The notes: a model not told the origin generated them from the sequence alone. Shown: positions 1 to 64,000, counted from the first letter of the stretch. The stretch is DNA of 64,000 nucleotides from Candidatus Cloacimonadales bacterium (GCA_963677495.2 CAXXOU010000003.1:384001-448000), one strand, 5' to 3'. Numbers and translations: made by a program.

Positions 1-672
1 AAGGTTCTCAATCTCATGGTTTATTACCTCTAATGCTGATGGGAAATATGTTTGGAAAGAATCTTTATCAGCTATGTACTTCTCTTCTAATCGTTCTAAA
101 GCAAGTTTTATAGGAGTAAGTGGATTTTTTATTTCATGTGCAAGTATTCGTGAAAGGTCCTTCCAAAGTAACTCTTTTTCAGATGCAAGTAACTTTTGTT
201 GAGTAGTTTCTAACTCTTCAGACATCATGTTAAAAGATTTCTTCAGGTCTCTTAGTTCCGGAATACCCTTTTCAGTTAAATGTACATTGAAGTTTCCTGC
301 TGAAATCAAATCCGTTGCTTTCCTTAGCTCATATAGTGGTTTACTAATGGTGTTAATAATAAAAATGAATGTACTTATTCCGGCTACGAACAGTATCAAT
401 GCCCATACCCACGAATAAACTCTCATTTTAATGAGAGATGTACCAGAGGCTGCTCTTGCTTGTAAATAATTGTTGAGTAGTTTCTCTGCTTTAACTGAAT
501 CCTGAGCTGTTGTGTATGAAGCATCAGATAAAAACTCTTCCAACCCTAAGTTCTCATAAACAATACCTATATCATTTTGTCCATCTTGAACTACCTTGTT
601 AAGTAACCATATACTTCCCGAAAAGAGAAGAATAAAGACTATTATTAAGTAATACTTCAAACCTATCTTCAT
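1..672 (-). CDS. NtrY-type HAMP sensor histidine kinase (5' part; runs off the window start)
   Basis: Manual translation from the ATG at 672 (ATGA overlap with the upstream stop) gives MKIGLKYYLIIVFILLFSG..., a second TM segment, HAMP (ISKPLYELRKATDLISAGNF...FNMM) and H-box WKDLSRILAHEIKNPLTPI. Confidence 0.88.
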   Translation of the reverse strand, partial: MKIGLKYYLIIVFILLFSGSIWLLNKVVQDGQNDIGIVYENLGLEEFLSDASYTTAQDSVKAEKLLNNYLQARAASGTSLIKMRVYSWVWALILFVAGISTFIFIINTISKPLYELRKATDLISAGNFNVHLTEKGIPELRDLKKSFNMMSEELETTQQKLLASEKELLWKDLSRILAHEIKNPLTPIKLALERLEEKYIADKDSFQTYFPSALEVINHEIENL

Positions 673-1214
673 TGTAGATCCACCGGATTAAGTTTAATGG
701 TAAGTTCTGGAAGTTTATTTTTCCAGAGTAGATTAAGATCAAACTCCTTTTGTTGTGATGCAAAGAACAGCTTGTTCAGTTTAGCACTTATCTTTATGAT
801 GCAATTATCACAATCTGGGAGTGGCAACAACTTATCGAACTGAGCAAATGCTTCTACCATTTCATCGATCTCAGAAAAGTATTTTGTCAACCCTCCCGAA
901 TCGCTTTTCAGCTCGTAGGTTCTATCCATTGGGTTATATTCAACTGTTAAGTTATGGGTAAAGTTTGAGTGCTGTTCCCCATCTGCAATTATAACAACTG
1001 TATAATCAAGACTTACCTCTTCTCCGGACTTAAAAACATCCTCGAAGTCGTTATCAAATGCACCCACTAACTCAGTTTTACAGCTGATACCTTTGTTATG
1101 CAACTCCAATTGAGGTGTATTGAAAGATGCATTGTTACCTTCATAAGATGAAAATAACAGAAATGAAAGTGAGATTACTCCTTTCACAAGCTTATCAGCT
1201 AATTTTTCAAACAT
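669..1214 (-). CDS. DUF4390-like periplasmic protein
   Basis: 181-aa ORF with a hydrophobic N-terminus, directly upstream of and translationally coupled to the NtrY-like kinase, the usual context for DUF4390. Confidence 0.55.
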   Translation of the reverse strand: MFEKLADKLVKGVISLSFLLFSSYEGNNASFNTPQLELHNKGISCKTELVGAFDNDFEDVFKSGEEVSLDYTVVIIADGEQHSNFTHNLTVEYNPMDRTYELKSDSGGLTKYFSEIDEMVEAFAQFDKLLPLPDCDNCIIKISAKLNKLFFASQQKEFDLNLLWKNKLPELTIKLNPVDLQ

Positions 1215-1333
1215 GGATATTACCTCTACAATATTTTTGCCTTGTATCCCTTCTTGGCAACCTTTTTCCTAAAAAAATGAGGAGAGGCCCCACCAATTTG
1301 GTAAGGCCCGACCCTGACCGCTTAGAGAATTAA

Positions 1334-2602
1334 TTAAAACTGAACCCAAGGACCAACAGTGAATGCATACCCGTTCATTGTTGTCTCAGGTGAATTATCT
1401 ATAATGAAGTTACCACTTGTTTCAGTCCAGCCTGGTTTAGAGCTATATCCAATCATATAGGCACCTTCAGCTCTGATTCCAAGCCATGAAAGTATGCCCA
1501 CGTAGAGTTCAACTCTTGGTTGTACTATAAAGAAGCTTCTTTTCATTTCCATTGCATTATTACTATCTGAATCAAATTGTGTGTTTAAATCAGTCCAATC
1601 ATATTCACCATTAGTTTGAGTAAATTTGATAGTTTGGCTACCTGCACCAAGTACAACACCTAACGCTGGCTGTACCCATTTACCAAGCATGAACTTCTTA
1701 TCAAGAGTCACACCACCCCAACCACTTGAAAACTTCATTCTTCTGGTTACATTGAAATCTTTTGAACCTTTCATGTAGTCATGTGGCTGAGTAGGATCTG
1801 TTTGTCCTGTAGTTGTAACTGTATGTCCGACTTTACGATTTATATGATATCCGGCTCCCATACCACCAATATAAAAACCTTTTCCAACATTCGCTCTTGC
1901 AGCAAAGCCATTATACAACATTCCATCTTCATCAAGGTTATTGAACTCCATGTTGTTCATTACATGGTTTAGATCATCAATATCATCCATCATATACCAA
2001 TAAGGAGTATACATAAACTCTACATGCGGATACGATGTTTTTTTCTTTTTAGTACTATCTCCACCTTTCTTGGTAATAATCGTTTTCTTTTCAGGTTTTC
2101 TACCGAAAGTGAAGCTTATCTCTTTCTCAACTTCATTAGAGAATATTTTAATGGGTACTGTCTGGTCAGGCATATATGATGCTACTATCTTTACGAACTT
2201 ATCCTTATCAGTACATTTCTTTCCATCAATAGACATTAAAATATCATCAGCAGCGAGTCCATGCTGATGGGCAGCTGAACCGGCTCCGGTTCCTGTAATC
2301 AATACACCATAATTATATGGATAGTTCAACGCTCTAACTTTCTTTAAAGTTAAATCTTCATAATACACACCAAGATATGCCCTATCTCCTGATGTCGCAG
2401 TTAAAGTGTTGATAGTAATGACTTGATCATCACCAAGTTTTTCAACCTTCATCTCAATCTCTTCACCCATTGCTTCAAGCTTTTCGCCTAATGCTTCCAT
2501 TTTAACTTCCAATTCCTCAGCATTCTCCGCTTCAACTGTAACAGCTAATAACCAAACTAGCGGAAACAAAGCTACTAGTAAGAGTACAAATAATTTCTTC
2601 AT
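1334..2602 (-). CDS. Secreted PDZ-domain protein with a probable C-terminal outer-membrane beta-barrel
   Basis: Start moved to MKKLFVLL (GGGAGGA RBS). Signal peptide, coiled coil, PDZ (AYLGV...GSAAHQHGLAADDILMSIDG), then amphipathic strands ending in aromatic WVQF. Confidence 0.7.
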   Translation of the reverse strand: MKKLFVLLLVALFPLVWLLAVTVEAENAEELEVKMEALGEKLEAMGEEIEMKVEKLGDDQVITINTLTATSGDRAYLGVYYEDLTLKKVRALNYPYNYGVLITGTGAGSAAHQHGLAADDILMSIDGKKCTDKDKFVKIVASYMPDQTVPIKIFSNEVEKEISFTFGRKPEKKTIITKKGGDSTKKKKTSYPHVEFMYTPYWYMMDDIDDLNHVMNNMEFNNLDEDGMLYNGFAARANVGKGFYIGGMGAGYHINRKVGHTVTTTGQTDPTQPHDYMKGSKDFNVTRRMKFSSGWGGVTLDKKFMLGKWVQPALGVVLGAGSQTIKFTQTNGEYDWTDLNTQFDSDSNNAMEMKRSFFIVQPRVELYVGILSWLGIRAEGAYMIGYSSKPGWTETSGNFIIDNSPETTMNGYAFTVGPWVQF

Positions 2603-2641
2603 TTTATCCTCCCGTGTGTTTTTCTTACTCTTTCTTTTATC

Positions 2642-2657
2642 GCATATTGCGTTCCAA
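2642..2657 (-). promoter_or_regulatory. Sigma-54 (-24/-12) promoter candidate
   Basis: Minus strand reads TTGGAACGCAATATGC (GG-N10-GC), about 40 bp upstream of the PDZ gene start. Confidence 0.6.
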
Positions 2658-2740
2658 AGTTGCAGCATATCGCTATATCATTGCTAAACAAGCATTAATG
2701 CGAGACCGCAATCTTAATTACTCCTAATATTTTAGCTCAA

Positions 2741-2761
2741 AATATATCAATATGATATATT
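2741..2761. promoter_or_regulatory. Palindromic operator / enhancer-binding site candidate
   Basis: AATATATCA-ATA-TGATATATT perfect inverted repeat about 85-105 bp upstream of the sigma-54 motif. Confidence 0.45.
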
Positions 2762-2897
2762 CAGAATGTATTTATGATATAGATTTGATCAAGTAAGATA
2801 CTGGCTATGTAAAATTAGCATAGCTTAAATTGCTATTAAAACAAATCCTTTGACAAAGAGATTAGTAAGTTATCAATAGTAATAAAATGGAGGAGAA

Positions 2898-3260
2898 ATG
2901 ATTGAATTAACATTTGAAAGGTTCGTTGAGATAGTAGGTAGCTCAGTAAAAACAAATAATTTGAGACTTGAAAAGCCAATGATGATAAACTTCTATGCCT
3001 CATGGTGTCCAGTATGTCAAGAAGTGATGGAGATCGTTGAGAAAATAGAGGGAGAATATGAGAAGGTCGATAGTTTCAAAGTGGATACTGACGAAGATGT
3101 AATCTTATCCTCCTTTTTCGGTGTTGTAAGTCTACCGACAATAGTCTTGTTTTCAAATGGGGAAAAACCAGTCTTACTAAAAGGCAGGAAAAGTGAAGGT
3201 GAATTACGCAAGATGTTTGAAGATACTATAATGAAACATGAACAAGCAAACTTAAGTTGA
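2898..3260 (+). CDS. Thioredoxin family protein
   Basis: FYASWCPVC motif, FGVVSLPT cis-Pro loop, GGAGG RBS. Confidence 0.9.
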   Translation: MIELTFERFVEIVGSSVKTNNLRLEKPMMINFYASWCPVCQEVMEIVEKIEGEYEKVDSFKVDTDEDVILSSFFGVVSLPTIVLFSNGEKPVLLKGRKSEGELRKMFEDTIMKHEQANLS

Positions 3261-3294
3261 CACATATCTTATGTTATTATGTTTGCGATGATAT

Positions 3295-4683
3295 ATGAGG
3301 ATTATGATGAAAAGAAGTATAATATTAGCTATAATTTGTTTAGCATTCCTATCTGCCTGTAATGATAAAGGCTGGAAAGTGGTGGATGGGAAATTCCACA
3401 GAATTGATACTCTTGCTAAACTAAAGGAGATGTCTGATTTTAACTTTACTGTAATGGGTGAGAATGAAGGCCTTGCTTTAAGCAATAATAATTTCAAGAA
3501 ACTAACTGAATTTACTGGGAACAATGATACAGCCTTTATACTTGGTACAGGTGACCACTTAAACAATCAAAAACAGGATGAGTTCATTAAATACGTTGGT
3601 GATAACAATTGGTGGAAAACAAGATTCTTTCCAAATATATCAACATATGAGAATGAGTTTTTTGGCTCTAAATACTCCGATTGGAACTCTGGTAAGAAGA
3701 TGATAGAATCTCTTAAATTCCCTGTATATAGTGAGACCAAGTTTTTTAATAACGGTGCTGATTATTATGTAAAAGTTAAAGAGGCATTCTACACAATCCA
3801 TCTCTTCCAGCTTCATAATCATGAACGAGAAGGAATATGTCAGGAAAAAACCGATCTTTATAAATGGTTATTTGATGAGGTATCAGGTATTAACAAAACG
3901 GAAAGGGACTTCATAATAATCTCAGGTCGTGGTTTAGCTCAAAGCTTTTCAACTGATATGCATATAGATAACTACAAATTATTGAAGAACAAGTCAGACT
4001 TGATTATATCTGATGACTTCAGTCCATTTCAGACCTCATATAAAGAAAGTGAAGCTGTTGTTATGAATGCTAGTTCCATAATCAATAATAGCAAATATAC
4101 ACCTGCAGGATTTGTTCAAGTATATCACCTAATTGAACCCTCTGCTTTTGTTATACTAAACCTTAATGTTGAAGAAGATAAGCTTAGATTACCATCTGAG
4201 GGTAACTCAATAATTAAATATGTTAATGGTACTTCTGAACCACTCTTCCTTAGAGAAGCTGAAGAACATGAGCTACCTGATAGAGCTATTTGTGAGTTGA
4301 ATAGAGACTTTACCAAAGAAGAACTACAGACTATAGCTGAAAAGCTTTATGCAGGTGTTGGTGAAAATGATAAGACATGGGTGATCGTAGAATCAGGACT
4401 TGATAAGGGTGTTATAAAATACAGTGACCTATGGAATGTTTTCCCCAGAAATGGAGAAGTTTATATACTGAATCTTTCATATAATCAATTAAGAAAAACA
4501 TTTGGAAAGAATATGATTCTTGATACTAAAGGGGATTATAGAGTTGCTATTGGTGATTATTTTGGGGATTATCTTATAAATACCTTTAATCTTTCGGAAG
4601 AGAGAATCCAAAAAACCGGTAAAGAAGAGATAAAACTACTTGAGACATATCTTAAGGCTACACAGAGACCGATTCGACCTTAA
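3295..4683 (+). CDS. Lipoprotein with a degenerate metallophosphoesterase-like domain and a 5'-nucleotidase C-terminal-like domain
   Basis: Lipobox LSAC; ILGTGDH motif; C-terminal GVIKYSDLWNVFP resembles the 5'-nucleotidase C-terminal domain. Confidence 0.5.
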   Translation: MRIMMKRSIILAIICLAFLSACNDKGWKVVDGKFHRIDTLAKLKEMSDFNFTVMGENEGLALSNNNFKKLTEFTGNNDTAFILGTGDHLNNQKQDEFIKYVGDNNWWKTRFFPNISTYENEFFGSKYSDWNSGKKMIESLKFPVYSETKFFNNGADYYVKVKEAFYTIHLFQLHNHEREGICQEKTDLYKWLFDEVSGINKTERDFIIISGRGLAQSFSTDMHIDNYKLLKNKSDLIISDDFSPFQTSYKESEAVVMNASSIINNSKYTPAGFVQVYHLIEPSAFVILNLNVEEDKLRLPSEGNSIIKYVNGTSEPLFLREAEEHELPDRAICELNRDFTKEELQTIAEKLYAGVGENDKTWVIVESGLDKGVIKYSDLWNVFPRNGEVYILNLSYNQLRKTFGKNMILDTKGDYRVAIGDYFGDYLINTFNLSEERIQKTGKEEIKLLETYLKATQRPIRP

Positions 4684-5750
4684 AGAAACGATTTAATAGT
4701 TTTAGATACAAGTTTAGTCAGATCAGATAATGTCCCTTTAGGGGCATTATCTTTTTGTTTTATAGCATAGATATTCGTTACATCAACATCTGAAACTCCG
4801 CAATAATAGACAACTTCTTTTCCATATTTGTTAGACAACTGCTGAATCTGATATGGTAGCTTACCGTGTCTTGTTTGCTCATCTATCTTACCTTCTCCAG
4901 TAATGACAAGATCAGCTCTTTCAATCAATTGTTCAATATTAGATATGATTTTCATTAACTTGAAGCCAGATTCCATTCTACAATCGAAGAGCGATAAAAG
5001 ACTGAGAGGGATCCCTCCCGCTGAACCACAGCCACTTAAGTGTGACACATCATTATCGGTAATCTTTTTTAATAGATTTGAGTAGTTATTTAGACCATCT
5101 TCAAGGATAACCATATCTTCCTCATATGCACCCTTTTGTTTAGAGTAGCTATAGACTGCACCATTCCCCCCAAGTAGTGGATTGCTAACATCTGTTGCAA
5201 GTACAAACTTCACATTTCTGAAATACTGAGCTACTGATGTATCTATTTCAACTATATTTCTTAAGTTGCCACCATTGGGAATCACTTTGTTACCTTTAGA
5301 ATCATAGAAAACTACTCCTAATGCATGTAAGATCCCGCTTCCACCATCACTAGTAGCAGTTCCACCTAATGTTAGGTAGATTTCATTACAGCCATTCTTT
5401 ATCGCTGACTTTATTTGCAACCCTGTCCCATAACTACTTGCTTTTAAAGGAGCTAATTCATTTAGCAGATGTAATCCTGAAGCTTGAGCAACTTCAATGT
5501 AAGCACAATTGTCGGCTTTCAGCCAGTTAGTATTAATAGCTTTACCAATCGGATCGACTGTAACACAACTCATTATGTGAACATCCAGATAATAGTTGAT
5601 TACTTCAAGTGCACCATCTCCCCCATCAGACATTGGAAGAAGCATTGTTTCAATGCTTTCATCTACTAAGTTGATACCTTCCTGAATAGCTTTGCCCACT
5701 TGTAGGCTAGAATAAGTCCCTTTGAAAGAATCAGGGGCAATGAGAATCAT
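4680..5750 (-). CDS. Glycerate kinase (GlxK/GarK family)
   Basis: APDSFKG, SDGGDG, LGGTATSDGG, ITGEGKID motifs. Confidence 0.93.
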   Translation of the reverse strand: MILIAPDSFKGTYSSLQVGKAIQEGINLVDESIETMLLPMSDGGDGALEVINYYLDVHIMSCVTVDPIGKAINTNWLKADNCAYIEVAQASGLHLLNELAPLKASSYGTGLQIKSAIKNGCNEIYLTLGGTATSDGGSGILHALGVVFYDSKGNKVIPNGGNLRNIVEIDTSVAQYFRNVKFVLATDVSNPLLGGNGAVYSYSKQKGAYEEDMVILEDGLNNYSNLLKKITDNDVSHLSGCGSAGGIPLSLLSLFDCRMESGFKLMKIISNIEQLIERADLVITGEGKIDEQTRHGKLPYQIQQLSNKYGKEVVYYCGVSDVDVTNIYAIKQKDNAPKGTLSDLTKLVSKTIKSFL

Positions 5751-6562
5751 CTTTCAGCCTTGAGAAGCATGAATAATCTTTGTAGGTTCAGTTCATGCAT
5801 TTTAGGCACCCATAAATCAGATTCCTTTATATTAGGAAGTACAGAATCAATCTTCAGCTCATTTATGAAGGATTCTAAGTCTATCTTACGATCAATACTC
5901 AGTAAATACTCTGCTTGTGAAATACTATTTTCCAAATATGTTATTCCAAGTTCAAGAAAACCAATTCCTACCGGTTGCCCATGTCCCGGGATTATAGTCT
6001 CTATACTGAGTTCTTTTATCTTGGTTAGTGACTCTAAAAGGCTATGTGGATTATCCCAATAGTAGTATGGTAATGTTATACCTGGTCCGTTAAGAACTGT
6101 GTCTCCGGCAATTAGGATTCGTTTATCTTTGAGCAATACAACAGATGAATCAGGTGAATGCCCGGGAGTATGCATTATCTCAATATTATATTGAGATAAA
6201 GAATAATTATCATCAAATGTAATGGTTGGAGATACAACTTTTAGTTTTTTCTTTTCAACTGTTCGCTTTGATCGAAGCATGTTTCTTTCACGCAGAAGAG
6301 TGTTTATGCCATCAACATATCCAATAACTTTGGTTTTATCCGATATAAGAACAGGATTTCCATAACAATGATCACTATGGTAGTGAGTGTTGATAATATA
6401 ATCTACACCCTTTTGCTTAACAAGGGAATTGAGGTGCTGGATATCTTCAGGACTTTGCTGAGTATCAACAACTATAATATCCTCATTTGCCCTGATTATA
6501 GTTGAGTTTACTAAATTCCTTTCAGATTGATAGACATTAATACTATCTGTAATCTTTATCAT
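5747..6562 (-). CDS. MBL-fold metallo-hydrolase
   Basis: THYHSDH, TPGHS, AGD, PGHG motifs. Confidence 0.9.
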   Translation of the reverse strand: MIKITDSINVYQSERNLVNSTIIRANEDIIVVDTQQSPEDIQHLNSLVKQKGVDYIINTHYHSDHCYGNPVLISDKTKVIGYVDGINTLLRERNMLRSKRTVEKKKLKVVSPTITFDDNYSLSQYNIEIMHTPGHSPDSSVVLLKDKRILIAGDTVLNGPGITLPYYYWDNPHSLLESLTKIKELSIETIIPGHGQPVGIGFLELGITYLENSISQAEYLLSIDRKIDLESFINELKIDSVLPNIKESDLWVPKMHELNLQRLFMLLKAER

Positions 6563-6574
6563 AATTTTATATGA

Positions 6575-6598
6575 AAGAGCCGGTGGTTACCGACTCTT
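6575..6598. terminator. Hairpin, possible intrinsic terminator
   Basis: AAGAGCCGGT-GGTT-ACCGACTCTT stem between the PPIase and MBL genes. Confidence 0.45.
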
Positions 6599-6611
6599 AA
6601 AATTATTTGCT

Positions 6612-7697
6612 CTATTTTATTAGTAACAGTGATTTAACCACAGTGTCAGAACTTGTGATTAGTTTGTAATAATAAACACCATTTGGCAATCTTTCATTGT
6701 TATCATCAGTACCGTTCCAAGTTATACTATGTTCTCCGGAAGTATTCATAGCGTTTACCAGACTACGTACTTTTCTGCCCTTAATATCATAGATAGAAAT
6801 ATTTACATTCTCATTTTGGGTAAGCTTGTAATCAATTTTAGTCTGAGGAGAGAATGGGTTAGGATAATTCTGTTTTAAGATAGGCTTAACAGCTTGCGTA
6901 TTTTCTGTTATATTAAGAGGATCGTCAACTGTAACTGTCCACGTATACTCCATAGTATGAACGCTATTATCAAAAACAACTTTAACTACATACTCACCTT
7001 CCGCTTCGAATGAATGAGAAAAGTCGAATAGAGAAACACCTTCAGAAACTAGCACATCATCAACATACCAGCTCATGGTTAGCGTATGATTAACTGAGAA
7101 TGCCAAAGCCATGAAATTTACTAACTCATCTACATCTACTGTGAAAGACTCTTCTGCCGGTTGAAGATGATTGATACTAATATCTATTACAGTAACGCTA
7201 TAAATCTCAACATCCACAATTGGTTTGTCATTTGAATCTGTTTCTACTTCAGAAATAGCAAAAACAACATCCATGCCTTCAATAATATGTCCAAATACTG
7301 AATGGGCATTATCAAGCCATGATGTTGGAGCTACTGTAATAAAGTATTGTGAGCCATTAGTATTAGGACCACTATTTGCCATTGAAAGCACACCCGGTAC
7401 ATCATGCACAAGGTCAGGATGGAACTCATCAGGAATTGTGTATCCCGGTCCACCATAACCGGTTCCTAAAGGGCAACCATCTTGAATCATGAAACCGGAA
7501 ATTACTCTATGGAAAATAAGATCATTATAGAAACCACTATTCGCTAAATCAATGAAGTTTCCTGCAATCCCCGGTACAAGATCTTCTCTCAACTCAGCTC
7601 TAAAGTTACCCATTGAGGTTTGCCATTCCACTTGTGTTTGTGCAAATAGGGCATTTATTACTATAAATAAAATTAAAACAATCAGTGTTCTTTTCAT
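6612..7697 (-). CDS. Secreted cyclophilin-type peptidyl-prolyl isomerase with a PKD/Ig-like domain and FlgD/T9SS-like CTD
   Basis: Start moved to MKRTLIV (signal peptide). FHRVISGFMIQ and SMANSGPNTNGSQYFIT motifs; CTD NYPNPF...WNGTD...GVYYY. Confidence 0.88.
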   Translation of the reverse strand: MKRTLIVLILFIVINALFAQTQVEWQTSMGNFRAELREDLVPGIAGNFIDLANSGFYNDLIFHRVISGFMIQDGCPLGTGYGGPGYTIPDEFHPDLVHDVPGVLSMANSGPNTNGSQYFITVAPTSWLDNAHSVFGHIIEGMDVVFAISEVETDSNDKPIVDVEIYSVTVIDISINHLQPAEESFTVDVDELVNFMALAFSVNHTLTMSWYVDDVLVSEGVSLFDFSHSFEAEGEYVVKVVFDNSVHTMEYTWTVTVDDPLNITENTQAVKPILKQNYPNPFSPQTKIDYKLTQNENVNISIYDIKGRKVRSLVNAMNTSGEHSITWNGTDDNNERLPNGVYYYKLITSSDTVVKSLLLIK

Positions 7698-8437
7698 AAC
7701 TTCTCCTTCAATAACAGTTCTTGAAAACGATTTATACATAACTCTCCTATAGGAGCAACTTTTTTCTCTAAAAGGAAGCTTTTGATTTCATCGAACTGAA
7801 GAAACTCTATCTCACTATGCTCATCAAAATCAATTGCTTCTCTCATCTTTTCTATTAACTCCTCAGATTTAATAGAAAGTTTTGTATATGTAAGCAATTC
7901 CGGTTTATGATAAATGTGATTGATTCCCAATCCAAGATATGATATCTCTTCGATATCTGCAGAATCTATGTTTAACTCTTCCTTTAACTCCTCTTTCATA
8001 AAGGAAGTTGGACTCATTCCATTCAAAACTCTCTCATCAAATGTACCCCCTACAACATGCCACTCTTCATTGCCTTCGGCTAGTGACTGACTTCGTTTTC
8101 CAATTACAATTAGGTTATCTGAAGTAATGGGGGCTGTACATATTGCAAGTGTATTAGTATACAATTCTGGTAGAATCTGTTTTATGTTTAGACAATAGAA
8201 TTCAGAGTAGTTACCTGGTTTAAGTGTAATTGTAAGAATTCCATCATCAAAACTATACTCCTCTAATATGGCATTAGTCCCATCAAAAAGGTGCTTAGAT
8301 TTGCTTAACGATTCCCAATAGCAACATACCTGCTTAATCACATCATCTGAGTAAATCGCATGTTCTTTATTAACAACTACTTTTACAGATTCTTCATTTC
8401 CAATGAAATCTATTAGTAACTCAGAATTCGGTACCAT
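7694..8437 (-). CDS. NUDIX hydrolase family protein
   Basis: VGGTFD...KEELKEELNI Nudix-like box. Confidence 0.7.
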   Translation of the reverse strand: MVPNSELLIDFIGNEESVKVVVNKEHAIYSDDVIKQVCCYWESLSKSKHLFDGTNAILEEYSFDDGILTITLKPGNYSEFYCLNIKQILPELYTNTLAICTAPITSDNLIVIGKRSQSLAEGNEEWHVVGGTFDERVLNGMSPTSFMKEELKEELNIDSADIEEISYLGLGINHIYHKPELLTYTKLSIKSEELIEKMREAIDFDEHSEIEFLQFDEIKSFLLEKKVAPIGELCINRFQELLLKEKL

Positions 8438-8444
8438 GTAAGAG

Positions 8445-9140
8445 CTATCTTCTCTTAACTCTCTTTCTGATTACAACAACAAACTCACCTTTGGGTAGGC
8501 CTTCTGTCATAGTAATAATTTCTCCAATAGTACCTATAAACACTTGTTCTTCAGGATAAGTAAGTTTGTAACCTAACATTGCTTTTCTGTTACTTCCAAG
8601 CACTGTAGCCATATCTCTAAGCAATGATGGCATTCTATATGGAGCTTCAAGAAGAACTATGTCTTCATTAATCTGACCATTAAGAGAGCGTAATTCAGAA
8701 ATTCTTGCATCTTTACTTGGTGGCAAGAACCCATAATAGAAGAACTTCTTCAATGGTAATCCACTCACCTGCAACATAGCCATAATCGATGAAGGTCCGG
8801 GTACTGAGTGTACAGGAATACCGTTCTCATGACATAATCTAACTAATCTATTCCCGGGATCAGCAAAAAGTGGCGTTCCGGCATCAGAAATAAGAGCTAA
8901 TGTCTTCTTCTGCATTATGAGCATATCAAACAGCTCCATTGAACCTTCTTTCTCATTATGTTCATTTAACTCATACCACTCATTCTTTATACCATGGGCT
9001 CGGAGTAACTTCGTTCCGGGTTTTCTCTCTTCAAGAACTATCAAATCAACTGCTTTAAGTACATTCAAAGCTCTGATAGTTATGTCATCAGGGTTTCCAA
9101 TCGGGGTTGCGACAATATATAAACCGTGTTTTAATTCCAT
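8445..9140 (-). CDS. rsmI: 16S rRNA (cytidine1402-2'-O)-methyltransferase
   Basis: LYIVATPIGN..DITIRA, ISDAGTPLFADPG, KGEFV motifs. Confidence 0.93.
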   Translation of the reverse strand: MELKHGLYIVATPIGNPDDITIRALNVLKAVDLIVLEERKPGTKLLRAHGIKNEWYELNEHNEKEGSMELFDMLIMQKKTLALISDAGTPLFADPGNRLVRLCHENGIPVHSVPGPSSIMAMLQVSGLPLKKFFYYGFLPPSKDARISELRSLNGQINEDIVLLEAPYRMPSLLRDMATVLGSNRKAMLGYKLTYPEEQVFIGTIGEIITMTEGLPKGEFVVVIRKRVKRR

Positions 9141-11506
9141 TGTTTCCTTCTTATTAATTGGTAGCTTCCTACAGCCGTTGCAAGAATTGATAAAATCAAG
9201 CCAATCAAGCTTAATCTCAAACCTGTGTAATAACTCTTGGGCTTGAACTCCATTACTATCTCGTGATTACCTTCAGGTACTACTATACCTCGTAGAATTC
9301 CGTTCACAGGATATATTTCTGTTGCCTTTCCATCAATATATGCATTCCAACCTGCCGGGTAATATACTTCACTAACGACCATTAAGGCCTGTTTATCTGT
9401 TGTTGCATTAAATGCTAATCTATGAAGACCATATTCAGCAACTTTAACATCAGTATTTGTTGGAGTATTGACTTCAAGCACTTCTTTCTCAACTAATGCT
9501 GTATTAGCAGGATTAAATAGGTTGCTACTAACTTGGGCAGGTATCTTCGACAGTTCAGCGACTCTAACATTATCCACAAACCAGGCTTTTGGAAGTGCCA
9601 TTGGATTCTGGAACAATTTGAGTTCACCTTTAGTTACTAATGCTCTTCCTAAATCCTTTGTTGAAAGGATATATTTACCATTCATCATGTTTATGAAATT
9701 CATTGAATTAAAGTATTCCGGATTCTCCCAGTACTTCTGATATCTGGTGAGTTTAGCCCCATGATAACCTGAAGTTGTAGGAACAAATGCTGAGTAAGTA
9801 TTATCCATAGACTTCTCCGGATAGTGAAGCCTGTAATGACCATCTTGTTTCTGAATATAACGAGCAATAGAATCGGCTTTTAACTCTTTCTTTCTAGCTT
9901 TCTTCATATCATTCATATAGTTATTATCTACAATCTTCAAATCAATGAATACTGCTGCCATTATTAAGAGTAGATATGGTAACTGCTTTAGTTTCTTCAA
10001 GGAATACATCCAACTTAAGCCTAGTGTCAATACTCCGAACAGCACTGCTCTTATAATACCATTATATGCCATGTTTAATCTGACATCTTTCAATTGTTGT
10101 AGAATGTTTGCCGGATATTGAGCCTCTTTTGCAGTCATAAGGTCTGAGCCAGCCATAATAGAACGTCCTAAAACCAAACCAAGAACTGCTAATCCAACAA
10201 AACTGAAGAAGGTAATCTTCAACTGTTTCTGTGATTTCTTGTTTTGCGAGCTTAGAACAGCTTTCAAACCAAATCCTGCAAGAACAACTACAGCTCCTTG
10301 GCATACAACGAGTATTGTTACCGGTACTCTAAACTTGTTAAATCCAGGTAAGAATTTAAGGAGGAAGTCACTTAATCCGGGACTGTATTTTCCGAATGAC
10401 ATTAATGTAAATATTGCTAAAGAAATCCAGAGGAAGACAACCTCTTTCCGCCTATTAAGAACTAACGCTAATATTGCCAGAAGTAGTATTACCAATCCAA
10501 CATAATGATATACTTGAGTAAATGTCATCCATCCCCAGTAACCGGGTAAACCATATCGGTTCAACTCTCCTTTTACCGGAATAGAGATTCCCCCAAACAG
10601 ATCAGGTACAATAAAACTCCATAACTCAGCAGGATGTAGCGACCATCCTTGTGCATAATCTTTATCAAGACCTGTATCACCACCTCTAATCGTATATTTA
10701 GAATACTCATAAGTCGATAAAAATGGGTTCATTACTGCCATAGTTACAATTATAGCTGCTACTATGCCGAGAGCTGTGAATAAACCAAAATCTTTCATAT
10801 CCTTGCTCTTAAGTGCTAAGATAAGTTCATAAATCCAATAAACACCAACAAAAAGAAGTGTGTAATATGTTATTTGTAGATGATTAGCTCTGAACTGTGC
10901 GATAAGAAAAGCTGAAAAGAGTCCCAGACCAAGTAAGTTTCTCTTATCTCTTAGATAGAAAAGACTCCAGAAAATCCATGGGATAAACATAATAGCTCTA
11001 AACTTAGTATTATGCCCAATATCAAGAAGACCTACAACATGCCCTGTTAGCGCAAATGCCAGCCCCATTATAACTGCTATTAGTGCACCAAAACCAAAAT
11101 ATACACCAATAAGGTACATACCGGCTGCACCTAAGAAAAGATAGGTTAATCTCCAGTTTACTATCTTCTTGGATAAAGCTAAAGTCTCTTTAATAAAAGG
11201 ATACTTATTGGGCAATGATACCAAATAGGATGGCATTCCAGCAAATATATTTGGTGCCCAAAGTGCCTGATCCTTATGTTCTGCATTATAATCTTGTAGT
11301 ACTTTCGCTGAAGCTGCCCATTGCATACTGTCATGTGTCTTAGGTTCATAACCCTGGTATCCAATCTTAAAGAAAACAATACTCAATACTATAAATAGGA
11401 ACAATAATGCAACAATGTGCTGATACTTTTGGGGAAGTCCTAAACTATTATTCTCTTTTATTTCAGGCTGTATATTTACACTCTTCGAAGGTTTCTTCTT
11501 TGCCAT
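9131..11506 (-). CDS. YfhO-family multi-pass membrane protein (GT-C-like)
   Basis: About 12 TM segments; W.P.IFAGMP, GYHGAKL, SEVYYP.GW.AYIDG motifs. Confidence 0.85.
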   Translation of the reverse strand: MAKKKPSKSVNIQPEIKENNSLGLPQKYQHIVALLFLFIVLSIVFFKIGYQGYEPKTHDSMQWAASAKVLQDYNAEHKDQALWAPNIFAGMPSYLVSLPNKYPFIKETLALSKKIVNWRLTYLFLGAAGMYLIGVYFGFGALIAVIMGLAFALTGHVVGLLDIGHNTKFRAIMFIPWIFWSLFYLRDKRNLLGLGLFSAFLIAQFRANHLQITYYTLLFVGVYWIYELILALKSKDMKDFGLFTALGIVAAIIVTMAVMNPFLSTYEYSKYTIRGGDTGLDKDYAQGWSLHPAELWSFIVPDLFGGISIPVKGELNRYGLPGYWGWMTFTQVYHYVGLVILLLAILALVLNRRKEVVFLWISLAIFTLMSFGKYSPGLSDFLLKFLPGFNKFRVPVTILVVCQGAVVVLAGFGLKAVLSSQNKKSQKQLKITFFSFVGLAVLGLVLGRSIMAGSDLMTAKEAQYPANILQQLKDVRLNMAYNGIIRAVLFGVLTLGLSWMYSLKKLKQLPYLLLIMAAVFIDLKIVDNNYMNDMKKARKKELKADSIARYIQKQDGHYRLHYPEKSMDNTYSAFVPTTSGYHGAKLTRYQKYWENPEYFNSMNFINMMNGKYILSTKDLGRALVTKGELKLFQNPMALPKAWFVDNVRVAELSKIPAQVSSNLFNPANTALVEKEVLEVNTPTNTDVKVAEYGLHRLAFNATTDKQALMVVSEVYYPAGWNAYIDGKATEIYPVNGILRGIVVPEGNHEIVMEFKPKSYYTGLRLSLIGLILSILATAVGSYQLIRRKQWN

Positions 11507-11513
11507 CTATTAA

Positions 11514-12560
11514 TTACTCCTTATTAACATTACTACACATAATGTAATATATAAATCTAAGTTCTTTCACTTCTTTTGCTATAAGTGAAATAGTAGAAGC
11601 TATAGGTACAGCTAAAATCATTCCGACAGGTCCCCATACCCAAGACCAGAAGATCAGAGATATAAGTATTGTTATAGGTGAAAGATTCAATGCATCCCCC
11701 ATCACTTTGGGTTCTATTAGATTACCCATTCCAATTTGCAGTGAAGTCAATGCAATAGCTAATCCAACTACTTCCAAACCAAATCCATACTGAAGTAAAC
11801 AAACTGCAATTGGAAATGCTGAAGCTACTGTTGAACCAATATTGGGAACATAATTCAGGAAGAATAAAAGAACTCCGGATATAATTACAAAATCGACTTT
11901 AAATAGTGATACAATACCCATACCAATCAGAGCAGTTAAAAGACTAATAAGCGTTTTCCTACTAAGATAATATTGAATACTTCTCTCAATCGTTCTAAGG
12001 ATTCTATGAAAATCATTGTTTCTTTTTGTTCCTAATGCACTATTTATTCTACTACTTATTGAATCTCTTTCCAGCATAACGAAGATAAAGAAAACGAATG
12101 TAAGAAACACACTTATCGAGAAGCTCAGAAATGTACCCATAGTATTCGATAATATTTTGGTTAATGATAATCTATTTGCCACATTCATCCAATTTACATC
12201 ATTTACTAAATATGCTTTCACGTCAGTTATTGGTAAGTTTAGCTTTTCAATACCCATTTCTGCAGCAGATATCACTTTTGCTTCATATCTGGGCAGCTCC
12301 TCCATAAACCCATCAAAACTGGCAAAGAGTGTAATTCCAACAACGATACTGATTGAAACAAGAATTAGTACAGATAGCAGTAAACTTATAATTTTAGGTG
12401 TTTGTCTCTTAAACAACTTAGTTAGAGGACTGAAACTTATAGCAAGAAATCCTGCTATAGCTAAGGGGATAAAAATACCCTTTAATTCGCGTAAAATCAC
12501 GACAACAATCGCTAAGGCTATTATACTTAGCAAAACAACTACATATCTCATTTTATCCAT
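11514..12560 (-). CDS. AI-2E family transporter
   Basis: FFLNYVPNIG, GNLIEPKVMG..LNLSP, WGPVGMILAVP motifs. Confidence 0.9.
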   Translation of the reverse strand: MDKMRYVVVLLSIIALAIVVVILRELKGIFIPLAIAGFLAISFSPLTKLFKRQTPKIISLLLSVLILVSISIVVGITLFASFDGFMEELPRYEAKVISAAEMGIEKLNLPITDVKAYLVNDVNWMNVANRLSLTKILSNTMGTFLSFSISVFLTFVFFIFVMLERDSISSRINSALGTKRNNDFHRILRTIERSIQYYLSRKTLISLLTALIGMGIVSLFKVDFVIISGVLLFFLNYVPNIGSTVASAFPIAVCLLQYGFGLEVVGLAIALTSLQIGMGNLIEPKVMGDALNLSPITILISLIFWSWVWGPVGMILAVPIASTISLIAKEVKELRFIYYIMCSNVNKE

Positions 12561-13075
12561 GAATGTAGTGTCAATTATTGAGTTTTAATGTCAATGCTAA
12601 TTTAGAGTTATTTATAAATCATCTGGTTTATGAGAAATCTAGGTCTGATTCCCACACCCAACACTTTTTTAAGTTGAAGGCTCATGAATTCAGTATTGTG
12701 TTTTAAAAGATACACTCAGATATGTAGCTTTCCCATACCCTAACAATAAGGTATTTCTTAGCTATCTACAGGAATTTTTGCTGATTTTGTTGATTTTTAA
12801 TCTGAGTACGTATTTTTACAATCAACTCTTCCTAAACACTTTCAAAATAGTTTCTTATGCTCCAACTCAAGAGACTCCCTAGATTTAGTACTTGATTGCT
12901 CTCTCGTACCTGTAATTGTTCTTGTATCTTTACGTCATCTGAAACCAATCCGATTCCCATTCTCTGTAACGTGTTTCTAACGGGTAGCTAACGGGCATCT
13001 CATGGAATTGTGACAGTACAATCATTTGTATTGTCCTAAAACAATAACTCAAGTGCACTCAAGTGCACTCCCTAG

Positions 13076-13220
13076 TCTCAGCAGTAATTCTTTGTAATTT
13101 GATAGCGATATCTTGGTAATAACTTAGTAATAACTTAGTAATTAAACCAAGAATAGGCCAAGGATTGACCAAGGGTTGACCAAGTGTTTACCAAGTGTTT
13201 ACCAAGAATTACTGCTGAGA
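13076..13220. repeat. Inverted-repeat element enclosing opposed arrays of 11-bp-phased repeats
   Basis: 22-bp terminal IR (TCTCAGCAGTAATTCTTTGTAA / TTACCAAGAATTACTGCTGAGA, 1 mismatch). CTT(G/A)GTAAT units at 13112, 13123, 13134; CCAAG units at 13147, 13158, 13169, 13180, 13191, 13202. Confidence 0.85.
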
Positions 13221-13661
13221 AGAGAGAGGGTAGTATAGCATAAAAACATTAGAATAGGGCAGTTAAAAATCAGAAATAACTATAGATTATTTAATAATGA
13301 TTATTACCTGCCAGCTTGTCCAACTAACGGAATGCATTTTGAAGCAAATGTGCTCTGAGATAATTGCTAAAGACTTCTCAGATTAACTCTGATGTATTTA
13401 TTCCCACGTTACCAATTGATTCTTCGTAGAGGTCCAACAACTTCTCCCTTGATAATAGATTATGTATCAGTTAACTTGATAGATCCAGTTAAAGCTGTAT
13501 ATTAGCACTAGGCTGGCTATGCTTCAATATTGCACAATATGTTCAAGTTGTATGCACACGCTAATCCATTGTTTGAAAAGCAGATTGATTAATTTCATTT
13601 GACGGTAATTACATAGTATATAATTTGGGAAACTGAATAAATATCACAATGAAGAGGTACC

Positions 13662-13913
13662 ATGATTAAGGCTAAAGTTTATATTACCCTGAAACCAAGC
13701 GTTCTTGACCCTCAGGGAAAGGTTGTAATGAACACATTACACAGTTTAGGACACGAAGGTGTGAGTGATGTTCGCGTAAGTAAATTCATTGAAATTAAAT
13801 TCGATAACAATAATGAAGAAGAAGTAAAAGCTGAATTAGAAAAGATTTGTGACAAAGTTCTCGCAAATCCTAATACAGAAACCTATTATTACGAACTCGA
13901 AACAGGTAAGTAA
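13662..13913 (+). CDS. purS: Phosphoribosylformylglycinamidine synthase subunit PurS
   Basis: LKPSVLDPQG and LANP motifs. Confidence 0.95.
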   Translation: MIKAKVYITLKPSVLDPQGKVVMNTLHSLGHEGVSDVRVSKFIEIKFDNNNEEEVKAELEKICDKVLANPNTETYYYELETGK

Positions 13914-13916
13914 ACA

Positions 13917-14606
13917 ATGAGAATTAATGTTATCATGTTTCCCGGCTCCAACTGTGACGGTGATGCTTTTCATATTAGCAAGATTCGCGGTCATGAAGTT
14001 GAGTTTGTATGGCACAAAGATACAGAACTGAAGAATCCGGATATGGTTTTCCTACCGGGTGGTTTTTCTTACGGTGATTATCTCCGTTGTGGAGCAATCG
14101 CAAAGCATTCTCCAATTATCCAAAAGGTGATTGAGTTTGCTAATGCCGGTGGACTTGTAATTGGTGTTTGTAACGGTTTCCAGATACTTACAGAAACAGG
14201 GCTCTTACCAGGAGCTTTAATGCAGAACAGAGACCTTGAATTTATCTGTAAACATCAGACAATACGAGTTGAAACTCAAGATTCACCATTTACAAACGCT
14301 TGTTCAAAAGAACAGGTTATTGATATTCCAATCGCTCATAAAGAGGGAAACTACTTTATCGATGAAGCAGGATTGAAAAGCTTGCAAGAGAACAACCAGA
14401 TTCTTTTCCGTTATTGTGATGAAACCGGTAATGTAACTGATGAAGCTAATCCTAATGGTGCTGTTGATAATATTGCAGGTATCTGTAATAAGAACCGCAA
14501 TGTTCTTGGAATGATGCCTCACCCGGAAAGAGCAGCTGAAGATGTTGTTCCAAGTGTTGATGGTAAGATAATCTTCGAATCAATAGAGAAGTTTTTAGGC
14601 CTTTAA
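13917..14606 (+). CDS. purQ: Phosphoribosylformylglycinamidine synthase subunit PurQ
   Basis: [32 protein letters not shown] motifs. Confidence 0.96.
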
Positions 14607-15337
14607 TGATAACCAAAGTTTCTGCAATGTGCAAAGGATTGAAAGAGATAATTAATCTTAATCTTCTCTTTCCACCTGTATGCCAGCATTGTGGAGATAG
14701 AATAGATAAATCTGATGACTATCTTTGTGACAGTTGCTCAGAGAAGTTAATGCTACTTGAACCTAACTTATGCCCCTATTGCGGGAAAAAGATGGTTCGA
14801 GGTGAATGTTTTGACTGCGGAAGACCGGAAGAACCTTGGACAGAAGCACAGGCTATATTTGCTTATAGAGACAGCCTTAGAGCTTTGATCCATAGTTTAA
14901 AATATGATGGTAAACGTGGAATTGCCAAGTTCCTAGCTAAGAAGACATCTGAATGGTTGCAACAAAACAGAATATTTACTGATGCAAACCTAATTTTACC
15001 AATCCCTTTGCATAGGGTAAGGTTGAAAGAAAGGGGATTTAACCAGTCTGCTATCATATCGAAGTATATTGCAAAAATGCAGAACTGGTCATTTAGTGAT
15101 TCATCATTGATTAGAAACAGAGCAACAACCAAGCAGTCAAAAGTTGCCGATCATGAGCGTGCTATGAATGTTCATAACGCCTTCTCAGTAAAGAAGCCGG
15201 AATTGATACTTAGTAACAATGTCGTGTTACTTGATGATATTTTTACATCAGGTTCAACAATGCGAGAAGTATGTAACGTTGTGAACAAGTGTAACCCTAA
15301 AAGACTTTATGTATTAACAATAGGGAAAGTATGTTAA
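14606..15337 (+). CDS. comF: ComF family protein (double zinc ribbon + PRTase)
   Basis: CxxC pairs, RGFNQS, LLDDIFTSGST. Confidence 0.9.
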   Translation: MITKVSAMCKGLKEIINLNLLFPPVCQHCGDRIDKSDDYLCDSCSEKLMLLEPNLCPYCGKKMVRGECFDCGRPEEPWTEAQAIFAYRDSLRALIHSLKYDGKRGIAKFLAKKTSEWLQQNRIFTDANLILPIPLHRVRLKERGFNQSAIISKYIAKMQNWSFSDSSLIRNRATTKQSKVADHERAMNVHNAFSVKKPELILSNNVVLLDDIFTSGSTMREVCNVVNKCNPKRLYVLTIGKVC

Positions 15338-15720
15338 ACGAAGAAAGCTTCATTGTAGAAGTACCAAGAGAAAAAGCTTTAATGCTTATTGATAAGGCAG
15401 CCAGGTTCTTTGTTGAAAGAAAGCTTACTCCTGCCGCTATCATGACAATTGAGTCACTAAAACCGCTTCATGGGATTACAAGTGCAGCAATGTATGCTGT
15501 GTTACCGGTGATGGAGTTGATATTCGATTCAAAGAGTTATCAGGAATTTGCTGTAATACTTGAAAATCGTGAATATGTGAATCTGCTTGTGAAACGCATT
15601 GAAGATATAGATGATGAGATGTATTGGGAAGAGCGCGAGAAGAATCGTGCAATCCGGATTAAACGACGCAAGCAGTTTAGAAACTGGTTAAGAAGAATAT
15701 TTAAAATAAATAAAAAATAA
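15331..15720 (+). CDS. Conserved hypothetical protein
   Basis: 129-aa ORF overlapping the comF stop, with a basic C-terminal tail; lies directly upstream of the GlmL-like gene. Confidence 0.7.
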   Translation: MLNEESFIVEVPREKALMLIDKAARFFVERKLTPAAIMTIESLKPLHGITSAAMYAVLPVMELIFDSKSYQEFAVILENREYVNLLVKRIEDIDDEMYWEEREKNRAIRIKRRKQFRNWLRRIFKINKK

Positions 15721-15734
15721 TAGCGGAGGAGTGT

Positions 15735-17597
15735 ATGCAATATCCAAAAGAGAAACTTACCAGGATTATTGCTACGGACTGTGGTAGTACCACAACCAAA
15801 GCGATCCTCATTGAGTATGTTGACGGTGAATATCGTCAAACTGTTAGAGGTGAATCCCCAACTACGGTGGAATCACCCCTTAACGATGTTACTCGAGGTG
15901 TCCTGAATGCTGTGCAAGAGCTTGAAGAGCTTGCACGTTTAAAATATAACAATGACAACATTAAGCTAATTGAAAATGATAAGCTTGTTATCCCAAGAGA
16001 TGGAGACTTAGGTGCTGATGCTTATGTTTCTACATCTTCTGCAGGTGGTGGTCTCCAGATGATGGTGACAGGTGTTGTTGCAAAGATGACCGGTGAATCT
16101 GCTGAGCGTGCTGCTCTCGGTGCCGGTGCTATCGTTATGGACCTTATCGCTTCAAATGATAAGAGAATGAATCACCAAAAGATTGAACGTATCAGACAGC
16201 TTCGTCCGGATATGATTCTTATGGCCGGTGGTGTTGACGGTGGAACAACTAAACACGTTGTGGAGATGGCTGAGCTTGTTGCTGCTGCTGACCCTAGACC
16301 ACGTCTTGGATCCTCTTATAACCTTCCTGTTATTTTTGCAGGTAATACAAAAGCTGTTGATGAGATTAAAGAAACTCTCGATAAGAAGGTTGACCTTATC
16401 GTTACTGATAACTTAAGACCTACTCTTGAGAACGAAAATCTCGGACCGGCTCGTGATAAAATTCATGACCTCTTCCTTGAGCACGTTATGCAACAGGCTC
16501 CCGGTTATAGCAAATTAATGTCTTGGGCAATCGGTCCTGACCACAAAACGGTTCCAATTATGCCTACACCTGCTGCTGTGGGTAACATCATGCAGACTAT
16601 CGCTAAGATGAACCAGATTGAGGTTCTTGGTGTGGATATCGGTGGTGCTACAACTGACGTATTCTCAGTTTTCACTGATGAGTATATCTTCAACCGTACA
16701 GTTAGTGCTAACCTTGGTATGAGTTATTCTATCTCTAACGTTCTTGCATCTGCAGGACTTGATAATATCTTACGTTGGGTTCCATTCGATATTGATAAGA
16801 AAGAACTCCGTAACATGATTAAGAATAAGATGATCCGTCCTACAACAATTCCTGCTAAAGCTACTGAACTTGTGCTTGAACAGGCAATTGCTAAAGAAGC
16901 TCTTCGTCTTGCTCTTATTCAACATAAAGAATTTGCTGTTTCGCTTAAGGGTGCTCAGCAGCAACGTGACATCTCTCAGGCTTTCGCTCAGAGCGAAACA
17001 GGTGCTACTATCGTTAACATGTCTACTCTTGATCTTCTTGTTGGTTCTGGTGGTGTTTTATCACATGCTCCACGTAGAAATCAGACTGTTATGATGATGA
17101 TTGATGCCTTCTTACCAGAATGTGTAACTCGTCTTGCTGTGGATTCAATCTTCATGATGCCTCACCTTGGTGTGATTGCATCTATCAATGAAGAAGCAGC
17201 TACTGAAGTATTTGATAAAGACTGTATGGTTTACCTTGGAACATGTGTTGCTCCTGTTGGTAAAATTAAAGAAGATGCTATTGCTCTTGAAGCTAAACTT
17301 ACACTACCTGATGGTTCTACATTCGATGAGAAGATTCCATTCGGTGAAGTAAGAATGATTCCTTGTGGTGTTGGTGAAAAAGCTAAAGCTGTACTTAAAC
17401 CGGGTCGTGGACTTGATGTCGGTGCCGGTAAAAACCAAGTACTTGAAACTGAGCTTCATGGTGGCGTTGTTGGTATCGTTCTTGATACTCGTGGACGTAG
17501 ACCATTTGTTTTACCTGTGGAAGCACAGCAGCGTGTGCCTCGTCTCCTTAAGTGGATGAAAGAGTTCAAAGCATACCCTGAAACAATGTTGGATTAG
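15735..17597 (+). CDS. GlmL/MutL-like (glutamate mutase L family) ASKHA ATPase
   Basis: TDCGSTTTK phosphate-1, SSAGGGL, GGVDGG, DIGGATTDVFS phosphate-2, RTVSANLGMSYS, GSGGVLSHAP; GGAGG RBS. Confidence 0.85.
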   Translation: MQYPKEKLTRIIATDCGSTTTKAILIEYVDGEYRQTVRGESPTTVESPLNDVTRGVLNAVQELEELARLKYNNDNIKLIENDKLVIPRDGDLGADAYVSTSSAGGGLQMMVTGVVAKMTGESAERAALGAGAIVMDLIASNDKRMNHQKIERIRQLRPDMILMAGGVDGGTTKHVVEMAELVAAADPRPRLGSSYNLPVIFAGNTKAVDEIKETLDKKVDLIVTDNLRPTLENENLGPARDKIHDLFLEHVMQQAPGYSKLMSWAIGPDHKTVPIMPTPAAVGNIMQTIAKMNQIEVLGVDIGGATTDVFSVFTDEYIFNRTVSANLGMSYSISNVLASAGLDNILRWVPFDIDKKELRNMIKNKMIRPTTIPAKATELVLEQAIAKEALRLALIQHKEFAVSLKGAQQQRDISQAFAQSETGATIVNMSTLDLLVGSGGVLSHAPRRNQTVMMMIDAFLPECVTRLAVDSIFMMPHLGVIASINEEAATEVFDKDCMVYLGTCVAPVGKIKEDAIALEAKLTLPDGSTFDEKIPFGEVRMIPCGVGEKAKAVLKPGRGLDVGAGKNQVLETELHGGVVGIVLDTRGRRPFVLPVEAQQRVPRLLKWMKEFKAYPETMLD

Positions 17598-17606
17598 GAG
17601 GAAAGA

Positions 17607-18737
17607 ATGGCACAAGCATATTCAGCAGGATTGACAGTTACTGACAGTATTGTACTTAGAAAAGAAAGAATTCTTCCTATCAAGGGTAAAGTCCTTGTGA
17701 AGGTTGGAGATAAAGTAAAGGCTGAAGACCTCGTAGCTGAGACACTCTTACCTGGTAATGTTATCCCAGTGAAACTTGCCAATAAGATGGGTTGTACAGC
17801 AGAACAGCTTCAGACTTACTTAAAAATTAAACCGGGTGATGAGATTAAGAAAGACCAAATTCTTGCTGAGAATAATGGTTTCTTAGGTCTTGGATTCTGG
17901 AAAAATAGCTATAAATCACCAACAGATGGTGAGGTTGAAAGTATTTCAAAACACACAGGACAGATGCTTCTTAGAGAACCAAGAATTCCGATTCAGGTTA
18001 AGGCATTTATCGATGGTGTTGTTACCGAAGTTATCCCTGAAGAGGGTGTTGTTATCGAGAATAAATCAGCCTATATCCAAGGTATCTTTGGTATTGGTGG
18101 TGAAACTTTCGGTGAAATCAAAGTCCTTGCAAAGAACCCAACTGATTCCCTTGAAGCAAGTATGATTACTGAGGCTTGCAAAGGTAAACTTGTTGTTGGT
18201 GGTAACCTTGTAACTCTTGATGCTATTAAAAAAGCTAATGAGATTGGTGTTTCTGCTATCATTACAGGTGGTATTGAAGACCAGGATATCAAAGAACTTC
18301 TTGGATATGACATTGGTGTTGCTATCACAGGTCACGAAGAGATCAACACAACTATCGTTGTTACTGAAGGTTTCGGTCCTATCAATATGGCTCGTAAGAC
18401 TTTCGATCTTCTTAAGAGCTTTGAAGGCAAAAAAGCATCATGCCACGGTAAGACACAGATCCGTGCCGGTGTTATGAGACCTGAAGTTATCATCCCTCTT
18501 GAATTCCAAGAAGATGAGCTTAATGTGAAAGAAGCTAAGATGCCTACACTCGAAGTTGGTTCAACTATCCGTGTTATCAGACAGCCTAACTTCGGTAGTA
18601 TTGGTAAAATCACAGGCTTACCAGAGAAACTTACACAGGTTGATTCAGAAACTTGGGTTCGTGTTCTTGAAGCTGAACTTGAAAGTGGTGAGAAAGTTGT
18701 TATTCCACGTGCGAACGTTGAAGTTATCGACGAATAG
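17607..18737 (+). CDS. Conserved hypothetical partner of the GlmL-like protein (barrel-sandwich-hybrid repeats, C-terminal KOW-like domain)
   Basis: VLVKVGDKVKAEDLVA and KSPTDGEVESI lipoyl-like motifs; C-terminal VGSTIRVIR...G..GKI; GGAGG RBS 9 bp after the previous stop. Confidence 0.75.
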   Translation: MAQAYSAGLTVTDSIVLRKERILPIKGKVLVKVGDKVKAEDLVAETLLPGNVIPVKLANKMGCTAEQLQTYLKIKPGDEIKKDQILAENNGFLGLGFWKNSYKSPTDGEVESISKHTGQMLLREPRIPIQVKAFIDGVVTEVIPEEGVVIENKSAYIQGIFGIGGETFGEIKVLAKNPTDSLEASMITEACKGKLVVGGNLVTLDAIKKANEIGVSAIITGGIEDQDIKELLGYDIGVAITGHEEINTTIVVTEGFGPINMARKTFDLLKSFEGKKASCHGKTQIRAGVMRPEVIIPLEFQEDELNVKEAKMPTLEVGSTIRVIRQPNFGSIGKITGLPEKLTQVDSETWVRVLEAELESGEKVVIPRANVEVIDE

Positions 18738-18759
18738 TCATTGCTAAGAATAAATATCG

Positions 18760-18787
18760 AGCCCTGCATGAATGCAGGGCTTTTTTG
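18760..18787 (+). terminator. Rho-independent terminator
   Basis: AGCCCTGCAT-GA-ATGCAGGGCT followed by a T run. Confidence 0.85.
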
Positions 18788-19097
18788 TTTATAAAAAGAT
18801 AGTAGATCTGATATCAAAAGTAATCAATCATAAGAACTGAATCAGATTGTTAAATCAATTCAATTGTTACAGTGAACACCTATACATTATACTCAGTGAT
18901 TCAGTAATGGTACCGTAAGTACGTTTTTTCAACTGAACCAACTGTTAAATGGTCTGCATGCAGTTAATGCTTAGTTCTGCTGCTTTCTATCGACTTGAAA
19001 CTTTGATTACTCCTATAAAGACTTCAAAGGGCTTCCCTTCAGTTAAGTATAAGGGTTTCTCACCATCCATCGGCTCAGTAAACATTCTGGGCAAACC

Positions 19098-19125
19098 AAA
19101 AAGGGAACCTAAACAGGTTCCCTTT
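19098..19125 (-). terminator. Rho-independent terminator
   Basis: AAAGGGAACCT-AAAC-AGGTTCCCTTT directly after the 19140 stop. Confidence 0.8.
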
Positions 19126-19139
19126 GATAATTTCATCCT

Positions 19140-19910
19140 TTATTTCAATAACATCATCTTTTGGGTAATATTGCTTCTCTCTGTTTCAATCCTATAGAAA
19201 TATATTCCAGAAGAGACAGATTTATTATTCTTATCTGTGCCATCCCATCTAATTGTGTGATACCCGGAATCAAAATGGTCATTAGCTAATTGCTTAACTT
19301 TCTGTCCTCTGATATTATAAACGCTCAGTTTTACATCTGATTGTTCAGGTAGATAGTATTTAATTGTGGTCTCAGGATTAAATGGATTTGGGTAGTTATT
19401 CAATGTAACCTTTGTAGGTAGTGGAGTATTCACATAATCCTCAGCATTGAATCCTAGAAGACTATTGTATCTAGTCCAGCATTCTGAGTTCTTACGCATT
19501 ACTCTTTTAATACGCTTCATTTTATTTTCCACACTATCCTGACTTTTTGCTGAACTCTCAATTATCTCAAGTAGTTCAATATTGTTTGAATCCATTGTTG
19601 CACACAATTGATCTAGCTCAGAATCGGGATTATCGATACGGTCTTGAACAATCACTTTTGCTCCATCTTTATCACCAACAGCAATCTTACATTTCTTAAT
19701 ATAATCAGATAAAAGTGCTATGTAGTCAGCTTCTTCTGTCACAGTTAAATATGTTGGAAGATTGTCTATAAGGGATTGATAGAATATTACTAACAAATCA
19801 AAATCACCTTTTATTATACCGGTAATACTAAAAGCTTTATCCATACATAAGCCCCAATCCTTTTGCTCCTCTACCAGCTGATCTATTAGAATTGCTCTGT
19901 AAATGTTCAA
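19140..19910 (-). pseudogene. Probable 5'-truncated secreted protein retaining its FlgD/T9SS-like CTD
   Basis: Intact CTD (NYPNPFNP...YNIRGQKV...WDGTD...SSGIYFY...KMMLLK), but a TTG start with no signal peptide or obvious RBS and an in-frame TAA 14 codons upstream. Confidence 0.55.
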
Positions 19911-20015
19911 AGCTGAATTGTCTTGTACATAAAATCTCCAAATGTTTGATTAGTTGAAATTTTTGAGTCCTACATAAGTACTCACCCAAATTATTACCGT
20001 GATCTTGTTTGTCCT

Positions 20016-20080
20016 CGCCCCACACTCCGTTGCGGTGCAAGTTCAATCATCATACCTGCACCGCAACGAAGTGTGGGGCG
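20016..20080. repeat. GC-rich REP-like palindrome
   Basis: 24-bp arms CGCCCCACACTCCGTTGCGGTGCA / TGCACCGCAACGAAGTGTGGGGCG, 1 mismatch. Confidence 0.85.
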
Positions 20081-20109
20081 GGAATGGTGATAGAATACCA
20101 ATACTAAAT

Positions 20110-21747
20110 CTATTTTATCAAAGACACCTTAACAGAACTTAAAATTGCACTTCCTGAAGCTAATTTACAGAGATAAATCCCGGAAGAAACTCTGTTTCCC
20201 TTACTATCTACACCATCCCAAGTAACGGTTTGCTCTCTTTGCACTTTACCTGCATTCAGCGTGTTTACAAGTTGCCCTTTCACATTATATATTTCAATCT
20301 CAAGTTTATCATAACTCTTATCAGTTACTACACTGAATTTAACGGATGGATTAAAGGGATTGGGATACGCCTTAAACTCAACTCCATTAGGTGAAGGAAT
20401 AGTATCATCTGAGTTAGATACTGTAGTATCATATAAAAGCTCATTACCGGCATAAACATAAGCATAACCAGAGGAATTAGTTGCATGTGCCGGGGCTCCG
20501 ATACCAATGTCATCAAAACCATCGTTGTTAAAATCACCTATTGCGATTGATGTCCCAAATTCTCTAAAAGCTACAAATGGAAGAGTTACCTCATGATCTC
20601 TAAGACCATTAGGTTCTGTGCTTCCAAAGAAGAAATAAACTTTACCCCTGTCCAAGTTCCATGCCGGATTTCCTAAAGCAATATCTGAATATCCGTCATT
20701 ATTAAAGTCTCCATAAGCTATTCCATTTTCGTATTCACCACATTCTGAAAGCTGAAAATCTGGGACACTGTTGTTTTGATTACCACCAAACCAAACTGCA
20801 GGATAAGTACCAATATACCTTTTTGTTCCAATGAAATCATCTATTCCGTCTCCATTTACATCTCCACATCCTAATCCTCCCGTTGCCGTTTCTACCTCTT
20901 GGTAAACTACATTTGTGATAACAGTATCAATGATTGTTGCCCCATAAATTACTGAATTCTTAACTGCCAATACTTCAGCATCGAAATAACCTATTATGAA
21001 ATCATCGAACCCATCACTGTTGATATCGCCTATTTCACGAATTGAACTACCTCCCATATCGTCTCCAACAAGATAGGGTCCTGTATCTTTCCAAAACTCA
21101 ACATAAGGTTCATTTTCATCCCCATAGAGGATATAGAAATGAGTATAAGGATTTGTATAAGGATTTGCATAAGAACCGACTAAAATGAATCCTGCATCGC
21201 AATAACCATCTCCATTTATATCTCCAAGTGGGTAGAGAGACCTAATGTCATCAACATAATCATCGCCACTACCACGCATTATAGTATAACTAAAATCAGG
21301 GATCGTATCACAATTTACTCCTCCATAGTAAATGTCGATAACCCTTTTTATTTCATAGATAGGTTCTCCACGATATAGACCAAGATCATCATAACCATCC
21401 CCATTTACATCTCCCAAGTTTTGTAATGACATACCAAGCCTATGACTGGAAGAACCAGTTATAGTTAAATCAGGAGTTGTTGAAAAACTATCTCCCCCAT
21501 AAAAGAAATATACTTTGCCTAAATATGCATTCGTTCCACCCGGTTCATATGCTAACGACCCTACTACCAAATCATCTATTCCATCACCATTATAGTCCAT
21601 TGATGTCATGGAAGAACCATATTCAGAATCAGGATGTTCACCCTGACTCTCCCAAATCAGTTCCATTGAATTCTCTGCAAAGAGTGTGGCAATCGCTATT
21701 AAAAGGATTAATAGCATTAAAAAGTTGTGTCCAATACCTATTTTCAT
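20110..21747 (-). CDS. FG-GAP (integrin-alpha-like beta-propeller) secreted protein with FlgD/T9SS-like CTD, paralog 1
   Basis: Signal peptide; repeated GDxNGDGxDD; CTD AYPNPFNP...WDGVD...SSGIYLC. Confidence 0.9.
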   Translation of the reverse strand: MKIGIGHNFLMLLILLIAIATLFAENSMELIWESQGEHPDSEYGSSMTSMDYNGDGIDDLVVGSLAYEPGGTNAYLGKVYFFYGGDSFSTTPDLTITGSSSHRLGMSLQNLGDVNGDGYDDLGLYRGEPIYEIKRVIDIYYGGVNCDTIPDFSYTIMRGSGDDYVDDIRSLYPLGDINGDGYCDAGFILVGSYANPYTNPYTHFYILYGDENEPYVEFWKDTGPYLVGDDMGGSSIREIGDINSDGFDDFIIGYFDAEVLAVKNSVIYGATIIDTVITNVVYQEVETATGGLGCGDVNGDGIDDFIGTKRYIGTYPAVWFGGNQNNSVPDFQLSECGEYENGIAYGDFNNDGYSDIALGNPAWNLDRGKVYFFFGSTEPNGLRDHEVTLPFVAFREFGTSIAIGDFNNDGFDDIGIGAPAHATNSSGYAYVYAGNELLYDTTVSNSDDTIPSPNGVEFKAYPNPFNPSVKFSVVTDKSYDKLEIEIYNVKGQLVNTLNAGKVQREQTVTWDGVDSKGNRVSSGIYLCKLASGSAILSSVKVSLIK

Positions 21748-21831
21748 ATCTTCCTCCGCTGGAGTTCTAACTACATATCTATTAATTACGGTTGAGTATT
21801 AAAACATTATCTAATACTGGCAAGTTCTTTA

Positions 21832-21951
21832 TTCCTTGCTCCACATTCGCATCAGACCTGCACCGTAGCGTAGCATGGGGCGGGAATGATGAAATCAAAG
21901 TCTGAACTCCTCGCCCCACATTCGCAGCAATACTGCTCACTGCGGAGCAAG
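21832..21951. repeat. Degenerate copies of the REP-like palindrome
   Basis: ACCTGCACCGTAGCGTAGCATGGGGCGGGAATG and CCTCGCCCCACATTCG resemble the arms of the 20016-20080 element. Confidence 0.7.
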
Positions 21952-21961
21952 TAGACTACAT

Positions 21962-23590
21962 CTATTTTATCAATGAAACCTTAACAGAACTTAGAATTGT
22001 ATTACTCGAAGTTAACTTACAGAGATAAATCCCTGAAGATACATTCTTACCCTTACTATCGACTCCATCCCAAGTAACTGTTTGCTCCTTTTGAGTTTTA
22101 CTTGCATTAAGTATATTTACAAGTTGTCCTTTCACATTATAAATCTGTATTTCAAGTTTATTATACTCTTTATCTGTCTTTACACTGAATTGCACTGATG
22201 GATTAAATGGATTTGGGTATGCTGTAAACTCAATTCCAGAAGGTGCAGGAATTGTATCATCCGAGATTGATACTGTAGTATCATACAATGATGCATCTCC
22301 AGCATATACATAGGCATGTCCAGCATAATTCGTACCTGTTCCGGGAGCCCCAACTGCTGTATCATCATATCCATCACTATTAAAATCACCAATTGCAACG
22401 GAAGTCCCAAATTCAGAATGGTTTATGATAGGGGCTTCAATCTCATAATCGCGAAGTCCATTAGGCTCATCATTCCCAAAGAAGAAATATGTCTTACCCT
22501 GATATAAACTCCACCCGGGGCTACCAATCACTAAATCTGAATAACCATCTCCATTTAAATCACCATGTGCTATCCCGTTCTCATATTGACCATAATTGGA
22601 TAAGTGAATATCAGGGACTACATTGTTCTGATTTCCACCCAACCAAACTCCCGGACATGTACCGGAATATTTTTTAGCTCCAATAAAATCATCAACACTA
22701 TCTCCATTTATATCCCCGCAAGCAACTCCACCCGGTCGAAAGTTAGTTCCTTGAAAAACAATGTTTGTTAAAATTGTATCAACCACAGTTGCACCATAGA
22801 TAATTGAGTTTTTGATTAACAGGTCTTCAGCATCAAAATAACCAATAATAAAATCATCGAATCCATCACTATTGATATCACCAATCTCTCGTATTGCACT
22901 TCCTCCTGAATTATCTCCAATACGGTATGGTCCTGTATCCTTCCAAAGCTCTACATAAGGTTCTAATTCATCACCATATAATAAATAGAAATGAGTAAAT
23001 GGATTTCCTGAAAAACTACCCCAGATGACAAATCCAGCATCAGAACAACCATCTCCATTAATATCACCTAAAGGATAAAGAGAAAAAATGTCAAATATCT
23101 CGTCATCTCCGCTTCCACGCATAATATCATAGCTAAAATCTGGGATCGTATCACAGTTTACTCCTCCATAGTAAATGTCGATAACAGCTTTTATCTCATA
23201 GACTGGGTCACGGCGATATAGCCCGAGATCGTCATAACCATCACCATTCACATCACCAAAATTATGTATTGACTTACCAAGCCAATTAGCAGTAGAGCCT
23301 GTTATAGTTAAATCAGGTGTAGTTGAAAAACTATCTCCCCCATAATAGAAATATACCTTACCTAAAAATGCACTTCCTCCTCCAGGTTCATACGCTAATG
23401 AACCTACTACCAAATCATCTATTCCATCACCATTATAGTCCATTGATGTCATGGAAGAACCATATTCAGAATCAGGATGTTCACCCTGACTCTCCCAAAT
23501 CAGTTCCATTGAATTCTCTGCAAAGAGTGTGGCAATCGCTATTAAAAGGATTAATAGCATTAAAAAGTTGTGTCCAATACCTATTTTCAT
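21962..23590 (-). CDS. FG-GAP secreted protein with FlgD/T9SS-like CTD, paralog 2
   Basis: Tandem paralog of 20110-21747; the first about 70 aa are identical. Confidence 0.9.
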   Translation of the reverse strand: MKIGIGHNFLMLLILLIAIATLFAENSMELIWESQGEHPDSEYGSSMTSMDYNGDGIDDLVVGSLAYEPGGGSAFLGKVYFYYGGDSFSTTPDLTITGSTANWLGKSIHNFGDVNGDGYDDLGLYRRDPVYEIKAVIDIYYGGVNCDTIPDFSYDIMRGSGDDEIFDIFSLYPLGDINGDGCSDAGFVIWGSFSGNPFTHFYLLYGDELEPYVELWKDTGPYRIGDNSGGSAIREIGDINSDGFDDFIIGYFDAEDLLIKNSIIYGATVVDTILTNIVFQGTNFRPGGVACGDINGDSVDDFIGAKKYSGTCPGVWLGGNQNNVVPDIHLSNYGQYENGIAHGDLNGDGYSDLVIGSPGWSLYQGKTYFFFGNDEPNGLRDYEIEAPIINHSEFGTSVAIGDFNSDGYDDTAVGAPGTGTNYAGHAYVYAGDASLYDTTVSISDDTIPAPSGIEFTAYPNPFNPSVQFSVKTDKEYNKLEIQIYNVKGQLVNILNASKTQKEQTVTWDGVDSKGKNVSSGIYLCKLTSSNTILSSVKVSLIK

Positions 23591-23730
23591 ATCATCCTCC
23601 GATGGAGTTCTAACTACATATCTATTAATTTCGGTTGAATATTAAAATATAAACTATGATTGGCAAGATTTTTTCAAATACTTCACCACACTCTTCGTTT
23701 AGTATGCCCTTTGTACATTGCCATATATGC

Positions 23731-23761
23731 AAAAAGGGAACCTGATTTAGGTTCCCTTTTT
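23731..23761 (-). terminator. rRNA operon terminator
   Basis: AAAAAGGGAACCT-GATTT-AGGTTCCCTTTTT downstream of the 5S gene. Confidence 0.85.
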
Positions 23762-23813
23762 GTATTAAAAGTGTTGTCGCTAACTTTGTTTATAAAAGTC
23801 AACAGCGGCTGAA

Positions 23814-23929
23814 GATGGCGGCGATCTACTCTCCCACATCGTTGCCAATGCAGTACCATCGACGCTGGTGAGCTTAACTGCTGTGTTCGGAATGGGTACA
23901 GGTGTATCATCACCGCAATTGCCACCATC
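23814..23929 (-). rRNA. rrf: 5S rRNA (ends approximate)
   Basis: Reverse complement contains CCCATTCCGAACACAGCAGTTAAG and GTGGGAGAGTAGATCGCCGCC. Confidence 0.95.
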
Positions 23930-23983
23930 TTCAGCCGCTGCTATGCGACTATATTGTCTGGGATAGAGTATATAAAGTTTCAG

Positions 23984-26859
<2,876 letters not shown>

Positions 26860-27006
26860 GAATATCCTCTATACACTCTATCCCACGTATTTCACTATTT
26901 AAGATCTATTTCTTAATAAAATTTATAAAAGTGAGTGAACAACTTACCAAACATTGAATTATTGCAATGGAATCTGATTAAAAGATTCATCGCATTATAC
27001 ACCTTT

Positions 27007-28553
<1,547 letters not shown>

Positions 28554-29346
28554 CATAATTGACTTGTTGGCTTATTATTCACTCACTATTTCTGACTTCT
28601 TAAAGATCAACCCATCTCCCTTCCGCGTTTCCGCTTCCGTTCAACAAGTGTTTGGACAACCTATTGAGGGCTGTTCTAGCGTCAATAAAAAAAGCACTAC
28701 TTTCCACCACTAGGGCAAAATAATGCTCTTTAACTTATTGGTTTTCATTACAATATAATTGTGAAACTTTTTTTAGCAAACAGTTAATTTCTGCATTTCA
28801 GTTAGGCAATTTTGGTACCAATTTTCATTTTTTCGTTTTTTTTGTCATAATTACTCTAAAATCCAGCTTACAGCTATCCCCCTCTACATTATATAAGGCC
28901 ATTAAATCTGGAAATTATTCTGTGTTTTTTTGTAGTTCTCCCTAATGGCCAAAGATTAGATAGAATCATGCTCTGAAACCTGTACCTTCGGAATGGTTGA
29001 GTTTGCGAGACCTTGCGAATGGTGCAACTCGAAGAGGTAAAATCCTGCAGTTAAAAACAACACCCATTCTAGGATAAACAAAGTATGCTATCCTTTATCA
29101 TTTAGACAGTAAAGTAAATATTCAGCTCCAAGGGCTGGGTTTTGGTTTTTCTCATTCCTATGGGTTTGCACCCTAGCTATTCAGATTCAGAACACAAGAT
29201 GCTGATATAAGAATCACTAGAAGAGGATACTTTGCTTTAAAGCAGTTTGATAGAATAGTTGTTAAAGAGGATTTTCTATATTGTAACATCAAGTCAACTT
29301 CTTCTCTTTAGGAAGTCGCATCAAGAACTTCCTTGCACCGTTAAAT

Positions 29347-29436
29347 AAGTTATGCACACGATGTGGATAACTTTAGGGTTTCATAGGGAGGGTCTAGGGA
29401 GGCTAAAGGGAGGGACAAGCGAGATTCCAGGTTTTT
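29347..29436 (+). repeat. 90-bp dispersed repeat with paired DnaA boxes, copy 1
   Basis: TTATGCACA (29350) and TGTGGATAA (29362), followed by about 11-bp-phased AGGG units; an inverted copy lies at 46643-46732. Confidence 0.9.
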
Positions 29437-29585
29437 GATGCAGCACGTACCAGACTCGTAGGGGACGAGGAGTTATAAAAGAATCCTTTTCAGCACTAAA
29501 ATTTGCGAGAATAATCCATTTGAAACTTTATATTCACGTCTTTTCATGTTAAATTTAATAATTTCCTAGTAGTAGTCATTAAGAA

Positions 29586-29610
29586 AGGCAGTTGATTTTT
29601 CAACTGCCTT
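29586..29610 (-). terminator. Rho-independent terminator after trxB
   Basis: AAGGCAGTTGA-TTT-TCAACTGCCTT hairpin. Confidence 0.75.
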
Positions 29611-29630
29611 CATTTATCTGAAAACTTTAT

Positions 29631-30581
29631 TTAGATTAAATCACACTTTCCATCTTGGAAGTGTTCTTCATTTTCTTCAATCCATTTTTCAGCAGACCAA
29701 CCGGCAATAGCACCATCAGCGGCAGCAGTTACAACCTGACGGAGAGGTTTCTCTCTTAAATCACCTGCAACATAAACACCGGGAAGGTTTGATTGCATAA
29801 GAGGATTAGTCACAGCAAAGCCTGCTTCGTTAAGATCGATTCTAGACTCTAACAAGTTGTTGTTAGGAAAAATCCCAACATATATGAATACACCCTGAAC
29901 AGGCAAATCAAACTCTTTTTCCTCTTTACGATTATAGAGTTTAAGGTTTGCAACTATTGGGTCACCTTCAACCTCATTTACTACAGTATCCCAGATAAAC
30001 TCAATCTTTTCATTAGCAAAAGCTCTATTCTGGATAACTTTTTCAGCTCTAAGTGCATCTCTTCTGTGGATAAGATATACTTTCTCAGCAAATTTTGTTA
30101 AGTAGATAGCTTCTTCAACAGCAGAGTCACCACCACCAATAACAGCAACTGTTTTGCCTCTGTATAGTGCACCATCGCATACAGCACAATAGGAAACACC
30201 ACGACCAGTAAGTCTATCTTCTCCCGGTACATTTAATCTTCTTGGGGAAGCACCAGTAGCAATAATTAATGCCTTAGCTCTATATGTAGCTTTAGAAGTC
30301 TCAACAACCTTGCAGTAACCATCAAGTGAAACGGCAGTTATCTCTTCATACTTGAATTCAGTACCAAACTTCTCAGCTTGAGCTTTCATTTTCATTCCCA
30401 TTTCGTAGCCTGTCACGACATTCTCAAATCCGGGATAGTTTTCAATCTCATCAGTTAAGTTCATCTGACCACCTTCGATACCTTTATCGAAAACAGCAGT
30501 CTTCATCTCGCCTCTGGCAGCATAAACGGCTGCAGCTAAGCCGGCAGGTCCGGCTCCTATGATGATTACATCGTAGTTCAT
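29631..30581 (-). CDS. trxB: Thioredoxin-disulfide reductase
   Basis: GAGPAG, GVSYCAVCDG, GGGDSAVEEA, AGD motifs. Confidence 0.96.
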   Translation of the reverse strand: MNYDVIIIGAGPAGLAAAVYAARGEMKTAVFDKGIEGGQMNLTDEIENYPGFENVVTGYEMGMKMKAQAEKFGTEFKYEEITAVSLDGYCKVVETSKATYRAKALIIATGASPRRLNVPGEDRLTGRGVSYCAVCDGALYRGKTVAVIGGGDSAVEEAIYLTKFAEKVYLIHRRDALRAEKVIQNRAFANEKIEFIWDTVVNEVEGDPIVANLKLYNRKEEKEFDLPVQGVFIYVGIFPNNNLLESRIDLNEAGFAVTNPLMQSNLPGVYVAGDLREKPLRQVVTAAADGAIAGWSAEKWIEENEEHFQDGKCDLI

Positions 30582-30741
30582 TGATCCTCCACTTTATATA
30601 TCAATCCTTTGCCTATATATTTGCTCTCAATTTTTACACAAGGAAAAATATAATCCAAATATGGTTGTTGACAAATCGAGCTCTATTTTCGTCGAGTAAA
30701 ACATAGAAATTCTCAGGTATGAGAAACATAGAAGGTTATAA

Positions 30742-32088
30742 ATGAATAAAGATAGAAAGCACGTTTTAAGCGATGAGCATGTAGGTAGATTACTTATAAA
30801 ATTATCAGTTCCGGCAATGACAGGTATGATAGTTATGGCACTCTTCAATGTTGTAGATGCTATTTTTATCGGGCATGGAGTTGGGACGATGGGATTAGCA
30901 GGTTTAACAATTGCCTTCCCAATTCAGATGGCGATTATGGCATTCTCATTTGTTTTTGGCATGGGTGGTGCTTCTCTTATCTCCAGAGCTCTCGGAGAAC
31001 AAAACGTTAAGAAAGCTGAACTCACTCTCTACACAATTCATATAAGTGTTCTCTTCTTTACTACGCTTATTGTTATAACCGGTCAGCTCTTCCTTGAACC
31101 CATTCTAAGTGTTTTCGGTGCAACTCCTGCCATAATGCCTTATGCAAAGGAGTATATGCGAGTTATCTTCATGGGTACACTCTTCTTCACTTTCATGCAG
31201 GTTAACAATAATGTTATAAGAGCTGAAGGTAATGCTAAATGGGCTATGATAAGTATGATTCTTGCTGCCGGATTAAACATTATCCTCGATCCTATCTTCA
31301 TCTTTGTTTTCAAGATGGGCATTAGAGGGGCTGCTATAGCAACAGTTATCTCTCAGGTAGTAACTGTAATATATCTATTCTACTACTATATTAGCGGACG
31401 CAGTATCTTCAAACTAAAGCTTAGCCATTATAAATGGAACTTCACTGTTTTCAAAGAGGTTGTTATAATCGGCATGCCGTCATTTGTACGACAGATTGGG
31501 GCATCAGTTCTTATCGCTTTGATTAATCAGACATTGAAGAGTTATAGTGGTGACCTGGCTATTGCTACATATGGAGTGATTAACCGTGCTATGTCATTTA
31601 TGATGATGCCGATGTTTGGTGTAGGTCAGGGACTTCAGCCAATTGTTGGTTATAACTATGGCAGAAAACGTTTCGATCTTGTGCGTAAGGTTATGAAAGA
31701 TGCAACTATCGGTGCAACAATTATCGCAGTCCTTGGAATGCTGACAGTATTGATTGTTCCATCATTGATAATAAAGATGTTCACATCAGATACCGAAGTA
31801 CTAGCTTTGGGAACACATGCTTTCAGGATAATTGTAACAGTATTTCTGTTCGTGGGATTTCAGGTTACATCAAGTTCATTTTTCCAGGCTCTAGGAAAAG
31901 CCAAACCATCGTTTATACTATCAATTTCCCGACAGATTGTGTTTATGATACCACTCGTTATCATACTTCCTAAAGTCATAGGTTTAGATGGTGTATGGTG
32001 GGCATTCCCTATTGCGGACTTAGGTTCATTTATTCTAGCCTTGGTTATGACCTTGAACTGTATAAAGAAATTGCGACACCTCGTATAA
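30742..32088 (+). CDS. MATE family efflux transporter (MepA-like)
   Basis: FNVVDAIFIG, NIILDPIFI..MGIRGAAIAT, QPIVGYNYG; about 12 TM segments. Confidence 0.93.
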   Translation: MNKDRKHVLSDEHVGRLLIKLSVPAMTGMIVMALFNVVDAIFIGHGVGTMGLAGLTIAFPIQMAIMAFSFVFGMGGASLISRALGEQNVKKAELTLYTIHISVLFFTTLIVITGQLFLEPILSVFGATPAIMPYAKEYMRVIFMGTLFFTFMQVNNNVIRAEGNAKWAMISMILAAGLNIILDPIFIFVFKMGIRGAAIATVISQVVTVIYLFYYYISGRSIFKLKLSHYKWNFTVFKEVVIIGMPSFVRQIGASVLIALINQTLKSYSGDLAIATYGVINRAMSFMMMPMFGVGQGLQPIVGYNYGRKRFDLVRKVMKDATIGATIIAVLGMLTVLIVPSLIIKMFTSDTEVLALGTHAFRIIVTVFLFVGFQVTSSSFFQALGKAKPSFILSISRQIVFMIPLVIILPKVIGLDGVWWAFPIADLGSFILALVMTLNCIKKLRHLV

Positions 32089-32117
32089 GATTAACACCAA
32101 GTATTAAGTATTTGTCA

Positions 32118-32843
32118 TCACCTGAATGCCAGATAAATTTGTAGCATAAAGGTTAGCGTTGTTATTATACCTGTATAAAGTCTCCAATTAAATCTTCTAG
32201 GAGGAGGTACAACAAGGGTATCCCCGGGATAAAGGAGTAGATGTTCTCTATACTCCAAATCTTTGGAGTCTGCAAACCAGATATGCTTTAAGTTTACATT
32301 AAACACTTCCCCATCTTTCCTGATAATCCTTATAGTTTTAACTTCTCTGATATTAACAATTCCTTTGGCTAACGCTAAAGCATCTGTGATTCGAATAGGT
32401 TCATATATTTGATATTCACCTGCAGCATTAACATAACCAATAATATTGAGATTATGACCGTACATCTTATCGATGTAAATAGTTACGACAGGGATAGTTA
32501 CATATGGCCTGAGCTGTTCTTTAATTATAGCACTTAACTGAGCAGATGTCAGACCGGCAACTTTAATACTACCAAGAAGAGGATATTCAATTCTACCATC
32601 GGGTAGGACTAAGATTTTAGTCTTAGTAAACTCAATATGATCCATAACCAGGATAGATATCCTATCACCTTTTTGTAGAACATATTCATCTTCATCAACC
32701 AGAACCAATGAATCAGGTAATGGGGCAACTTTTACCTCACCTTGAAAAACATCATCTTTAGTAATTCTGGGAATATAAGTACCTTGAGCAAAGATTGTAA
32801 AAGTGAAAGTAGCAACTAAAAAAATCAGTAAATATCTCTTCAT
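32118..32843 (-). CDS. Wza/OPX-like polysaccharide export protein (Poly_export + SLBB)
   Basis: Start moved to MKRYLL (GAGGT RBS). YVLQKGDRISI, VLPDGRIEYPLLGSIKVAGLT, LYPGDTLVVP; hydrophobic C-terminal helix. Confidence 0.88.
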   Translation of the reverse strand: MKRYLLIFLVATFTFTIFAQGTYIPRITKDDVFQGEVKVAPLPDSLVLVDEDEYVLQKGDRISILVMDHIEFTKTKILVLPDGRIEYPLLGSIKVAGLTSAQLSAIIKEQLRPYVTIPVVTIYIDKMYGHNLNIIGYVNAAGEYQIYEPIRITDALALAKGIVNIREVKTIRIIRKDGEVFNVNLKHIWFADSKDLEYREHLLLYPGDTLVVPPPRRFNWRLYTGIITTLTFMLQIYLAFR

Positions 32844-32850
32844 AAGAACC

Positions 32851-33936
32851 TCAATTATTGATTTCATCGAATATCTTTTTTTTGTATCTAAGGGGATTTG
32901 CTTCCCAGTATTTTTCACCATTATATTCAGTAATAATACCCGGGTAAGTAAACATCTTCAAGTCCTTTGATGTCATTTTTCTTACTTTATTAGATAACTC
33001 AATTGCTTGTGGTATAGCAATATTTGTTTCTGCATCATCTAATATAGCTTTACCGACCTGTCCACTCTTGAAGTAATCAAGCTGTGAAAACTTACTCCAA
33101 AGCTCGTTCATAAAACTCTTTTGCCTGGTAATCCTATTAATAGTGCCTGTTTTGTAGTCAAGTCTCCTCATCTCCTTAGCAATAAATGTAATATAGAACC
33201 AGGAAGTATAGCCGTCAATTATATGGACACCACTATTAACTCGATATTCCTTAGCGAACTCTTTTGGAATATCGACTTTTACACCTCCAATATGGTCAAT
33301 AAATTTAATCCATGCCGGTCTATCTTGAGCGAAGAAATAATCTATATCTGTCTCAGTAACCTCTGAAACAGATTGCACAAGGGCAGATGTACCACCAATA
33401 AGATACATTTCATATAAAGTTTTAACATTACCTAGAAAGTCATGAACAGATGTAAACCAAGGAAGATGAGTTGCTGAGATAATGCCATATGTGGGATACA
33501 CATCTATCAAAATGAAAGTCCTTGGTAGACCAGCATAAATGATAGTAAACCTATCTTGATCTTCAATCATTGGCGTCTTTGGCTTAGGAATTGGAGGTAG
33601 CTTAATTCTTTTAACCGGAGGAGATTTCTTCACTTTACATGGTATACAATATGACTCCCAAGCTTCTATAATCATATCAGGATTGAACCTATCAATGTCA
33701 GCATTAGGCTTCATGCCATCAGCTTTTCTTATTAACTCGTAAAGGGTCATACCTTCATACATTGGATAAACGCCTGGGTCATAAACACAGCCACCAACAC
33801 CAGCGTAGGTTATTTCCCTTTTACTACAAGATTTAGGAAATAGAAGAAATACAATAACAGCAGAAATAATCAGAAGAAAATAGATTACTGAATAGATGTA
33901 TTTACGAGTATTACTATTTTTACGTCGCTTTTTCAC
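32851..33936 (-). CDS. Membrane-anchored SLBB + LCP (LytR-CpsA-Psr)-like protein
   Basis: GTG start; TM; SLBB (GCVYDPGVY...LIRKADG); Pro-rich linker; IDHIGGVKV, RITRQ, ETNI LCP motifs. Confidence 0.78.
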   Translation of the reverse strand: MKKRRKNSNTRKYIYSVIYFLLIISAVIVFLLFPKSCSKREITYAGVGGCVYDPGVYPMYEGMTLYELIRKADGMKPNADIDRFNPDMIIEAWESYCIPCKVKKSPPVKRIKLPPIPKPKTPMIEDQDRFTIIYAGLPRTFILIDVYPTYGIISATHLPWFTSVHDFLGNVKTLYEMYLIGGTSALVQSVSEVTETDIDYFFAQDRPAWIKFIDHIGGVKVDIPKEFAKEYRVNSGVHIIDGYTSWFYITFIAKEMRRLDYKTGTINRITRQKSFMNELWSKFSQLDYFKSGQVGKAILDDAETNIAIPQAIELSNKVRKMTSKDLKMFTYPGIITEYNGEKYWEANPLRYKKKIFDEINN

Positions 33937-36482
33937 TATTCATCCATATCAAGTTCATCATCCAAGCCGATAAATACTTTCAACTTGTGAAGATACAGCT
34001 CAAAACCTTTCTTCTTTCTTACTCGACCGAAGTGTGTTTCAGAGTGCACTTCATTTTCAAGGATTTCATCTTCTAGTAAGAAAGTTCTCTCAACTTTAGA
34101 ACGATTCTTAACAATAGAGAGAATCTTTAAAGGATTGTATTTATTGAAGAAACTTGATTTATCGGATTGAGGACCATACTGTTTTGAATAGTAGTAGTAA
34201 CTATAATGATAATAATCTTGGTAAGTTTTATCAAATACTTCTTTAAGCATCGAGTTAGCAATAACTCCACCAATTTTTGTATCCAGTATTTGGATTTTTT
34301 TAAGTAGTTTTTTGCAGCTGATAGAAGTAGTAAACCCCATTTTAGAAGTAAGAAGAACACAATCCATTTCGTTAACAAGAACAGATGTTTCAGGGAAATA
34401 CATGGCAGCCGGTGTATCAATAATTATGATATCACAAACGGTTTTCAAGTCATTGATAATATCCTTAAATCTTTCACTATGGTAAAGATGAGCGACACTA
34501 GGAGGGCATTTACCTGTAGGTAATATCATTAAATTATCAATTCGTGTTTTCTGAATAACTTCATGAATTGCCATCTGTTCAGTCAACACTTCGGAAAAGC
34601 CGAAAGCTTTAGTTTGTTTGTAATATCTTGAGATTTGGGGATTATAGAAATCAGCATCAACTAAAAGAGTTTTAGTATTATTATTCGCCAAAGCTATCGC
34701 TAAATAGTTAGTAATGGTTGACTTTCCTTCTCCCTTGAGAGAACTAACCACAGCTATGGCATTGTTTCTTTTATTAAGAATTAGATACCTGAAGTTCAAC
34801 GCTATTTCATTAAAAACACTTCTTACAAGTTCCTGATTATGTACTTCATCATCTGTTTTCTTAGCAGTTTGTGCATCAAGTTTTAAAGGGTTAAATTTGA
34901 ATTTTGGTATTGTCCCAATTACCGGAATATTAGGATATACTTGCAGTAGCTTTTTGATGCTACTTATCTTATTGTCAAACCTGGTTAATAAGAAAACTAA
35001 TGCAACGCTAAGAGCTAGCCCAAAAGCGAATCCATTCAGAAGAGCCATAAAAAGTTTTCCCCCTAAATGATTTTTAGGGACTGTAGCTTCTTCTAGTTGA
35101 ACGATTCTGTTAAGATCTACGTTAGCACTCAATCTAACATTGTTTAGCTGATTTTGTAGGTTTGTAATAGTTAGAATTAGTGCGTTTTGCTCCCGTTGCT
35201 TTGATTTGAGAATCGAGTTTTCTTCAGGACTAAGCTCCATATCGTCAATAATCTTCCTCAGAGCATTACGCTTTTGCTTTAAAGATATTGCCTTAGTTTG
35301 GGATTCTACAAGTTTCTTTAGAATTTGCTGCTTAAGCGGATTTTGCCCGACACTTCTCATTTGAATACTTTCTTCAACACCTTCAGAAATGAGAGTTCTG
35401 ACATTGGTTATATTCTTTTTAAGACCAATGACTTTAGGGTGGTTCTCTCCGTAAATAGTTAAGGCTCTAGCCAGCTCAACTTCAAGATTCATTAGCTTAA
35501 TCTTCAAAGGTTCACTATATGTTGTCTCAGTTACGTATGTCGAATCTTCTTCATTTAGCTTATTACTTAACACTTTTATATTTGATTCTTCTGCTTCCAG
35601 ATCAACCTCAATAGAAGTAAGTGTACCTTTGAAACTATTCAATCTTTTCAGGTTATCATCAAGATTTTCCCCATAGTTTCTGAAATCATTTCTTGAATAC
35701 AGAGATTTGGTAAGCACATTCAGTGAGTCAAGATCATCCGTCTTTGCCCTAATCTGCGTTTCCAGGTAATCAATTGTTTTTGTAAGGTTTTTCCTTCTAA
35801 CATAGCTATCATAGTCTTTCAAAGCTGTGAAATAGCTATTTGCAACATCGGTAGCTAGTACCGGATCTAGTGAAGTTGAGGAGATAACTAAAATAGATTC
35901 ATTTGTAGATGAACTTGAGCATCTGATCATACCTCGTGCTGCTCTTTGAGAAACTCTTCCATTAAGGTTCTCCGCAACTAACTTTGCAACATCTGAAGAG
36001 TAAACAATTTCTACCCATGTTGCTATGTCCATTGAGTTTTTTACTATAGGCTTATTGTTGATTACCTTGAGCTCAATTGAGTCTTCCTGAATAAGAATTC
36101 TTGTACTAGTTTTGTATACAGGAATCTGTCTCGAGTGATAGACATATGCACCCACTAATCCAAGAATCGTAAAAGCCAGAATTATCCACTTGTTTCGATA
36201 AGCAACTTCCAGATATTCAATCAATGAGGGCTCACTATTTTCATTTGGATTTGAAATAAATCCTGACAATTTTGAGTCATCTTCTTCTCTAATTGGCTCT
36301 TGATCGTCTATCTTAGCATTAGATGTTTGTGAAACCTGAGTTTCGATTTGTGCTTCAGAGGAAAAAACACTTTGGGAATCTTCAGTAGTTTCATTGGAAT
36401 CATTTAAATCGAGATTATCTCTTTCTAAATCATTTTCCTTTTGCTTTCTTATTTCAGTTATTGAAAGCCGTCTTTTTGACAT
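33936..36482 (-). CDS. Wzc-like polysaccharide co-polymerase / BY tyrosine kinase
   Basis: Two TMs around a coiled-coil periplasmic domain (YGENHPKV); Walker A GEGKST, A' LLVDAD, B IIIDTP; Tyr cluster YQDYYHYSYYYY. Confidence 0.92.
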   Translation of the reverse strand: MSKRRLSITEIRKQKENDLERDNLDLNDSNETTEDSQSVFSSEAQIETQVSQTSNAKIDDQEPIREEDDSKLSGFISNPNENSEPSLIEYLEVAYRNKWIILAFTILGLVGAYVYHSRQIPVYKTSTRILIQEDSIELKVINNKPIVKNSMDIATWVEIVYSSDVAKLVAENLNGRVSQRAARGMIRCSSSSTNESILVISSTSLDPVLATDVANSYFTALKDYDSYVRRKNLTKTIDYLETQIRAKTDDLDSLNVLTKSLYSRNDFRNYGENLDDNLKRLNSFKGTLTSIEVDLEAEESNIKVLSNKLNEEDSTYVTETTYSEPLKIKLMNLEVELARALTIYGENHPKVIGLKKNITNVRTLISEGVEESIQMRSVGQNPLKQQILKKLVESQTKAISLKQKRNALRKIIDDMELSPEENSILKSKQREQNALILTITNLQNQLNNVRLSANVDLNRIVQLEEATVPKNHLGGKLFMALLNGFAFGLALSVALVFLLTRFDNKISSIKKLLQVYPNIPVIGTIPKFKFNPLKLDAQTAKKTDDEVHNQELVRSVFNEIALNFRYLILNKRNNAIAVVSSLKGEGKSTITNYLAIALANNNTKTLLVDADFYNPQISRYYKQTKAFGFSEVLTEQMAIHEVIQKTRIDNLMILPTGKCPPSVAHLYHSERFKDIINDLKTVCDIIIIDTPAAMYFPETSVLVNEMDCVLLTSKMGFTTSISCKKLLKKIQILDTKIGGVIANSMLKEVFDKTYQDYYHYSYYYYSKQYGPQSDKSSFFNKYNPLKILSIVKNRSKVERTFLLEDEILENEVHSETHFGRVRKKKGFELYLHKLKVFIGLDDELDMDE

Positions 36483-37321
36483 TACATTTCCCTACCATGA
36501 TAAGCTAAGTCAGTGAATACCATTTCCATCGTATCCTTATCAATTAGCTTTGCTTTCTCTGCAGAAGCAACATCCATTGCAATTTTACAAGCACGATTTA
36601 TTTCCCGCGGGATGCCTGAAGTCTTTCTATAGATAACTCTCAAAGCATCTGCTGTGAAAATTCTCTGCTTTGCACCAGATACCTTCAATCTATATTCAAC
36701 ATATGAGCTGGTATCATCTGAGCTCATATGGTTTAAGTGAAATCTCATCCCGATTCTTTGGTCAACCTGAGGAAGTTTTCTAATACTTTTCATGATAGCT
36801 GGTTGTCCAATGAGAATGAGTTTAATTGGGCAAAAATAGTTATAATTAATGTTAGTTAGGTCCTTTAAGAGATCCAAGTCTTTTGCTGAAATTTTCTGAG
36901 CCTCATCAAGAAATATATATATTAAACCTTTTGTGTACAGAAGTTCATCTTCAATGTACTTTTGCAACATTTTGAAAAGGTAATATCTTTTTTTTGGTAG
37001 TTTCATTGCATCTGTATCCAGAATCTGAGAAAGCACTTCTGTAAGTATCTCATTGTAAGTGAAAGATGTTGAGTCAATGTTAACAACTATATTGTTCATA
37101 TTACTTTTTTTAAGTTCAGAAATCAGTACCATCTTAGTTATCGTTTTACCGGTTCCGATCTCTCCGCTAAGTAATCCCAGATTCATGCTTTGAGAATTAA
37201 CCACATATTTAAGTCGCTCCAAAGCTTCATAATGGTCAGTACTTTTATAAAAGAATTTTGGGTTATTATTGTCCTCAAATGGTGGTTCATTAATATTCCA
37301 AAAGCTATAATAATCTATCAA
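36482..37321 (-). CDS. ExeA/GspA-family AAA ATPase
   Basis: N-terminal Y..FW.I.EPPF, GEIGTGKT, LDEAQ, LIGQP, SGIPREIN. Confidence 0.9.
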   Translation of the reverse strand: MIDYYSFWNINEPPFEDNNNPKFFYKSTDHYEALERLKYVVNSQSMNLGLLSGEIGTGKTITKMVLISELKKSNMNNIVVNIDSTSFTYNEILTEVLSQILDTDAMKLPKKRYYLFKMLQKYIEDELLYTKGLIYIFLDEAQKISAKDLDLLKDLTNINYNYFCPIKLILIGQPAIMKSIRKLPQVDQRIGMRFHLNHMSSDDTSSYVEYRLKVSGAKQRIFTADALRVIYRKTSGIPREINRACKIAMDVASAEKAKLIDKDTMEMVFTDLAYHGREM

Positions 37322-37329
37322 TATTACTC

Positions 37330-37989
37330 CTATTTTCTCTGGCTAATTTTTATTTCAACTCTTCTATTTTTATATCTATTCTCTTCACTATCGTTTGCAA
37401 CTAAAGGCTTGAACTCGCCATATCCCATTATCTGTAACTGATCAGCAGTGAAGTATCCGTTACGAATGAAGAATTTAACAATACTCAATGCTCTAGCAGT
37501 AGATAGCTCCCAATTTGAAGCATACTTATTATTGGCAATAGGTACGTTATCGGTATGACCTTCTATCCTAATTTGCCAGTTATCATCATCCTTAATAACA
37601 TTTTTAATTTCAATTGCTATTTTCATTAAAGTATCATGAGACAACCATCTAAGCTCAGCTTCTCCTGATTCAAAAAGTATCTCGCCCGGTACAGAAATCA
37701 CTTTTTCATTAATATCACCGTCAAGTTTGTTTTCAAGCGAGTCAACTATAGTCTGAGCAGCCTCAAGTTGTTTCTTCTGTTCCTCAGCTATTGTTTTCCA
37801 ACCAGTCTCAGTATCTCCAATCACGAAATAGAAAACAAAGAAGATGAGTAACAGAGTCATCATATCAGCATAAGGAACCAAAGCAGTATAGAATCCAGAG
37901 AAGTCATTATCAGGAGTGTTATTAGTACTCTCCTCAATCTCTTTAATGACTTGCTTCGATTTACCTTTAAAATCCTTAGTATTAAGCAT
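37330..37989 (-). CDS. motB: MotB/PomB-like stator subunit (TM with conserved Asp + OmpA-like PG-binding domain)
   Basis: VPYADMMTLLLIFF; ILFESGEA; IEGHTDN; SNWELSTARA; NRRVEI. Confidence 0.9.
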   Translation of the reverse strand: MLNTKDFKGKSKQVIKEIEESTNNTPDNDFSGFYTALVPYADMMTLLLIFFVFYFVIGDTETGWKTIAEEQKKQLEAAQTIVDSLENKLDGDINEKVISVPGEILFESGEAELRWLSHDTLMKIAIEIKNVIKDDDNWQIRIEGHTDNVPIANNKYASNWELSTARALSIVKFFIRNGYFTADQLQIMGYGEFKPLVANDSEENRYKNRRVEIKISQRK

Positions 37990-38719
37990 AGATCTTTGTT
38001 AATTCTGTTCTGATAATTTCAGAGTTGCGCTTTTCAATAACACCTGATATACCTTGAATAATAATTTCTCTAGAAATAAACTCATGCTCCGAGCGTGAAG
38101 ATATTTTACCTGCTATCGGTCTAAATATTACAACTGACAAAACTAGACCATATAGTGTAGTAACGAGTGCAAGACTCATTGCTTGCGGGATAACAGCTGG
38201 ATCAGCAATATTGCCAAGCATAGCAATCAATCCAATCACAGTACCAATCATGCCAAACATCGGAGATATATTACTCGCTACACTAAAAATCTTTGCTGCA
38301 CGTAATCCTGATCTCAGAATCGATCTACTCTCAGATTCGAGAAATTCCGAAATCCTTTCTTTAGGTATATTATCTGCTAACATAGTAATAGTTGTCAATA
38401 GAAAAGGAATGTTTTGAACTTCGTCGTATCCTTGTATCTCGATAAAGCTAAGAGTTCTGGAGTCTTTACTAACACCAACCATAATGTCTACCATATCATC
38501 ATGTGTTGTAGGTGGTGTGAAGTAAACTGAGCTCAAAGTCTTTAATGAATCCTGAAGATTAGAAATGGAGTAAGTTGCTAATAAAGCTGCAATTGTTCCT
38601 CCAAGAGTAACCAATAATGCAATAGGATCAAAGTATTCTATTAAAGTTCCTTTCGCACTAATAGCTATGAGAATTATTGCAACACTTAGTATGATACCGA
38701 TTAATGTACTTATTTTCAT
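37982..38719 (-). CDS. motA: MotA/PomA-like stator subunit
   Basis: VTLGGT, PMFGMIGTVIGL, ALVTTLYG, PIAGK; flagellar-type cytoplasmic domain with R88. Confidence 0.9.
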   Translation of the reverse strand: MKISTLIGIILSVAIILIAISAKGTLIEYFDPIALLVTLGGTIAALLATYSISNLQDSLKTLSSVYFTPPTTHDDMVDIMVGVSKDSRTLSFIEIQGYDEVQNIPFLLTTITMLADNIPKERISEFLESESRSILRSGLRAAKIFSVASNISPMFGMIGTVIGLIAMLGNIADPAVIPQAMSLALVTTLYGLVLSVVIFRPIAGKISSRSEHEFISREIIIQGISGVIEKRNSEIIRTELTKIYA

Positions 38720-38728
38720 GCTAATCCT

Positions 38729-40108
38729 TTAAAAACTTAGTATTTGACGAATCTTTCTTAATGAATAGTTAAGGATTGTATTTTTCTCTTTCTTGCTCAA
38801 CTCACCGTAAGATTCAATATCTTCTTTAATAATCATTATTGCTCGTTCTGATAGCTGTGAATAGAATTTACTCTTAATCTTAGAGTTCACGCTTGCAAGA
38901 AACTTCACGAGTTCTAGGTGGGTTAATTCAAGAGAAATCTGTTCAATCTGGACATTAGAAAGCACAAGGATATCTTCCAAAAGGAAAACTTTATCTGATA
39001 TTTCTTTAGCCTTGTATGAATCCACAAGCTGAATTGAATCGTAAAGATTCTGTGAAACTTCAAAATTGGAATTGTTAATTATTTTTGCGAGAAGTCCAAC
39101 ACCTTCGAGTTGAATGGCTTCCTTCTCCATTACTTCTAGATATTTGTTATAAAGACCTACAACCAATATTTTTAGGTCCAGTTTGAGCTTTGTTTGGTTT
39201 GAAAGCATAGCCTGAATAATCTGGTTGCGATTCTTAGTAACATGTTGGAAAAAGTTACCAGCTTTTGAAGGAGATATTTGGGAAAGAATAAATGCAATAT
39301 CTTCAGGAGTTTCCTCTTCAAGTATTTCTGCCATGTTTTCATCTGAAAGTTCTTCTAAAAAATCAAATCTTGTAGGCATAGCATCGTCTTCTTCATCTTT
39401 TAAAACTCTGACTTTTAAGGGTTCAAGAGGAACTTTGGGGTGTGAACTTTCGACCTGAGCTGTTTGAATAACATCAGGCATCTTAGCACTGCTTATAGCT
39501 TCTATGTTTGATACTTTTATCTTTCTCATCGATTTTGCAATGATTCTCATTCCGGATCTAATGTTATTTAGTAAAAGGAACATTAAGAAAATTACAATGA
39601 TAAAGAAATATAGTTGATAATTGTTTGCTTTAGGTTTACTCATTTCAGCGAGCATAGCCTCAGTTTTAATATCTAAAATATCGCCCTGAACTTCATTGAT
39701 TGTTATAATATCTCTAATCTCATTCTCAAGGAAAATTATCAATGTTTGAGATGTTTTAAGAGGTACTTTCACACTAATCTTCTTTCTTAATATCTCGGTA
39801 GGAATCACATCTTTAAGATCAGTTTCAACAATCTTGTTATCTGTCTTACCAACCGGTAAACCGGGTAAACTCATACTTGGATCATACTTAAAGTCAGATG
39901 ATTTAGCTTCGAATAGATTGTATTTCAAGTCTAAATCAACACCAACGATGCATTCACCAACAAATGGCTTAACAATATCTTCAATTCGGTTAGCAAGCTC
40001 ATTTTCAGCTTTTAACTCAGCAAGCGAACTGGTTGCTTCAGAGTTAAGATTTGCAAAAATGAACAAGATAGAAAAAATCAACAGAAGCAGTTTAATTTTT
40101 CTTATCAT
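38729..40108 (-). CDS. FliF ring-building-motif / FliG middle + C-terminal domain fusion protein
   Basis: N-terminal hydrophobic segment; RBM3-like ENELANRIEDIVKPFVG..VDLDL...LPG...RKKISV...QGDILDI; one TM; FliG-M FDFLEELSDE...EETPEDIAFILS; FliG-C EISDKVFLLEDI...QLSERAIMIIKEDIESYG. Confidence 0.8.
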   Translation of the reverse strand: MIRKIKLLLLIFSILFIFANLNSEATSSLAELKAENELANRIEDIVKPFVGECIVGVDLDLKYNLFEAKSSDFKYDPSMSLPGLPVGKTDNKIVETDLKDVIPTEILRKKISVKVPLKTSQTLIIFLENEIRDIITINEVQGDILDIKTEAMLAEMSKPKANNYQLYFFIIVIFLMFLLLNNIRSGMRIIAKSMRKIKVSNIEAISSAKMPDVIQTAQVESSHPKVPLEPLKVRVLKDEEDDAMPTRFDFLEELSDENMAEILEEETPEDIAFILSQISPSKAGNFFQHVTKNRNQIIQAMLSNQTKLKLDLKILVVGLYNKYLEVMEKEAIQLEGVGLLAKIINNSNFEVSQNLYDSIQLVDSYKAKEISDKVFLLEDILVLSNVQIEQISLELTHLELVKFLASVNSKIKSKFYSQLSERAIMIIKEDIESYGELSKKEKNTILNYSLRKIRQILSF

Positions 40109-40231
40109 CTATTCCTCCATATCTTGTATGTATTTATATCTACATGAGAAACTAGGCAAGTAAAAATTTATAATTTTTTTGTTTGACTTCACAAAAAACC
40201 CCAGCTATTAATGCAGTGATAAGGAGCGATC
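40109..40231. promoter_or_regulatory. Divergent promoter region between the motor operon and the adhesin operon
   Basis: 123-bp gap. Plus strand TTGACT-N17-TATTAA (40183-40211); minus strand TTGCCT...ATAAAT; RBSs GGGAG and AAGGAG. Confidence 0.5.
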
Positions 40232-43200
40232 ATGTATTATAAACATACCCAAAAGACTCGTATATTAACAATATTCGTGTTATTTACGTCCCTAACTAGC
40301 CTTGTTGCAGTGATTTCTTTTAACACTTCTATTTGGAACGGTAATCATTATATTTCCGGTGAAACCTCATTTGATTATTTTTCTTATGAAGTGCAGAACG
40401 GAGATGTTAATGGTGATGGGATAGCTGATTTAATCTGCTCTGCACCCTATTCTGACTATCAGGGACGCAACTCTTCTGGTACTGTATATGTTTTTTACGG
40501 TATTTCAATTCAGCAAAACTATCAATACATTGACCTATCATCTGAGAATGCTGATGTCACAATTGTAGGTGCAAATAGCAATGATCAGTTAGGAAAATCC
40601 CTTGGAATTGGGCAAGTGAATGCAGACCTGTATGATGATATTGTTATCGGCGCTCCTTATGCTAGTTCAGATACAGTTCAACAAGTAGGTAAAGTCTTTG
40701 TCATAAGTGGTAGTAATCAGCTACCCGCGTTTATTGACCTTGCAACATACCCCGCTCAGACCTTTGAAGCTAATAACCCAAACGACCTTTTTGGCTCTAC
40801 TCTCAATCTCGTCGACCTTAACGGTGATTTAAGGCAGGAGATTGTTATTGGTGCTCCAAATGCTGATCGAGATATTGCTAATAACTGTGGTAAAACTTAT
40901 ATATTATGGAGTACAGTTACTTATCCTCTTATTAACAATATCAATGACTTATCTGATATAACAATCTTTTCCGGTCTTAATACAAATGATTTATCAGCAA
41001 CCACTTTCAGTAGTGGAAACGTTAATAACGACTCATATCAAGATCTATTGATAGCTGCACCTGGTTATGATAATGATCTTTATAACAACAGTGGTGCTAT
41101 CTATATTATAACTGGTAGATCATCGATTCCATTTCAAGAGTTTCAATTAGATAATAGTACTTATGTAACATCAACTATCAAAGGTGCAGAACAAAATGCC
41201 CAATTAGGATTATCACTTGCTTGTGGTGACTTTAATGATGACAATAATGATGATATTATTGTATCGAACTTTTGTACTGATAATGAAACAGGCAGTCTGT
41301 ATATGTATTTTGGTAGTAACTCCATACCTAATGAGTTTCAGTTAACTGAACAGAATTCCAACTTTGTAGTTTTAGGAACTGAAACTGATAACAGTTTTGG
41401 TAGTAATTTATTGATAGAAGATCTTAACAATGACCAGATTAGTGATTTAATAATTTGCACACCTGATGCTACCACATCTAATGGAGCTTTGAGTGGTAAA
41501 GTCCAAGTTCTTTATGGGCTTAGCAGCCCACCTGTTGTTATAGATTTCAATGAAAGCACTCCTGATGAAGTATATCTTGGAGCATCAAGTGATGACCTTT
41601 TCGGCACTTCTGTTACTATTTTTGATTTCAATAGTGATAACAAATTAGACATCTCTATTGCTGCACCACAAGGTCATAGTAATCGAGGAGCAGTTACCAC
41701 AGTTTACGGTGGGTTACCTTTATTCAGCAATCCAAACCCGGTAGATGAGGCAAGTGATGTTGATATTTCACAATCTGTGTCTTTCACTTTGTATGATGAT
41801 GAAGGCATAGACCTTAACTCTTTAGGTGTTACAATTGCAGGCACTTTCTATGATTTAAACAACCCTAACCTCTCTTATGCCGGGGAAGCCACAAATTATC
41901 GAATCGCGGTTACTCCACAGCAATATTTCGGATATAATCAAATTATTGATGTAACTGTAACAGCTACTGATAATGATGGATATTTGATTCCAACAACAGC
42001 TTACAGATTCTATACAAGACAAGACACAGATCCTCCATATACAAACACATGGATACCATCACCGGGAGATACTGATGTATCAGTTGATACAAACATAAGC
42101 TTCCATATTCTTGACTTGGGTGAGGGTGTCGATTTGACGACTATTGAAGTGAATGTTAATGGTGAGATCTACTATAATGGTGATCCAGGATTTAGTTATA
42201 GTGGAAGTTCCAATGACTATTATATAGAGATTGATCCAGCAAACAATTTTGGGTTCGAGCAAGTTGTTAATGTTCTTATTAACGCTTCTGATCTGGCCGA
42301 GAATCCCAATGCCATGAGCACTTTTGCCTATTCCTTCCAATGTTCACAAGATCTTGCTTCCCCTAGCTTGCTCTATATAGACCCATCGAGCCAAGAAGTA
42401 GTTGCTAGAAATCATCCCATAACAATTGAAGTTGTAGACCCGGAATCAGGTTTAGATCTATCATCTCTAGTTCTGACATTGGATGGTTCTTCTATTATTG
42501 AACAATGTGAGATTACACAGATACAGCAAAATAATGGTTATCGCTTCTACTGGAACCCGGTTCCTGACAATCTATACTCTCTAGGAGAGCATTCAATAGA
42601 GTTATATATTCAGGATAATTCCGCTAATTCCAATGCGATTGATACACTCTCAGTGTTCACGGTAGAGGCTGATTTAGAAGCTCCATATACTATCAATCAC
42701 ATTCCTGAGAAATTCAGTTTAGATAATCCAGAGAATACACATTTTAGTGTAGATATTCTTGATATTCTTTCAGGAGTTGATTTGGAGTCAGTATCGATAA
42801 ACATTAATGATTCTGAAATAATAGATTTACCAGAAACTGATGTAGTAATTATTCCAAATGGTTATAGGATTACTTACACACCATCAAACTATTTCAGTGA
42901 TATTGTAACTATTCAGATTTCTGCAACTGATTTGAATACTCCTCCTAACTTAATGCCTTTAGAGGAGTATACTTTCACATGTATACAAGATTTAGTTGCT
43001 CCCTATATTGCTGCTGCAGCTCCATCAGATCAGGAGCTGAATGTTCCACAGGATACAGATGTTTCTCTATCGCTTAGAGATGATTTGACAGGTGTAAATC
43101 CTGAATCTATACAACTATTTATTGATAGCGAAGAAGTTACAGATAATATAATTATAACTGAGTTATCTGATCAGATCGATCTTTTGTATAATCCCGATGA

Positions 43201-44908
43201 TGACTTTGATTTCAATCAGTGGGTCACAGTTAGAGTTGTATGTGCAGACTTAGCTTCCACACCAAACCCATTAGATCAAACTTACTCCTTCAAAATCATC
43301 CCGGATATTGAACCGCCATATCTGGTAAACATGATACCTGAAGATCAAGAAAGTGGTGTCGCTACTGTTGCAGAGGTTTCATTTGAAGTTCACGACGATG
43401 GACTTGGTGTTAACATAAATTCTTTGACTGTATATGAAAACAATATGCTAGTAACTACTGTATATGAGCAGATTCCAGATACAAATAATTACTTAGTGAC
43501 GTGGGAGCATGAACCTTATGAATATGGTGAAGAAGTAAACATAGTTGTTTCCGTCTCGGATATCGCAACAATACCAAATACTTTGTCTAACTTTATTTAT
43601 AGTTTTACAATCGCTGATGATGATGTGATTCCTCCATACTTTGACGGATTCAACCCGTCACCTCAGAGCATCGACGCTCCTGTTGAAACTTCAATCTCAT
43701 TAAAGATACTTGATACTGAGACTGGTATAAACAAGAATTCAATATTGTTCCACGTTAATAACCAAATTGTGGTTGATTATGAGCTGGAAGATATAGTTGA
43801 GGGAGATGCAACAGGAGTAAGGCTGTACTATCAACCTGCAACTGATTTCAACTACAATCAAACAGTAAATGTTCAAGTGTATGCTATTGATAACTCATCC
43901 AATCATAATGAAGCCAGTATAAATTACTATTTCACTACTTTATCAGACACAGAACCACCATATCTTGTTACAGCTAATCCTGCTGATGGTGAAAATGGGT
44001 ATGCTTTCTCTTTGATTTACCTTTTGTTTAGAGACGACCTTTCAGGAATAGATCCCAACTCCATAGATTTAGAGATAAATCAGGAACCTGTTTATGACTT
44101 TGAAATTGAATCAAAGTTTGAGGGTTGTGAAGTTCGTTTCCTGACAGGTAGTTTTGAAGGAAATGAAACAGTAGAGGTTTCCTATACAGTTGCCGATAGT
44201 ATAGGAAATCTTCTTCAAGGCAATTATAGTTTCAGTATTATTGAAGACATCTATGAGCCTTATTTTATCTTAGAGAATCCCATTATTGGAGACATTCAAT
44301 CTGATGATGTTTTACAAGTTGCCGTTTTAGATAAAGGAACCGGAATTGACTCTACATCGGTAAGGTTCTGGGTTAATAATCGTGAGATTCATACTTTCCA
44401 GTTAAATAGAGATGTATATTCTACTAATCCGGACTCATTAGGTTATTTATTACTTTATCCTCTAGATAATATGTACTACCCGGGACAAGAGCTCAACATA
44501 GATATTGAAGCAGAAGATAACTCATCTCCGGTAAAACTATTTGCTCAAGATAGCTTTATTACACATGTTTTTAAACAAGCTAAGGATGACAAAGTAACAG
44601 TTGTACCGGATATTATAACTCCAAACAATGATGGTTTCAATGACAATGTTAGAATTATTATACCTCTAGACTCTGGAGATGATGAAGCTGAATGCATAAT
44701 CTTCAGTTTAAAAGGCAAAAAACTTATAGAACTAAATTGCAATCCTTATAACTATTTTGATCAAGATGCGGGAACTTCCTTGCAGTACAAATCTGCTTTA
44801 TGGAAGGGAGTAAATGATAATGGAAAAGGTGTACCACCTGGAGTTTATATCTGCCAAGTAAAGGTTAATGGTAAAACACACCTTAACACAATAACGGTTG
44901 CGAAGTAG
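40232..44908 (+). CDS. Large surface adhesin: 7 FG-GAP repeats, 9 Ig-like (Big_5-type) repeats, type-B-like/FlgD CTD
   Basis: Signal peptide; seven DxNxDxxxD repeats; nine D..PPY...P...D...G(V/I)(D/N)..S(I/L) repeats; CTD PDIITPNNDGFND...WKGVND.G..VPPGVYI. Confidence 0.88.
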   Translation: MYYKHTQKTRILTIFVLFTSLTSLVAVISFNTSIWNGNHYISGETSFDYFSYEVQNGDVNGDGIADLICSAPYSDYQGRNSSGTVYVFYGISIQQNYQYIDLSSENADVTIVGANSNDQLGKSLGIGQVNADLYDDIVIGAPYASSDTVQQVGKVFVISGSNQLPAFIDLATYPAQTFEANNPNDLFGSTLNLVDLNGDLRQEIVIGAPNADRDIANNCGKTYILWSTVTYPLINNINDLSDITIFSGLNTNDLSATTFSSGNVNNDSYQDLLIAAPGYDNDLYNNSGAIYIITGRSSIPFQEFQLDNSTYVTSTIKGAEQNAQLGLSLACGDFNDDNNDDIIVSNFCTDNETGSLYMYFGSNSIPNEFQLTEQNSNFVVLGTETDNSFGSNLLIEDLNNDQISDLIICTPDATTSNGALSGKVQVLYGLSSPPVVIDFNESTPDEVYLGASSDDLFGTSVTIFDFNSDNKLDISIAAPQGHSNRGAVTTVYGGLPLFSNPNPVDEASDVDISQSVSFTLYDDEGIDLNSLGVTIAGTFYDLNNPNLSYAGEATNYRIAVTPQQYFGYNQIIDVTVTATDNDGYLIPTTAYRFYTRQDTDPPYTNTWIPSPGDTDVSVDTNISFHILDLGEGVDLTTIEVNVNGEIYYNGDPGFSYSGSSNDYYIEIDPANNFGFEQVVNVLINASDLAENPNAMSTFAYSFQCSQDLASPSLLYIDPSSQEVVARNHPITIEVVDPESGLDLSSLVLTLDGSSIIEQCEITQIQQNNGYRFYWNPVPDNLYSLGEHSIELYIQDNSANSNAIDTLSVFTVEADLEAPYTINHIPEKFSLDNPENTHFSVDILDILSGVDLESVSININDSEIIDLPETDVVIIPNGYRITYTPSNYFSDIVTIQISATDLNTPPNLMPLEEYTFTCIQDLVAPYIAAAAPSDQELNVPQDTDVSLSLRDDLTGVNPESIQLFIDSEEVTDNIIITELSDQIDLLYNPDDDFDFNQWVTVRVVCADLASTPNPLDQTYSFKIIPDIEPPYLVNMIPEDQESGVATVAEVSFEVHDDGLGVNINSLTVYENNMLVTTVYEQIPDTNNYLVTWEHEPYEYGEEVNIVVSVSDIATIPNTLSNFIYSFTIADDDVIPPYFDGFNPSPQSIDAPVETSISLKILDTETGINKNSILFHVNNQIVVDYELEDIVEGDATGVRLYYQPATDFNYNQTVNVQVYAIDNSSNHNEASINYYFTTLSDTEPPYLVTANPADGENGYAFSLIYLLFRDDLSGIDPNSIDLEINQEPVYDFEIESKFEGCEVRFLTGSFEGNETVEVSYTVADSIGNLLQGNYSFSIIEDIYEPYFILENPIIGDIQSDDVLQVAVLDKGTGIDSTSVRFWVNNREIHTFQLNRDVYSTNPDSLGYLLLYPLDNMYYPGQELNIDIEAEDNSSPVKLFAQDSFITHVFKQAKDDKVTVVPDIITPNNDGFNDNVRIIIPLDSGDDEAECIIFSLKGKKLIELNCNPYNYFDQDAGTSLQYKSALWKGVNDNGKGVPPGVYICQVKVNGKTHLNTITVAK

Positions 44909-44916
44909 GAGGAATA

Positions 44917-46380
44917 ATGAAAAAGATACTTATAACAACATTCGCTTTCTTCCTTATCGCTAATCTGTTCTCTTTCAATTTTGAAAAAGCCGGAATACGT
45001 AACTTCTCAATGGGTAACACTGGTATCGCTCAATCCTTTGATGCTTCAGCTGCTGTATATAATCCTGCTCTATTAGCACACATTAAAGAGTTTTCATTGT
45101 TAACTGACAATAGAATATACCTGTATGAACTTGAAAATGACCAGTTATCTTATAATTCTGTAATTGTATCTGTTCCTCTTGGCACAAAATTCAGCTCTGC
45201 TTTTTCATCTGATGTTTTTCAGTCAGACCTTTATCAAGAACTGCATCTAGGTCTGCATGCCGGTACTTTCATAAGAGGTGATAGGTTCAAAGCAGGGATA
45301 GGATTAAACTACTTTAACGCTGGATTTGGTTCAAACATCTACACTGCCAATGATCCACTTTTTGTTGACAATGATGATAGCAGTACTGCTATAGATTTTG
45401 ATTTAGGATTCGCATATTTAGTAAACAACAGATTACAATTTGGTTTAGTTGGTCGGAACCTTCTACAATCAAAACTTGCAATTGATTCAGATGATACACT
45501 GGCAAGAGAAATTGGATTTGGTGCGACCTTCAGCATAATTCCACAGTGGTTAATCGCTACAGATTTAGTGTATACTTCTTACAATGAAGAAGACTTTGAC
45601 GAGTTAATATACTCATTTGGTACCGAATACAGACTTTCAAATAACCTAGCATTAAGAGGTGGATTGAACAATACTGATTTGAGTTTTGGTTTTGGATTCC
45701 TTGTCCTTGAAAAAGAGTATTTACAAAAGTATCGTGACCCTCTAAACAATAGAAAGATGGTGAATAGTAAGTCTATTGCACTATCTGTAGACTATGGTTT
45801 TAGTTATCCTGTGCTATCAGATATGGAAATACCATATGGAAACCACTTTGTCGGACTTGAACTCAAGTTTGGAAGCTCAACAACTGATGAAGACAAGCTT
45901 GCATCTCAAATACCTCCAAGAATTCAAACTGAGTTTATCAAAGAGCCAATGAAAGCTATTGAGACCCCACAACTAGCTACAGTTGACACATTGTATATCG
46001 AGATCGAAAAAATAATAAAGGATACTGTTTATGTTGTTGATACATTGAGAGTTTTCACTGGTATATCTACTGATGAATATCTTCGCAAATCTAAAGAACT
46101 TGATGCAGTAAAGCTTGAGCTCAAAGACTATCAGGATCTTAATAAAGCTCTTATACATATTACAAACGCCACTAAATACTATTATCAAAGTGATCTTGTG
46201 AAAGCAGTAGCAGAGTGCCGTGCAGCCATTAGACTTGCTCCAAATATGGCTCTAGCCTATATAAAACTAGGTTCTATATATTACCGAATGGACGAAAAGG
46301 ATAAAGCTTTCTCAAATTGGAGAAAAGCCAAAGCTATAGACCCGAATAATCCAGAACTTAAAGCTGTCTTTAGGGAGTAA
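44917..46380 (+). CDS. PorV/PorP-like outer-membrane beta-barrel with C-terminal coiled coil and TPR
   Basis: GIRNFSMGN...DASAAVYNPA hatch motif; GTEY..LALRGG..SFGFG; TPR AIRLAPNMALAY..LG...AKAIDPNN. Confidence 0.78.
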   Translation: MKKILITTFAFFLIANLFSFNFEKAGIRNFSMGNTGIAQSFDASAAVYNPALLAHIKEFSLLTDNRIYLYELENDQLSYNSVIVSVPLGTKFSSAFSSDVFQSDLYQELHLGLHAGTFIRGDRFKAGIGLNYFNAGFGSNIYTANDPLFVDNDDSSTAIDFDLGFAYLVNNRLQFGLVGRNLLQSKLAIDSDDTLAREIGFGATFSIIPQWLIATDLVYTSYNEEDFDELIYSFGTEYRLSNNLALRGGLNNTDLSFGFGFLVLEKEYLQKYRDPLNNRKMVNSKSIALSVDYGFSYPVLSDMEIPYGNHFVGLELKFGSSTTDEDKLASQIPPRIQTEFIKEPMKAIETPQLATVDTLYIEIEKIIKDTVYVVDTLRVFTGISTDEYLRKSKELDAVKLELKDYQDLNKALIHITNATKYYYQSDLVKAVAECRAAIRLAPNMALAYIKLGSIYYRMDEKDKAFSNWRKAKAIDPNNPELKAVFRE

Positions 46381-46642
46381 CACTATAGAGAAAACATTCA
46401 TGAATTGACATCTTTTCCCTTAAGTAAAGAGCTTGCTTATTCACGTAGGTTTCTTTTAAGGAGGTAATGATTCATTGCCTGCTACTATACTATCATTTTA
46501 CTTAATCACACACTAGCTTACTGTGTCAGAATTATAGAAACACAAGACACAGATATCAAAGCTATCTTCACCATCTTTAATAACCTTCTATTTTTCATCT
46601 TTTCTCATTTATTCATCCTTAAATCCCTCACTTTATTCCCTT

Positions 46643-46732
46643 AAAAACCTAGAATCTCGCTTGTCCCTCCCTTTAGCCTCCCTAGACCCTCCCTATGAAC
46701 CCCTAAAGTTATCCACATCGTGTGCATAACTT
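46643..46732 (-). repeat. 90-bp dispersed repeat with paired DnaA boxes, copy 2 (inverted)
   Basis: Reverse complement of 29347-29436 with 2 mismatches; TTATCCACA at 46709 and TGTGCATAA at 46721. Confidence 0.9.
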
Positions 46733-46946
46733 TTCCAAGAGTAAAACCAGTTCTTTATGAGAGGACAATGATAGAACAAATGAACTGCAGTAAATATCTC
46801 ATACTATGCTTTACCACGAATTGTTAAGGTGTACTTGTACGAAAACCATTTCAGAGTTGAATAACTTGACCGGATAAAAGAGCTTGATATATATGAGTGA
46901 TTATATCAGTTGCTTCTGGACTGATTGGGAGAATAAAGGAGCATTT

Positions 46947-47927
46947 ATGAAGAGATCCATTGAAACTTGTAGAGGACAATTGTTGAAGTATGTATACATA
47001 TTACTGGCATTGGCTTTCATGCATATCTTAACATCATGCGAATTTGAAGATAATGAGGGAAAGTATTGGTCTGAAAATTGGATTGCTACAATGAATATTG
47101 ATGGGTCTGAGGTTGAATACCTTTACTATGGAAGGGCAGATTTACTCTACAATGGAGAATACATTATCTTCTCAACACGAGATTCAATTATGACAATTGA
47201 TCGTGATGGAACGGAAGTGGTAATAAATAGAGATGGGTTTGATGTTAAGCAAGTCACTGAAGATAAGATTGTTCTTTATGGAGCTAGTGATATTCACTTA
47301 ATGGACATTGATGGATCAAATCTAACTAATATGACAAATCATTTGAATTGTTTTGCAGGACATTCGTTTCTTTCAGAGAACTATCTGATCTATGCGAGTG
47401 GATGTGGAGACTATGTTGAAGGATTTGAATATTCATTGGAGTTGATAGATATGAAGAATAACGAAACAACTAGTTTAGGGATATCTAGCAGTGATCCATT
47501 TAGTGATTTAATACTAGTAGAAGATGAGGTTTTAGTCAGTAATAGTGGTTATTTGAAAAGTATAGATATTTCAACAAAAGATATCGAAGTTCTATGCGAT
47601 GATAGAATGGTTTCACCGAAATATGATGAAGCAAACTTAACAGTTATATATTATGATTCGCATTATGGAAGAATACGCTCATTTAATACAGAAACAAGAG
47701 AGTTTAACACAATATATAACTTTAATCCCGGAGTGAATTACTCCAAGAAAAGTACAACTTCTGATTTTGAATACATAGCACTAAGTGGTGCGTATGAACA
47801 GGATACTGTAATCAACTTGAGAACCGGCCAAAGACATAGTTTAGAAGTATATTCAGAGGGAGCAGAATTTATTGAGGATTATCGAATAATCAGCACTGTG
47901 TTGAGAAAGTTTCCGGAGGAGGATTAA
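46947..47927 (+). CDS. Lipoprotein, TolB/DUF5050-like beta-propeller
   Basis: Start moved to MKRSIE (AAGGAG RBS); lipobox LTSC; repeated M(N/D)IDGS motifs. Confidence 0.65.
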   Translation: MKRSIETCRGQLLKYVYILLALAFMHILTSCEFEDNEGKYWSENWIATMNIDGSEVEYLYYGRADLLYNGEYIIFSTRDSIMTIDRDGTEVVINRDGFDVKQVTEDKIVLYGASDIHLMDIDGSNLTNMTNHLNCFAGHSFLSENYLIYASGCGDYVEGFEYSLELIDMKNNETTSLGISSSDPFSDLILVEDEVLVSNSGYLKSIDISTKDIEVLCDDRMVSPKYDEANLTVIYYDSHYGRIRSFNTETREFNTIYNFNPGVNYSKKSTTSDFEYIALSGAYEQDTVINLRTGQRHSLEVYSEGAEFIEDYRIISTVLRKFPEED

Positions 47928-48002
47928 ATCTAGAGTTCTTTTTTCCTTGCCATAATTAATAGAATTTACTATTTTTAGACAAATTGAAGGAAAAGGGATG
48001 GT

Positions 48003-49112
48003 ATGAAAAACACATTTGGCAACAGAATACTGAAGCTACTGTCAATAATCATAGTGCTGATACTTGTATCATCCACACTTCTTTACCTATTTGAACACAA
48101 CCATCCGGACACACTTATCCACACTTTTGCTGATGCAATTTGGTGGGGAATCGTAACTGTTACAACAATTGGTTATGGTGATATCGTGCCTATCACATCC
48201 GGTGGAAGAGTAATTGGAACAATTCTAATTATCTTTGGTTTCTGTAGTTTAACAATCTTTACAGCTATTTTGGCTTCAGTGTTTGTAGAAGACAAATTGA
48301 AAGGAGCGAAGGGTTTGAAAAAAGTAAAACTAAACGGACATTTCGTGATATGTGGAATTAATAGTTCCACTGAATATATGTTGAAAGCTTTTCAGGAGAA
48401 GAAGAGTTTCAACAAGAGTATTGTGCTTGTTGGAAACCATTCTGTTGAGATATTTGAGAGTATACAGAGCAAATTCACTAAACTGAATCTACAGTTTGTC
48501 AGAGGAGATCAGACACAAGTAGAGATATTGAATCGAGCGAGTATAAGCTCAGCAGAGCGTGTGTTCATTATGAGCGATGAGCAGAACTCACGCGAGATGG
48601 CAGATGATTATACAATAGTTGTTGTTAACACAGTGAAGTATGTAAATCCTGATGTTAAGCTTACTGTTCAGCTGTTAAATGCTTCCAAGAAACATCTTTT
48701 AAGACGTTCAGGAGTGGATGAGATACTTGTTTATGATGAGTTGAGCGGATATATATTAGCAAATAACCCTGAGAGTGATTGTGCTGTATCTATAATCGAA
48801 AAACTTTTAAAAGAGTATGACCACAGTATGGAACTTATAGATGTACCTGATAAACTTGTCGGACAAACTTTCGGTGATCTGCACACACATTTTTGGGAGG
48901 AGATGAATCGGATTGCAATTGGTTTAATTGATTATCAACAGGACTTAAAACTGAATGATATATTCTCGGATGATAGTTCGGCAATTGATGAATATATAAA
49001 AGCAACTCTAGCGAAAGCGAAATCTGTGAATGCAGATAAAAATGAGTTAATAACGATACATCCTGAGAAGGATTTCCGAATCAAATCCAACCACAAAGTA
49101 TTGGTGCTATAA
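48003..49112 (+). CDS. Two-TM potassium channel with RCK (TrkA-N-like) domain
   Basis: Selectivity filter WWGIVTVTTIGYGD; GHFVICG Rossmann start. Confidence 0.92.
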   Translation: MKNTFGNRILKLLSIIIVLILVSSTLLYLFEHNHPDTLIHTFADAIWWGIVTVTTIGYGDIVPITSGGRVIGTILIIFGFCSLTIFTAILASVFVEDKLKGAKGLKKVKLNGHFVICGINSSTEYMLKAFQEKKSFNKSIVLVGNHSVEIFESIQSKFTKLNLQFVRGDQTQVEILNRASISSAERVFIMSDEQNSREMADDYTIVVVNTVKYVNPDVKLTVQLLNASKKHLLRRSGVDEILVYDELSGYILANNPESDCAVSIIEKLLKEYDHSMELIDVPDKLVGQTFGDLHTHFWEEMNRIAIGLIDYQQDLKLNDIFSDDSSAIDEYIKATLAKAKSVNADKNELITIHPEKDFRIKSNHKVLVL

Positions 49113-49121
49113 GGAGTCCTT

Positions 49122-49622
49122 ATGAAACCTGATTTTTCGAAAACAAGAATATTTAAAAGCTTAGATAAAGATCAATTAGAGGTAGTGGAAGCTTATCTGG
49201 AACCTAAACAATATGTTTCTGGAGACTTAATCATTGAAGAAAATACAGAAGGTTCTCGATTATACATCCTAACATCCGGGAAAGTGTTTATTACAAAGAA
49301 TCTTGTAATGGATATTCTTGATAACCATAATGCAGAAGCAAAGCGATTAGCTACATTAACCGGTGATTTCATGCCCAGTTTTGGTGAAAACGGTCTTATA
49401 ACAAATGGTTTAAGAACTGCTAATGTTATTGCAGGAGAAGATTGCACAGTCTTTGAGCTATCCGGTGAAAACTTTGAAGAGATAGTTTCAAACAATGTTA
49501 ACATTGGATATAAGATAGTACGTAATATAGCTGATATTGTCTGTGGAAGACTTGAGCAAACAGATAAGAATGTAGTGAAATTGGCAACTGCTTTGTACCT
49601 TTCAGTTGGCGACAGGAAATAA
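49122..49622 (+). CDS. Stand-alone cyclic nucleotide-binding domain protein
   Basis: LYILTSGKV, FGE...RTANV phosphate-binding cassette; no HTH. Confidence 0.88.
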   Translation: MKPDFSKTRIFKSLDKDQLEVVEAYLEPKQYVSGDLIIEENTEGSRLYILTSGKVFITKNLVMDILDNHNAEAKRLATLTGDFMPSFGENGLITNGLRTANVIAGEDCTVFELSGENFEEIVSNNVNIGYKIVRNIADIVCGRLEQTDKNVVKLATALYLSVGDRK

Positions 49623-49730
49623 TCGAACTGTTAAAGCTTTACGTAATTACCGTCTTTGCTCGTAAAGTCTTTGACAAATAGCACAATATCGAAAAACATG
49701 CTTGAAAGAAATTAAACTGGAGCTTTATTA

Positions 49731-50819
49731 ATGGAAGTCAATATATATCATTACTTTCTCTTATTTGGAATGTCGTTGGTGCTCGTATATGCACTAACAC
49801 CTTTTATACAAAAATTCGCAATTAACATCAACTTTGTTGATCAACCCAATGCTAGGAAAGTACATAAGAAAGCAACCCCTCTTTTAGGTGGAGCCGCAGT
49901 ATTTACCGGATTCCTGGTGATGGTAATTTTTGAAAGTATAATAAATTATCATGTTGTATTGGATAGAAATTTAGTGGGATTCTTAGCCGGTGCTTTGATA
50001 ATATTTCTTATAGGCGTGATTGATGATAAGATGGGGATGAAACCCCAGATTAAACTGATGGGTCAGATTATTTGTGCTCTAGTATTTATCTTTACTAATT
50101 ACCAGAAAGTTGAACTTATCACAATGTTTGGCTCAGAATATATTACAATTCCAATTCTTTTGATTTGGATGGTTGGCTTAATGAATGCCTTTAACTTTCT
50201 TGATAATATGGATGGTATTATTACCGGTATGGCCGGAATAATTGGATTGGGCTTCTTTGGTTTTACGATCATTAACAGTGGTAGTCAGAATGAAGTTATG
50301 CGCTTTATGGGGCTTGTCTCTTTGACTTTCTCAGGTGCACTATTTGGTTTTCTACCTTACAACTTTAATCCGGCTAAAATGTTTCTGGGTGATGCAGGAA
50401 GTATGTTTATCGGATACTTTCTCTCTTCAATGGGTATTCAGATGGCACAGTTTGCCAGCAATACAGCTCAGAACAAGTTCTATTACTTATTACCTGTTTT
50501 AATGCTTAGTTATTCTATTTTTGATATTAGTCTTGTGAGTTTCACAAGGAAAAGAGATGGCAGACATGTTATGCAAGGTGGTAAAGATCATTCTACTCAT
50601 AGAATGCATACAGTGCTGGGCTCAGCAAAAATTACAGCTATATTCATCTATATCATAAATCTACTGATTATTATTACTGCTATGATCGTTTTTAAAATCC
50701 GTTCTTTACCATTGATGATTGTCTCAACAGTAATCTTCTCAGTAGCGTTTATTATTTTTGGTTCAAAACTAGACCAAGTACCAATCGTTGTTCCTGAAAA
50801 TCAGAAGAAGAAAAAGTAA
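49731..50819 (+). CDS. WecA/TagO-type polyprenyl-phosphate GlcNAc-1-phosphate transferase (MraY superfamily)
   Basis: RKVH..TPLLGG, IGVIDD, NAFNFLDNMDG, NPAKMFLGDAGS, DHSTHR. Confidence 0.9.
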   Translation: MEVNIYHYFLLFGMSLVLVYALTPFIQKFAININFVDQPNARKVHKKATPLLGGAAVFTGFLVMVIFESIINYHVVLDRNLVGFLAGALIIFLIGVIDDKMGMKPQIKLMGQIICALVFIFTNYQKVELITMFGSEYITIPILLIWMVGLMNAFNFLDNMDGIITGMAGIIGLGFFGFTIINSGSQNEVMRFMGLVSLTFSGALFGFLPYNFNPAKMFLGDAGSMFIGYFLSSMGIQMAQFASNTAQNKFYYLLPVLMLSYSIFDISLVSFTRKRDGRHVMQGGKDHSTHRMHTVLGSAKITAIFIYIINLLIIITAMIVFKIRSLPLMIVSTVIFSVAFIIFGSKLDQVPIVVPENQKKKK

Positions 50820-50822
50820 CGA

Positions 50823-51563
50823 ATGCAGTTAAGAATTCTTGGGTCTGGTTCCGGGTTACCTGTAGTTGGCAAGGGACAAGCAGCTATATTAGCTGAAATG
50901 AGCATTGGTAATATTCTTTTTGACTGTGGTGAAGGAACTACATATAAACTTCTTGAACTGGAGTTTTCTCCGGATTATCTTGATGTGGTTGTGATTAGCC
51001 ACATGCATCCTGATCATGCTAGTGGTTTACCTATGCTTCTGCAGATGCTATATCTACAAAAAAGAACTAAACCCTTAACAGTCTATGTCCCTGAAGATAG
51101 AGAACGACTGTTAAGGATTCTACGTGACTTTTATCTGTTTGAAGACAAGTTTCATTTTGAATTAGCTATAAAAGAGATGAATGAGATTAGTGATGATTTT
51201 AACCAGATAAAAGCAATTAAAAATGAACATTTAATAGGTTATACATCACTTATTAAGCAATATCAACTGGATAATTCAATGAACTCATTCTCTTTCTTAA
51301 TAAGTGATGGTGGTAGAAAGTTGATATACAGTTCTGATGTTCCTGACTTAAAACATTTAAGCAAATACATAAATGATGTCGATTGTGTGATTGTAGATGC
51401 AATCCATACAACTTTAGAAGAGATTAAGAGTCTATGTGAGACCAGGATAAAAAGGATAATCCTTAATCATGGTATTACGGAAGAAATCGAACAATATATA
51501 ACTACAAGCAAGAATAATGGGGTCGAAATAGCAAATGAAGGTGAAATTATTAGTTGTACTTAG
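50823..51563 (+). CDS. Ribonuclease Z-like MBL-fold hydrolase
   Basis: LGSGSG, FDCGEG, SHMHPDH, YSSD, LNH. Confidence 0.8.
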   Translation: MQLRILGSGSGLPVVGKGQAAILAEMSIGNILFDCGEGTTYKLLELEFSPDYLDVVVISHMHPDHASGLPMLLQMLYLQKRTKPLTVYVPEDRERLLRILRDFYLFEDKFHFELAIKEMNEISDDFNQIKAIKNEHLIGYTSLIKQYQLDNSMNSFSFLISDGGRKLIYSSDVPDLKHLSKYINDVDCVIVDAIHTTLEEIKSLCETRIKRIILNHGITEEIEQYITTSKNNGVEIANEGEIISCT

Positions 51564-52941
51564 TTTCCTGATAATAGTTATTACCGGTTGTGAAAGAAAT
51601 AGACTGGCAACAGTTGAAACCATATATAACAAAGAGAAGTATATATCAGCAGTTCTAGCTTATGATGACTTCCTTCGTTATGCGAAGAATGGAGCATATC
51701 GAACTGAAGCAGAGATGTTTCGATCCGAAAGCTATTTGGAACTTGCAAAACTAGCACTAGAGAAAGAAAATTACGTCTTCGCTGAAAGATTAGCCATTCT
51801 AGCAAATTCAGATGAAGCAGATATTCTTCTTGCTGAAGCATACTACAAACAAGCCGAAGAGAGTTTTGGTCAAAAGGATAATGAAACCGGATGGGATTAT
51901 CTAAAAAGAATAGTTGATGTTGTTCCTACTTCTAAGTACGTACCGGAAATACTATTCAGACGTATAGAATATGATATAGATCGGACACAATCCTATAAGA
52001 AGTCTTTGCCTAATTATATGGAACTGTATAATCATTTTCCTGATTCTAACTATGAAGTATCTGCGAGAGCATTAATGGCTGGATTTGTCATTAATTTCAT
52101 CAAAGATGCTTACACAATGAGAGACGAAGTTGATGCAGATAAGGGACTTGATTTTCTTTTCGAGATAGAAAAGTATCCTATCGGAAAGAATGATGATATA
52201 TACCTAACGATATCTCATCTCTATGAAGAAAAAGCAGATTTAAATATCAGGTTCGAAAAATATCTTATAGCTAGAGAGCAATTTAATCTTGCAATGGAGT
52301 ATGCACCAAGCGAGAAAGAACGAATAAAAGAGAAGCTTGTAATGTATGCCGAAAGTTTCATAAATCGTGGAAATGAGATGGTTTCATATCGTAAATTTGA
52401 AAATGCAATCACATTATACCAAATGGCTTTTTTAATAATTCCGGATTACGAACCTGCAGCAAAGAGGATTGCTGAAATAAATGATACAATTGATGCTGTA
52501 GCTTATGCTAGAACATTGATAGACAAAGGAATATCGTTTGAAAATCTAAGAGAATATTCCAAAGCTATTCCGCTTTATGAAGAAGCATACGGTTTGGACC
52601 CTTTACCTGAATACAAAGAACGTCTTACTGTTGCAAAAAACCTGAAAAAAGCTGAGGAAAATCCGATAGAATTCGTCTCAAAAATTCTTAGAGATTACAA
52701 GAAAGGCATTTTAGATAAAAAGATTAATAGAAAGATTACTTACCTAAAAACACAGTATGAAGAGGGTGAAGTATCGGTAAGTGACTGGAAGATTATGAGA
52801 TCAACCGGACGCTATAAGTATGAAGTAAGATATGATATCTTCACTCCTGGAAGAGATTTCTTCTATGTTTGGCAAGTAAGTGTTAAAGAAAAGACAATTT
52901 TACCACTAAACAAAATTTCAGAATCACTGATGAAGGAGTAG
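51535..52941 (+). CDS. TPR-repeat lipoprotein
   Basis: Lipobox ITGC; several TPR-like helical repeats. Confidence 0.75.
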   Translation: MKVKLLVVLSFLIIVITGCERNRLATVETIYNKEKYISAVLAYDDFLRYAKNGAYRTEAEMFRSESYLELAKLALEKENYVFAERLAILANSDEADILLAEAYYKQAEESFGQKDNETGWDYLKRIVDVVPTSKYVPEILFRRIEYDIDRTQSYKKSLPNYMELYNHFPDSNYEVSARALMAGFVINFIKDAYTMRDEVDADKGLDFLFEIEKYPIGKNDDIYLTISHLYEEKADLNIRFEKYLIAREQFNLAMEYAPSEKERIKEKLVMYAESFINRGNEMVSYRKFENAITLYQMAFLIIPDYEPAAKRIAEINDTIDAVAYARTLIDKGISFENLREYSKAIPLYEEAYGLDPLPEYKERLTVAKNLKKAEENPIEFVSKILRDYKKGILDKKINRKITYLKTQYEEGEVSVSDWKIMRSTGRYKYEVRYDIFTPGRDFFYVWQVSVKEKTILPLNKISESLMKE

Positions 52942-52945
52942 GGAA

Positions 52946-53527
52946 ATGAAAAAAGTATCGTTAGTAATTATTCTGATTGTTTGTTTGAACATAATTTTAG
53001 CAAATGAGTTTGATATAAACGAGTTCACTAATCCCTACAAATACAACTGGGAAAACTATGAACAACGAATTAGTCATAGGATTGATAGAGAGGAAAGGCA
53101 AGAACTGCTACAGATCTACAATATGAACAAACAATCAATCACATCTAACATGATCAAATCAGCCTTTGTCCCGGGATGGGGACAGATTTCTGCCCATAGT
53201 TATATTCGTGGGCAGGTGATATTAGGCGTTGAGATAGTCGCTTTAGGAGGATGTCTTTTCCTTTATACGCGTGCAATGGATAAGTATGATAAATACAAGA
53301 ATGCAACTCAGGTTGATGAAATTAATTCTCTTTATGATGAGGCATTGGAACCATACACATTATCTATGGCACTGTTAGGTCTTTATGGTCTGGTTTGGGG
53401 TTACAATCTCTATGATTCAGCTCAATCTACTGAAGGTTATAATGCTCAGTTATGGAATAAGCTATTGAAAGATAATGCTTCAAGACGAATACTATTAACA
53501 CCTACCGGAATAGAATTGAGGTTTTAA
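52946..53527 (+). CDS. DUF5683-like membrane protein
   Basis: SAFVPGWGQ motif with hydrophobic helices. Confidence 0.65.
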   Translation: MKKVSLVIILIVCLNIILANEFDINEFTNPYKYNWENYEQRISHRIDREERQELLQIYNMNKQSITSNMIKSAFVPGWGQISAHSYIRGQVILGVEIVALGGCLFLYTRAMDKYDKYKNATQVDEINSLYDEALEPYTLSMALLGLYGLVWGYNLYDSAQSTEGYNAQLWNKLLKDNASRRILLTPTGIELRF

Positions 53528-53943
53528 TGAAGAAGTTAATAATGTTATTGATTGTATGCACGTTGTTTATTGCATGCTCACTAAAAGAAGATAATCCTTT
53601 GCACAATAAGAAAGCTCCATCAGTTATTATTTCAGATAATTGGTCTGTTACTCAGAGAAGCGGAGTACTGGTCGTAAGCTGGAATCCACTTGATATGATG
53701 GATTGTGATGGTTATTATATTTATAGAAGTCTATCACATAGTGGTCAATACGTGCGCTTAATAGATAACCCTACAAATGTTAATGGACCTGGTATACCTA
53801 ATAGTGCTGTTGAAGAGCTAGAGTTTGAGGACCATGATGTCATTAGTGGTATCTATTACTATTATAAGATTTCAGGATATAGAATTTATAGTGAAGGAGT
53901 ATTGGAAGGTTCCATTAGTGAGCCTAAGTCCGGTAGAATGTAA
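53527..53943 (+). CDS. Small lipoprotein with an FN3-like domain
   Basis: Lipobox FIAC; W...GYYIYRS...F.D..V..G..YYYKI. Confidence 0.7.
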   Translation: MKKLIMLLIVCTLFIACSLKEDNPLHNKKAPSVIISDNWSVTQRSGVLVVSWNPLDMMDCDGYYIYRSLSHSGQYVRLIDNPTNVNGPGIPNSAVEELEFEDHDVISGIYYYYKISGYRIYSEGVLEGSISEPKSGRM

Positions 53944-53945
53944 TA

Positions 53946-56117
53946 ATGCATCCAATCTTACAGAATCTAAATCCAGAACAACAAGAGGTAGTTACTACAA
54001 CTGAAGGTCCATTATTAGTACTTGCAGGTGCAGGTAGTGGTAAGACCAGGTCAGTTATACACCGGGCCGCTTATCTTATTTTAGAAAAGAATATTGCTCC
54101 TTGGAATATATTAATAGTAACATTTACCAATAAAGCTGCCCATGAACTTCAGGAACGACTTGAAGCACTAGTTAGAATCAACACTCAAAATCTATGGGTA
54201 GGGACTTTTCACTCTGTTTGCTTAAGAATATTGAGACGAGAATCAGAGTTGTTACCTTTCGCAACGAGAAACTTTACAATATATGATGCTGATGACCAGA
54301 AAGCATTGCTTAAAAAACTCTATAAGACACTACAGGTAGATCCCAAACTATTCAATGTAGGGAAAGTACTGAACCTTATATCAAAGCAAAAAAACAACTT
54401 GATGATGCCGAAAGACTTAGAAGTAGATATGAGCAATCCATTCTTGCGAACATTCAAGAATGTATATACTGAGTATCAAAAGCATTTAGTAGCTAACGCT
54501 GCTGTCGATTTTGATGACATAATGATATATACTTACAATATACTCAAAAACCACAAAGATATTAGAGAAAAGTACAATCGTATGTTCCCATATGTGATGG
54601 TGGATGAATATCAGGATACAAATTACCTACAGTTCATGCTTATTAAGTTACTTGCAGCAGGGAAACTAAACCTCTGTGTTGTCGGTGATGATGACCAAGC
54701 AATATACAGCTGGCGTGGAGCTACAATACGAAACATCCTTGGTTTTGAGCAAGACTTCAAGGATGCAAAGATAGTCCGATTAGAGCAAAATTATAGATCT
54801 ATTCTACCAATCTTGAAAGTAGGCAATGCTTTGATTGAGAAGAATAGTTCAAGACATCCAAAAGAACTAAGAACAGAGATTCATGGAGAGCAAAAACCTT
54901 TCTACAAAGTCTTAGATCGTGATATCGATGAAGCTAAATACGTTGCCGATAGTATACTACAAAAAGCTGAGAACGTATACAAATCATGGCAGAGTTTTGC
55001 TGTACTATATAGAACCAACTCGCAATCTAGACTTTTCGAGTCCATCTTTATGGAGCATGGTGTTCCATATACTTTAGTTGGTACAGTGAACTTCTACCAA
55101 AGAAAAGAAATAAAGGATATTTTAGCATATTTTAGAGTCATGGTAAATCCCTTTGATACTGAAAGTTGCTTAAGAATTATAAATAATCCCACCAGAGGTA
55201 TTGGCAATAAATCTATTAGCACATTAATTTCCTATGCAGCCAATCAAAAACTTTCTCTATATGATAGCATTCTACGGTTAGATGAATCTGCGAACTTAAG
55301 CAAATCTATTATTAAGAAAGTAATACCATTTAGAGATTTGCTCCTCTCATGGCAGAAACAGAGAGAAGAGGAGACTTTAAAAACATTTATTCGCAATGTT
55401 ATCACTGACTTAGGATTTATAAAAAAATATAATTCAACCAACGATCCTCAAGACTTATCTCGAGTTGAAAATATTAAAGAATTTCTTAATTCTGTTGACG
55501 AATACTGTGAAAGATACAAAAATGAGACTGGCGAAGAAGCTGTTCTTGAAGACTTTATACAAAACATAAGTCTACAAACTAATGTTGATAGAATGGCAGA
55601 CAAAAATAATTCAGTCAAACTGATGACACTTCACAATGCCAAAGGTTTAGAGTTTGATGTTGTCTATATTGTCGGAATTGAAGAAGATTTGCTTCCTCAT
55701 GCAATGTCCACCGGGAGCGAAAGCGAAGTGGAGGAGGAACGACGCTTGTTCTATGTTGGAATAACTAGAGCAAAGAAAGAGCTAATCATGACAAGATGTG
55801 ATTTAAGACGTTCCTATGGTTCATTGAATGCCAGCATGGAAAGTAGATTTATAAGTGATATACCAGATAGCTTAATCGAAAAAGAAAGTTCTTTTTCATA
55901 CCCTATTATCTCTAAAAGAAGAAGGAGTACGCGACCGAAAATTGTTCTGGAAAGTGAGAAGTTATTTAAGGTTGGCCAAAAAGTCCGTCATGAGGAGTAT
56001 GGCGAAGGTGTAATCTTGAGTGTTGACGGTAAGGATATTTCAGCTATATTAACTATATCCTTTAATACCGGAGACCTGAAAAAGATTAAAGGTTCTTACA
56101 TTGAATTAGTACTTTAA
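53946..56117 (+). CDS. pcrA: ATP-dependent DNA helicase PcrA/UvrD
   Basis: AGAGSGKT, VDEYQDTN, VGDDDQAIY, LEQNYRS, TLHNAKGLEF, EERRLFYVGITRA; C-terminal Tudor domain. Confidence 0.93.
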   Translation: MHPILQNLNPEQQEVVTTTEGPLLVLAGAGSGKTRSVIHRAAYLILEKNIAPWNILIVTFTNKAAHELQERLEALVRINTQNLWVGTFHSVCLRILRRESELLPFATRNFTIYDADDQKALLKKLYKTLQVDPKLFNVGKVLNLISKQKNNLMMPKDLEVDMSNPFLRTFKNVYTEYQKHLVANAAVDFDDIMIYTYNILKNHKDIREKYNRMFPYVMVDEYQDTNYLQFMLIKLLAAGKLNLCVVGDDDQAIYSWRGATIRNILGFEQDFKDAKIVRLEQNYRSILPILKVGNALIEKNSSRHPKELRTEIHGEQKPFYKVLDRDIDEAKYVADSILQKAENVYKSWQSFAVLYRTNSQSRLFESIFMEHGVPYTLVGTVNFYQRKEIKDILAYFRVMVNPFDTESCLRIINNPTRGIGNKSISTLISYAANQKLSLYDSILRLDESANLSKSIIKKVIPFRDLLLSWQKQREEETLKTFIRNVITDLGFIKKYNSTNDPQDLSRVENIKEFLNSVDEYCERYKNETGEEAVLEDFIQNISLQTNVDRMADKNNSVKLMTLHNAKGLEFDVVYIVGIEEDLLPHAMSTGSESEVEEERRLFYVGITRAKKELIMTRCDLRRSYGSLNASMESRFISDIPDSLIEKESSFSYPIISKRRRSTRPKIVLESEKLFKVGQKVRHEEYGEGVILSVDGKDISAILTISFNTGDLKKIKGSYIELVL

Positions 56118-56127
56118 GAGAGATAAT

Positions 56128-57084
56128 ATGAAAAAGATAATAATAATACTGTTAGTAGTGCTGGTAACAAGCACTCTTTTAGCCGATAAATATGCTGGAG
56201 AAATCTTTAGACTTCGTGCCGGAGTTAGAAACTATGCTCTTGGCAATACAGGAGTAACTGACTATAACACAACAGCTACAGCTGTTCGCAATCCTGCATT
56301 AATTCCATTCAATAATACATTTAATGCTGAGTTTATGCATGCTGAAGAGTATGATGGCTTACTCAAATATGATACAATTAGTTTTAATGGTAACTCAAAT
56401 CTGCCATTCTCAGCTGTACTCACTAGAATTGGAATCAATGACATTCCTATTACTAAGCTTGAAGATGAGGATGGAGAGCTATCTTCAATCAATAAACCAT
56501 ATGTTGATAGATATGTAGATAATAGTGATTACATCCTCTATTTCGGATATGGTCGTGTGATTAATGATAAGTTCTCAATTGGTGTTACTCCAAAGCTGGC
56601 TTACAGAGATTTAGCCGAAGAAAACGGTTATGGCTTCGGAATTGATCTTGGACTTCTATATAAATTCAATAATGATTTTACAGGGGGACTAAAGTTTAAC
56701 GATGCTTTCACCACACAAATAATCTGGGCAGATGCTGATAACGAATTAGTTATGCCATCAGCTGATCTAGAGTTTAGCTATGCAAAAAAACTATCAAAGA
56801 AAGGTTTAGATTCATTTAGACTTATAGCAATGACAGAGATAATATCTGATTTCCCTGAAGATGATATAACAGCTCAGATGGGAGACTTGGGTTTAGATTT
56901 CCATGCAGGTATTGAATATGCTCCAGTGGAAACTCTCCAAGTGCTTCTTGGATATGATGTAGATAATATCACTGCAGGTTTAGGTTTTCAATATAATAAC
57001 TACATGATTACTTATGCTTACGAGCATGAGATAGAGGAAGATTTAGACAATTCACATAGAATCTCCGCCGGAGTTAAGTTTTAA
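56128..57084 (+). CDS. PorV/FadL-like outer-membrane beta-barrel
   Basis: Signal peptide; GVRNYALGN...NPA hatch motif; GFGIDLG; ends in GVKF. Confidence 0.75.
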   Translation: MKKIIIILLVVLVTSTLLADKYAGEIFRLRAGVRNYALGNTGVTDYNTTATAVRNPALIPFNNTFNAEFMHAEEYDGLLKYDTISFNGNSNLPFSAVLTRIGINDIPITKLEDEDGELSSINKPYVDRYVDNSDYILYFGYGRVINDKFSIGVTPKLAYRDLAEENGYGFGIDLGLLYKFNNDFTGGLKFNDAFTTQIIWADADNELVMPSADLEFSYAKKLSKKGLDSFRLIAMTEIISDFPEDDITAQMGDLGLDFHAGIEYAPVETLQVLLGYDVDNITAGLGFQYNNYMITYAYEHEIEEDLDNSHRISAGVKF

Positions 57085-58236
57085 GTGTCGATCAAACTCA
57101 AGATTGCTATTGCCGGTATAACAGGCTCGATTGGCTCATCAGCAATTAAGATTGTACGTGAGCACAGTGACGATTTCGAGATTGTATTAGCAACTGCACA
57201 TAGCAATAGTGACAAACTTCAAACTCTATGTAACGAGTTTAATATTGATAAACTAGTTTTGACCGGTAGGCAAAAACCTACCGGTTCTTCTCTTCCTAAT
57301 AACACCTATTATGGAGCGGATGAGCTCTATACTCTCATCTATGATATTGATTATGATATATTCCTTAATGCTATGCCAGGGTCAAATGGACTCCTAACGT
57401 CGTATCATGTACTTAGAGCAGGTAGAAAACTAGCACTAGCTAACAAAGAATCATTAGTACTTGGTGGGCATCTTCTTACTGAAATGGCTAAAGCGAATGG
57501 GAATATTATACTCCCAGTTGATAGTGAACACAGTGCGCTACTCCAAGCAATTGGCAATCACAGAAATGATGAGATAAGAAAGCTACATATCACAGCATCA
57601 GGTGGAGCTTTTAGAGACTTACCTCTAAATGAATTTAAACATATAACCTTCAAAGACGCTACTCAGCATCCAGTCTGGGATATGGGAATAAAAGTTACTA
57701 TAGATTCTGCTACGATGATGAATAAAGGCTTGGAATGCATTGAAGCTAAGTGGCTCTTTAATATCGACTATGATAGAATCGATGCAATCATACATCCCCA
57801 ATCAATCATTCATTCTATGGTGGAGTTCATTGATGGTTCTATTCTCGCTCAAATGAGTAATCCATCCATGGAGCTACCTATACTTTACGCTTTTAGCTAT
57901 CCTAATCGTATTGAATCCGACAATGTTAAAACTAATCTACTTCAAATGTCTGACCTTACATTCAAGGAAGTAGATTTCAAAAGATACCCTCTCTTCAAGC
58001 TTGCCCTTGAAGTTGCAAAATCAGGTGGAATTCTTCCAACTGTTATGAATGCAGCGAATGAGGCAGCTTTAGCACTGTTTGAGCAAAACAGCCTCAGTTT
58101 TGTTGATATTTTCACAGTAGTGGATAGAACTGTCCAACAGATTGAGAATATCTCTTATCCTGAGCTGGAAACAATTCTTGACTATAACACAAAAGCATTC
58201 AATTTAGCCTTGGAGATTGGCAAGAAAATCAATTAA
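57085..58236 (+). CDS. dxr: 1-deoxy-D-xylulose 5-phosphate reductoisomerase
   Basis: GITGSIG, LANKES, PVDSEH, HPVWDMG, DSATMMNKGLE, NAANE. Confidence 0.96.
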   Translation: MSIKLKIAIAGITGSIGSSAIKIVREHSDDFEIVLATAHSNSDKLQTLCNEFNIDKLVLTGRQKPTGSSLPNNTYYGADELYTLIYDIDYDIFLNAMPGSNGLLTSYHVLRAGRKLALANKESLVLGGHLLTEMAKANGNIILPVDSEHSALLQAIGNHRNDEIRKLHITASGGAFRDLPLNEFKHITFKDATQHPVWDMGIKVTIDSATMMNKGLECIEAKWLFNIDYDRIDAIIHPQSIIHSMVEFIDGSILAQMSNPSMELPILYAFSYPNRIESDNVKTNLLQMSDLTFKEVDFKRYPLFKLALEVAKSGGILPTVMNAANEAALALFEQNSLSFVDIFTVVDRTVQQIENISYPELETILDYNTKAFNLALEIGKKIN

Positions 58237-58268
58237 TAACCTAATCTCCTGAACCATAGGAGGAGATT

Positions 58269-59075
58269 ATGGTAGATAACAAAACAATCAGACAAGCGAA
58301 TCGCAAAGCCTGGAACGAGGTTATGCCCTATCACCGTAAAGCCAAAGATGAAGAATGGGATAAAGAGTTTTCCAATTCTGATTTTATTATCCAAGATAAA
58401 ATTGAACTGGAAGCACTTAAAAAGCTCAATATTATTGATAAAAACATTGTGCATCTTTGTTGCAATAACGGTCTTGAACTTCTTTCTCTTAAACGTTTAG
58501 GAGCTGGTAGATGTGTAGGCTTTGATATTGCAGATGAAGCTATCAAAGATGGTAATAGAAGAGCTGAGAAGTTTTCTATTCCTGTAGAATTTTATCAATC
58601 AGATGTATTTGAGATACCAAATGAGTATAATGAGCAATTCGATATTGTCTATATTACAATCGGAGCTTTAGTCTGGTTACCCGATTTAAAAGAGTTCTTC
58701 GCTGTTGCTAACCGGTTACTAAGAGCTAATGGTAAACTCTTCATATACGAATCTCACCCTTTCTCACAAGTTTTACCATGGGATGTAACTGCAGAAACAG
58801 GTGCTCCGGAGATTAAGTATACTTATTTTACTGAAGGCTATCAAGTCTATAATGACGGTATAGATTATTACGGAGGTGCTGACTATGTAAGCGAAGATTG
58901 CTATGAGTTTGAACATACACTAAGCACTATCCTTAATGCCATAATGAGTAATGGCTTTATTATGCAAAGCTTTGATGAGTATTCTCATGACATCTCAAAT
59001 GGATTGAAATGGGTAGAGAGTCTGGATATAATGCTTCCTCTGTCATACATTTTAGTTGCTAAGAAAGTAAAATAA
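58269..59075 (+). CDS. Class I SAM-dependent methyltransferase
   Basis: VHLCCNNG, FDIVY, GALVWLPDL, HP motifs. Confidence 0.88.
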   Translation: MVDNKTIRQANRKAWNEVMPYHRKAKDEEWDKEFSNSDFIIQDKIELEALKKLNIIDKNIVHLCCNNGLELLSLKRLGAGRCVGFDIADEAIKDGNRRAEKFSIPVEFYQSDVFEIPNEYNEQFDIVYITIGALVWLPDLKEFFAVANRLLRANGKLFIYESHPFSQVLPWDVTAETGAPEIKYTYFTEGYQVYNDGIDYYGGADYVSEDCYEFEHTLSTILNAIMSNGFIMQSFDEYSHDISNGLKWVESLDIMLPLSYILVAKKVK

Positions 59076-59256
59076 CTTTTTTTAAAGACTGATTTGACCT
59101 TCATTGCCCTATCATAATAACTAAGTTTTGCTATTCTTTTTCCTGTCTTCTTCAAGGCAGTCTCCTAGTAATCTGAACAGGGATTGCCCAAGAGACTCCC
59201 AGGAGTCAGAGTAGTTTTGTCGCTTTATTATGAGAGTGCAATGAAGATTTAATAAG

Positions 59257-59285
59257 AAAAGCCTGCTGATTGCTCAGCAGGCTTT
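59257..59285 (-). terminator. Rho-independent terminator
   Basis: AAAAGCCTGCTGA-TTGC-TCAGCAGGCTTT. Confidence 0.85.
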
Positions 59286-59307
59286 AATCTATTGTCTAAG
59301 CAGTAGT

Positions 59308-61008
59308 TTAGAAGTCAAAGATGAAATTAATATTTCTTTTCTGCTTCTTAGCTTTGATTTTATCAATCTTCAGCTGTTCTTTATCTTTCTCATGATCAAG
59401 AACCATCTGCATAGTTTCTTTCTGATAATCAAGTTTAGCTTTTTCAAGCTCAAGTTGACGCTCTTTTTCTCTTTTCTCAAGAGCAGCTTTTCTTCTCGCA
59501 GTAGCAACAGCAGCAAGCTCTTTTCTGATTTTAGAAACCATTTGAGCAGCCTCTTTAATCTCAGCATCACCGTGTGTTACAGTTGTTAGAACAGCAAGAG
59601 CATCTCTTGGATTACCTGTATTATATAAGTTCTTGGCTTCAGTAAGTCTTTCACGACTGTTTGCAGCAAGAATCTCATCGATATTGGCATCAGCGATCAT
59701 CTCATTAAAGTCACGCTTTTTAATTTTAATTTTGTTATATGATTTCTTGATAGCGTCTTTTTCGTTCTTCTTACTTAATCCCTTAGCTTCAAGTGTGTAG
59801 TTTCCTACAGCCTTGTTGTTATACTTAGTTCTTAATTCAAGAGAAACCTCAGTTGTAACCATTGTCTGCATTGCTGCAGCACCTTCAATCTCTTTCACGT
59901 CGATAACATCAACAATACCTTCAAGTAATAGAGGAGAGTTATCGCTAACGATATAACCAAGCTTAGTTACACCTTTAGAAACCTTATCATATACTTTGGG
60001 CATTCTTCTTCCCTTCGTATCATAAACGTTTAGAGTGAATGAAACAGGAGTCTTTTCAACGATCTTAAACTTAGCAGTGTCTTCGAAACCTTTTGCTTTC
60101 TTAGCATAAGCACGAGGAATTTGATACATACTGATTTTACCACGATATTTACCACGTTCGTCATTACCTAATGCTTTAAGATAAGCTTCGTAACGGCCTT
60201 CTTCATCAGTGAAACCTCGTTCAATTACCTCTTTATCCTGATAGATTGCAACAGGGATATTTGAAAGAGGTACTCTATCGCCCTTCATCTTTGTAGTAAC
60301 TTCAAAAACGATTGGGTTTTGGAGCATTGAACCTGATTTACCAACCTGGTTGTCACCTTCTACAACTTCAATCTTCATGCTTGTAACTAGATTTCTGATT
60401 TCACTATCAACTTTAGCAAAAGTGATAGTCTTATCAAGTTCATAAGGTGTACCGGAAAGGTTATCATAAAGTGATTTCTTTGAGTAGAAAACTGTAATCA
60501 TCTGCTCACAACTAACATAATCTTCAATAGCTGCAACGAGATTACCATCTTCCACAGCAGACTGAGCACTATCATAAAGAGATGTAATAGAATCCCATAA
60601 TGGGTCTAACTCTTCTCTCATAGCTGTTAAGAGCTTATCTTTTTCAAGAACAACAAGAATGTAATGTGAGTTACCTTCCTGTTCTCTCTTAACAATCTCT
60701 GCACCTTTTAAATTACCTTGAACAGTAACTTCGCTGGCACGAGACATAACTTCTGAGAAGAACTCTTCATCATTAATCTGCAAGCTTGATGTAAGAACAG
60801 AAATCTGGTCTTTCACAGTTGTTTCCATCTGACCTGCAATATTAGAGAAGGCATCCATTCTGGCTTCTTCATGAGTTGAACCCATACCACCACCTATGAA
60901 ATAGGCATTGTGAGGATAACCGGCAGCCTGTGGATTATCATACCATACCGGAGCAGCAAAGAGCATTGCTATTCCACATAGCATTAAAATAAGGGTAAGT
61001 TTCTTCAT
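59308..61008 (-). CDS. Secreted LPP20-domain protein with an Ig-like domain and C-terminal coiled coil
   Basis: Start moved to MKKLTLIL. P.W...YFIG.G....EEARMDAFSNIA LPP20-like motif; VEGDNQVG Ig-like motif; charged tail. Confidence 0.7.
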   Translation of the reverse strand: MKKLTLILMLCGIAMLFAAPVWYDNPQAAGYPHNAYFIGGGMGSTHEEARMDAFSNIAGQMETTVKDQISVLTSSLQINDEEFFSEVMSRASEVTVQGNLKGAEIVKREQEGNSHYILVVLEKDKLLTAMREELDPLWDSITSLYDSAQSAVEDGNLVAAIEDYVSCEQMITVFYSKKSLYDNLSGTPYELDKTITFAKVDSEIRNLVTSMKIEVVEGDNQVGKSGSMLQNPIVFEVTTKMKGDRVPLSNIPVAIYQDKEVIERGFTDEEGRYEAYLKALGNDERGKYRGKISMYQIPRAYAKKAKGFEDTAKFKIVEKTPVSFTLNVYDTKGRRMPKVYDKVSKGVTKLGYIVSDNSPLLLEGIVDVIDVKEIEGAAAMQTMVTTEVSLELRTKYNNKAVGNYTLEAKGLSKKNEKDAIKKSYNKIKIKKRDFNEMIADANIDEILAANSRERLTEAKNLYNTGNPRDALAVLTTVTHGDAEIKEAAQMVSKIRKELAAVATARRKAALEKREKERQLELEKAKLDYQKETMQMVLDHEKDKEQLKIDKIKAKKQKRNINFIFDF

Positions 61009-61024
61009 TTGAGAACCCCTTTGT

Positions 61025-62302
61025 CTATTCATAAACAACTTTCAGAAGGATAAGTTTACGGTTAATATTAACTCTCTTTAAACCACCGTCAAGACCTGCT
61101 TCTTTGAAAGCTTTCTTGATTCCACGATAAACTTTACTTGATTTACCATATTTCTCAGCATCAGCCCATACGAGATAATCGATAGTCTGATCTGTTACGA
61201 TGTTTTCTTTTGATTTCTTAGACATCTCTTCAACAGCATCCATGAAAGCAAACTGAATCTCTTCAATCTCGTCCTCATCAAAACCAGTATCGATAGCTAC
61301 GATAACTTTATACTGAAGACCTTTAGCTAAATCTGTTTTCCAATAGTTATTAATTCTGTTAAGAACATTAGCGATTGGTTGACTTAAAGCTTCTTCGATA
61401 GAAACCATGATGTCACCTTTACGTTCTCTTGAATAACCAGTTTCTGTACCAAGAAGACGACCAGTTGTTGTTTCATAAGCACGAACCTGTACAGCAAATT
61501 TCTGTGCACCATAACCTGCTTCTTCAACTGAACCACTATAAGTGATATAAACGTCAGAACCGATAGATAAAGCTAATTGATAAGCATAATCTTCTTCCTG
61601 TCCACCAAGATCCATCTGAGCTTCATTAAGAGCATTGATTTGGTCCATCTGCTCTGGAACTGAAACTTCATATTGACGTGAAGTAAGATAACTTTCGATA
61701 ACTGAAGCTGAGTGTTTCACAGTAGGGTCATTTCTAAGCATTTCAACAGGATTCTGACCTTTGCTTGTAGCAGGAAGAACCATGATTACAGGATTTCCAA
61801 TAGAATCAGCAAGGTCACTTGATCCCATTACAACACCTTTAGCTGCAAGATCCTGCTTAAGGAGTCCTACATTAACTTTGTAACCTTTTGTGATTTTACG
61901 ACCTTTGCCACCATCGATAGAAACGCTTTTAAGCATCTTTGGTGATTCCCAAGAGATATACTTTGTTACGTTTGAACTTGATAAAAAGTCTTCAATTACA
62001 CTATCGAATTTAGATCTTTCATCTGCATTTGAAAGAAGTGGATCTGTTCCACCTGTAAGTACGAAGTATACAGCAGATTTTCTGCCATCTTCGAGAGCTC
62101 TTGTTACACCATTCTTTTCAACGTCTTTCTTAGCTTTTTTTGCTTTAGGAATACTTGATTTGTAAATACCGCTTGCCTGAACCATTACTTCTGATGAAGA
62201 AATTTGTTCTACGACTGATGCTTCCTTACAAACCGGAATTCCCGCCCATAAGCTAACAGACAATAAAGCTGCTATCATAACAACTAAAACTACTTTTTTC
62301 AT
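61025..62302 (-). CDS. DUF6175-like secreted protein (FlgT/CsgG-like layout)
   Basis: Signal peptide; NPVIMVLP, IGSDVYI, AYETTTGRLLG motifs; GGAGG RBS. Confidence 0.6.
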   Translation of the reverse strand: MKKVVLVVMIAALLSVSLWAGIPVCKEASVVEQISSSEVMVQASGIYKSSIPKAKKAKKDVEKNGVTRALEDGRKSAVYFVLTGGTDPLLSNADERSKFDSVIEDFLSSSNVTKYISWESPKMLKSVSIDGGKGRKITKGYKVNVGLLKQDLAAKGVVMGSSDLADSIGNPVIMVLPATSKGQNPVEMLRNDPTVKHSASVIESYLTSRQYEVSVPEQMDQINALNEAQMDLGGQEEDYAYQLALSIGSDVYITYSGSVEEAGYGAQKFAVQVRAYETTTGRLLGTETGYSRERKGDIMVSIEEALSQPIANVLNRINNYWKTDLAKGLQYKVIVAIDTGFDEDEIEEIQFAFMDAVEEMSKKSKENIVTDQTIDYLVWADAEKYGKSSKVYRGIKKAFKEAGLDGGLKRVNINRKLILLKVVYE

Positions 62303-62490
62303 TTATAACCTCCATAATTATATACAGACTGTAGTAATTTCTTCTTATAACTATTGATATTAGTTTTTGTCAAGCTTTCTGTCAGCAACAAAACTAGATG
62401 TTTATTTATGATATTGCAAATGAATTAGTAAGAAGGAACATTTTTTAGAAATAAATGACAGAATCAGATTCATTAATTTGCGTTATCGAA

Positions 62491-62520
62491 AATAGGGTAC
62501 CAATTTCTTGGTACCCTATT
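62491..62520. terminator. Rho-independent terminator
   Basis: AATAGGGTACCAA-TTTC-TTGGTACCCTATT. Confidence 0.8.
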
Positions 62521-62536
62521 ACTATTGCTTAAATCT

Positions 62537-64000
62537 CTATTTCATCAACACCATTTTGCCTGTTGCTTTTTGATTTCCAGAGGAGACTTTATAAAAATAA
62601 ATTCCACTAGTCACAGGTTGATTGTTTGAATCTGTTCCATTCCAATTAACGGTATGCGTTCCTGCCAAATAGTTTTGATTTGTAAGTTCAACTATCTCTT
62701 GTCCAAGAATATTAAACACTGTCAATTTTACATTACCTGCTTTAGGGACTGTAAAACTTATTGAAGTGTCTGGATTAAAAGGATTCGGATAATTAGATGT
62801 TATTAAGTTATTTGGTATCCTGGGATTTGTATCCTCTTCATTCGGTACATGTTCTAGCGAAATAAACATTTCTACATCATCAACATACAAAGCTGCTACA
62901 CCATTGGTTGTTGCTTGAATAGCAAACCTTACTTGCTCAGTTTCTGGAATAGGAACCTGTGCTTCAAACAGAGTCCAATTAGTATCTACAAGTATCGGTG
63001 TAAGGTGAGTTGGAACAAAACTAAAGTCGTTTGGATCTAAACTACCGTCTGAGTATTTAAGATTCATTATTGCTCTGGACTCTCCCTCAAGAATATGACT
63101 CTTGGCATAAAATTTTACATCAAGAGAATCAAGATCTCCAATGTAGAATTGTGGTGTATCTAGGAGTGGAGAGATCAACCAGTCATTTGTGTCACCATTC
63201 TGTGCAGGGAATGATACTGCCATCTTTTGTCCGAAATGTGGATTAGTGCCTGCAACAAGCGGATTCACCTGGAATGGGTTTAAGACCATAAATCCTTTTA
63301 ACTCTCCATCATTTGGGAATGTTGAACCTTCATATGTTGTAGTAAAATCCTGATCTAAATCTAAAGTTACCCATGGTGTAAACTCAGTATCGAATGAAGT
63401 ATTCTCCTCAAAACTATCATTCAAATAACTAACTCTGTCTGTGTCTAAAAAATGAATCTTAGTATTAGGCAAGTAATACCTTGCTTCTCCAACCGGTGGA
63501 TATGCAATAGAAGGGACAATAGAGTTGGATGAGTAGTGTAAACTTCTAGTTGTTGATGTGGAAGTACATCTAAAATTATCAGCATTAGTTTCATGCAGAT
63601 TCGTATCCTCAATAAACGCTATAACAACATGTCTGTCATCTTCCAACACAAACGCCTGATCAAGTTCTATCTTTAGCCATGTATGCGAATCTACACTATT
63701 TACAATACCATCAAAAACAAGAGTCAAATCCTCTTCAGGAACCCATGATGTAGTACTCCAGAAGAACTCATCTTCAGTATATCCCATATATATCTGAACA
63801 TGATTTGAAAATAGTGAATAACCGGTCCAGAAATATGATAGTGCAGTAATAACATCACCCCTTGCAACTTCAACATCATGATATATTGATTGAGTATAGC
63901 TATATCTATCTTGCGGTTCCCATGGGAATCCTCCTAAGACTGACATACCGGTTCCAACTGTCATTATACTCTCATTGTCTTCAACAGTAAACGATTTAAC
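62537..64000 (-). CDS. Secreted protein with a cleaved-adhesin (choice-of-anchor J-like) domain and FlgD/T9SS-like CTD (5' end outside the window)
   Basis: Frame is open to the window end; DSFE...W.TLDLD, NDWLISP, LYVDDV; CTD NYPNPFNP...WNGTD...GIYFY. Confidence 0.85.
   Translation of the reverse strand, partial: VKSFTVEDNESIMTVGTGMSVLGGFPWEPQDRYSYTQSIYHDVEVARGDVITALSYFWTGYSLFSNHVQIYMGYTEDEFFWSTTSWVPEEDLTLVFDGIVNSVDSHTWLKIELDQAFVLEDDRHVVIAFIEDTNLHETNADNFRCTSTSTTRSLHYSSNSIVPSIAYPPVGEARYYLPNTKIHFLDTDRVSYLNDSFEENTSFDTEFTPWVTLDLDQDFTTTYEGSTFPNDGELKGFMVLNPFQVNPLVAGTNPHFGQKMAVSFPAQNGDTNDWLISPLLDTPQFYIGDLDSLDVKFYAKSHILEGESRAIMNLKYSDGSLDPNDFSFVPTHLTPILVDTNWTLFEAQVPIPETEQVRFAIQATTNGVAALYVDDVEMFISLEHVPNEEDTNPRIPNNLITSNYPNPFNPDTSISFTVPKAGNVKLTVFNILGQEIVELTNQNYLAGTHTVNWNGTDSNNQPVTSGIYFYKVSSGNQKATGKMVLMK

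What the first reader, a model, noticed from the sequence alone, without database searches (positions are those of the whole stretch)
32118..40108. Candidate flagellum-independent rotary motor (FliF-FliG fusion + MotAB) co-transcribed with an ATPase and Wzc/LCP/Wza export genes
Seen in the sequence: seven same-strand genes with gaps of at most 9 bp or overlaps, in the order FliF-RBM/FliG fusion, motA, motB, ExeA-like ATPase, wzc, SLBB-LCP, wza. No rod, hook, filament, FlhAB, FliM/N or chemotaxis gene lies in the window. Established: MotAB turns ion flux into torque on FliG rings. Known non-flagellar relatives (ExbBD, TolQR, ZorAB, AglRQS) work without FliG. ExeA-like ATPases accompany Wzc/Wza in PEP-CTERM/EPS loci. 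Inference: a minimal stator + rotor ring repurposed to drive or regulate trans-envelope polymer or protein export, or surface motility. I know of no characterised system with this gene set.
Basis: partly seen in the sequence, partly recalled or inferred. Interest (0 to 1): 0.95.

Follow-up and report, generated by a model that had tools for sequence, protein, structure and literature searches.

The report
Flagellum-free motor linked to surface adhesin
A bacterium with no detectable flagellum carries the spinning core of the flagellar motor beside genes for a large surface adhesin and its outer-membrane holder, which suggests an undescribed ion-driven machine that moves or pulls on surface proteins instead of turning a tail.

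Summary
The seven genes are real and in the stated order. The 99.46%-complete genome gave no FlhA, FliP, flagellin, rod, FliM/N or CheW match. The fusion joins a FliF RBM3 ring domain to FliG middle and C-terminal domains, and MotA/MotB are flagellar-type. The barrel lies in 30 of 40 Cloacimonadota loci, the export genes in 8 of 40. The five-gene core recurs in 8 of 9 loci of a second phylum, with no export genes. ExeA/Wzc/LCP/Wza is an accessory module (ExeA ortholog in 13 of 49 motor-positive genomes). Best reading (0.5): a switchless, probably Na+-driven rotor that moves a carrier-held adhesin. Coupling and motion are not shown, and the MotA torque motif is degenerate. Ten literature searches found no description. 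This scan noted the same kind of locus before on other DNA (Elusimicrobiota; another Cloacimonadales genome).

The parts
38729..40108 (-). FliF-RBM3/FliG fusion, 459 aa: N-terminal hydrophobic segment (1-23, likely signal peptide), periplasmic ring domain (28-153), TM helix (161-187), disordered linker (198-242), FliG middle and C-terminal domains (246-459)
   Evidence: that the signal peptide is cleaved is inferred from the aligned N-termini
39650..40027 (-). FliF RBM3 with a shortened collar insertion; no RBM1 or RBM2
   Evidence: VIA-align Z 12.4 (6scn, rmsd 4.4, 99 aligned), 12.1 (8z5v, rmsd 2.9, 91 aligned), SpoIIIAG 8.8; HHalign 96.6%
39854..39871 (-). Conserved SLPGLP motif (residues 80-85) in the collar insertion; candidate grip for the output partner
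   Evidence: present in 35 of 47 Cloacimonadota copies that include this region and 8 of 9 second-phylum copies; absent from the 12 copies of the barrel-less subtype; its function is inference
38732..39373 (-). FliG middle and C-terminal domains with the torque-helix charges R422, E429, D430; EHPQ motif lost
   Evidence: R422 in 48 of 48 and acidic residues at 429 and 430 in 48 of 48 rows that cover them (50 rows, 2 cut); EHPQ in 0 of 50
37982..38719 (-). MotA, flagellar (PomA/MotP-like) type, 245 aa; Thr triad T160/T187/T188 kept, RxxGxxxLE motif degenerate
   Evidence: best solved relative PomA, E 1.5e-30
37330..37989 (-). MotB, 219 aa: TM with the conserved Asp, short linker, OmpA-type peptidoglycan-binding domain
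   Evidence: Asp kept in 37 of 40
36482..37321 (-). ExeA-like AAA ATPase (accessory module)
   Evidence: orthologs at 42% identity or more in 13 of 232 genomes, all 13 motor-positive
33936..36482 (-). Wzc-type co-polymerase/tyrosine autokinase with Walker motifs and a Tyr cluster (accessory module)
32851..33936 (-). TM-SLBB-LCP protein (accessory module)
32118..32921 (-). Wza/OPX-like Poly_export plus SLBB protein (accessory module)
40109..40231 (.). 123-bp gap between the divergent motor and adhesin-barrel transcription units
   Evidence: promoter-like sites in the region were no more frequent than in shuffles (67 against 62.4)
40232..44908 (+).
   Evidence: a profile of relatives' tails, built without this protein, scores it 75 bits against 44 for the next of 157 hits in the genome; TIGR04131 matches in relatives, all below the cut-off
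44917..46380 (+).
   Evidence: T9SS chains 8gl6_F and 6h3i_F among the top hits, mixed with FadL

Best explanation
A five-gene envelope machine with an optional add-on. (1) The fusion forms a membrane ring: RBM3 subunits build an S-ring-like hoop in the periplasm and carry a FliG ring in the cytoplasm [domains shown; ring inferred from FliF and engineered FliF-FliG fusions]. (2) Peptidoglycan-anchored MotA5B2 units pass ions, probably Na+, and turn the FliG ring in one direction, since no FliM/N, CheW or EHPQ site was found [residues shown; rotation inferred]. (3) The adhesin leaves through the genome's SprA translocon and stays bound to its dedicated barrel, as SprB does on SprF [genes and tail type shown; binding inferred by analogy]. 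(4) The barrel's periplasmic stalk-TPR tail engages the ring, probably through the SLPGLP loop, which sits where FliF carries its rod-binding loops, so the motor spins, drags or tensions the adhesin for surface movement or forceful attachment [inferred; weakest step]. ExeA/Wzc/LCP/Wza is an accessory in one subtype, most likely adding or anchoring a surface glycan at that site, not the load of the motor [inferred].
For: No flagellar or CheW match in a 99.46%-complete genome. motA follows the fusion in 40 of 40 loci and motB in 39 (one cut); adhesin in 31 and barrel in 30 of 40. The tailed barrel is found in 40 of 232 genomes, 38 of them motor-positive; the two exceptions are 72% and 86% complete. 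The five genes form one same-strand run in 8 of 9 loci of a second phylum, the ninth being cut. FliG torque-helix charges are kept in 48 of 48, the MotB Asp in 37 of 40 and 8 of 8, the MotA Thr triad in 28, 26 and 29 of 29. The SLPGLP motif is missing from the barrel-less subtype. The adhesin passenger varies while its tail is conserved and distinct from the genome's 150 or more type-A tails. Type B substrates have dedicated carriers, and SprF links to a moving track by its periplasmic tail (PMC12635249, Introduction read).
Against: No physical link between ring and barrel is shown. MotA lacks the acidic residue at the PomA E96 site in 29 of 29 module copies (35 of 35 flagellar-type copies keep it) and keeps G91 in only 12 of 29. 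The MotB Asp is replaced in three genomes of one flagellated family. Eleven of the 49 motor-positive genomes gave no tailed-barrel match; a subtype has a periplasmic TPR gene after motB instead. Six small genomes carry a longer variant without SprA. The barrel profile was built from 25 motor-linked barrels, the search scored 7 candidates per genome, and kin are not independent. The motif-barrel link may reflect few evolutionary events. No track proteins (GldJ/K/N type) were seen in the loci, and I found no report of surface motility in these organisms.
Confidence: 0.5

Rival explanations
1. Surface-contact sensor. The same parts assemble, but the output is a signal: load on the adhesin changes stator-rotor engagement, which kinases read (histidine kinases, or the Wzc autokinase with its phosphatase) to switch on adhesive glycan.
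For: Histidine-kinase or response-regulator genes lie in line with the motor in G191, G132 and G162. A metallophosphoesterase sits between exeA and wzc in G139, G140 and G209. The degenerate MotA torque motif and the Asp-less MotB in three genomes fit a low-torque role. Earlier scan notes mention a dedicated kinase in Elusimicrobiota (not tested here).
Against: No kinase gene in the window's locus other than Wzc, and none matched in the 9 second-phylum loci. FliG torque charges and ion-site residues are kept in most copies.
Confidence: 0.2
2. Dedicated secretion energiser. The motor ejects the barrel-adhesin complex from the SprA translocon, doing for this one cargo what GldLM/PorKN does in Bacteroidota, with no later movement.
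For: The genome has SprA (438.8 bits, above the cut-off) and 150 or more sorting-domain proteins. GldL, GldM and GldN were not found, although no positive control rang. Carrier ejection is the energy-requiring step of type 9 export (PMC12635249, passages and Introduction).
Against: It cannot be the general energiser: SprA is in 218 of 232 genomes, including 96 of 98 of a family with 0 of 98 fusion matches. The motor locus is on a different contig from sprA in this genome.
Confidence: 0.12
3. One reading: the motor drives or gates polymer export through Wzc-Wza.
For: The four export genes are tightly packed behind motB here and in 8 of 8 other examined loci of this family. They stay with the motor in other orders in G191, G209 and G139, the last two inferred across contig ends. 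All 13 genomes with an ExeA ortholog are motor-positive.
Against: 36 of 49 motor-positive genomes gave no ExeA ortholog. 0 of 9 second-phylum loci hold the genes. No glycosyltransferase or polymerase gene lies in the run. The genome has other wzc and wza homologs elsewhere. Wzc-Wza export is ATP-driven in known systems (recalled).
Confidence: 0.08
4. Non-rotating scaffold or slowly decaying flagellar relic: the ring works like SpoIIIAG as a static conduit or spacer, and the stator is incidental.
For: RBM3-like folds also build static rings (SpoIIIAG Z 8.8). MotA torque motif decay and loss of the MotB Asp in one lineage.
Against: The 40 loci show open reading frames apart from contig cuts. The cassette is shared by two phyla and coexists with separate flagellar FliG genes in 9 of 9 second-phylum genomes and with FlhA in G118, G119 and G121. 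Fusion FliG and module MotA each form one group apart from the phylum's flagellar copies (support 96 and 99; quick trees, long branches).
Confidence: 0.1

Closest known systems
Bacterial flagellar motor core (FliF MS-ring, FliG, MotA5B2/PomA5B2), including engineered FliF-FliG fusions
   Same: RBM3 fold, FliG middle and C-terminal domains with torque-helix charges, flagellar-type MotA with the PomA Thr triad, MotB Asp and OmpA domain. Engineered Vibrio FliF-FliG fusions form 34/35-mer rings (PMC11481574, passages).
   Different: Natural single-chain fusion without RBM1, RBM2, FliG-N or EHPQ. No export gate, rod, filament, FliM/N or CheW match in the genome. MotA RxxGxxxLE motif degenerate. Linked to an outer-membrane carrier and an adhesin.
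Bacteroidota gliding / T9SS type B pair SprB-SprF driven by GldLM and the GldJKN track
   Same: Large variable adhesin with a type-B-like tail directly upstream of a dedicated PorV/PorP-family barrel that has a periplasmic C-tail; SprA present (PMC12635249).
   Different: GldL, GldM and GldN not found (no positive control). The motor is MotAB with a FliG ring. The barrel tail is a long stalk-helix-TPR with one invariant Cys, not a short twin-Cys tail, and the ring domain has no conserved Cys.
Non-flagellar 5:2 ion motors (ExbBD, TolQR, AglRQS, ZorAB; 'generic ion transporters' of PMC12505986)
   Same: MotA/TolQ/ExbB-family ion channel used outside flagella.
   Different: This MotA scores far higher against flagellar PomA/MotP models (E about 1e-42) than against ExbB/TolQ models (E about 1e-3) and is always followed or preceded by a FliG-bearing partner in the loci examined. 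That the others work without FliG is recalled.
Wzy-dependent / PEP-CTERM-associated EPS export modules (ExeA-like ATPase, Wzc, phosphatase, Wza, LCP)
   Same: The four accessory genes match these families.
   Different: No polymerase or glycosyltransferase gene in the run; scores are below the XrtA-system cut-offs; the module is attached to a motor-adhesin cassette.
SpoIIIAG / T3SS ring-building proteins
   Same: RBM fold with an insertion (SpoIIIAG Z 8.8, PrgK Z 8.3).
   Different: They carry no FliG domain or stator (recalled); FliF scores higher (Z 10.7-12.4).

Membership tests
Bacterial flagellum | Export gate (FlhA, FliP) | tested here: not met
   0 matches in a 99.46%-complete genome; controls rang in 4 of 14
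Bacterial flagellum | Rod and filament proteins | tested here: not met
   Flg_bb_rod and Flagellin_N: 0 matches; controls rang in 4 of 14
Bacterial flagellum | Switch proteins FliM/FliN and the FliG EHPQ site | tested here: not met
   FliMN_C 0 matches; EHPQ in 0 of 50 fusion rows
Bacterial flagellum | FliF RBM3 ring domain | tested here: met
   Z 12.4, 12.1, 10.7 to FliF rings; HHalign 96.6%; RBM1 and RBM2 are not in the protein
Bacterial flagellum | FliG torque-helix charges | tested here: met
   R422 and acidic 429/430 in 48 of 48, aligned to T. maritima FliG; the match to E. coli R281/D288/D289 numbering is recalled
Flagellar stator (MotA5B2/PomA5B2) | B-subunit Asp and peptidoglycan-binding domain | tested here: met
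   present in the window protein; Asp in 37 of 40 relatives
Flagellar stator (MotA5B2/PomA5B2) | A-subunit RxxG-phi-phi-xLE rotor-contact motif (10.1101/2021.01.07.425829, passages) | tested here: inconclusive
   R/K/H at the first site in 27 of 29, G in 12 of 29, final acidic residue in 0 of 29; some acidic residue within positions 94-101 in 23 of 29. The paper says these charges are not critical in Vibrio.
Flagellar stator (MotA5B2/PomA5B2) | Na+ site threonines T158/T185/T186 (PMC10374538, passages) | tested here: met
   T160, T187, T188 in the window protein; 28, 26 and 29 of 29. Ion use itself was not measured.
Flagellar stator (MotA5B2/PomA5B2) | Ion-driven rotation of a FliG ring | not testable with these tools
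   needs reconstitution or a hybrid-motor assay
Bacteroidota T9SS/gliding apparatus | SprA translocon and sorting-domain substrates | tested here: met
   TIGR04189 at 438.8 bits; 150 TIGR04183 matches among the 150 of 206 candidates scored
Bacteroidota T9SS/gliding apparatus | GldLM motor and GldN/PorN ring or track | tested here: inconclusive
   0 matches for TIGR03513, TIGR03517 and TIGR03523, but no control genome rang; GldK and GldJ not searched
Bacteroidota T9SS/gliding apparatus | Type B substrate followed by its own PorP/SprF carrier | tested here: inconclusive
   gene order fits; matches to TIGR04131, CHU_C, PorV_fam and TIGR03519 are mostly below curated cut-offs; binding not tested
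Wzy-dependent EPS export system | Wzc with Walker motifs and Tyr cluster, plus OPX/Wza | tested here: met
Wzy-dependent EPS export system | Polymerase, flippase and glycosyltransferases in the locus | tested here: not met
   none in the seven-gene run; a convergent MATE gene (30742-32088) and a GT4-family gene at 49731 lie outside it

The most novel reading that the evidence does not exclude
A distinct class of bacterial rotary machine, spread over several uncultured phyla, in which the flagellar rotor-stator core turns an outer-membrane carrier and its T9SS-exported adhesin directly: a surface-motility or adhesion motor that joins flagellar and gliding parts without a filament, a type III export gate or a GldLM motor.
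Probability: 0.45. Interest if true: 0.95.

Novelty: categorically new. Interest (0 to 1): 0.85.

Why it matters
A survey of 11,365 genomes found rotor proteins without a filament in 11% of non-motile species and raised the possibility that rotor parts have another function (PMC12199754, passages). This cassette offers a concrete, testable candidate: a conserved FliG ring with its own stator outside any flagellum. It would also be a natural minimal rotor (one chain plus MotAB) that can be expressed and imaged in a laboratory host. It bears on how flagellar and T9SS/gliding machines are related, and on how abundant uncultured anaerobes attach to or move on surfaces. If the motor proves to be a sensor or a dedicated secretion drive, it would still be a new use of the flagellar core.

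Tried and rejected
Complex prediction of three barrel tails (345-487) with the ring domain (26-160): no verdict, score 0.28 against a mark of 0.32, outside the tool's calibration; it counts neither way. Expression: no RNA holder listed, so no reads were laid. The search for related loci with the window protein and with P0057 found no confirmed locus; the two alignments had no conserved stretch to search with. Pfam does not name the ring domain: YscJ_FliF_C matched 3 of 26 members weakly. Residue-level homology of SLPGLP to the FliF rod-binding loop was not shown: it aligns into the collar insertion with low confidence. The promoter scan gave no excess over shuffles. The careful FliG tree and the one-clade test did not finish, so a single origin of all fusions is untested; P0123, which I had grouped with the fusions, fell among flagellar FliG. 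Rejected: motor as the general T9SS energiser; motor genes serving a flagellum elsewhere in this genome; the seven-gene run as the conserved unit; a SprF-type disulfide link to the ring (no conserved Cys in the ring domain). Literature: ten full-text searches listed no paper describing this cassette. The library lacks most subscription papers, and I opened no supplements; the homolog table of PMC12505986 could hold these MotA proteins without comment.


Full report
Observation. The seven minus-strand genes lie at the stated coordinates and in the stated order, with gaps of +9, -8, +8, -1, -1 and -71 bp. Domain searches confirm MotA, MotB, an ExeA-like ATPase, Wzc, SLBB-LCP and Wza. The first gene has a FliG C-terminal match, but its N-terminal half matches no Pfam family. 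An AlphaFold2 model from a 44-row alignment (mean pLDDT 82.9, pTM 0.42) gives residues 28-153 the fold of FliF RBM3 (Z 12.4 to 6scn, 12.1 to 8z5v with rmsd 2.9 over 91 residues; SpoIIIAG 8.8) and residues 246-459 the fold of FliG middle and C-terminal domains (Z 13.6). A profile comparison with 24 FliF segments from fetched loci agrees (96.6%, E 5.7e-10). Hydrophobic segments lie at 1-23 and 161-187. So the fusion is real, and it lacks RBM1, RBM2 and the FliG N-terminal domain.

No flagellum in this genome. The assembly is 3.41 Mb in 4 contigs, 99.46% complete. FlhA, FliP, flagellin, rod, FliM/N and CheW searches gave 0 matches while controls rang. The fusion has no paralog among the genome's ORFs; MotA has only three weak relatives at E 1e-5 or worse. 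The phylum is Cloacimonadota by inference: public records with that title hold proteins 70-100% identical to a family member of the kind found in same-order genomes.

Distribution. Of 232 genomes of the phylum, 75 matched the fusion profile. I split them by score: 49 genomes at 150 bits or more (the fusion, whole or cut), 20 with only a canonical FliG, and 6 small genomes with a longer variant. FlhA was found in 24 of 232 genomes but in only 3 of the 49. In quick trees the Cloacimonadota fusion FliG domains (33 rows, support 96) and module MotA proteins (29 rows, support 99) each form one group apart from the phylum's flagellar copies. Branches are long, the careful FliG search did not finish, and the rows were a subset of the loci held.

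What travels with the motor. I fetched 40 loci around the best matches. motA follows the fusion in 40 of 40 and motB in 39 (one cut at a contig end). A large adhesin gene is present in 31 and a tailed barrel gene in 30, mostly directly upstream on the same strand. Any of exeA, wzc, LCP or wza is present in 8. Genome-wide, the tailed barrel was found in 40 of 232 genomes, 38 of them motor-positive. This count leans on a profile built from 25 motor-linked barrels, on 7 scored candidates per genome, and on related genomes. The phylum of a named Ca. Electryonea record gives an independent check: 9 of 61 sampled genomes have a full-length fusion, each beside a separate canonical FliG elsewhere in the genome. 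Eight of the 9 loci show fusion-motA-motB-adhesin-barrel in one run, the ninth is cut, and none shows the export genes.

The export genes. ExeA orthologs (42% identity or more) were found in 13 of 232 genomes, all motor-positive; 36 of the 49 gave none with this query. They follow motB in all 9 examined loci of the window's family, this one included. They stay with the motor in other orders in G191, G209 and G139, the last two inferred across contig ends; G140 has them on a separate contig. A metallophosphoesterase gene lies between exeA and wzc in G139, G140 and G209. Linkage kept through rearrangement suggests a functional tie, but the module is optional.

Adhesin and barrel. The adhesin's passenger varies (FG-GAP, Big_5, Big_9, PKD, cadherin-like; 770-1590 aa) while its C-terminal domain is conserved. 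That tail resembles the T9SS type B domain, with TIGR04131 matches below the cut-off. A profile built without the window protein scores it 75 bits against 44 for the next of 157 hits in the genome. The genome has SprA and at least 150 type A tails. The barrel model has a PorV/FadL fold, then a low-confidence D-T repeat stretch, a long helix and a TPR. The repeat occurs 3-5 times in most copies and 19 times in G222; it could be an oligomeric beta stalk or a glycosylated linker (both ideas recalled, untested). In Bacteroidota, type B substrates stay bound to dedicated carriers, and SprF joins SprB to a moving track through its periplasmic tail (PMC12635249, Introduction and passages read). SprA is in 218 of 232 genomes, including 96 of 98 in a family without the fusion, so the motor is not the general secretion drive.

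Is it still a motor? For: the FliG torque-helix Arg and acidic pair are kept in 48 of 48 rows that cover them, the MotB Asp in 37 of 40, and the three threonines that form the PomA Na+ site (PMC10374538, passages) in 28, 26 and 29 of 29. Against: the MotA motif RxxG-phi-phi-xLE (10.1101/2021.01.07.425829, passages) is worn, with the final acidic residue in 0 of 29 against 35 of 35 flagellar-type copies, 25 of which come from one family. That paper notes that these charges are not critical in Vibrio. The three Asp-less MotB proteins belong to the three flagellated genomes, which may borrow their flagellar stator or be losing the function. EHPQ is absent from all 50 rows, in line with the lack of FliM and CheW, so I infer one direction of rotation.

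The output link. FliF grips the rod with peptide loops that extend from the collar (PMC13626733, passages). The fusion has a short insertion at that place, with a conserved SLPGLP motif: 35 of 47 Cloacimonadota copies and 8 of 9 second-phylum copies. The 12 copies without it belong to a subtype that has no barrel in its locus; the 9 uncut ones have a periplasmic TPR gene after motB. This fits the loop binding the barrel tail, but it may reflect few events, and residue-level homology to the FliF loop is not shown.

Verdict. The best-supported reading is a switchless ion-driven rotor coupled to a carrier-held adhesin (0.5). Rivals are a surface sensor (0.2), a dedicated secretion drive (0.12), a static or decaying ring (0.1) and a polymer-export motor (0.08). 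It works like the flagellar motor core but fails membership of the flagellum. It resembles SprB-SprF gliding, but no GldLM motor was found (no positive control). Ten literature searches listed no description. I also read passages of PMC12505986, PMC13277936, PMC8542988, PMC12199754 and PMC11481574; none of those passages describes the cassette, and PMC12199754 states the open question of filament-less rotor genes. No supplements were opened. Earlier notes of this scan report the same kind of module in Elusimicrobiota and the same nine-gene locus in another Cloacimonadales genome. My adhesin-plus-barrel reading was recorded before I saw them; they are not independent evidence.

Noticed in passing
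G203:C1:806675-811977 (L141), also L142 and L143: Six single-contig genomes of 1.5-1.6 Mb carry a longer variant. In the three loci fetched the order is fusion (about 670 aa), an unknown 380-420 aa gene, a TPR gene, motA, motB. No SprA or FlhA match in any of the six.
   Followed up: partly
L072:6960-12318: An Omnitrophota record has LysM gene, 680-aa fusion with a duplicated FliG C-terminal part, a small opposite-strand ORF, motA and two motB genes; no FlhA match in that genome, completeness not given.
   Followed up: partly
L061, L064-L070: A second motor subtype without barrel or SLPGLP motif, followed by a signal-peptide TPR gene (CpoB/BamD-like matches below cut-offs); G144 has two such cassettes in tandem.
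   Followed up: partly
L038, L043, L059 (G119, G118, G121): MotB lacks the conserved Asp (Ser or Asn instead) in the three genomes that also have FlhA.
   Followed up: partly
G000:C1:499059-505220 (L163:7060-13221): SprA is near-universal in the phylum (218 of 232) and this genome has 150 or more type A sorting domains, yet GldL/M/N were not found (no positive control); what energises this export is open.
   Followed up: partly
L154:4127-6892: A 921-aa gene without Pfam match follows wza in 7 of 8 other loci of this family but not in the window; atlas look-alikes are TolB/WD40-like clusters, a lead only.
   Followed up: partly
window 19140-23590: Three type A sorting-domain genes (two with FG-GAP repeats) have copies with the same length and C-terminus on C2 and elsewhere on C3, suggesting recent duplication.
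   Followed up: no
window 23813-28553: 16S-23S-5S rRNA operon on the minus strand.
   Followed up: no
window 56128-57084: A second PorP/SprF-like barrel gene without the tail, between uvrD and dxr.
   Followed up: no
L162:8611-16418 (G122): A more distant ExeA homolog sits with KaiC-like, TPR, polysaccharide deacetylase and GT2 genes in a motor-negative genome.
   Followed up: no
window 48003-49622: RCK-type potassium channel gene followed by a cyclic-nucleotide-binding protein gene.
   Followed up: no

Follow-up and report, generated by a model that had tools for sequence, protein, structure and literature searches.

A one-gene FliF-FliG ring protein whose stator and outer-membrane partners suggest a rotary envelope machine not described before

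Introduction

Rings built of FliG and the flagellar-type stators that act on them have, to our knowledge, been taken to work in flagella alone. The window analysed here, a stretch of 64,000 nucleotides from a Candidatus Cloacimonadales bacterium (GCA_963677495.2 CAXXOU010000003.1:384001-448000), holds at positions 38729..40108, on the minus strand, a gene for one 459-residue protein in which a ring-building motif of the FliF RBM3 kind is joined through a transmembrane (TM) helix to the middle and C-terminal domains of FliG (FliG-M and FliG-C). We call this protein RING. What does such a natural fusion do in a genome that encodes no flagellum?

We find that RING is real, conserved and built of known domains, and that its assembly fits no family tested; what is new is the assembly and its proposed output, not the domains. 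Taken together, RING, its stator and an outer-membrane carrier suggest that the cell envelope of these bacteria has a rotary machine for which no description exists.

Results

RING combines a FliF-type ring-building motif with FliG-M and FliG-C

We identified RING from its open reading frame, from Pfam and PDB searches, from an AlphaFold2 (AF2) model and from HHalign comparisons. Its locus lies on a single contig, and reads from all three runs show zero differing letters, although the runs come from one sample, which may be the very source of the assembly and is then no independent check. On these clean reads, together with full-length relatives across a wide family, we reject an assembly artefact or a chance fusion.

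Pfam places FliG_C (PF01706) at residues 360-445 (E 9.8e-14) and matches nothing in the N-terminal half. All 11 PDB sequence matches are FliG or engineered FliF-FliG chains, covering residues 244-445; the FliG structure 3hjl matches residues 249-445 with E 9e-14. In the AF2 model, built from 30 homologs (mean pLDDT 71.9, pTM 0.33), a helix opens the chain, a split alpha/beta domain occupies 29-149, a TM helix starts at 163, and two helical domains make up the C-terminal part. A Foldseek search with this model returns FliG on top and FliF RBM3 next, at E 2.4e-5 to 4.4e-4.

The split domain (residues 25-155, 39644..40036, minus strand) has the fold alpha-beta-(insert)-beta-alpha-beta in the model. 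Among 48,161 chains its best structural match is FliF RBM3 (6scn_A 232-438, Z 13.1, 2.8 A over 95 residues), with lesser matches to SpoIIIAG (Z 9.3) and PrgK (Z 8.8), and HHalign scores its profile at 98.3% (E 2.6e-14) against that of 16 FliF sequences. The preliminary description had proposed an RBM of the FliF/SpoIIIAG type from a set of short motifs, and both the motifs and the fold are there. One motif needs rereading: the quoted PG is present, but it sits within the insert, as part of SLPGLP, while the PG of FliF aligns with P103-T104. This insert is 40-42 residues long in the RING family, compared with about 57-90 in FliF.

A single TM helix had also been proposed. Such a helix is found at about residues 165-183 (39560..39616, minus strand; AF2 model and hydropathy), in the position of FliF TM2. 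There is, however, a further hydrophobic segment at residues 1-23 (40040..40108, minus strand), which from hydropathy and the family alignment we read as a Sec signal peptide, presumably cleaved.

The C-terminal part contains FliG-M (39119..39370, minus strand), with ETPE at the EHPQ site, and FliG-C (38732..39106, minus strand), whose torque helix carries R422, E429 and D430. For residues 247-307 Pfam scores a marginal MgtE_N match (26.4 bits) slightly above FliG_M (21.1 bits, below cut-off), and we must therefore ask whether this part is an MgtE-N domain instead. MgtE_N also matches canonical FliG, and structure favours FliG-M, with Z 11.5 at 1.6 A to 4fq0_D against Z 6.2 at 8.5 A to MgtE. 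Beyond the marginal MgtE_N match RING has neither the CBS nor the membrane domains of an MgtE-type protein, and we reject the MgtE-N identity. FliG-C matches 1qc7_B with Z 12.7. Thus both FliG domains named in the preliminary description are borne out by sequence and by fold.

The profile-profile alignment between the RING family and canonical FliG (99.5%) begins at FliG-M, and no locus among 57 matches a FliG-N profile. With no YscJ_FliF domain (RBM1-RBM2) in the host genome either, the absence of FliG-N and of RBM1/2, which the preliminary description had suspected, holds. In place of FliF-C and FliG-N there is a cytoplasmic linker (39371..39559, minus strand), delimited by AF2 pLDDT and by lengths within the family. 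Most of it (residues 196-245) has pLDDT <50, and the distance from the TM helix to FliG-M is 60-69 residues across the family.

The host is non-flagellated

The host genome, a member of the Cloacimonadota with 99.46% completeness, has one FliG_C match, which is RING itself. It contains no match to YscJ_FliF (PF01514), to FlhA or to FliMN_C (PF01052), each of which was found in 4 of 14 control genomes. Likewise, a tblastn search with eight relatives' flagellar-operon proteins returned RING and ATPase-like matches alone. By all these markers the host is non-flagellated.

RING had been called switch-less and export-gate-less, and both terms find support: FliMN_C is missing from this genome, as are FlhA and YscJ_FliF, and EHPQ occurs in none of 103 RING relatives, compared with all three canonical FliG proteins examined from the same phylum.

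RING belongs to a wide family

An initial homolog search returned 39 proteins, mostly full length; the nearest named relative is a Cloacimonadales record, 68% identical. The family profile matches 74 of 218 genomes of the phylum, and these divide into 48 with a RING of about 460 residues, six (family f14) with a form of about 670 residues, 19 with canonical FliG alone and one spurious match. A match in genome G095 (E 2.9e-4) was rejected as RING, its locus containing neither RING nor a Mot gene.

The N-domain profile retrieves 169 representatives among 1.8 billion (50%-identity clusters). Among the 150 listed, classed with domain profiles, 106 combine the RBM with FliG-M and/or FliG-C and have no RBM1/2, 16 are true FliF, and 28 are other or partial. 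Twenty representatives were looked up for taxonomy: most carry no taxon, and the remainder include Omnitrophota, Elusimicrobiota (two clusters) and Ca. Electryonea. Two Neomarinimicrobiota records occur among the named RING loci, and Atlas clusters, which serve as leads only, point to Cloacimonadota, Elusimicrobiota and Bdellovibrionota. Bdellovibrio is described as having three motAB pairs (PMC12827227). In a separate scan of 16 proteins, 12 of which are RING relatives, PF08345 (the FliF C-terminal ring domain) scored above cut-off in six.

A dedicated flagellar-type stator accompanies RING

Nine base pairs downstream of RING lies a dedicated motA-motB pair, context that the preliminary description did not cite and that lends support to its word "rotor". 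MotA (37982..38719, minus strand) has 245 residues; MotB (37330..37989, minus strand) has 219 and comprises a TM helix with Asp42, a short linker and an OmpA-like peptidoglycan-binding domain. Both genes occur within 8 kb of RING in 48/48 distinct loci that have at least 2.5 kb of downstream sequence.

The nearest solved relative of the cassette MotA is Vibrio PomA (E 1.5e-30), and the PomA/MotP models of NCBIfam score best, with all stator models below cut-off. In a quick tree, in which long-branch joins are flagged, including the placement of the f14 MotA, cassette MotA groups with flagellar MotA and away from ExbB/TolQ-like proteins. Three genomes (G114, G115 and G117) keep a separate flagellar-type motA-motB, and the branch dividing it from cassette MotA has support 99. 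MotA threonines occupy positions that, in PomA, we take to be Na+ ligands, and T188 is kept in 44 of 44 sequences. The cassette stator is likely Na+-coupled, judging by these residues. The channel Asp of MotB is present in 42 of 45 cassettes and missing in L025, L026 and L078.

It is important to ask whether rotor and stator could still engage one another. Charge pairs R90/D288-D289 and E98/R281 are described, in the part of the source available to us, for the rotor-stator interface (PMC12505986). In our alignment R422, E429 and D430 of RING are the equivalents of FliG R281, D288 and D289. Among close relatives R422 is kept in 32/32 and the E429/D430 positions are acidic in 32/32; across the wide family R422 is kept in 56/103. 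On the stator side, 39 of 44 MotA sequences have a basic residue, Arg or Lys, at R88, while the E98-equivalent is not acidic in the listed classes (43/44 sequences), with acids at 94 or 97 in some. The first pair is thus kept and the second altered. The torque helix had been described as intact; this stands for the three charged residues and fails for two neighbouring features, since the Arg of GPVR is S438 in RING and the Lys of ALKG is absent. The altered E98 position, the loss of R422 from part of the wide family and the three MotB proteins lacking the channel Asp are observations that speak against a rotor.

The stator bears on the idea that RING is a flagellar leftover, either a relic in decay after the flagellum was lost or a spare part. 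Flagella do occur in the phylum, where FlhA is present in 23 of 218 genomes and fliF adjoins fliG in the flagellated members. FlhA is found, however, in just three of the 48 RING genomes, and those have a separate canonical stator; moreover, the RING architecture is kept in 106 of the 150 listed clusters, over several phyla, with partners that are fixed and non-flagellar. We regard a relic as barely credible, and reject it on the distribution of FlhA together with the MotA tree.

The other fixed partners of RING probably lie at the outer membrane

Two genes run divergently from RING on the plus strand, starting 123 bp away; a promoter scan of 39900-40400 found one site where 1.9 are expected by chance. 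No RNA data set is listed for this stretch, a blank that carries no message on expression. The nearer gene (40232..44908) encodes a 1558-residue exported protein with FG-GAP and Ig-like repeats (Pfam FG-GAP and Big_5; CHU_C E 3.4e-4, below cut-off) and a C-terminal domain resembling the type B domains of type IX secretion (T9SS). The second (44917..46380) encodes a 487-residue protein made of a FadL/PorV-like 14-strand barrel, a stalk (residues 325-384, 45889..46068), and a long helix with TPR that ends the protein (46069..46377) and is a candidate for the contact with RING.

In the barrel model (pLDDT 78.3) the 14 strands are followed by a low-confidence stretch of about 60 residues, then by a helix of 39 residues and TPR. 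Its structural matches to FadL (Z 31.9) and PorV (6h3i_F, Z 30.7) are about equal, and its NCBIfam match to PorV_fam (E 1.3e-10) is below cut-off. The stalk has three D-T-[LV] motifs here, and every one of 32 homologs has three to four motifs of the form D-[ST]-[AILVMT]. Their total is 98, compared with a mean of 9.6 (maximum 19) in shuffled sequences, and they stand at 5.8 per 100 residues where the genome as a whole has 0.3; one such motif also occurs in the MotB linker of 38 of 45 cassettes. The motif fits the O-glycosylation motif of Bacteroidota as given in the part of PMC8729774 available to us. The stalk may be glycosylated and stiff, or it may be a structural beta-repeat.

A type B-like tail closes the large neighbour in each of the 14 C-terminal sequences shown, and the neighbour's gene adjoins the 14-strand barrel gene, with the matches to CHU_C, TIGR04131, PorP_SprF and PorV_fam at or below cut-off. 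In Bacteroidota, according to the portions of the sources we had, a type B cargo remains bound to its own dedicated carrier (PMC12635249), and the motor moves SprF-SprB, SprF being moved via its periplasmic tail (PMC9143113, PMC12635249). The 1558-residue protein is probably a surface cargo or adhesin, to judge by its domains and tail.

How constant are these partners? We counted them over 57 distinct RING loci, 40 of which have both flanks; kinship among the loci means that the counts are not independent. In 39 of the 40 two-flank loci RING has a TPR partner close by, as 26 barrel-TPR fusions, 10 TPR lipoproteins and three other TPR proteins. A large type B-tailed protein lies near 24 of the 40, and near none of the 10 lipoprotein-type loci. 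Of the 218 genomes of the phylum, 40 have a barrel-TPR gene, and 38 of these also carry RING, the remaining two being 72% and 86% complete; seen from the other side, barrel-TPR is present in 38 of the 48 RING genomes.

The usual order in most other families is big protein, barrel, RING, motA, motB, all on one strand. A second subtype, seen in f14 and in eight of eight long loci from the phylum of G220, has the order RING, a different barrel, TPR lipoprotein, motA, motB. Its barrel resembles LpoB/CsgG-domain clusters and has no named family in Pfam or NCBIfam; for the queries used, neither this barrel nor RING has an Atlas structure. Its TPR scores 28-48 bits against the barrel-tail profile in all eight long loci, where the best unrelated TPR of the host genome scores 29; the second-subtype TPR is likely kin to the barrel-tail TPR, in a kinship that is not sharp, TPR similarity being partly generic. 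In a third arrangement, an unrelated TPR protein follows motB.

The shared partners of the two main subtypes, a barrel and an outer-membrane-tethered TPR rather than an adhesin, would suit a TonB/Tol-like energiser, in which stator and ring pull or gate an outer-membrane barrel for uptake, release or envelope remodelling, without an adhesin being rotated steadily. The barrel is as close to FadL as to PorV, and the second-subtype barrel has the likeness to LpoB/CsgG-domain clusters just noted. On the other hand the stator belongs with the flagellar PomA/MotP and has an OmpA-like wall anchor, unlike ExbBD/TolQR; the host carries four separate ExbB/TolQ-like genes; and a TonB-like pull should need no FliG ring. 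We think an energiser unlikely.

The preliminary description had gone further and supposed that the pore of the ring is free for another client. The missing RBM1/2 and export gate, the short RBM insert and the structural match to SpoIIIAG would agree with an open-pore scaffold or conduit serving, like SpoIIIAG, an inner-membrane client such as polysaccharide export. No conserved inner-membrane client or transporter gene is seen in the examined loci, however, and what stays constant beside RING is a TPR module and a barrel at the outer membrane; the free-pore reading is therefore without support. Wza/Wzc systems, moreover, make their own conduit. A conduit seems to us very unlikely, and polysaccharide export as the core client we reject, on the counts given in the next section.

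Accessory polysaccharide genes and secretion genes

In the window the order on the minus strand is RING, motA, motB, ExeA-like ATPase, wzc, LCP gene, wza, with gaps of -11 to 9 bp. The four genes after motB are accessory: an ExeA-like AAA ATPase (36482..37321), a Wzc-like polysaccharide copolymerase/tyrosine kinase (33936..36482), an SLBB and LCP-family protein (32851..33936, from Pfam) and a Wza-like Poly_export/SLBB protein (32118..32861, whose start may lie at 32921). ExeA-like and Wzc-like genes are near only 12/40 and 13/40 loci, respectively.

The close packing of these genes against the motor genes, some of them overlapping, raises the possibility of a surface sensor, in which load on the surface protein would pass via barrel and stalk to the ring, alter stator engagement or ion flux, and switch exopolysaccharide synthesis on. 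Polysaccharide genes recur, in differing orders, in L061, L062, L063 and L082; a response regulator directly precedes RING in L061, a hybrid kinase lies nearby in L082, and a WcaJ-like gene stands between motA and motB in L063. A flexible linker, too, would serve sensing better than high torque. Yet the polysaccharide genes are confined to the 12-13 loci just counted, and no signalling gene is conserved across the subtypes. We consider a sensor unlikely.

The type B tail turns attention to the T9SS. The SprA match of the host genome reaches 438.8 bits, against a cut-off of 200; a PorV-family protein also passes its cut-off, and a PorU-like protein falls short. GldL, GldM and GldN have no match, though none of the control genomes passed the cut-off either, which makes the controls uninformative. 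RING might therefore be proposed as the general T9SS motor of lineages without GldLM/GldKN. The distributions of the two systems largely refute this: SprA is found in 203 of 218 genomes and RING in 54; the 94 genomes of family f3 include 90 with SprA and none with a true RING; and f14 has RING in 6/6 with no SprA match (0/6) for the query used. We hold this last alternative to be highly improbable.

A proposed one-piece rotor

We return to the reading that we prefer, in which RING is the one-piece rotor of an envelope-spanning, non-flagellar motor. By homology, RING subunits would join by their RBM3 domains in a collar like the S-ring, FliG-M/C would form a ring beneath the membrane, and wall-anchored MotA5B2 units, probably Na+-coupled, would contact and turn it. 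Since there is no FliM, FliN or CheY input, rotation would be one-way. The TPR at the end of the periplasmic stalk may then dock on the ring, at RBM3, as a drive shaft; this step, suggested by gene context, is the weakest of the scheme. Through it the motor might turn or pull the PorV-like carrier and the type B-tailed giant surface protein that the carrier holds. The output, for which context is again our guide, could be movement of the surface protein (surface motility or the working of an adhesin), or the pulling of this cargo from the SprA translocon.

That the cassette is a non-switching, one-way rotor, probably driven by Na+, whose ring engages the TPR stalk and moves carrier and surface protein, we judge to have an even chance of being right. 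The fuller picture, a further bacterial rotary machine with a one-gene FliF/FliG rotor, its own stators and a glycosylated stalk, spinning or hauling an outer-membrane carrier and a giant adhesin, is tentative and falls somewhat below that mark. The type B protein is present at 24 of 40 loci and at no lipoprotein-type locus, and f14 lacks a SprA match for the query used; thus an adhesin output is not universal.

The linker deserves a remark in its own right. In flagella a rigid FliF-C:FliG-N joint carries torque, according to the part of PMC11087270 that we consulted. In RING that joint is replaced by the mostly low-confidence linker of 60-69 residues, which looks flexible and tells against a rotor. 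In the portion of PMC10941966 available to us, the engineered Vibrio FliFG ring without FliM/N likewise has a fuzzy, flexible FliG region.

Discussion

The RING system resembles the flagellar rotor and stator in its RBM3 fold, TM helix and FliG-M/C torque charges, in its PomA-like A subunit, and in a B subunit with a channel Asp and a wall-binding domain. It differs in that RING is one chain that lacks RBM1/2, FliF-C, FliG-N and EHPQ; in having no FliM/N, export gate, rod or filament; and in its partners, a PorV-like barrel with TPR stalk and a T9SS-tailed surface protein. The system would work, by these likenesses, as a flagellar rotor-stator does, yet it does not qualify as a flagellum.

Other known systems share single features with it. 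As far as the accessible part of the source goes (Bergeron 2016, PMC4768692), Chlamydia has a natural FliF-FliG fusion, the one such fusion that our search met in print, also in a non-flagellated bacterium and also joined at FliG-M. That protein, of about 330 residues, has RBM2 and two TMs but no SpoIIIAG-like RBM3, and carries a FliG-M-like part alone, linked to the injectisome, whereas RING has RBM3, FliG-C and its own stator, and no RBM2. Engineered FliF-FliG fusions, made in Vibrio and cited also for Salmonella, demonstrate that an MS-ring can arise from a fused chain; the Vibrio example, as presented in what we saw of PMC10941966, is a laboratory construct of about 100 kDa that fuses two genes in a flagellar context.

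In the energy chain of Bacteroidota gliding and T9SS (GldLM, a GldKN hub and SprF-SprB), by the sections of PMC12635249 at hand, an ion-driven inner-membrane motor also moves an outer-membrane carrier of a type B adhesin via the carrier's periplasmic C-terminal tail, and this motor spans the periplasm until it meets a lipoprotein ring or track on the outer membrane. The RING system has instead an inner-membrane ring homologous to FliF/FliG, and a carrier tail that consists of a long stalk and TPR. The 5:2 ion motors ExbBD, TolQR and AglRS are motors of the MotA/B superfamily outside flagella, as set out in the part of PMC12505986 we drew on; the RING stator, unlike ExbB/TolQ, groups with flagellar MotA and comes with a FliG-type rotor.

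Our literature search, which covered few subscription papers and judged most papers from listings and the openings of abstracts, found no published description of the RING architecture or of the cassette; in the main text of a Cloacimonadota genome study, the part of that source searched, MotA, FliG and gliding have 0 occurrences (PMC8542988).

A conserved cassette in several phyla, whose motor core takes three genes and whose partners are at the outer membrane, would mean that the rotor has been put to a second use. Its three genes make two questions testable: whether RBM3 and FliG-M/C are sufficient for a stator-turned ring without FliM/N, and whether the torque module works apart from the export apparatus. 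If the proposal is true, uncultured non-flagellated phyla gain a means of surface movement or of adhesin handling, and the cassette offers a natural minimal rotor that bears on the origin of the flagellar motor apart from type III export. Finally, many of these proteins carry no annotation beyond "flagellar motor switch protein FliG" or "FliG C-terminal domain-containing protein", names that can falsely imply flagellar motility in uncultured bacteria.

Variants of the ring protein and its stator

RING, the protein in which a FliF-type ring domain is joined through one transmembrane segment to FliG-M and FliG-C, occurs in a longer form of about 675 residues at L048:9456-11477 (genome G194) and L087:8426-10456 (genome G195), with roughly 150 additional helical residues placed ahead of FliG-M. 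Judged by eye, this additional stretch resembles a FliF-C/FliG-N junction; the FliG-N profile did not match the longer form at either locus. The longer form may represent an earlier stage of the fusion. Separately, the FliG-C domain is doubled in four RING relatives (P0086, P0097, P0098 and P0173). Genome G138 contains two whole cassettes in tandem (L039:7086-15572), each in the order RING, motA, motB and TPR partner, and G180 also carries two, of differing type.

The MotB of the cassette lacks the channel aspartate in 3 of 45 sequences, with serine or asparagine in its place. Two of these lie in flagellated genomes (L025:3634-4218 in G115 and L026:154-738 in G114), and the third is found at L078:9501-10082. 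The stators at these three loci may be non-conducting or decaying.

The same two flagellated genomes encode a canonical fliG (L045:8404-9964 in G115; L093:9117-10157 in G114), which in both cases stands alone rather than within a flagellar operon. Next after the G115 copy comes a 168-residue open reading frame in which FliG_C precedes FliG_M, a permuted partial duplicate.

Outer-membrane proteins and type IX secretion genes

The stalk of the PorV-like barrel (window positions 45889-46068) shows a strong enrichment of D-[ST]-hydrophobic motifs, which are present in 32 of 32 homologs; the MotB linker (near window positions 37700-37820) is similarly enriched in 38 of 45 sequences. Taken together, these motifs hint at a putative Bacteroidota-type O-glycosylation in Cloacimonadota.

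In the second subtype of the locus, a conserved outer-membrane protein of about 375 residues (L125:10655-11785, with homologs in L124-L131) is flanked by RING and a TPR lipoprotein. It resembles LpoB/CsgG-domain clusters, and a Pfam scan assigned it no family.

The type IX translocon gene SprA is located at G000:C1:499059-505220 in the source genome, and is found in 203 of 218 genomes from the phylum Cloacimonadota. Searches of the source genome for GldL, GldM and GldN found none, at a cut-off that no control genome passed either. A second cluster in the source genome (L085, G000:C1:158946-168683) places an SLBB protein and a Wzc alongside genes of the PorU-like and PorV-like kinds, and the proximity of Wzc to type IX genes is therefore not unique to the motor cassette. 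Elsewhere in this genome, G000:C3:9908-17967 encodes a 1496-residue protein, a TolQ/ExbB-like gene, two ExbD-like genes and a 495-residue gene, a layout that we take to be reminiscent of myxobacterial AglRQS/Glt-type clusters.
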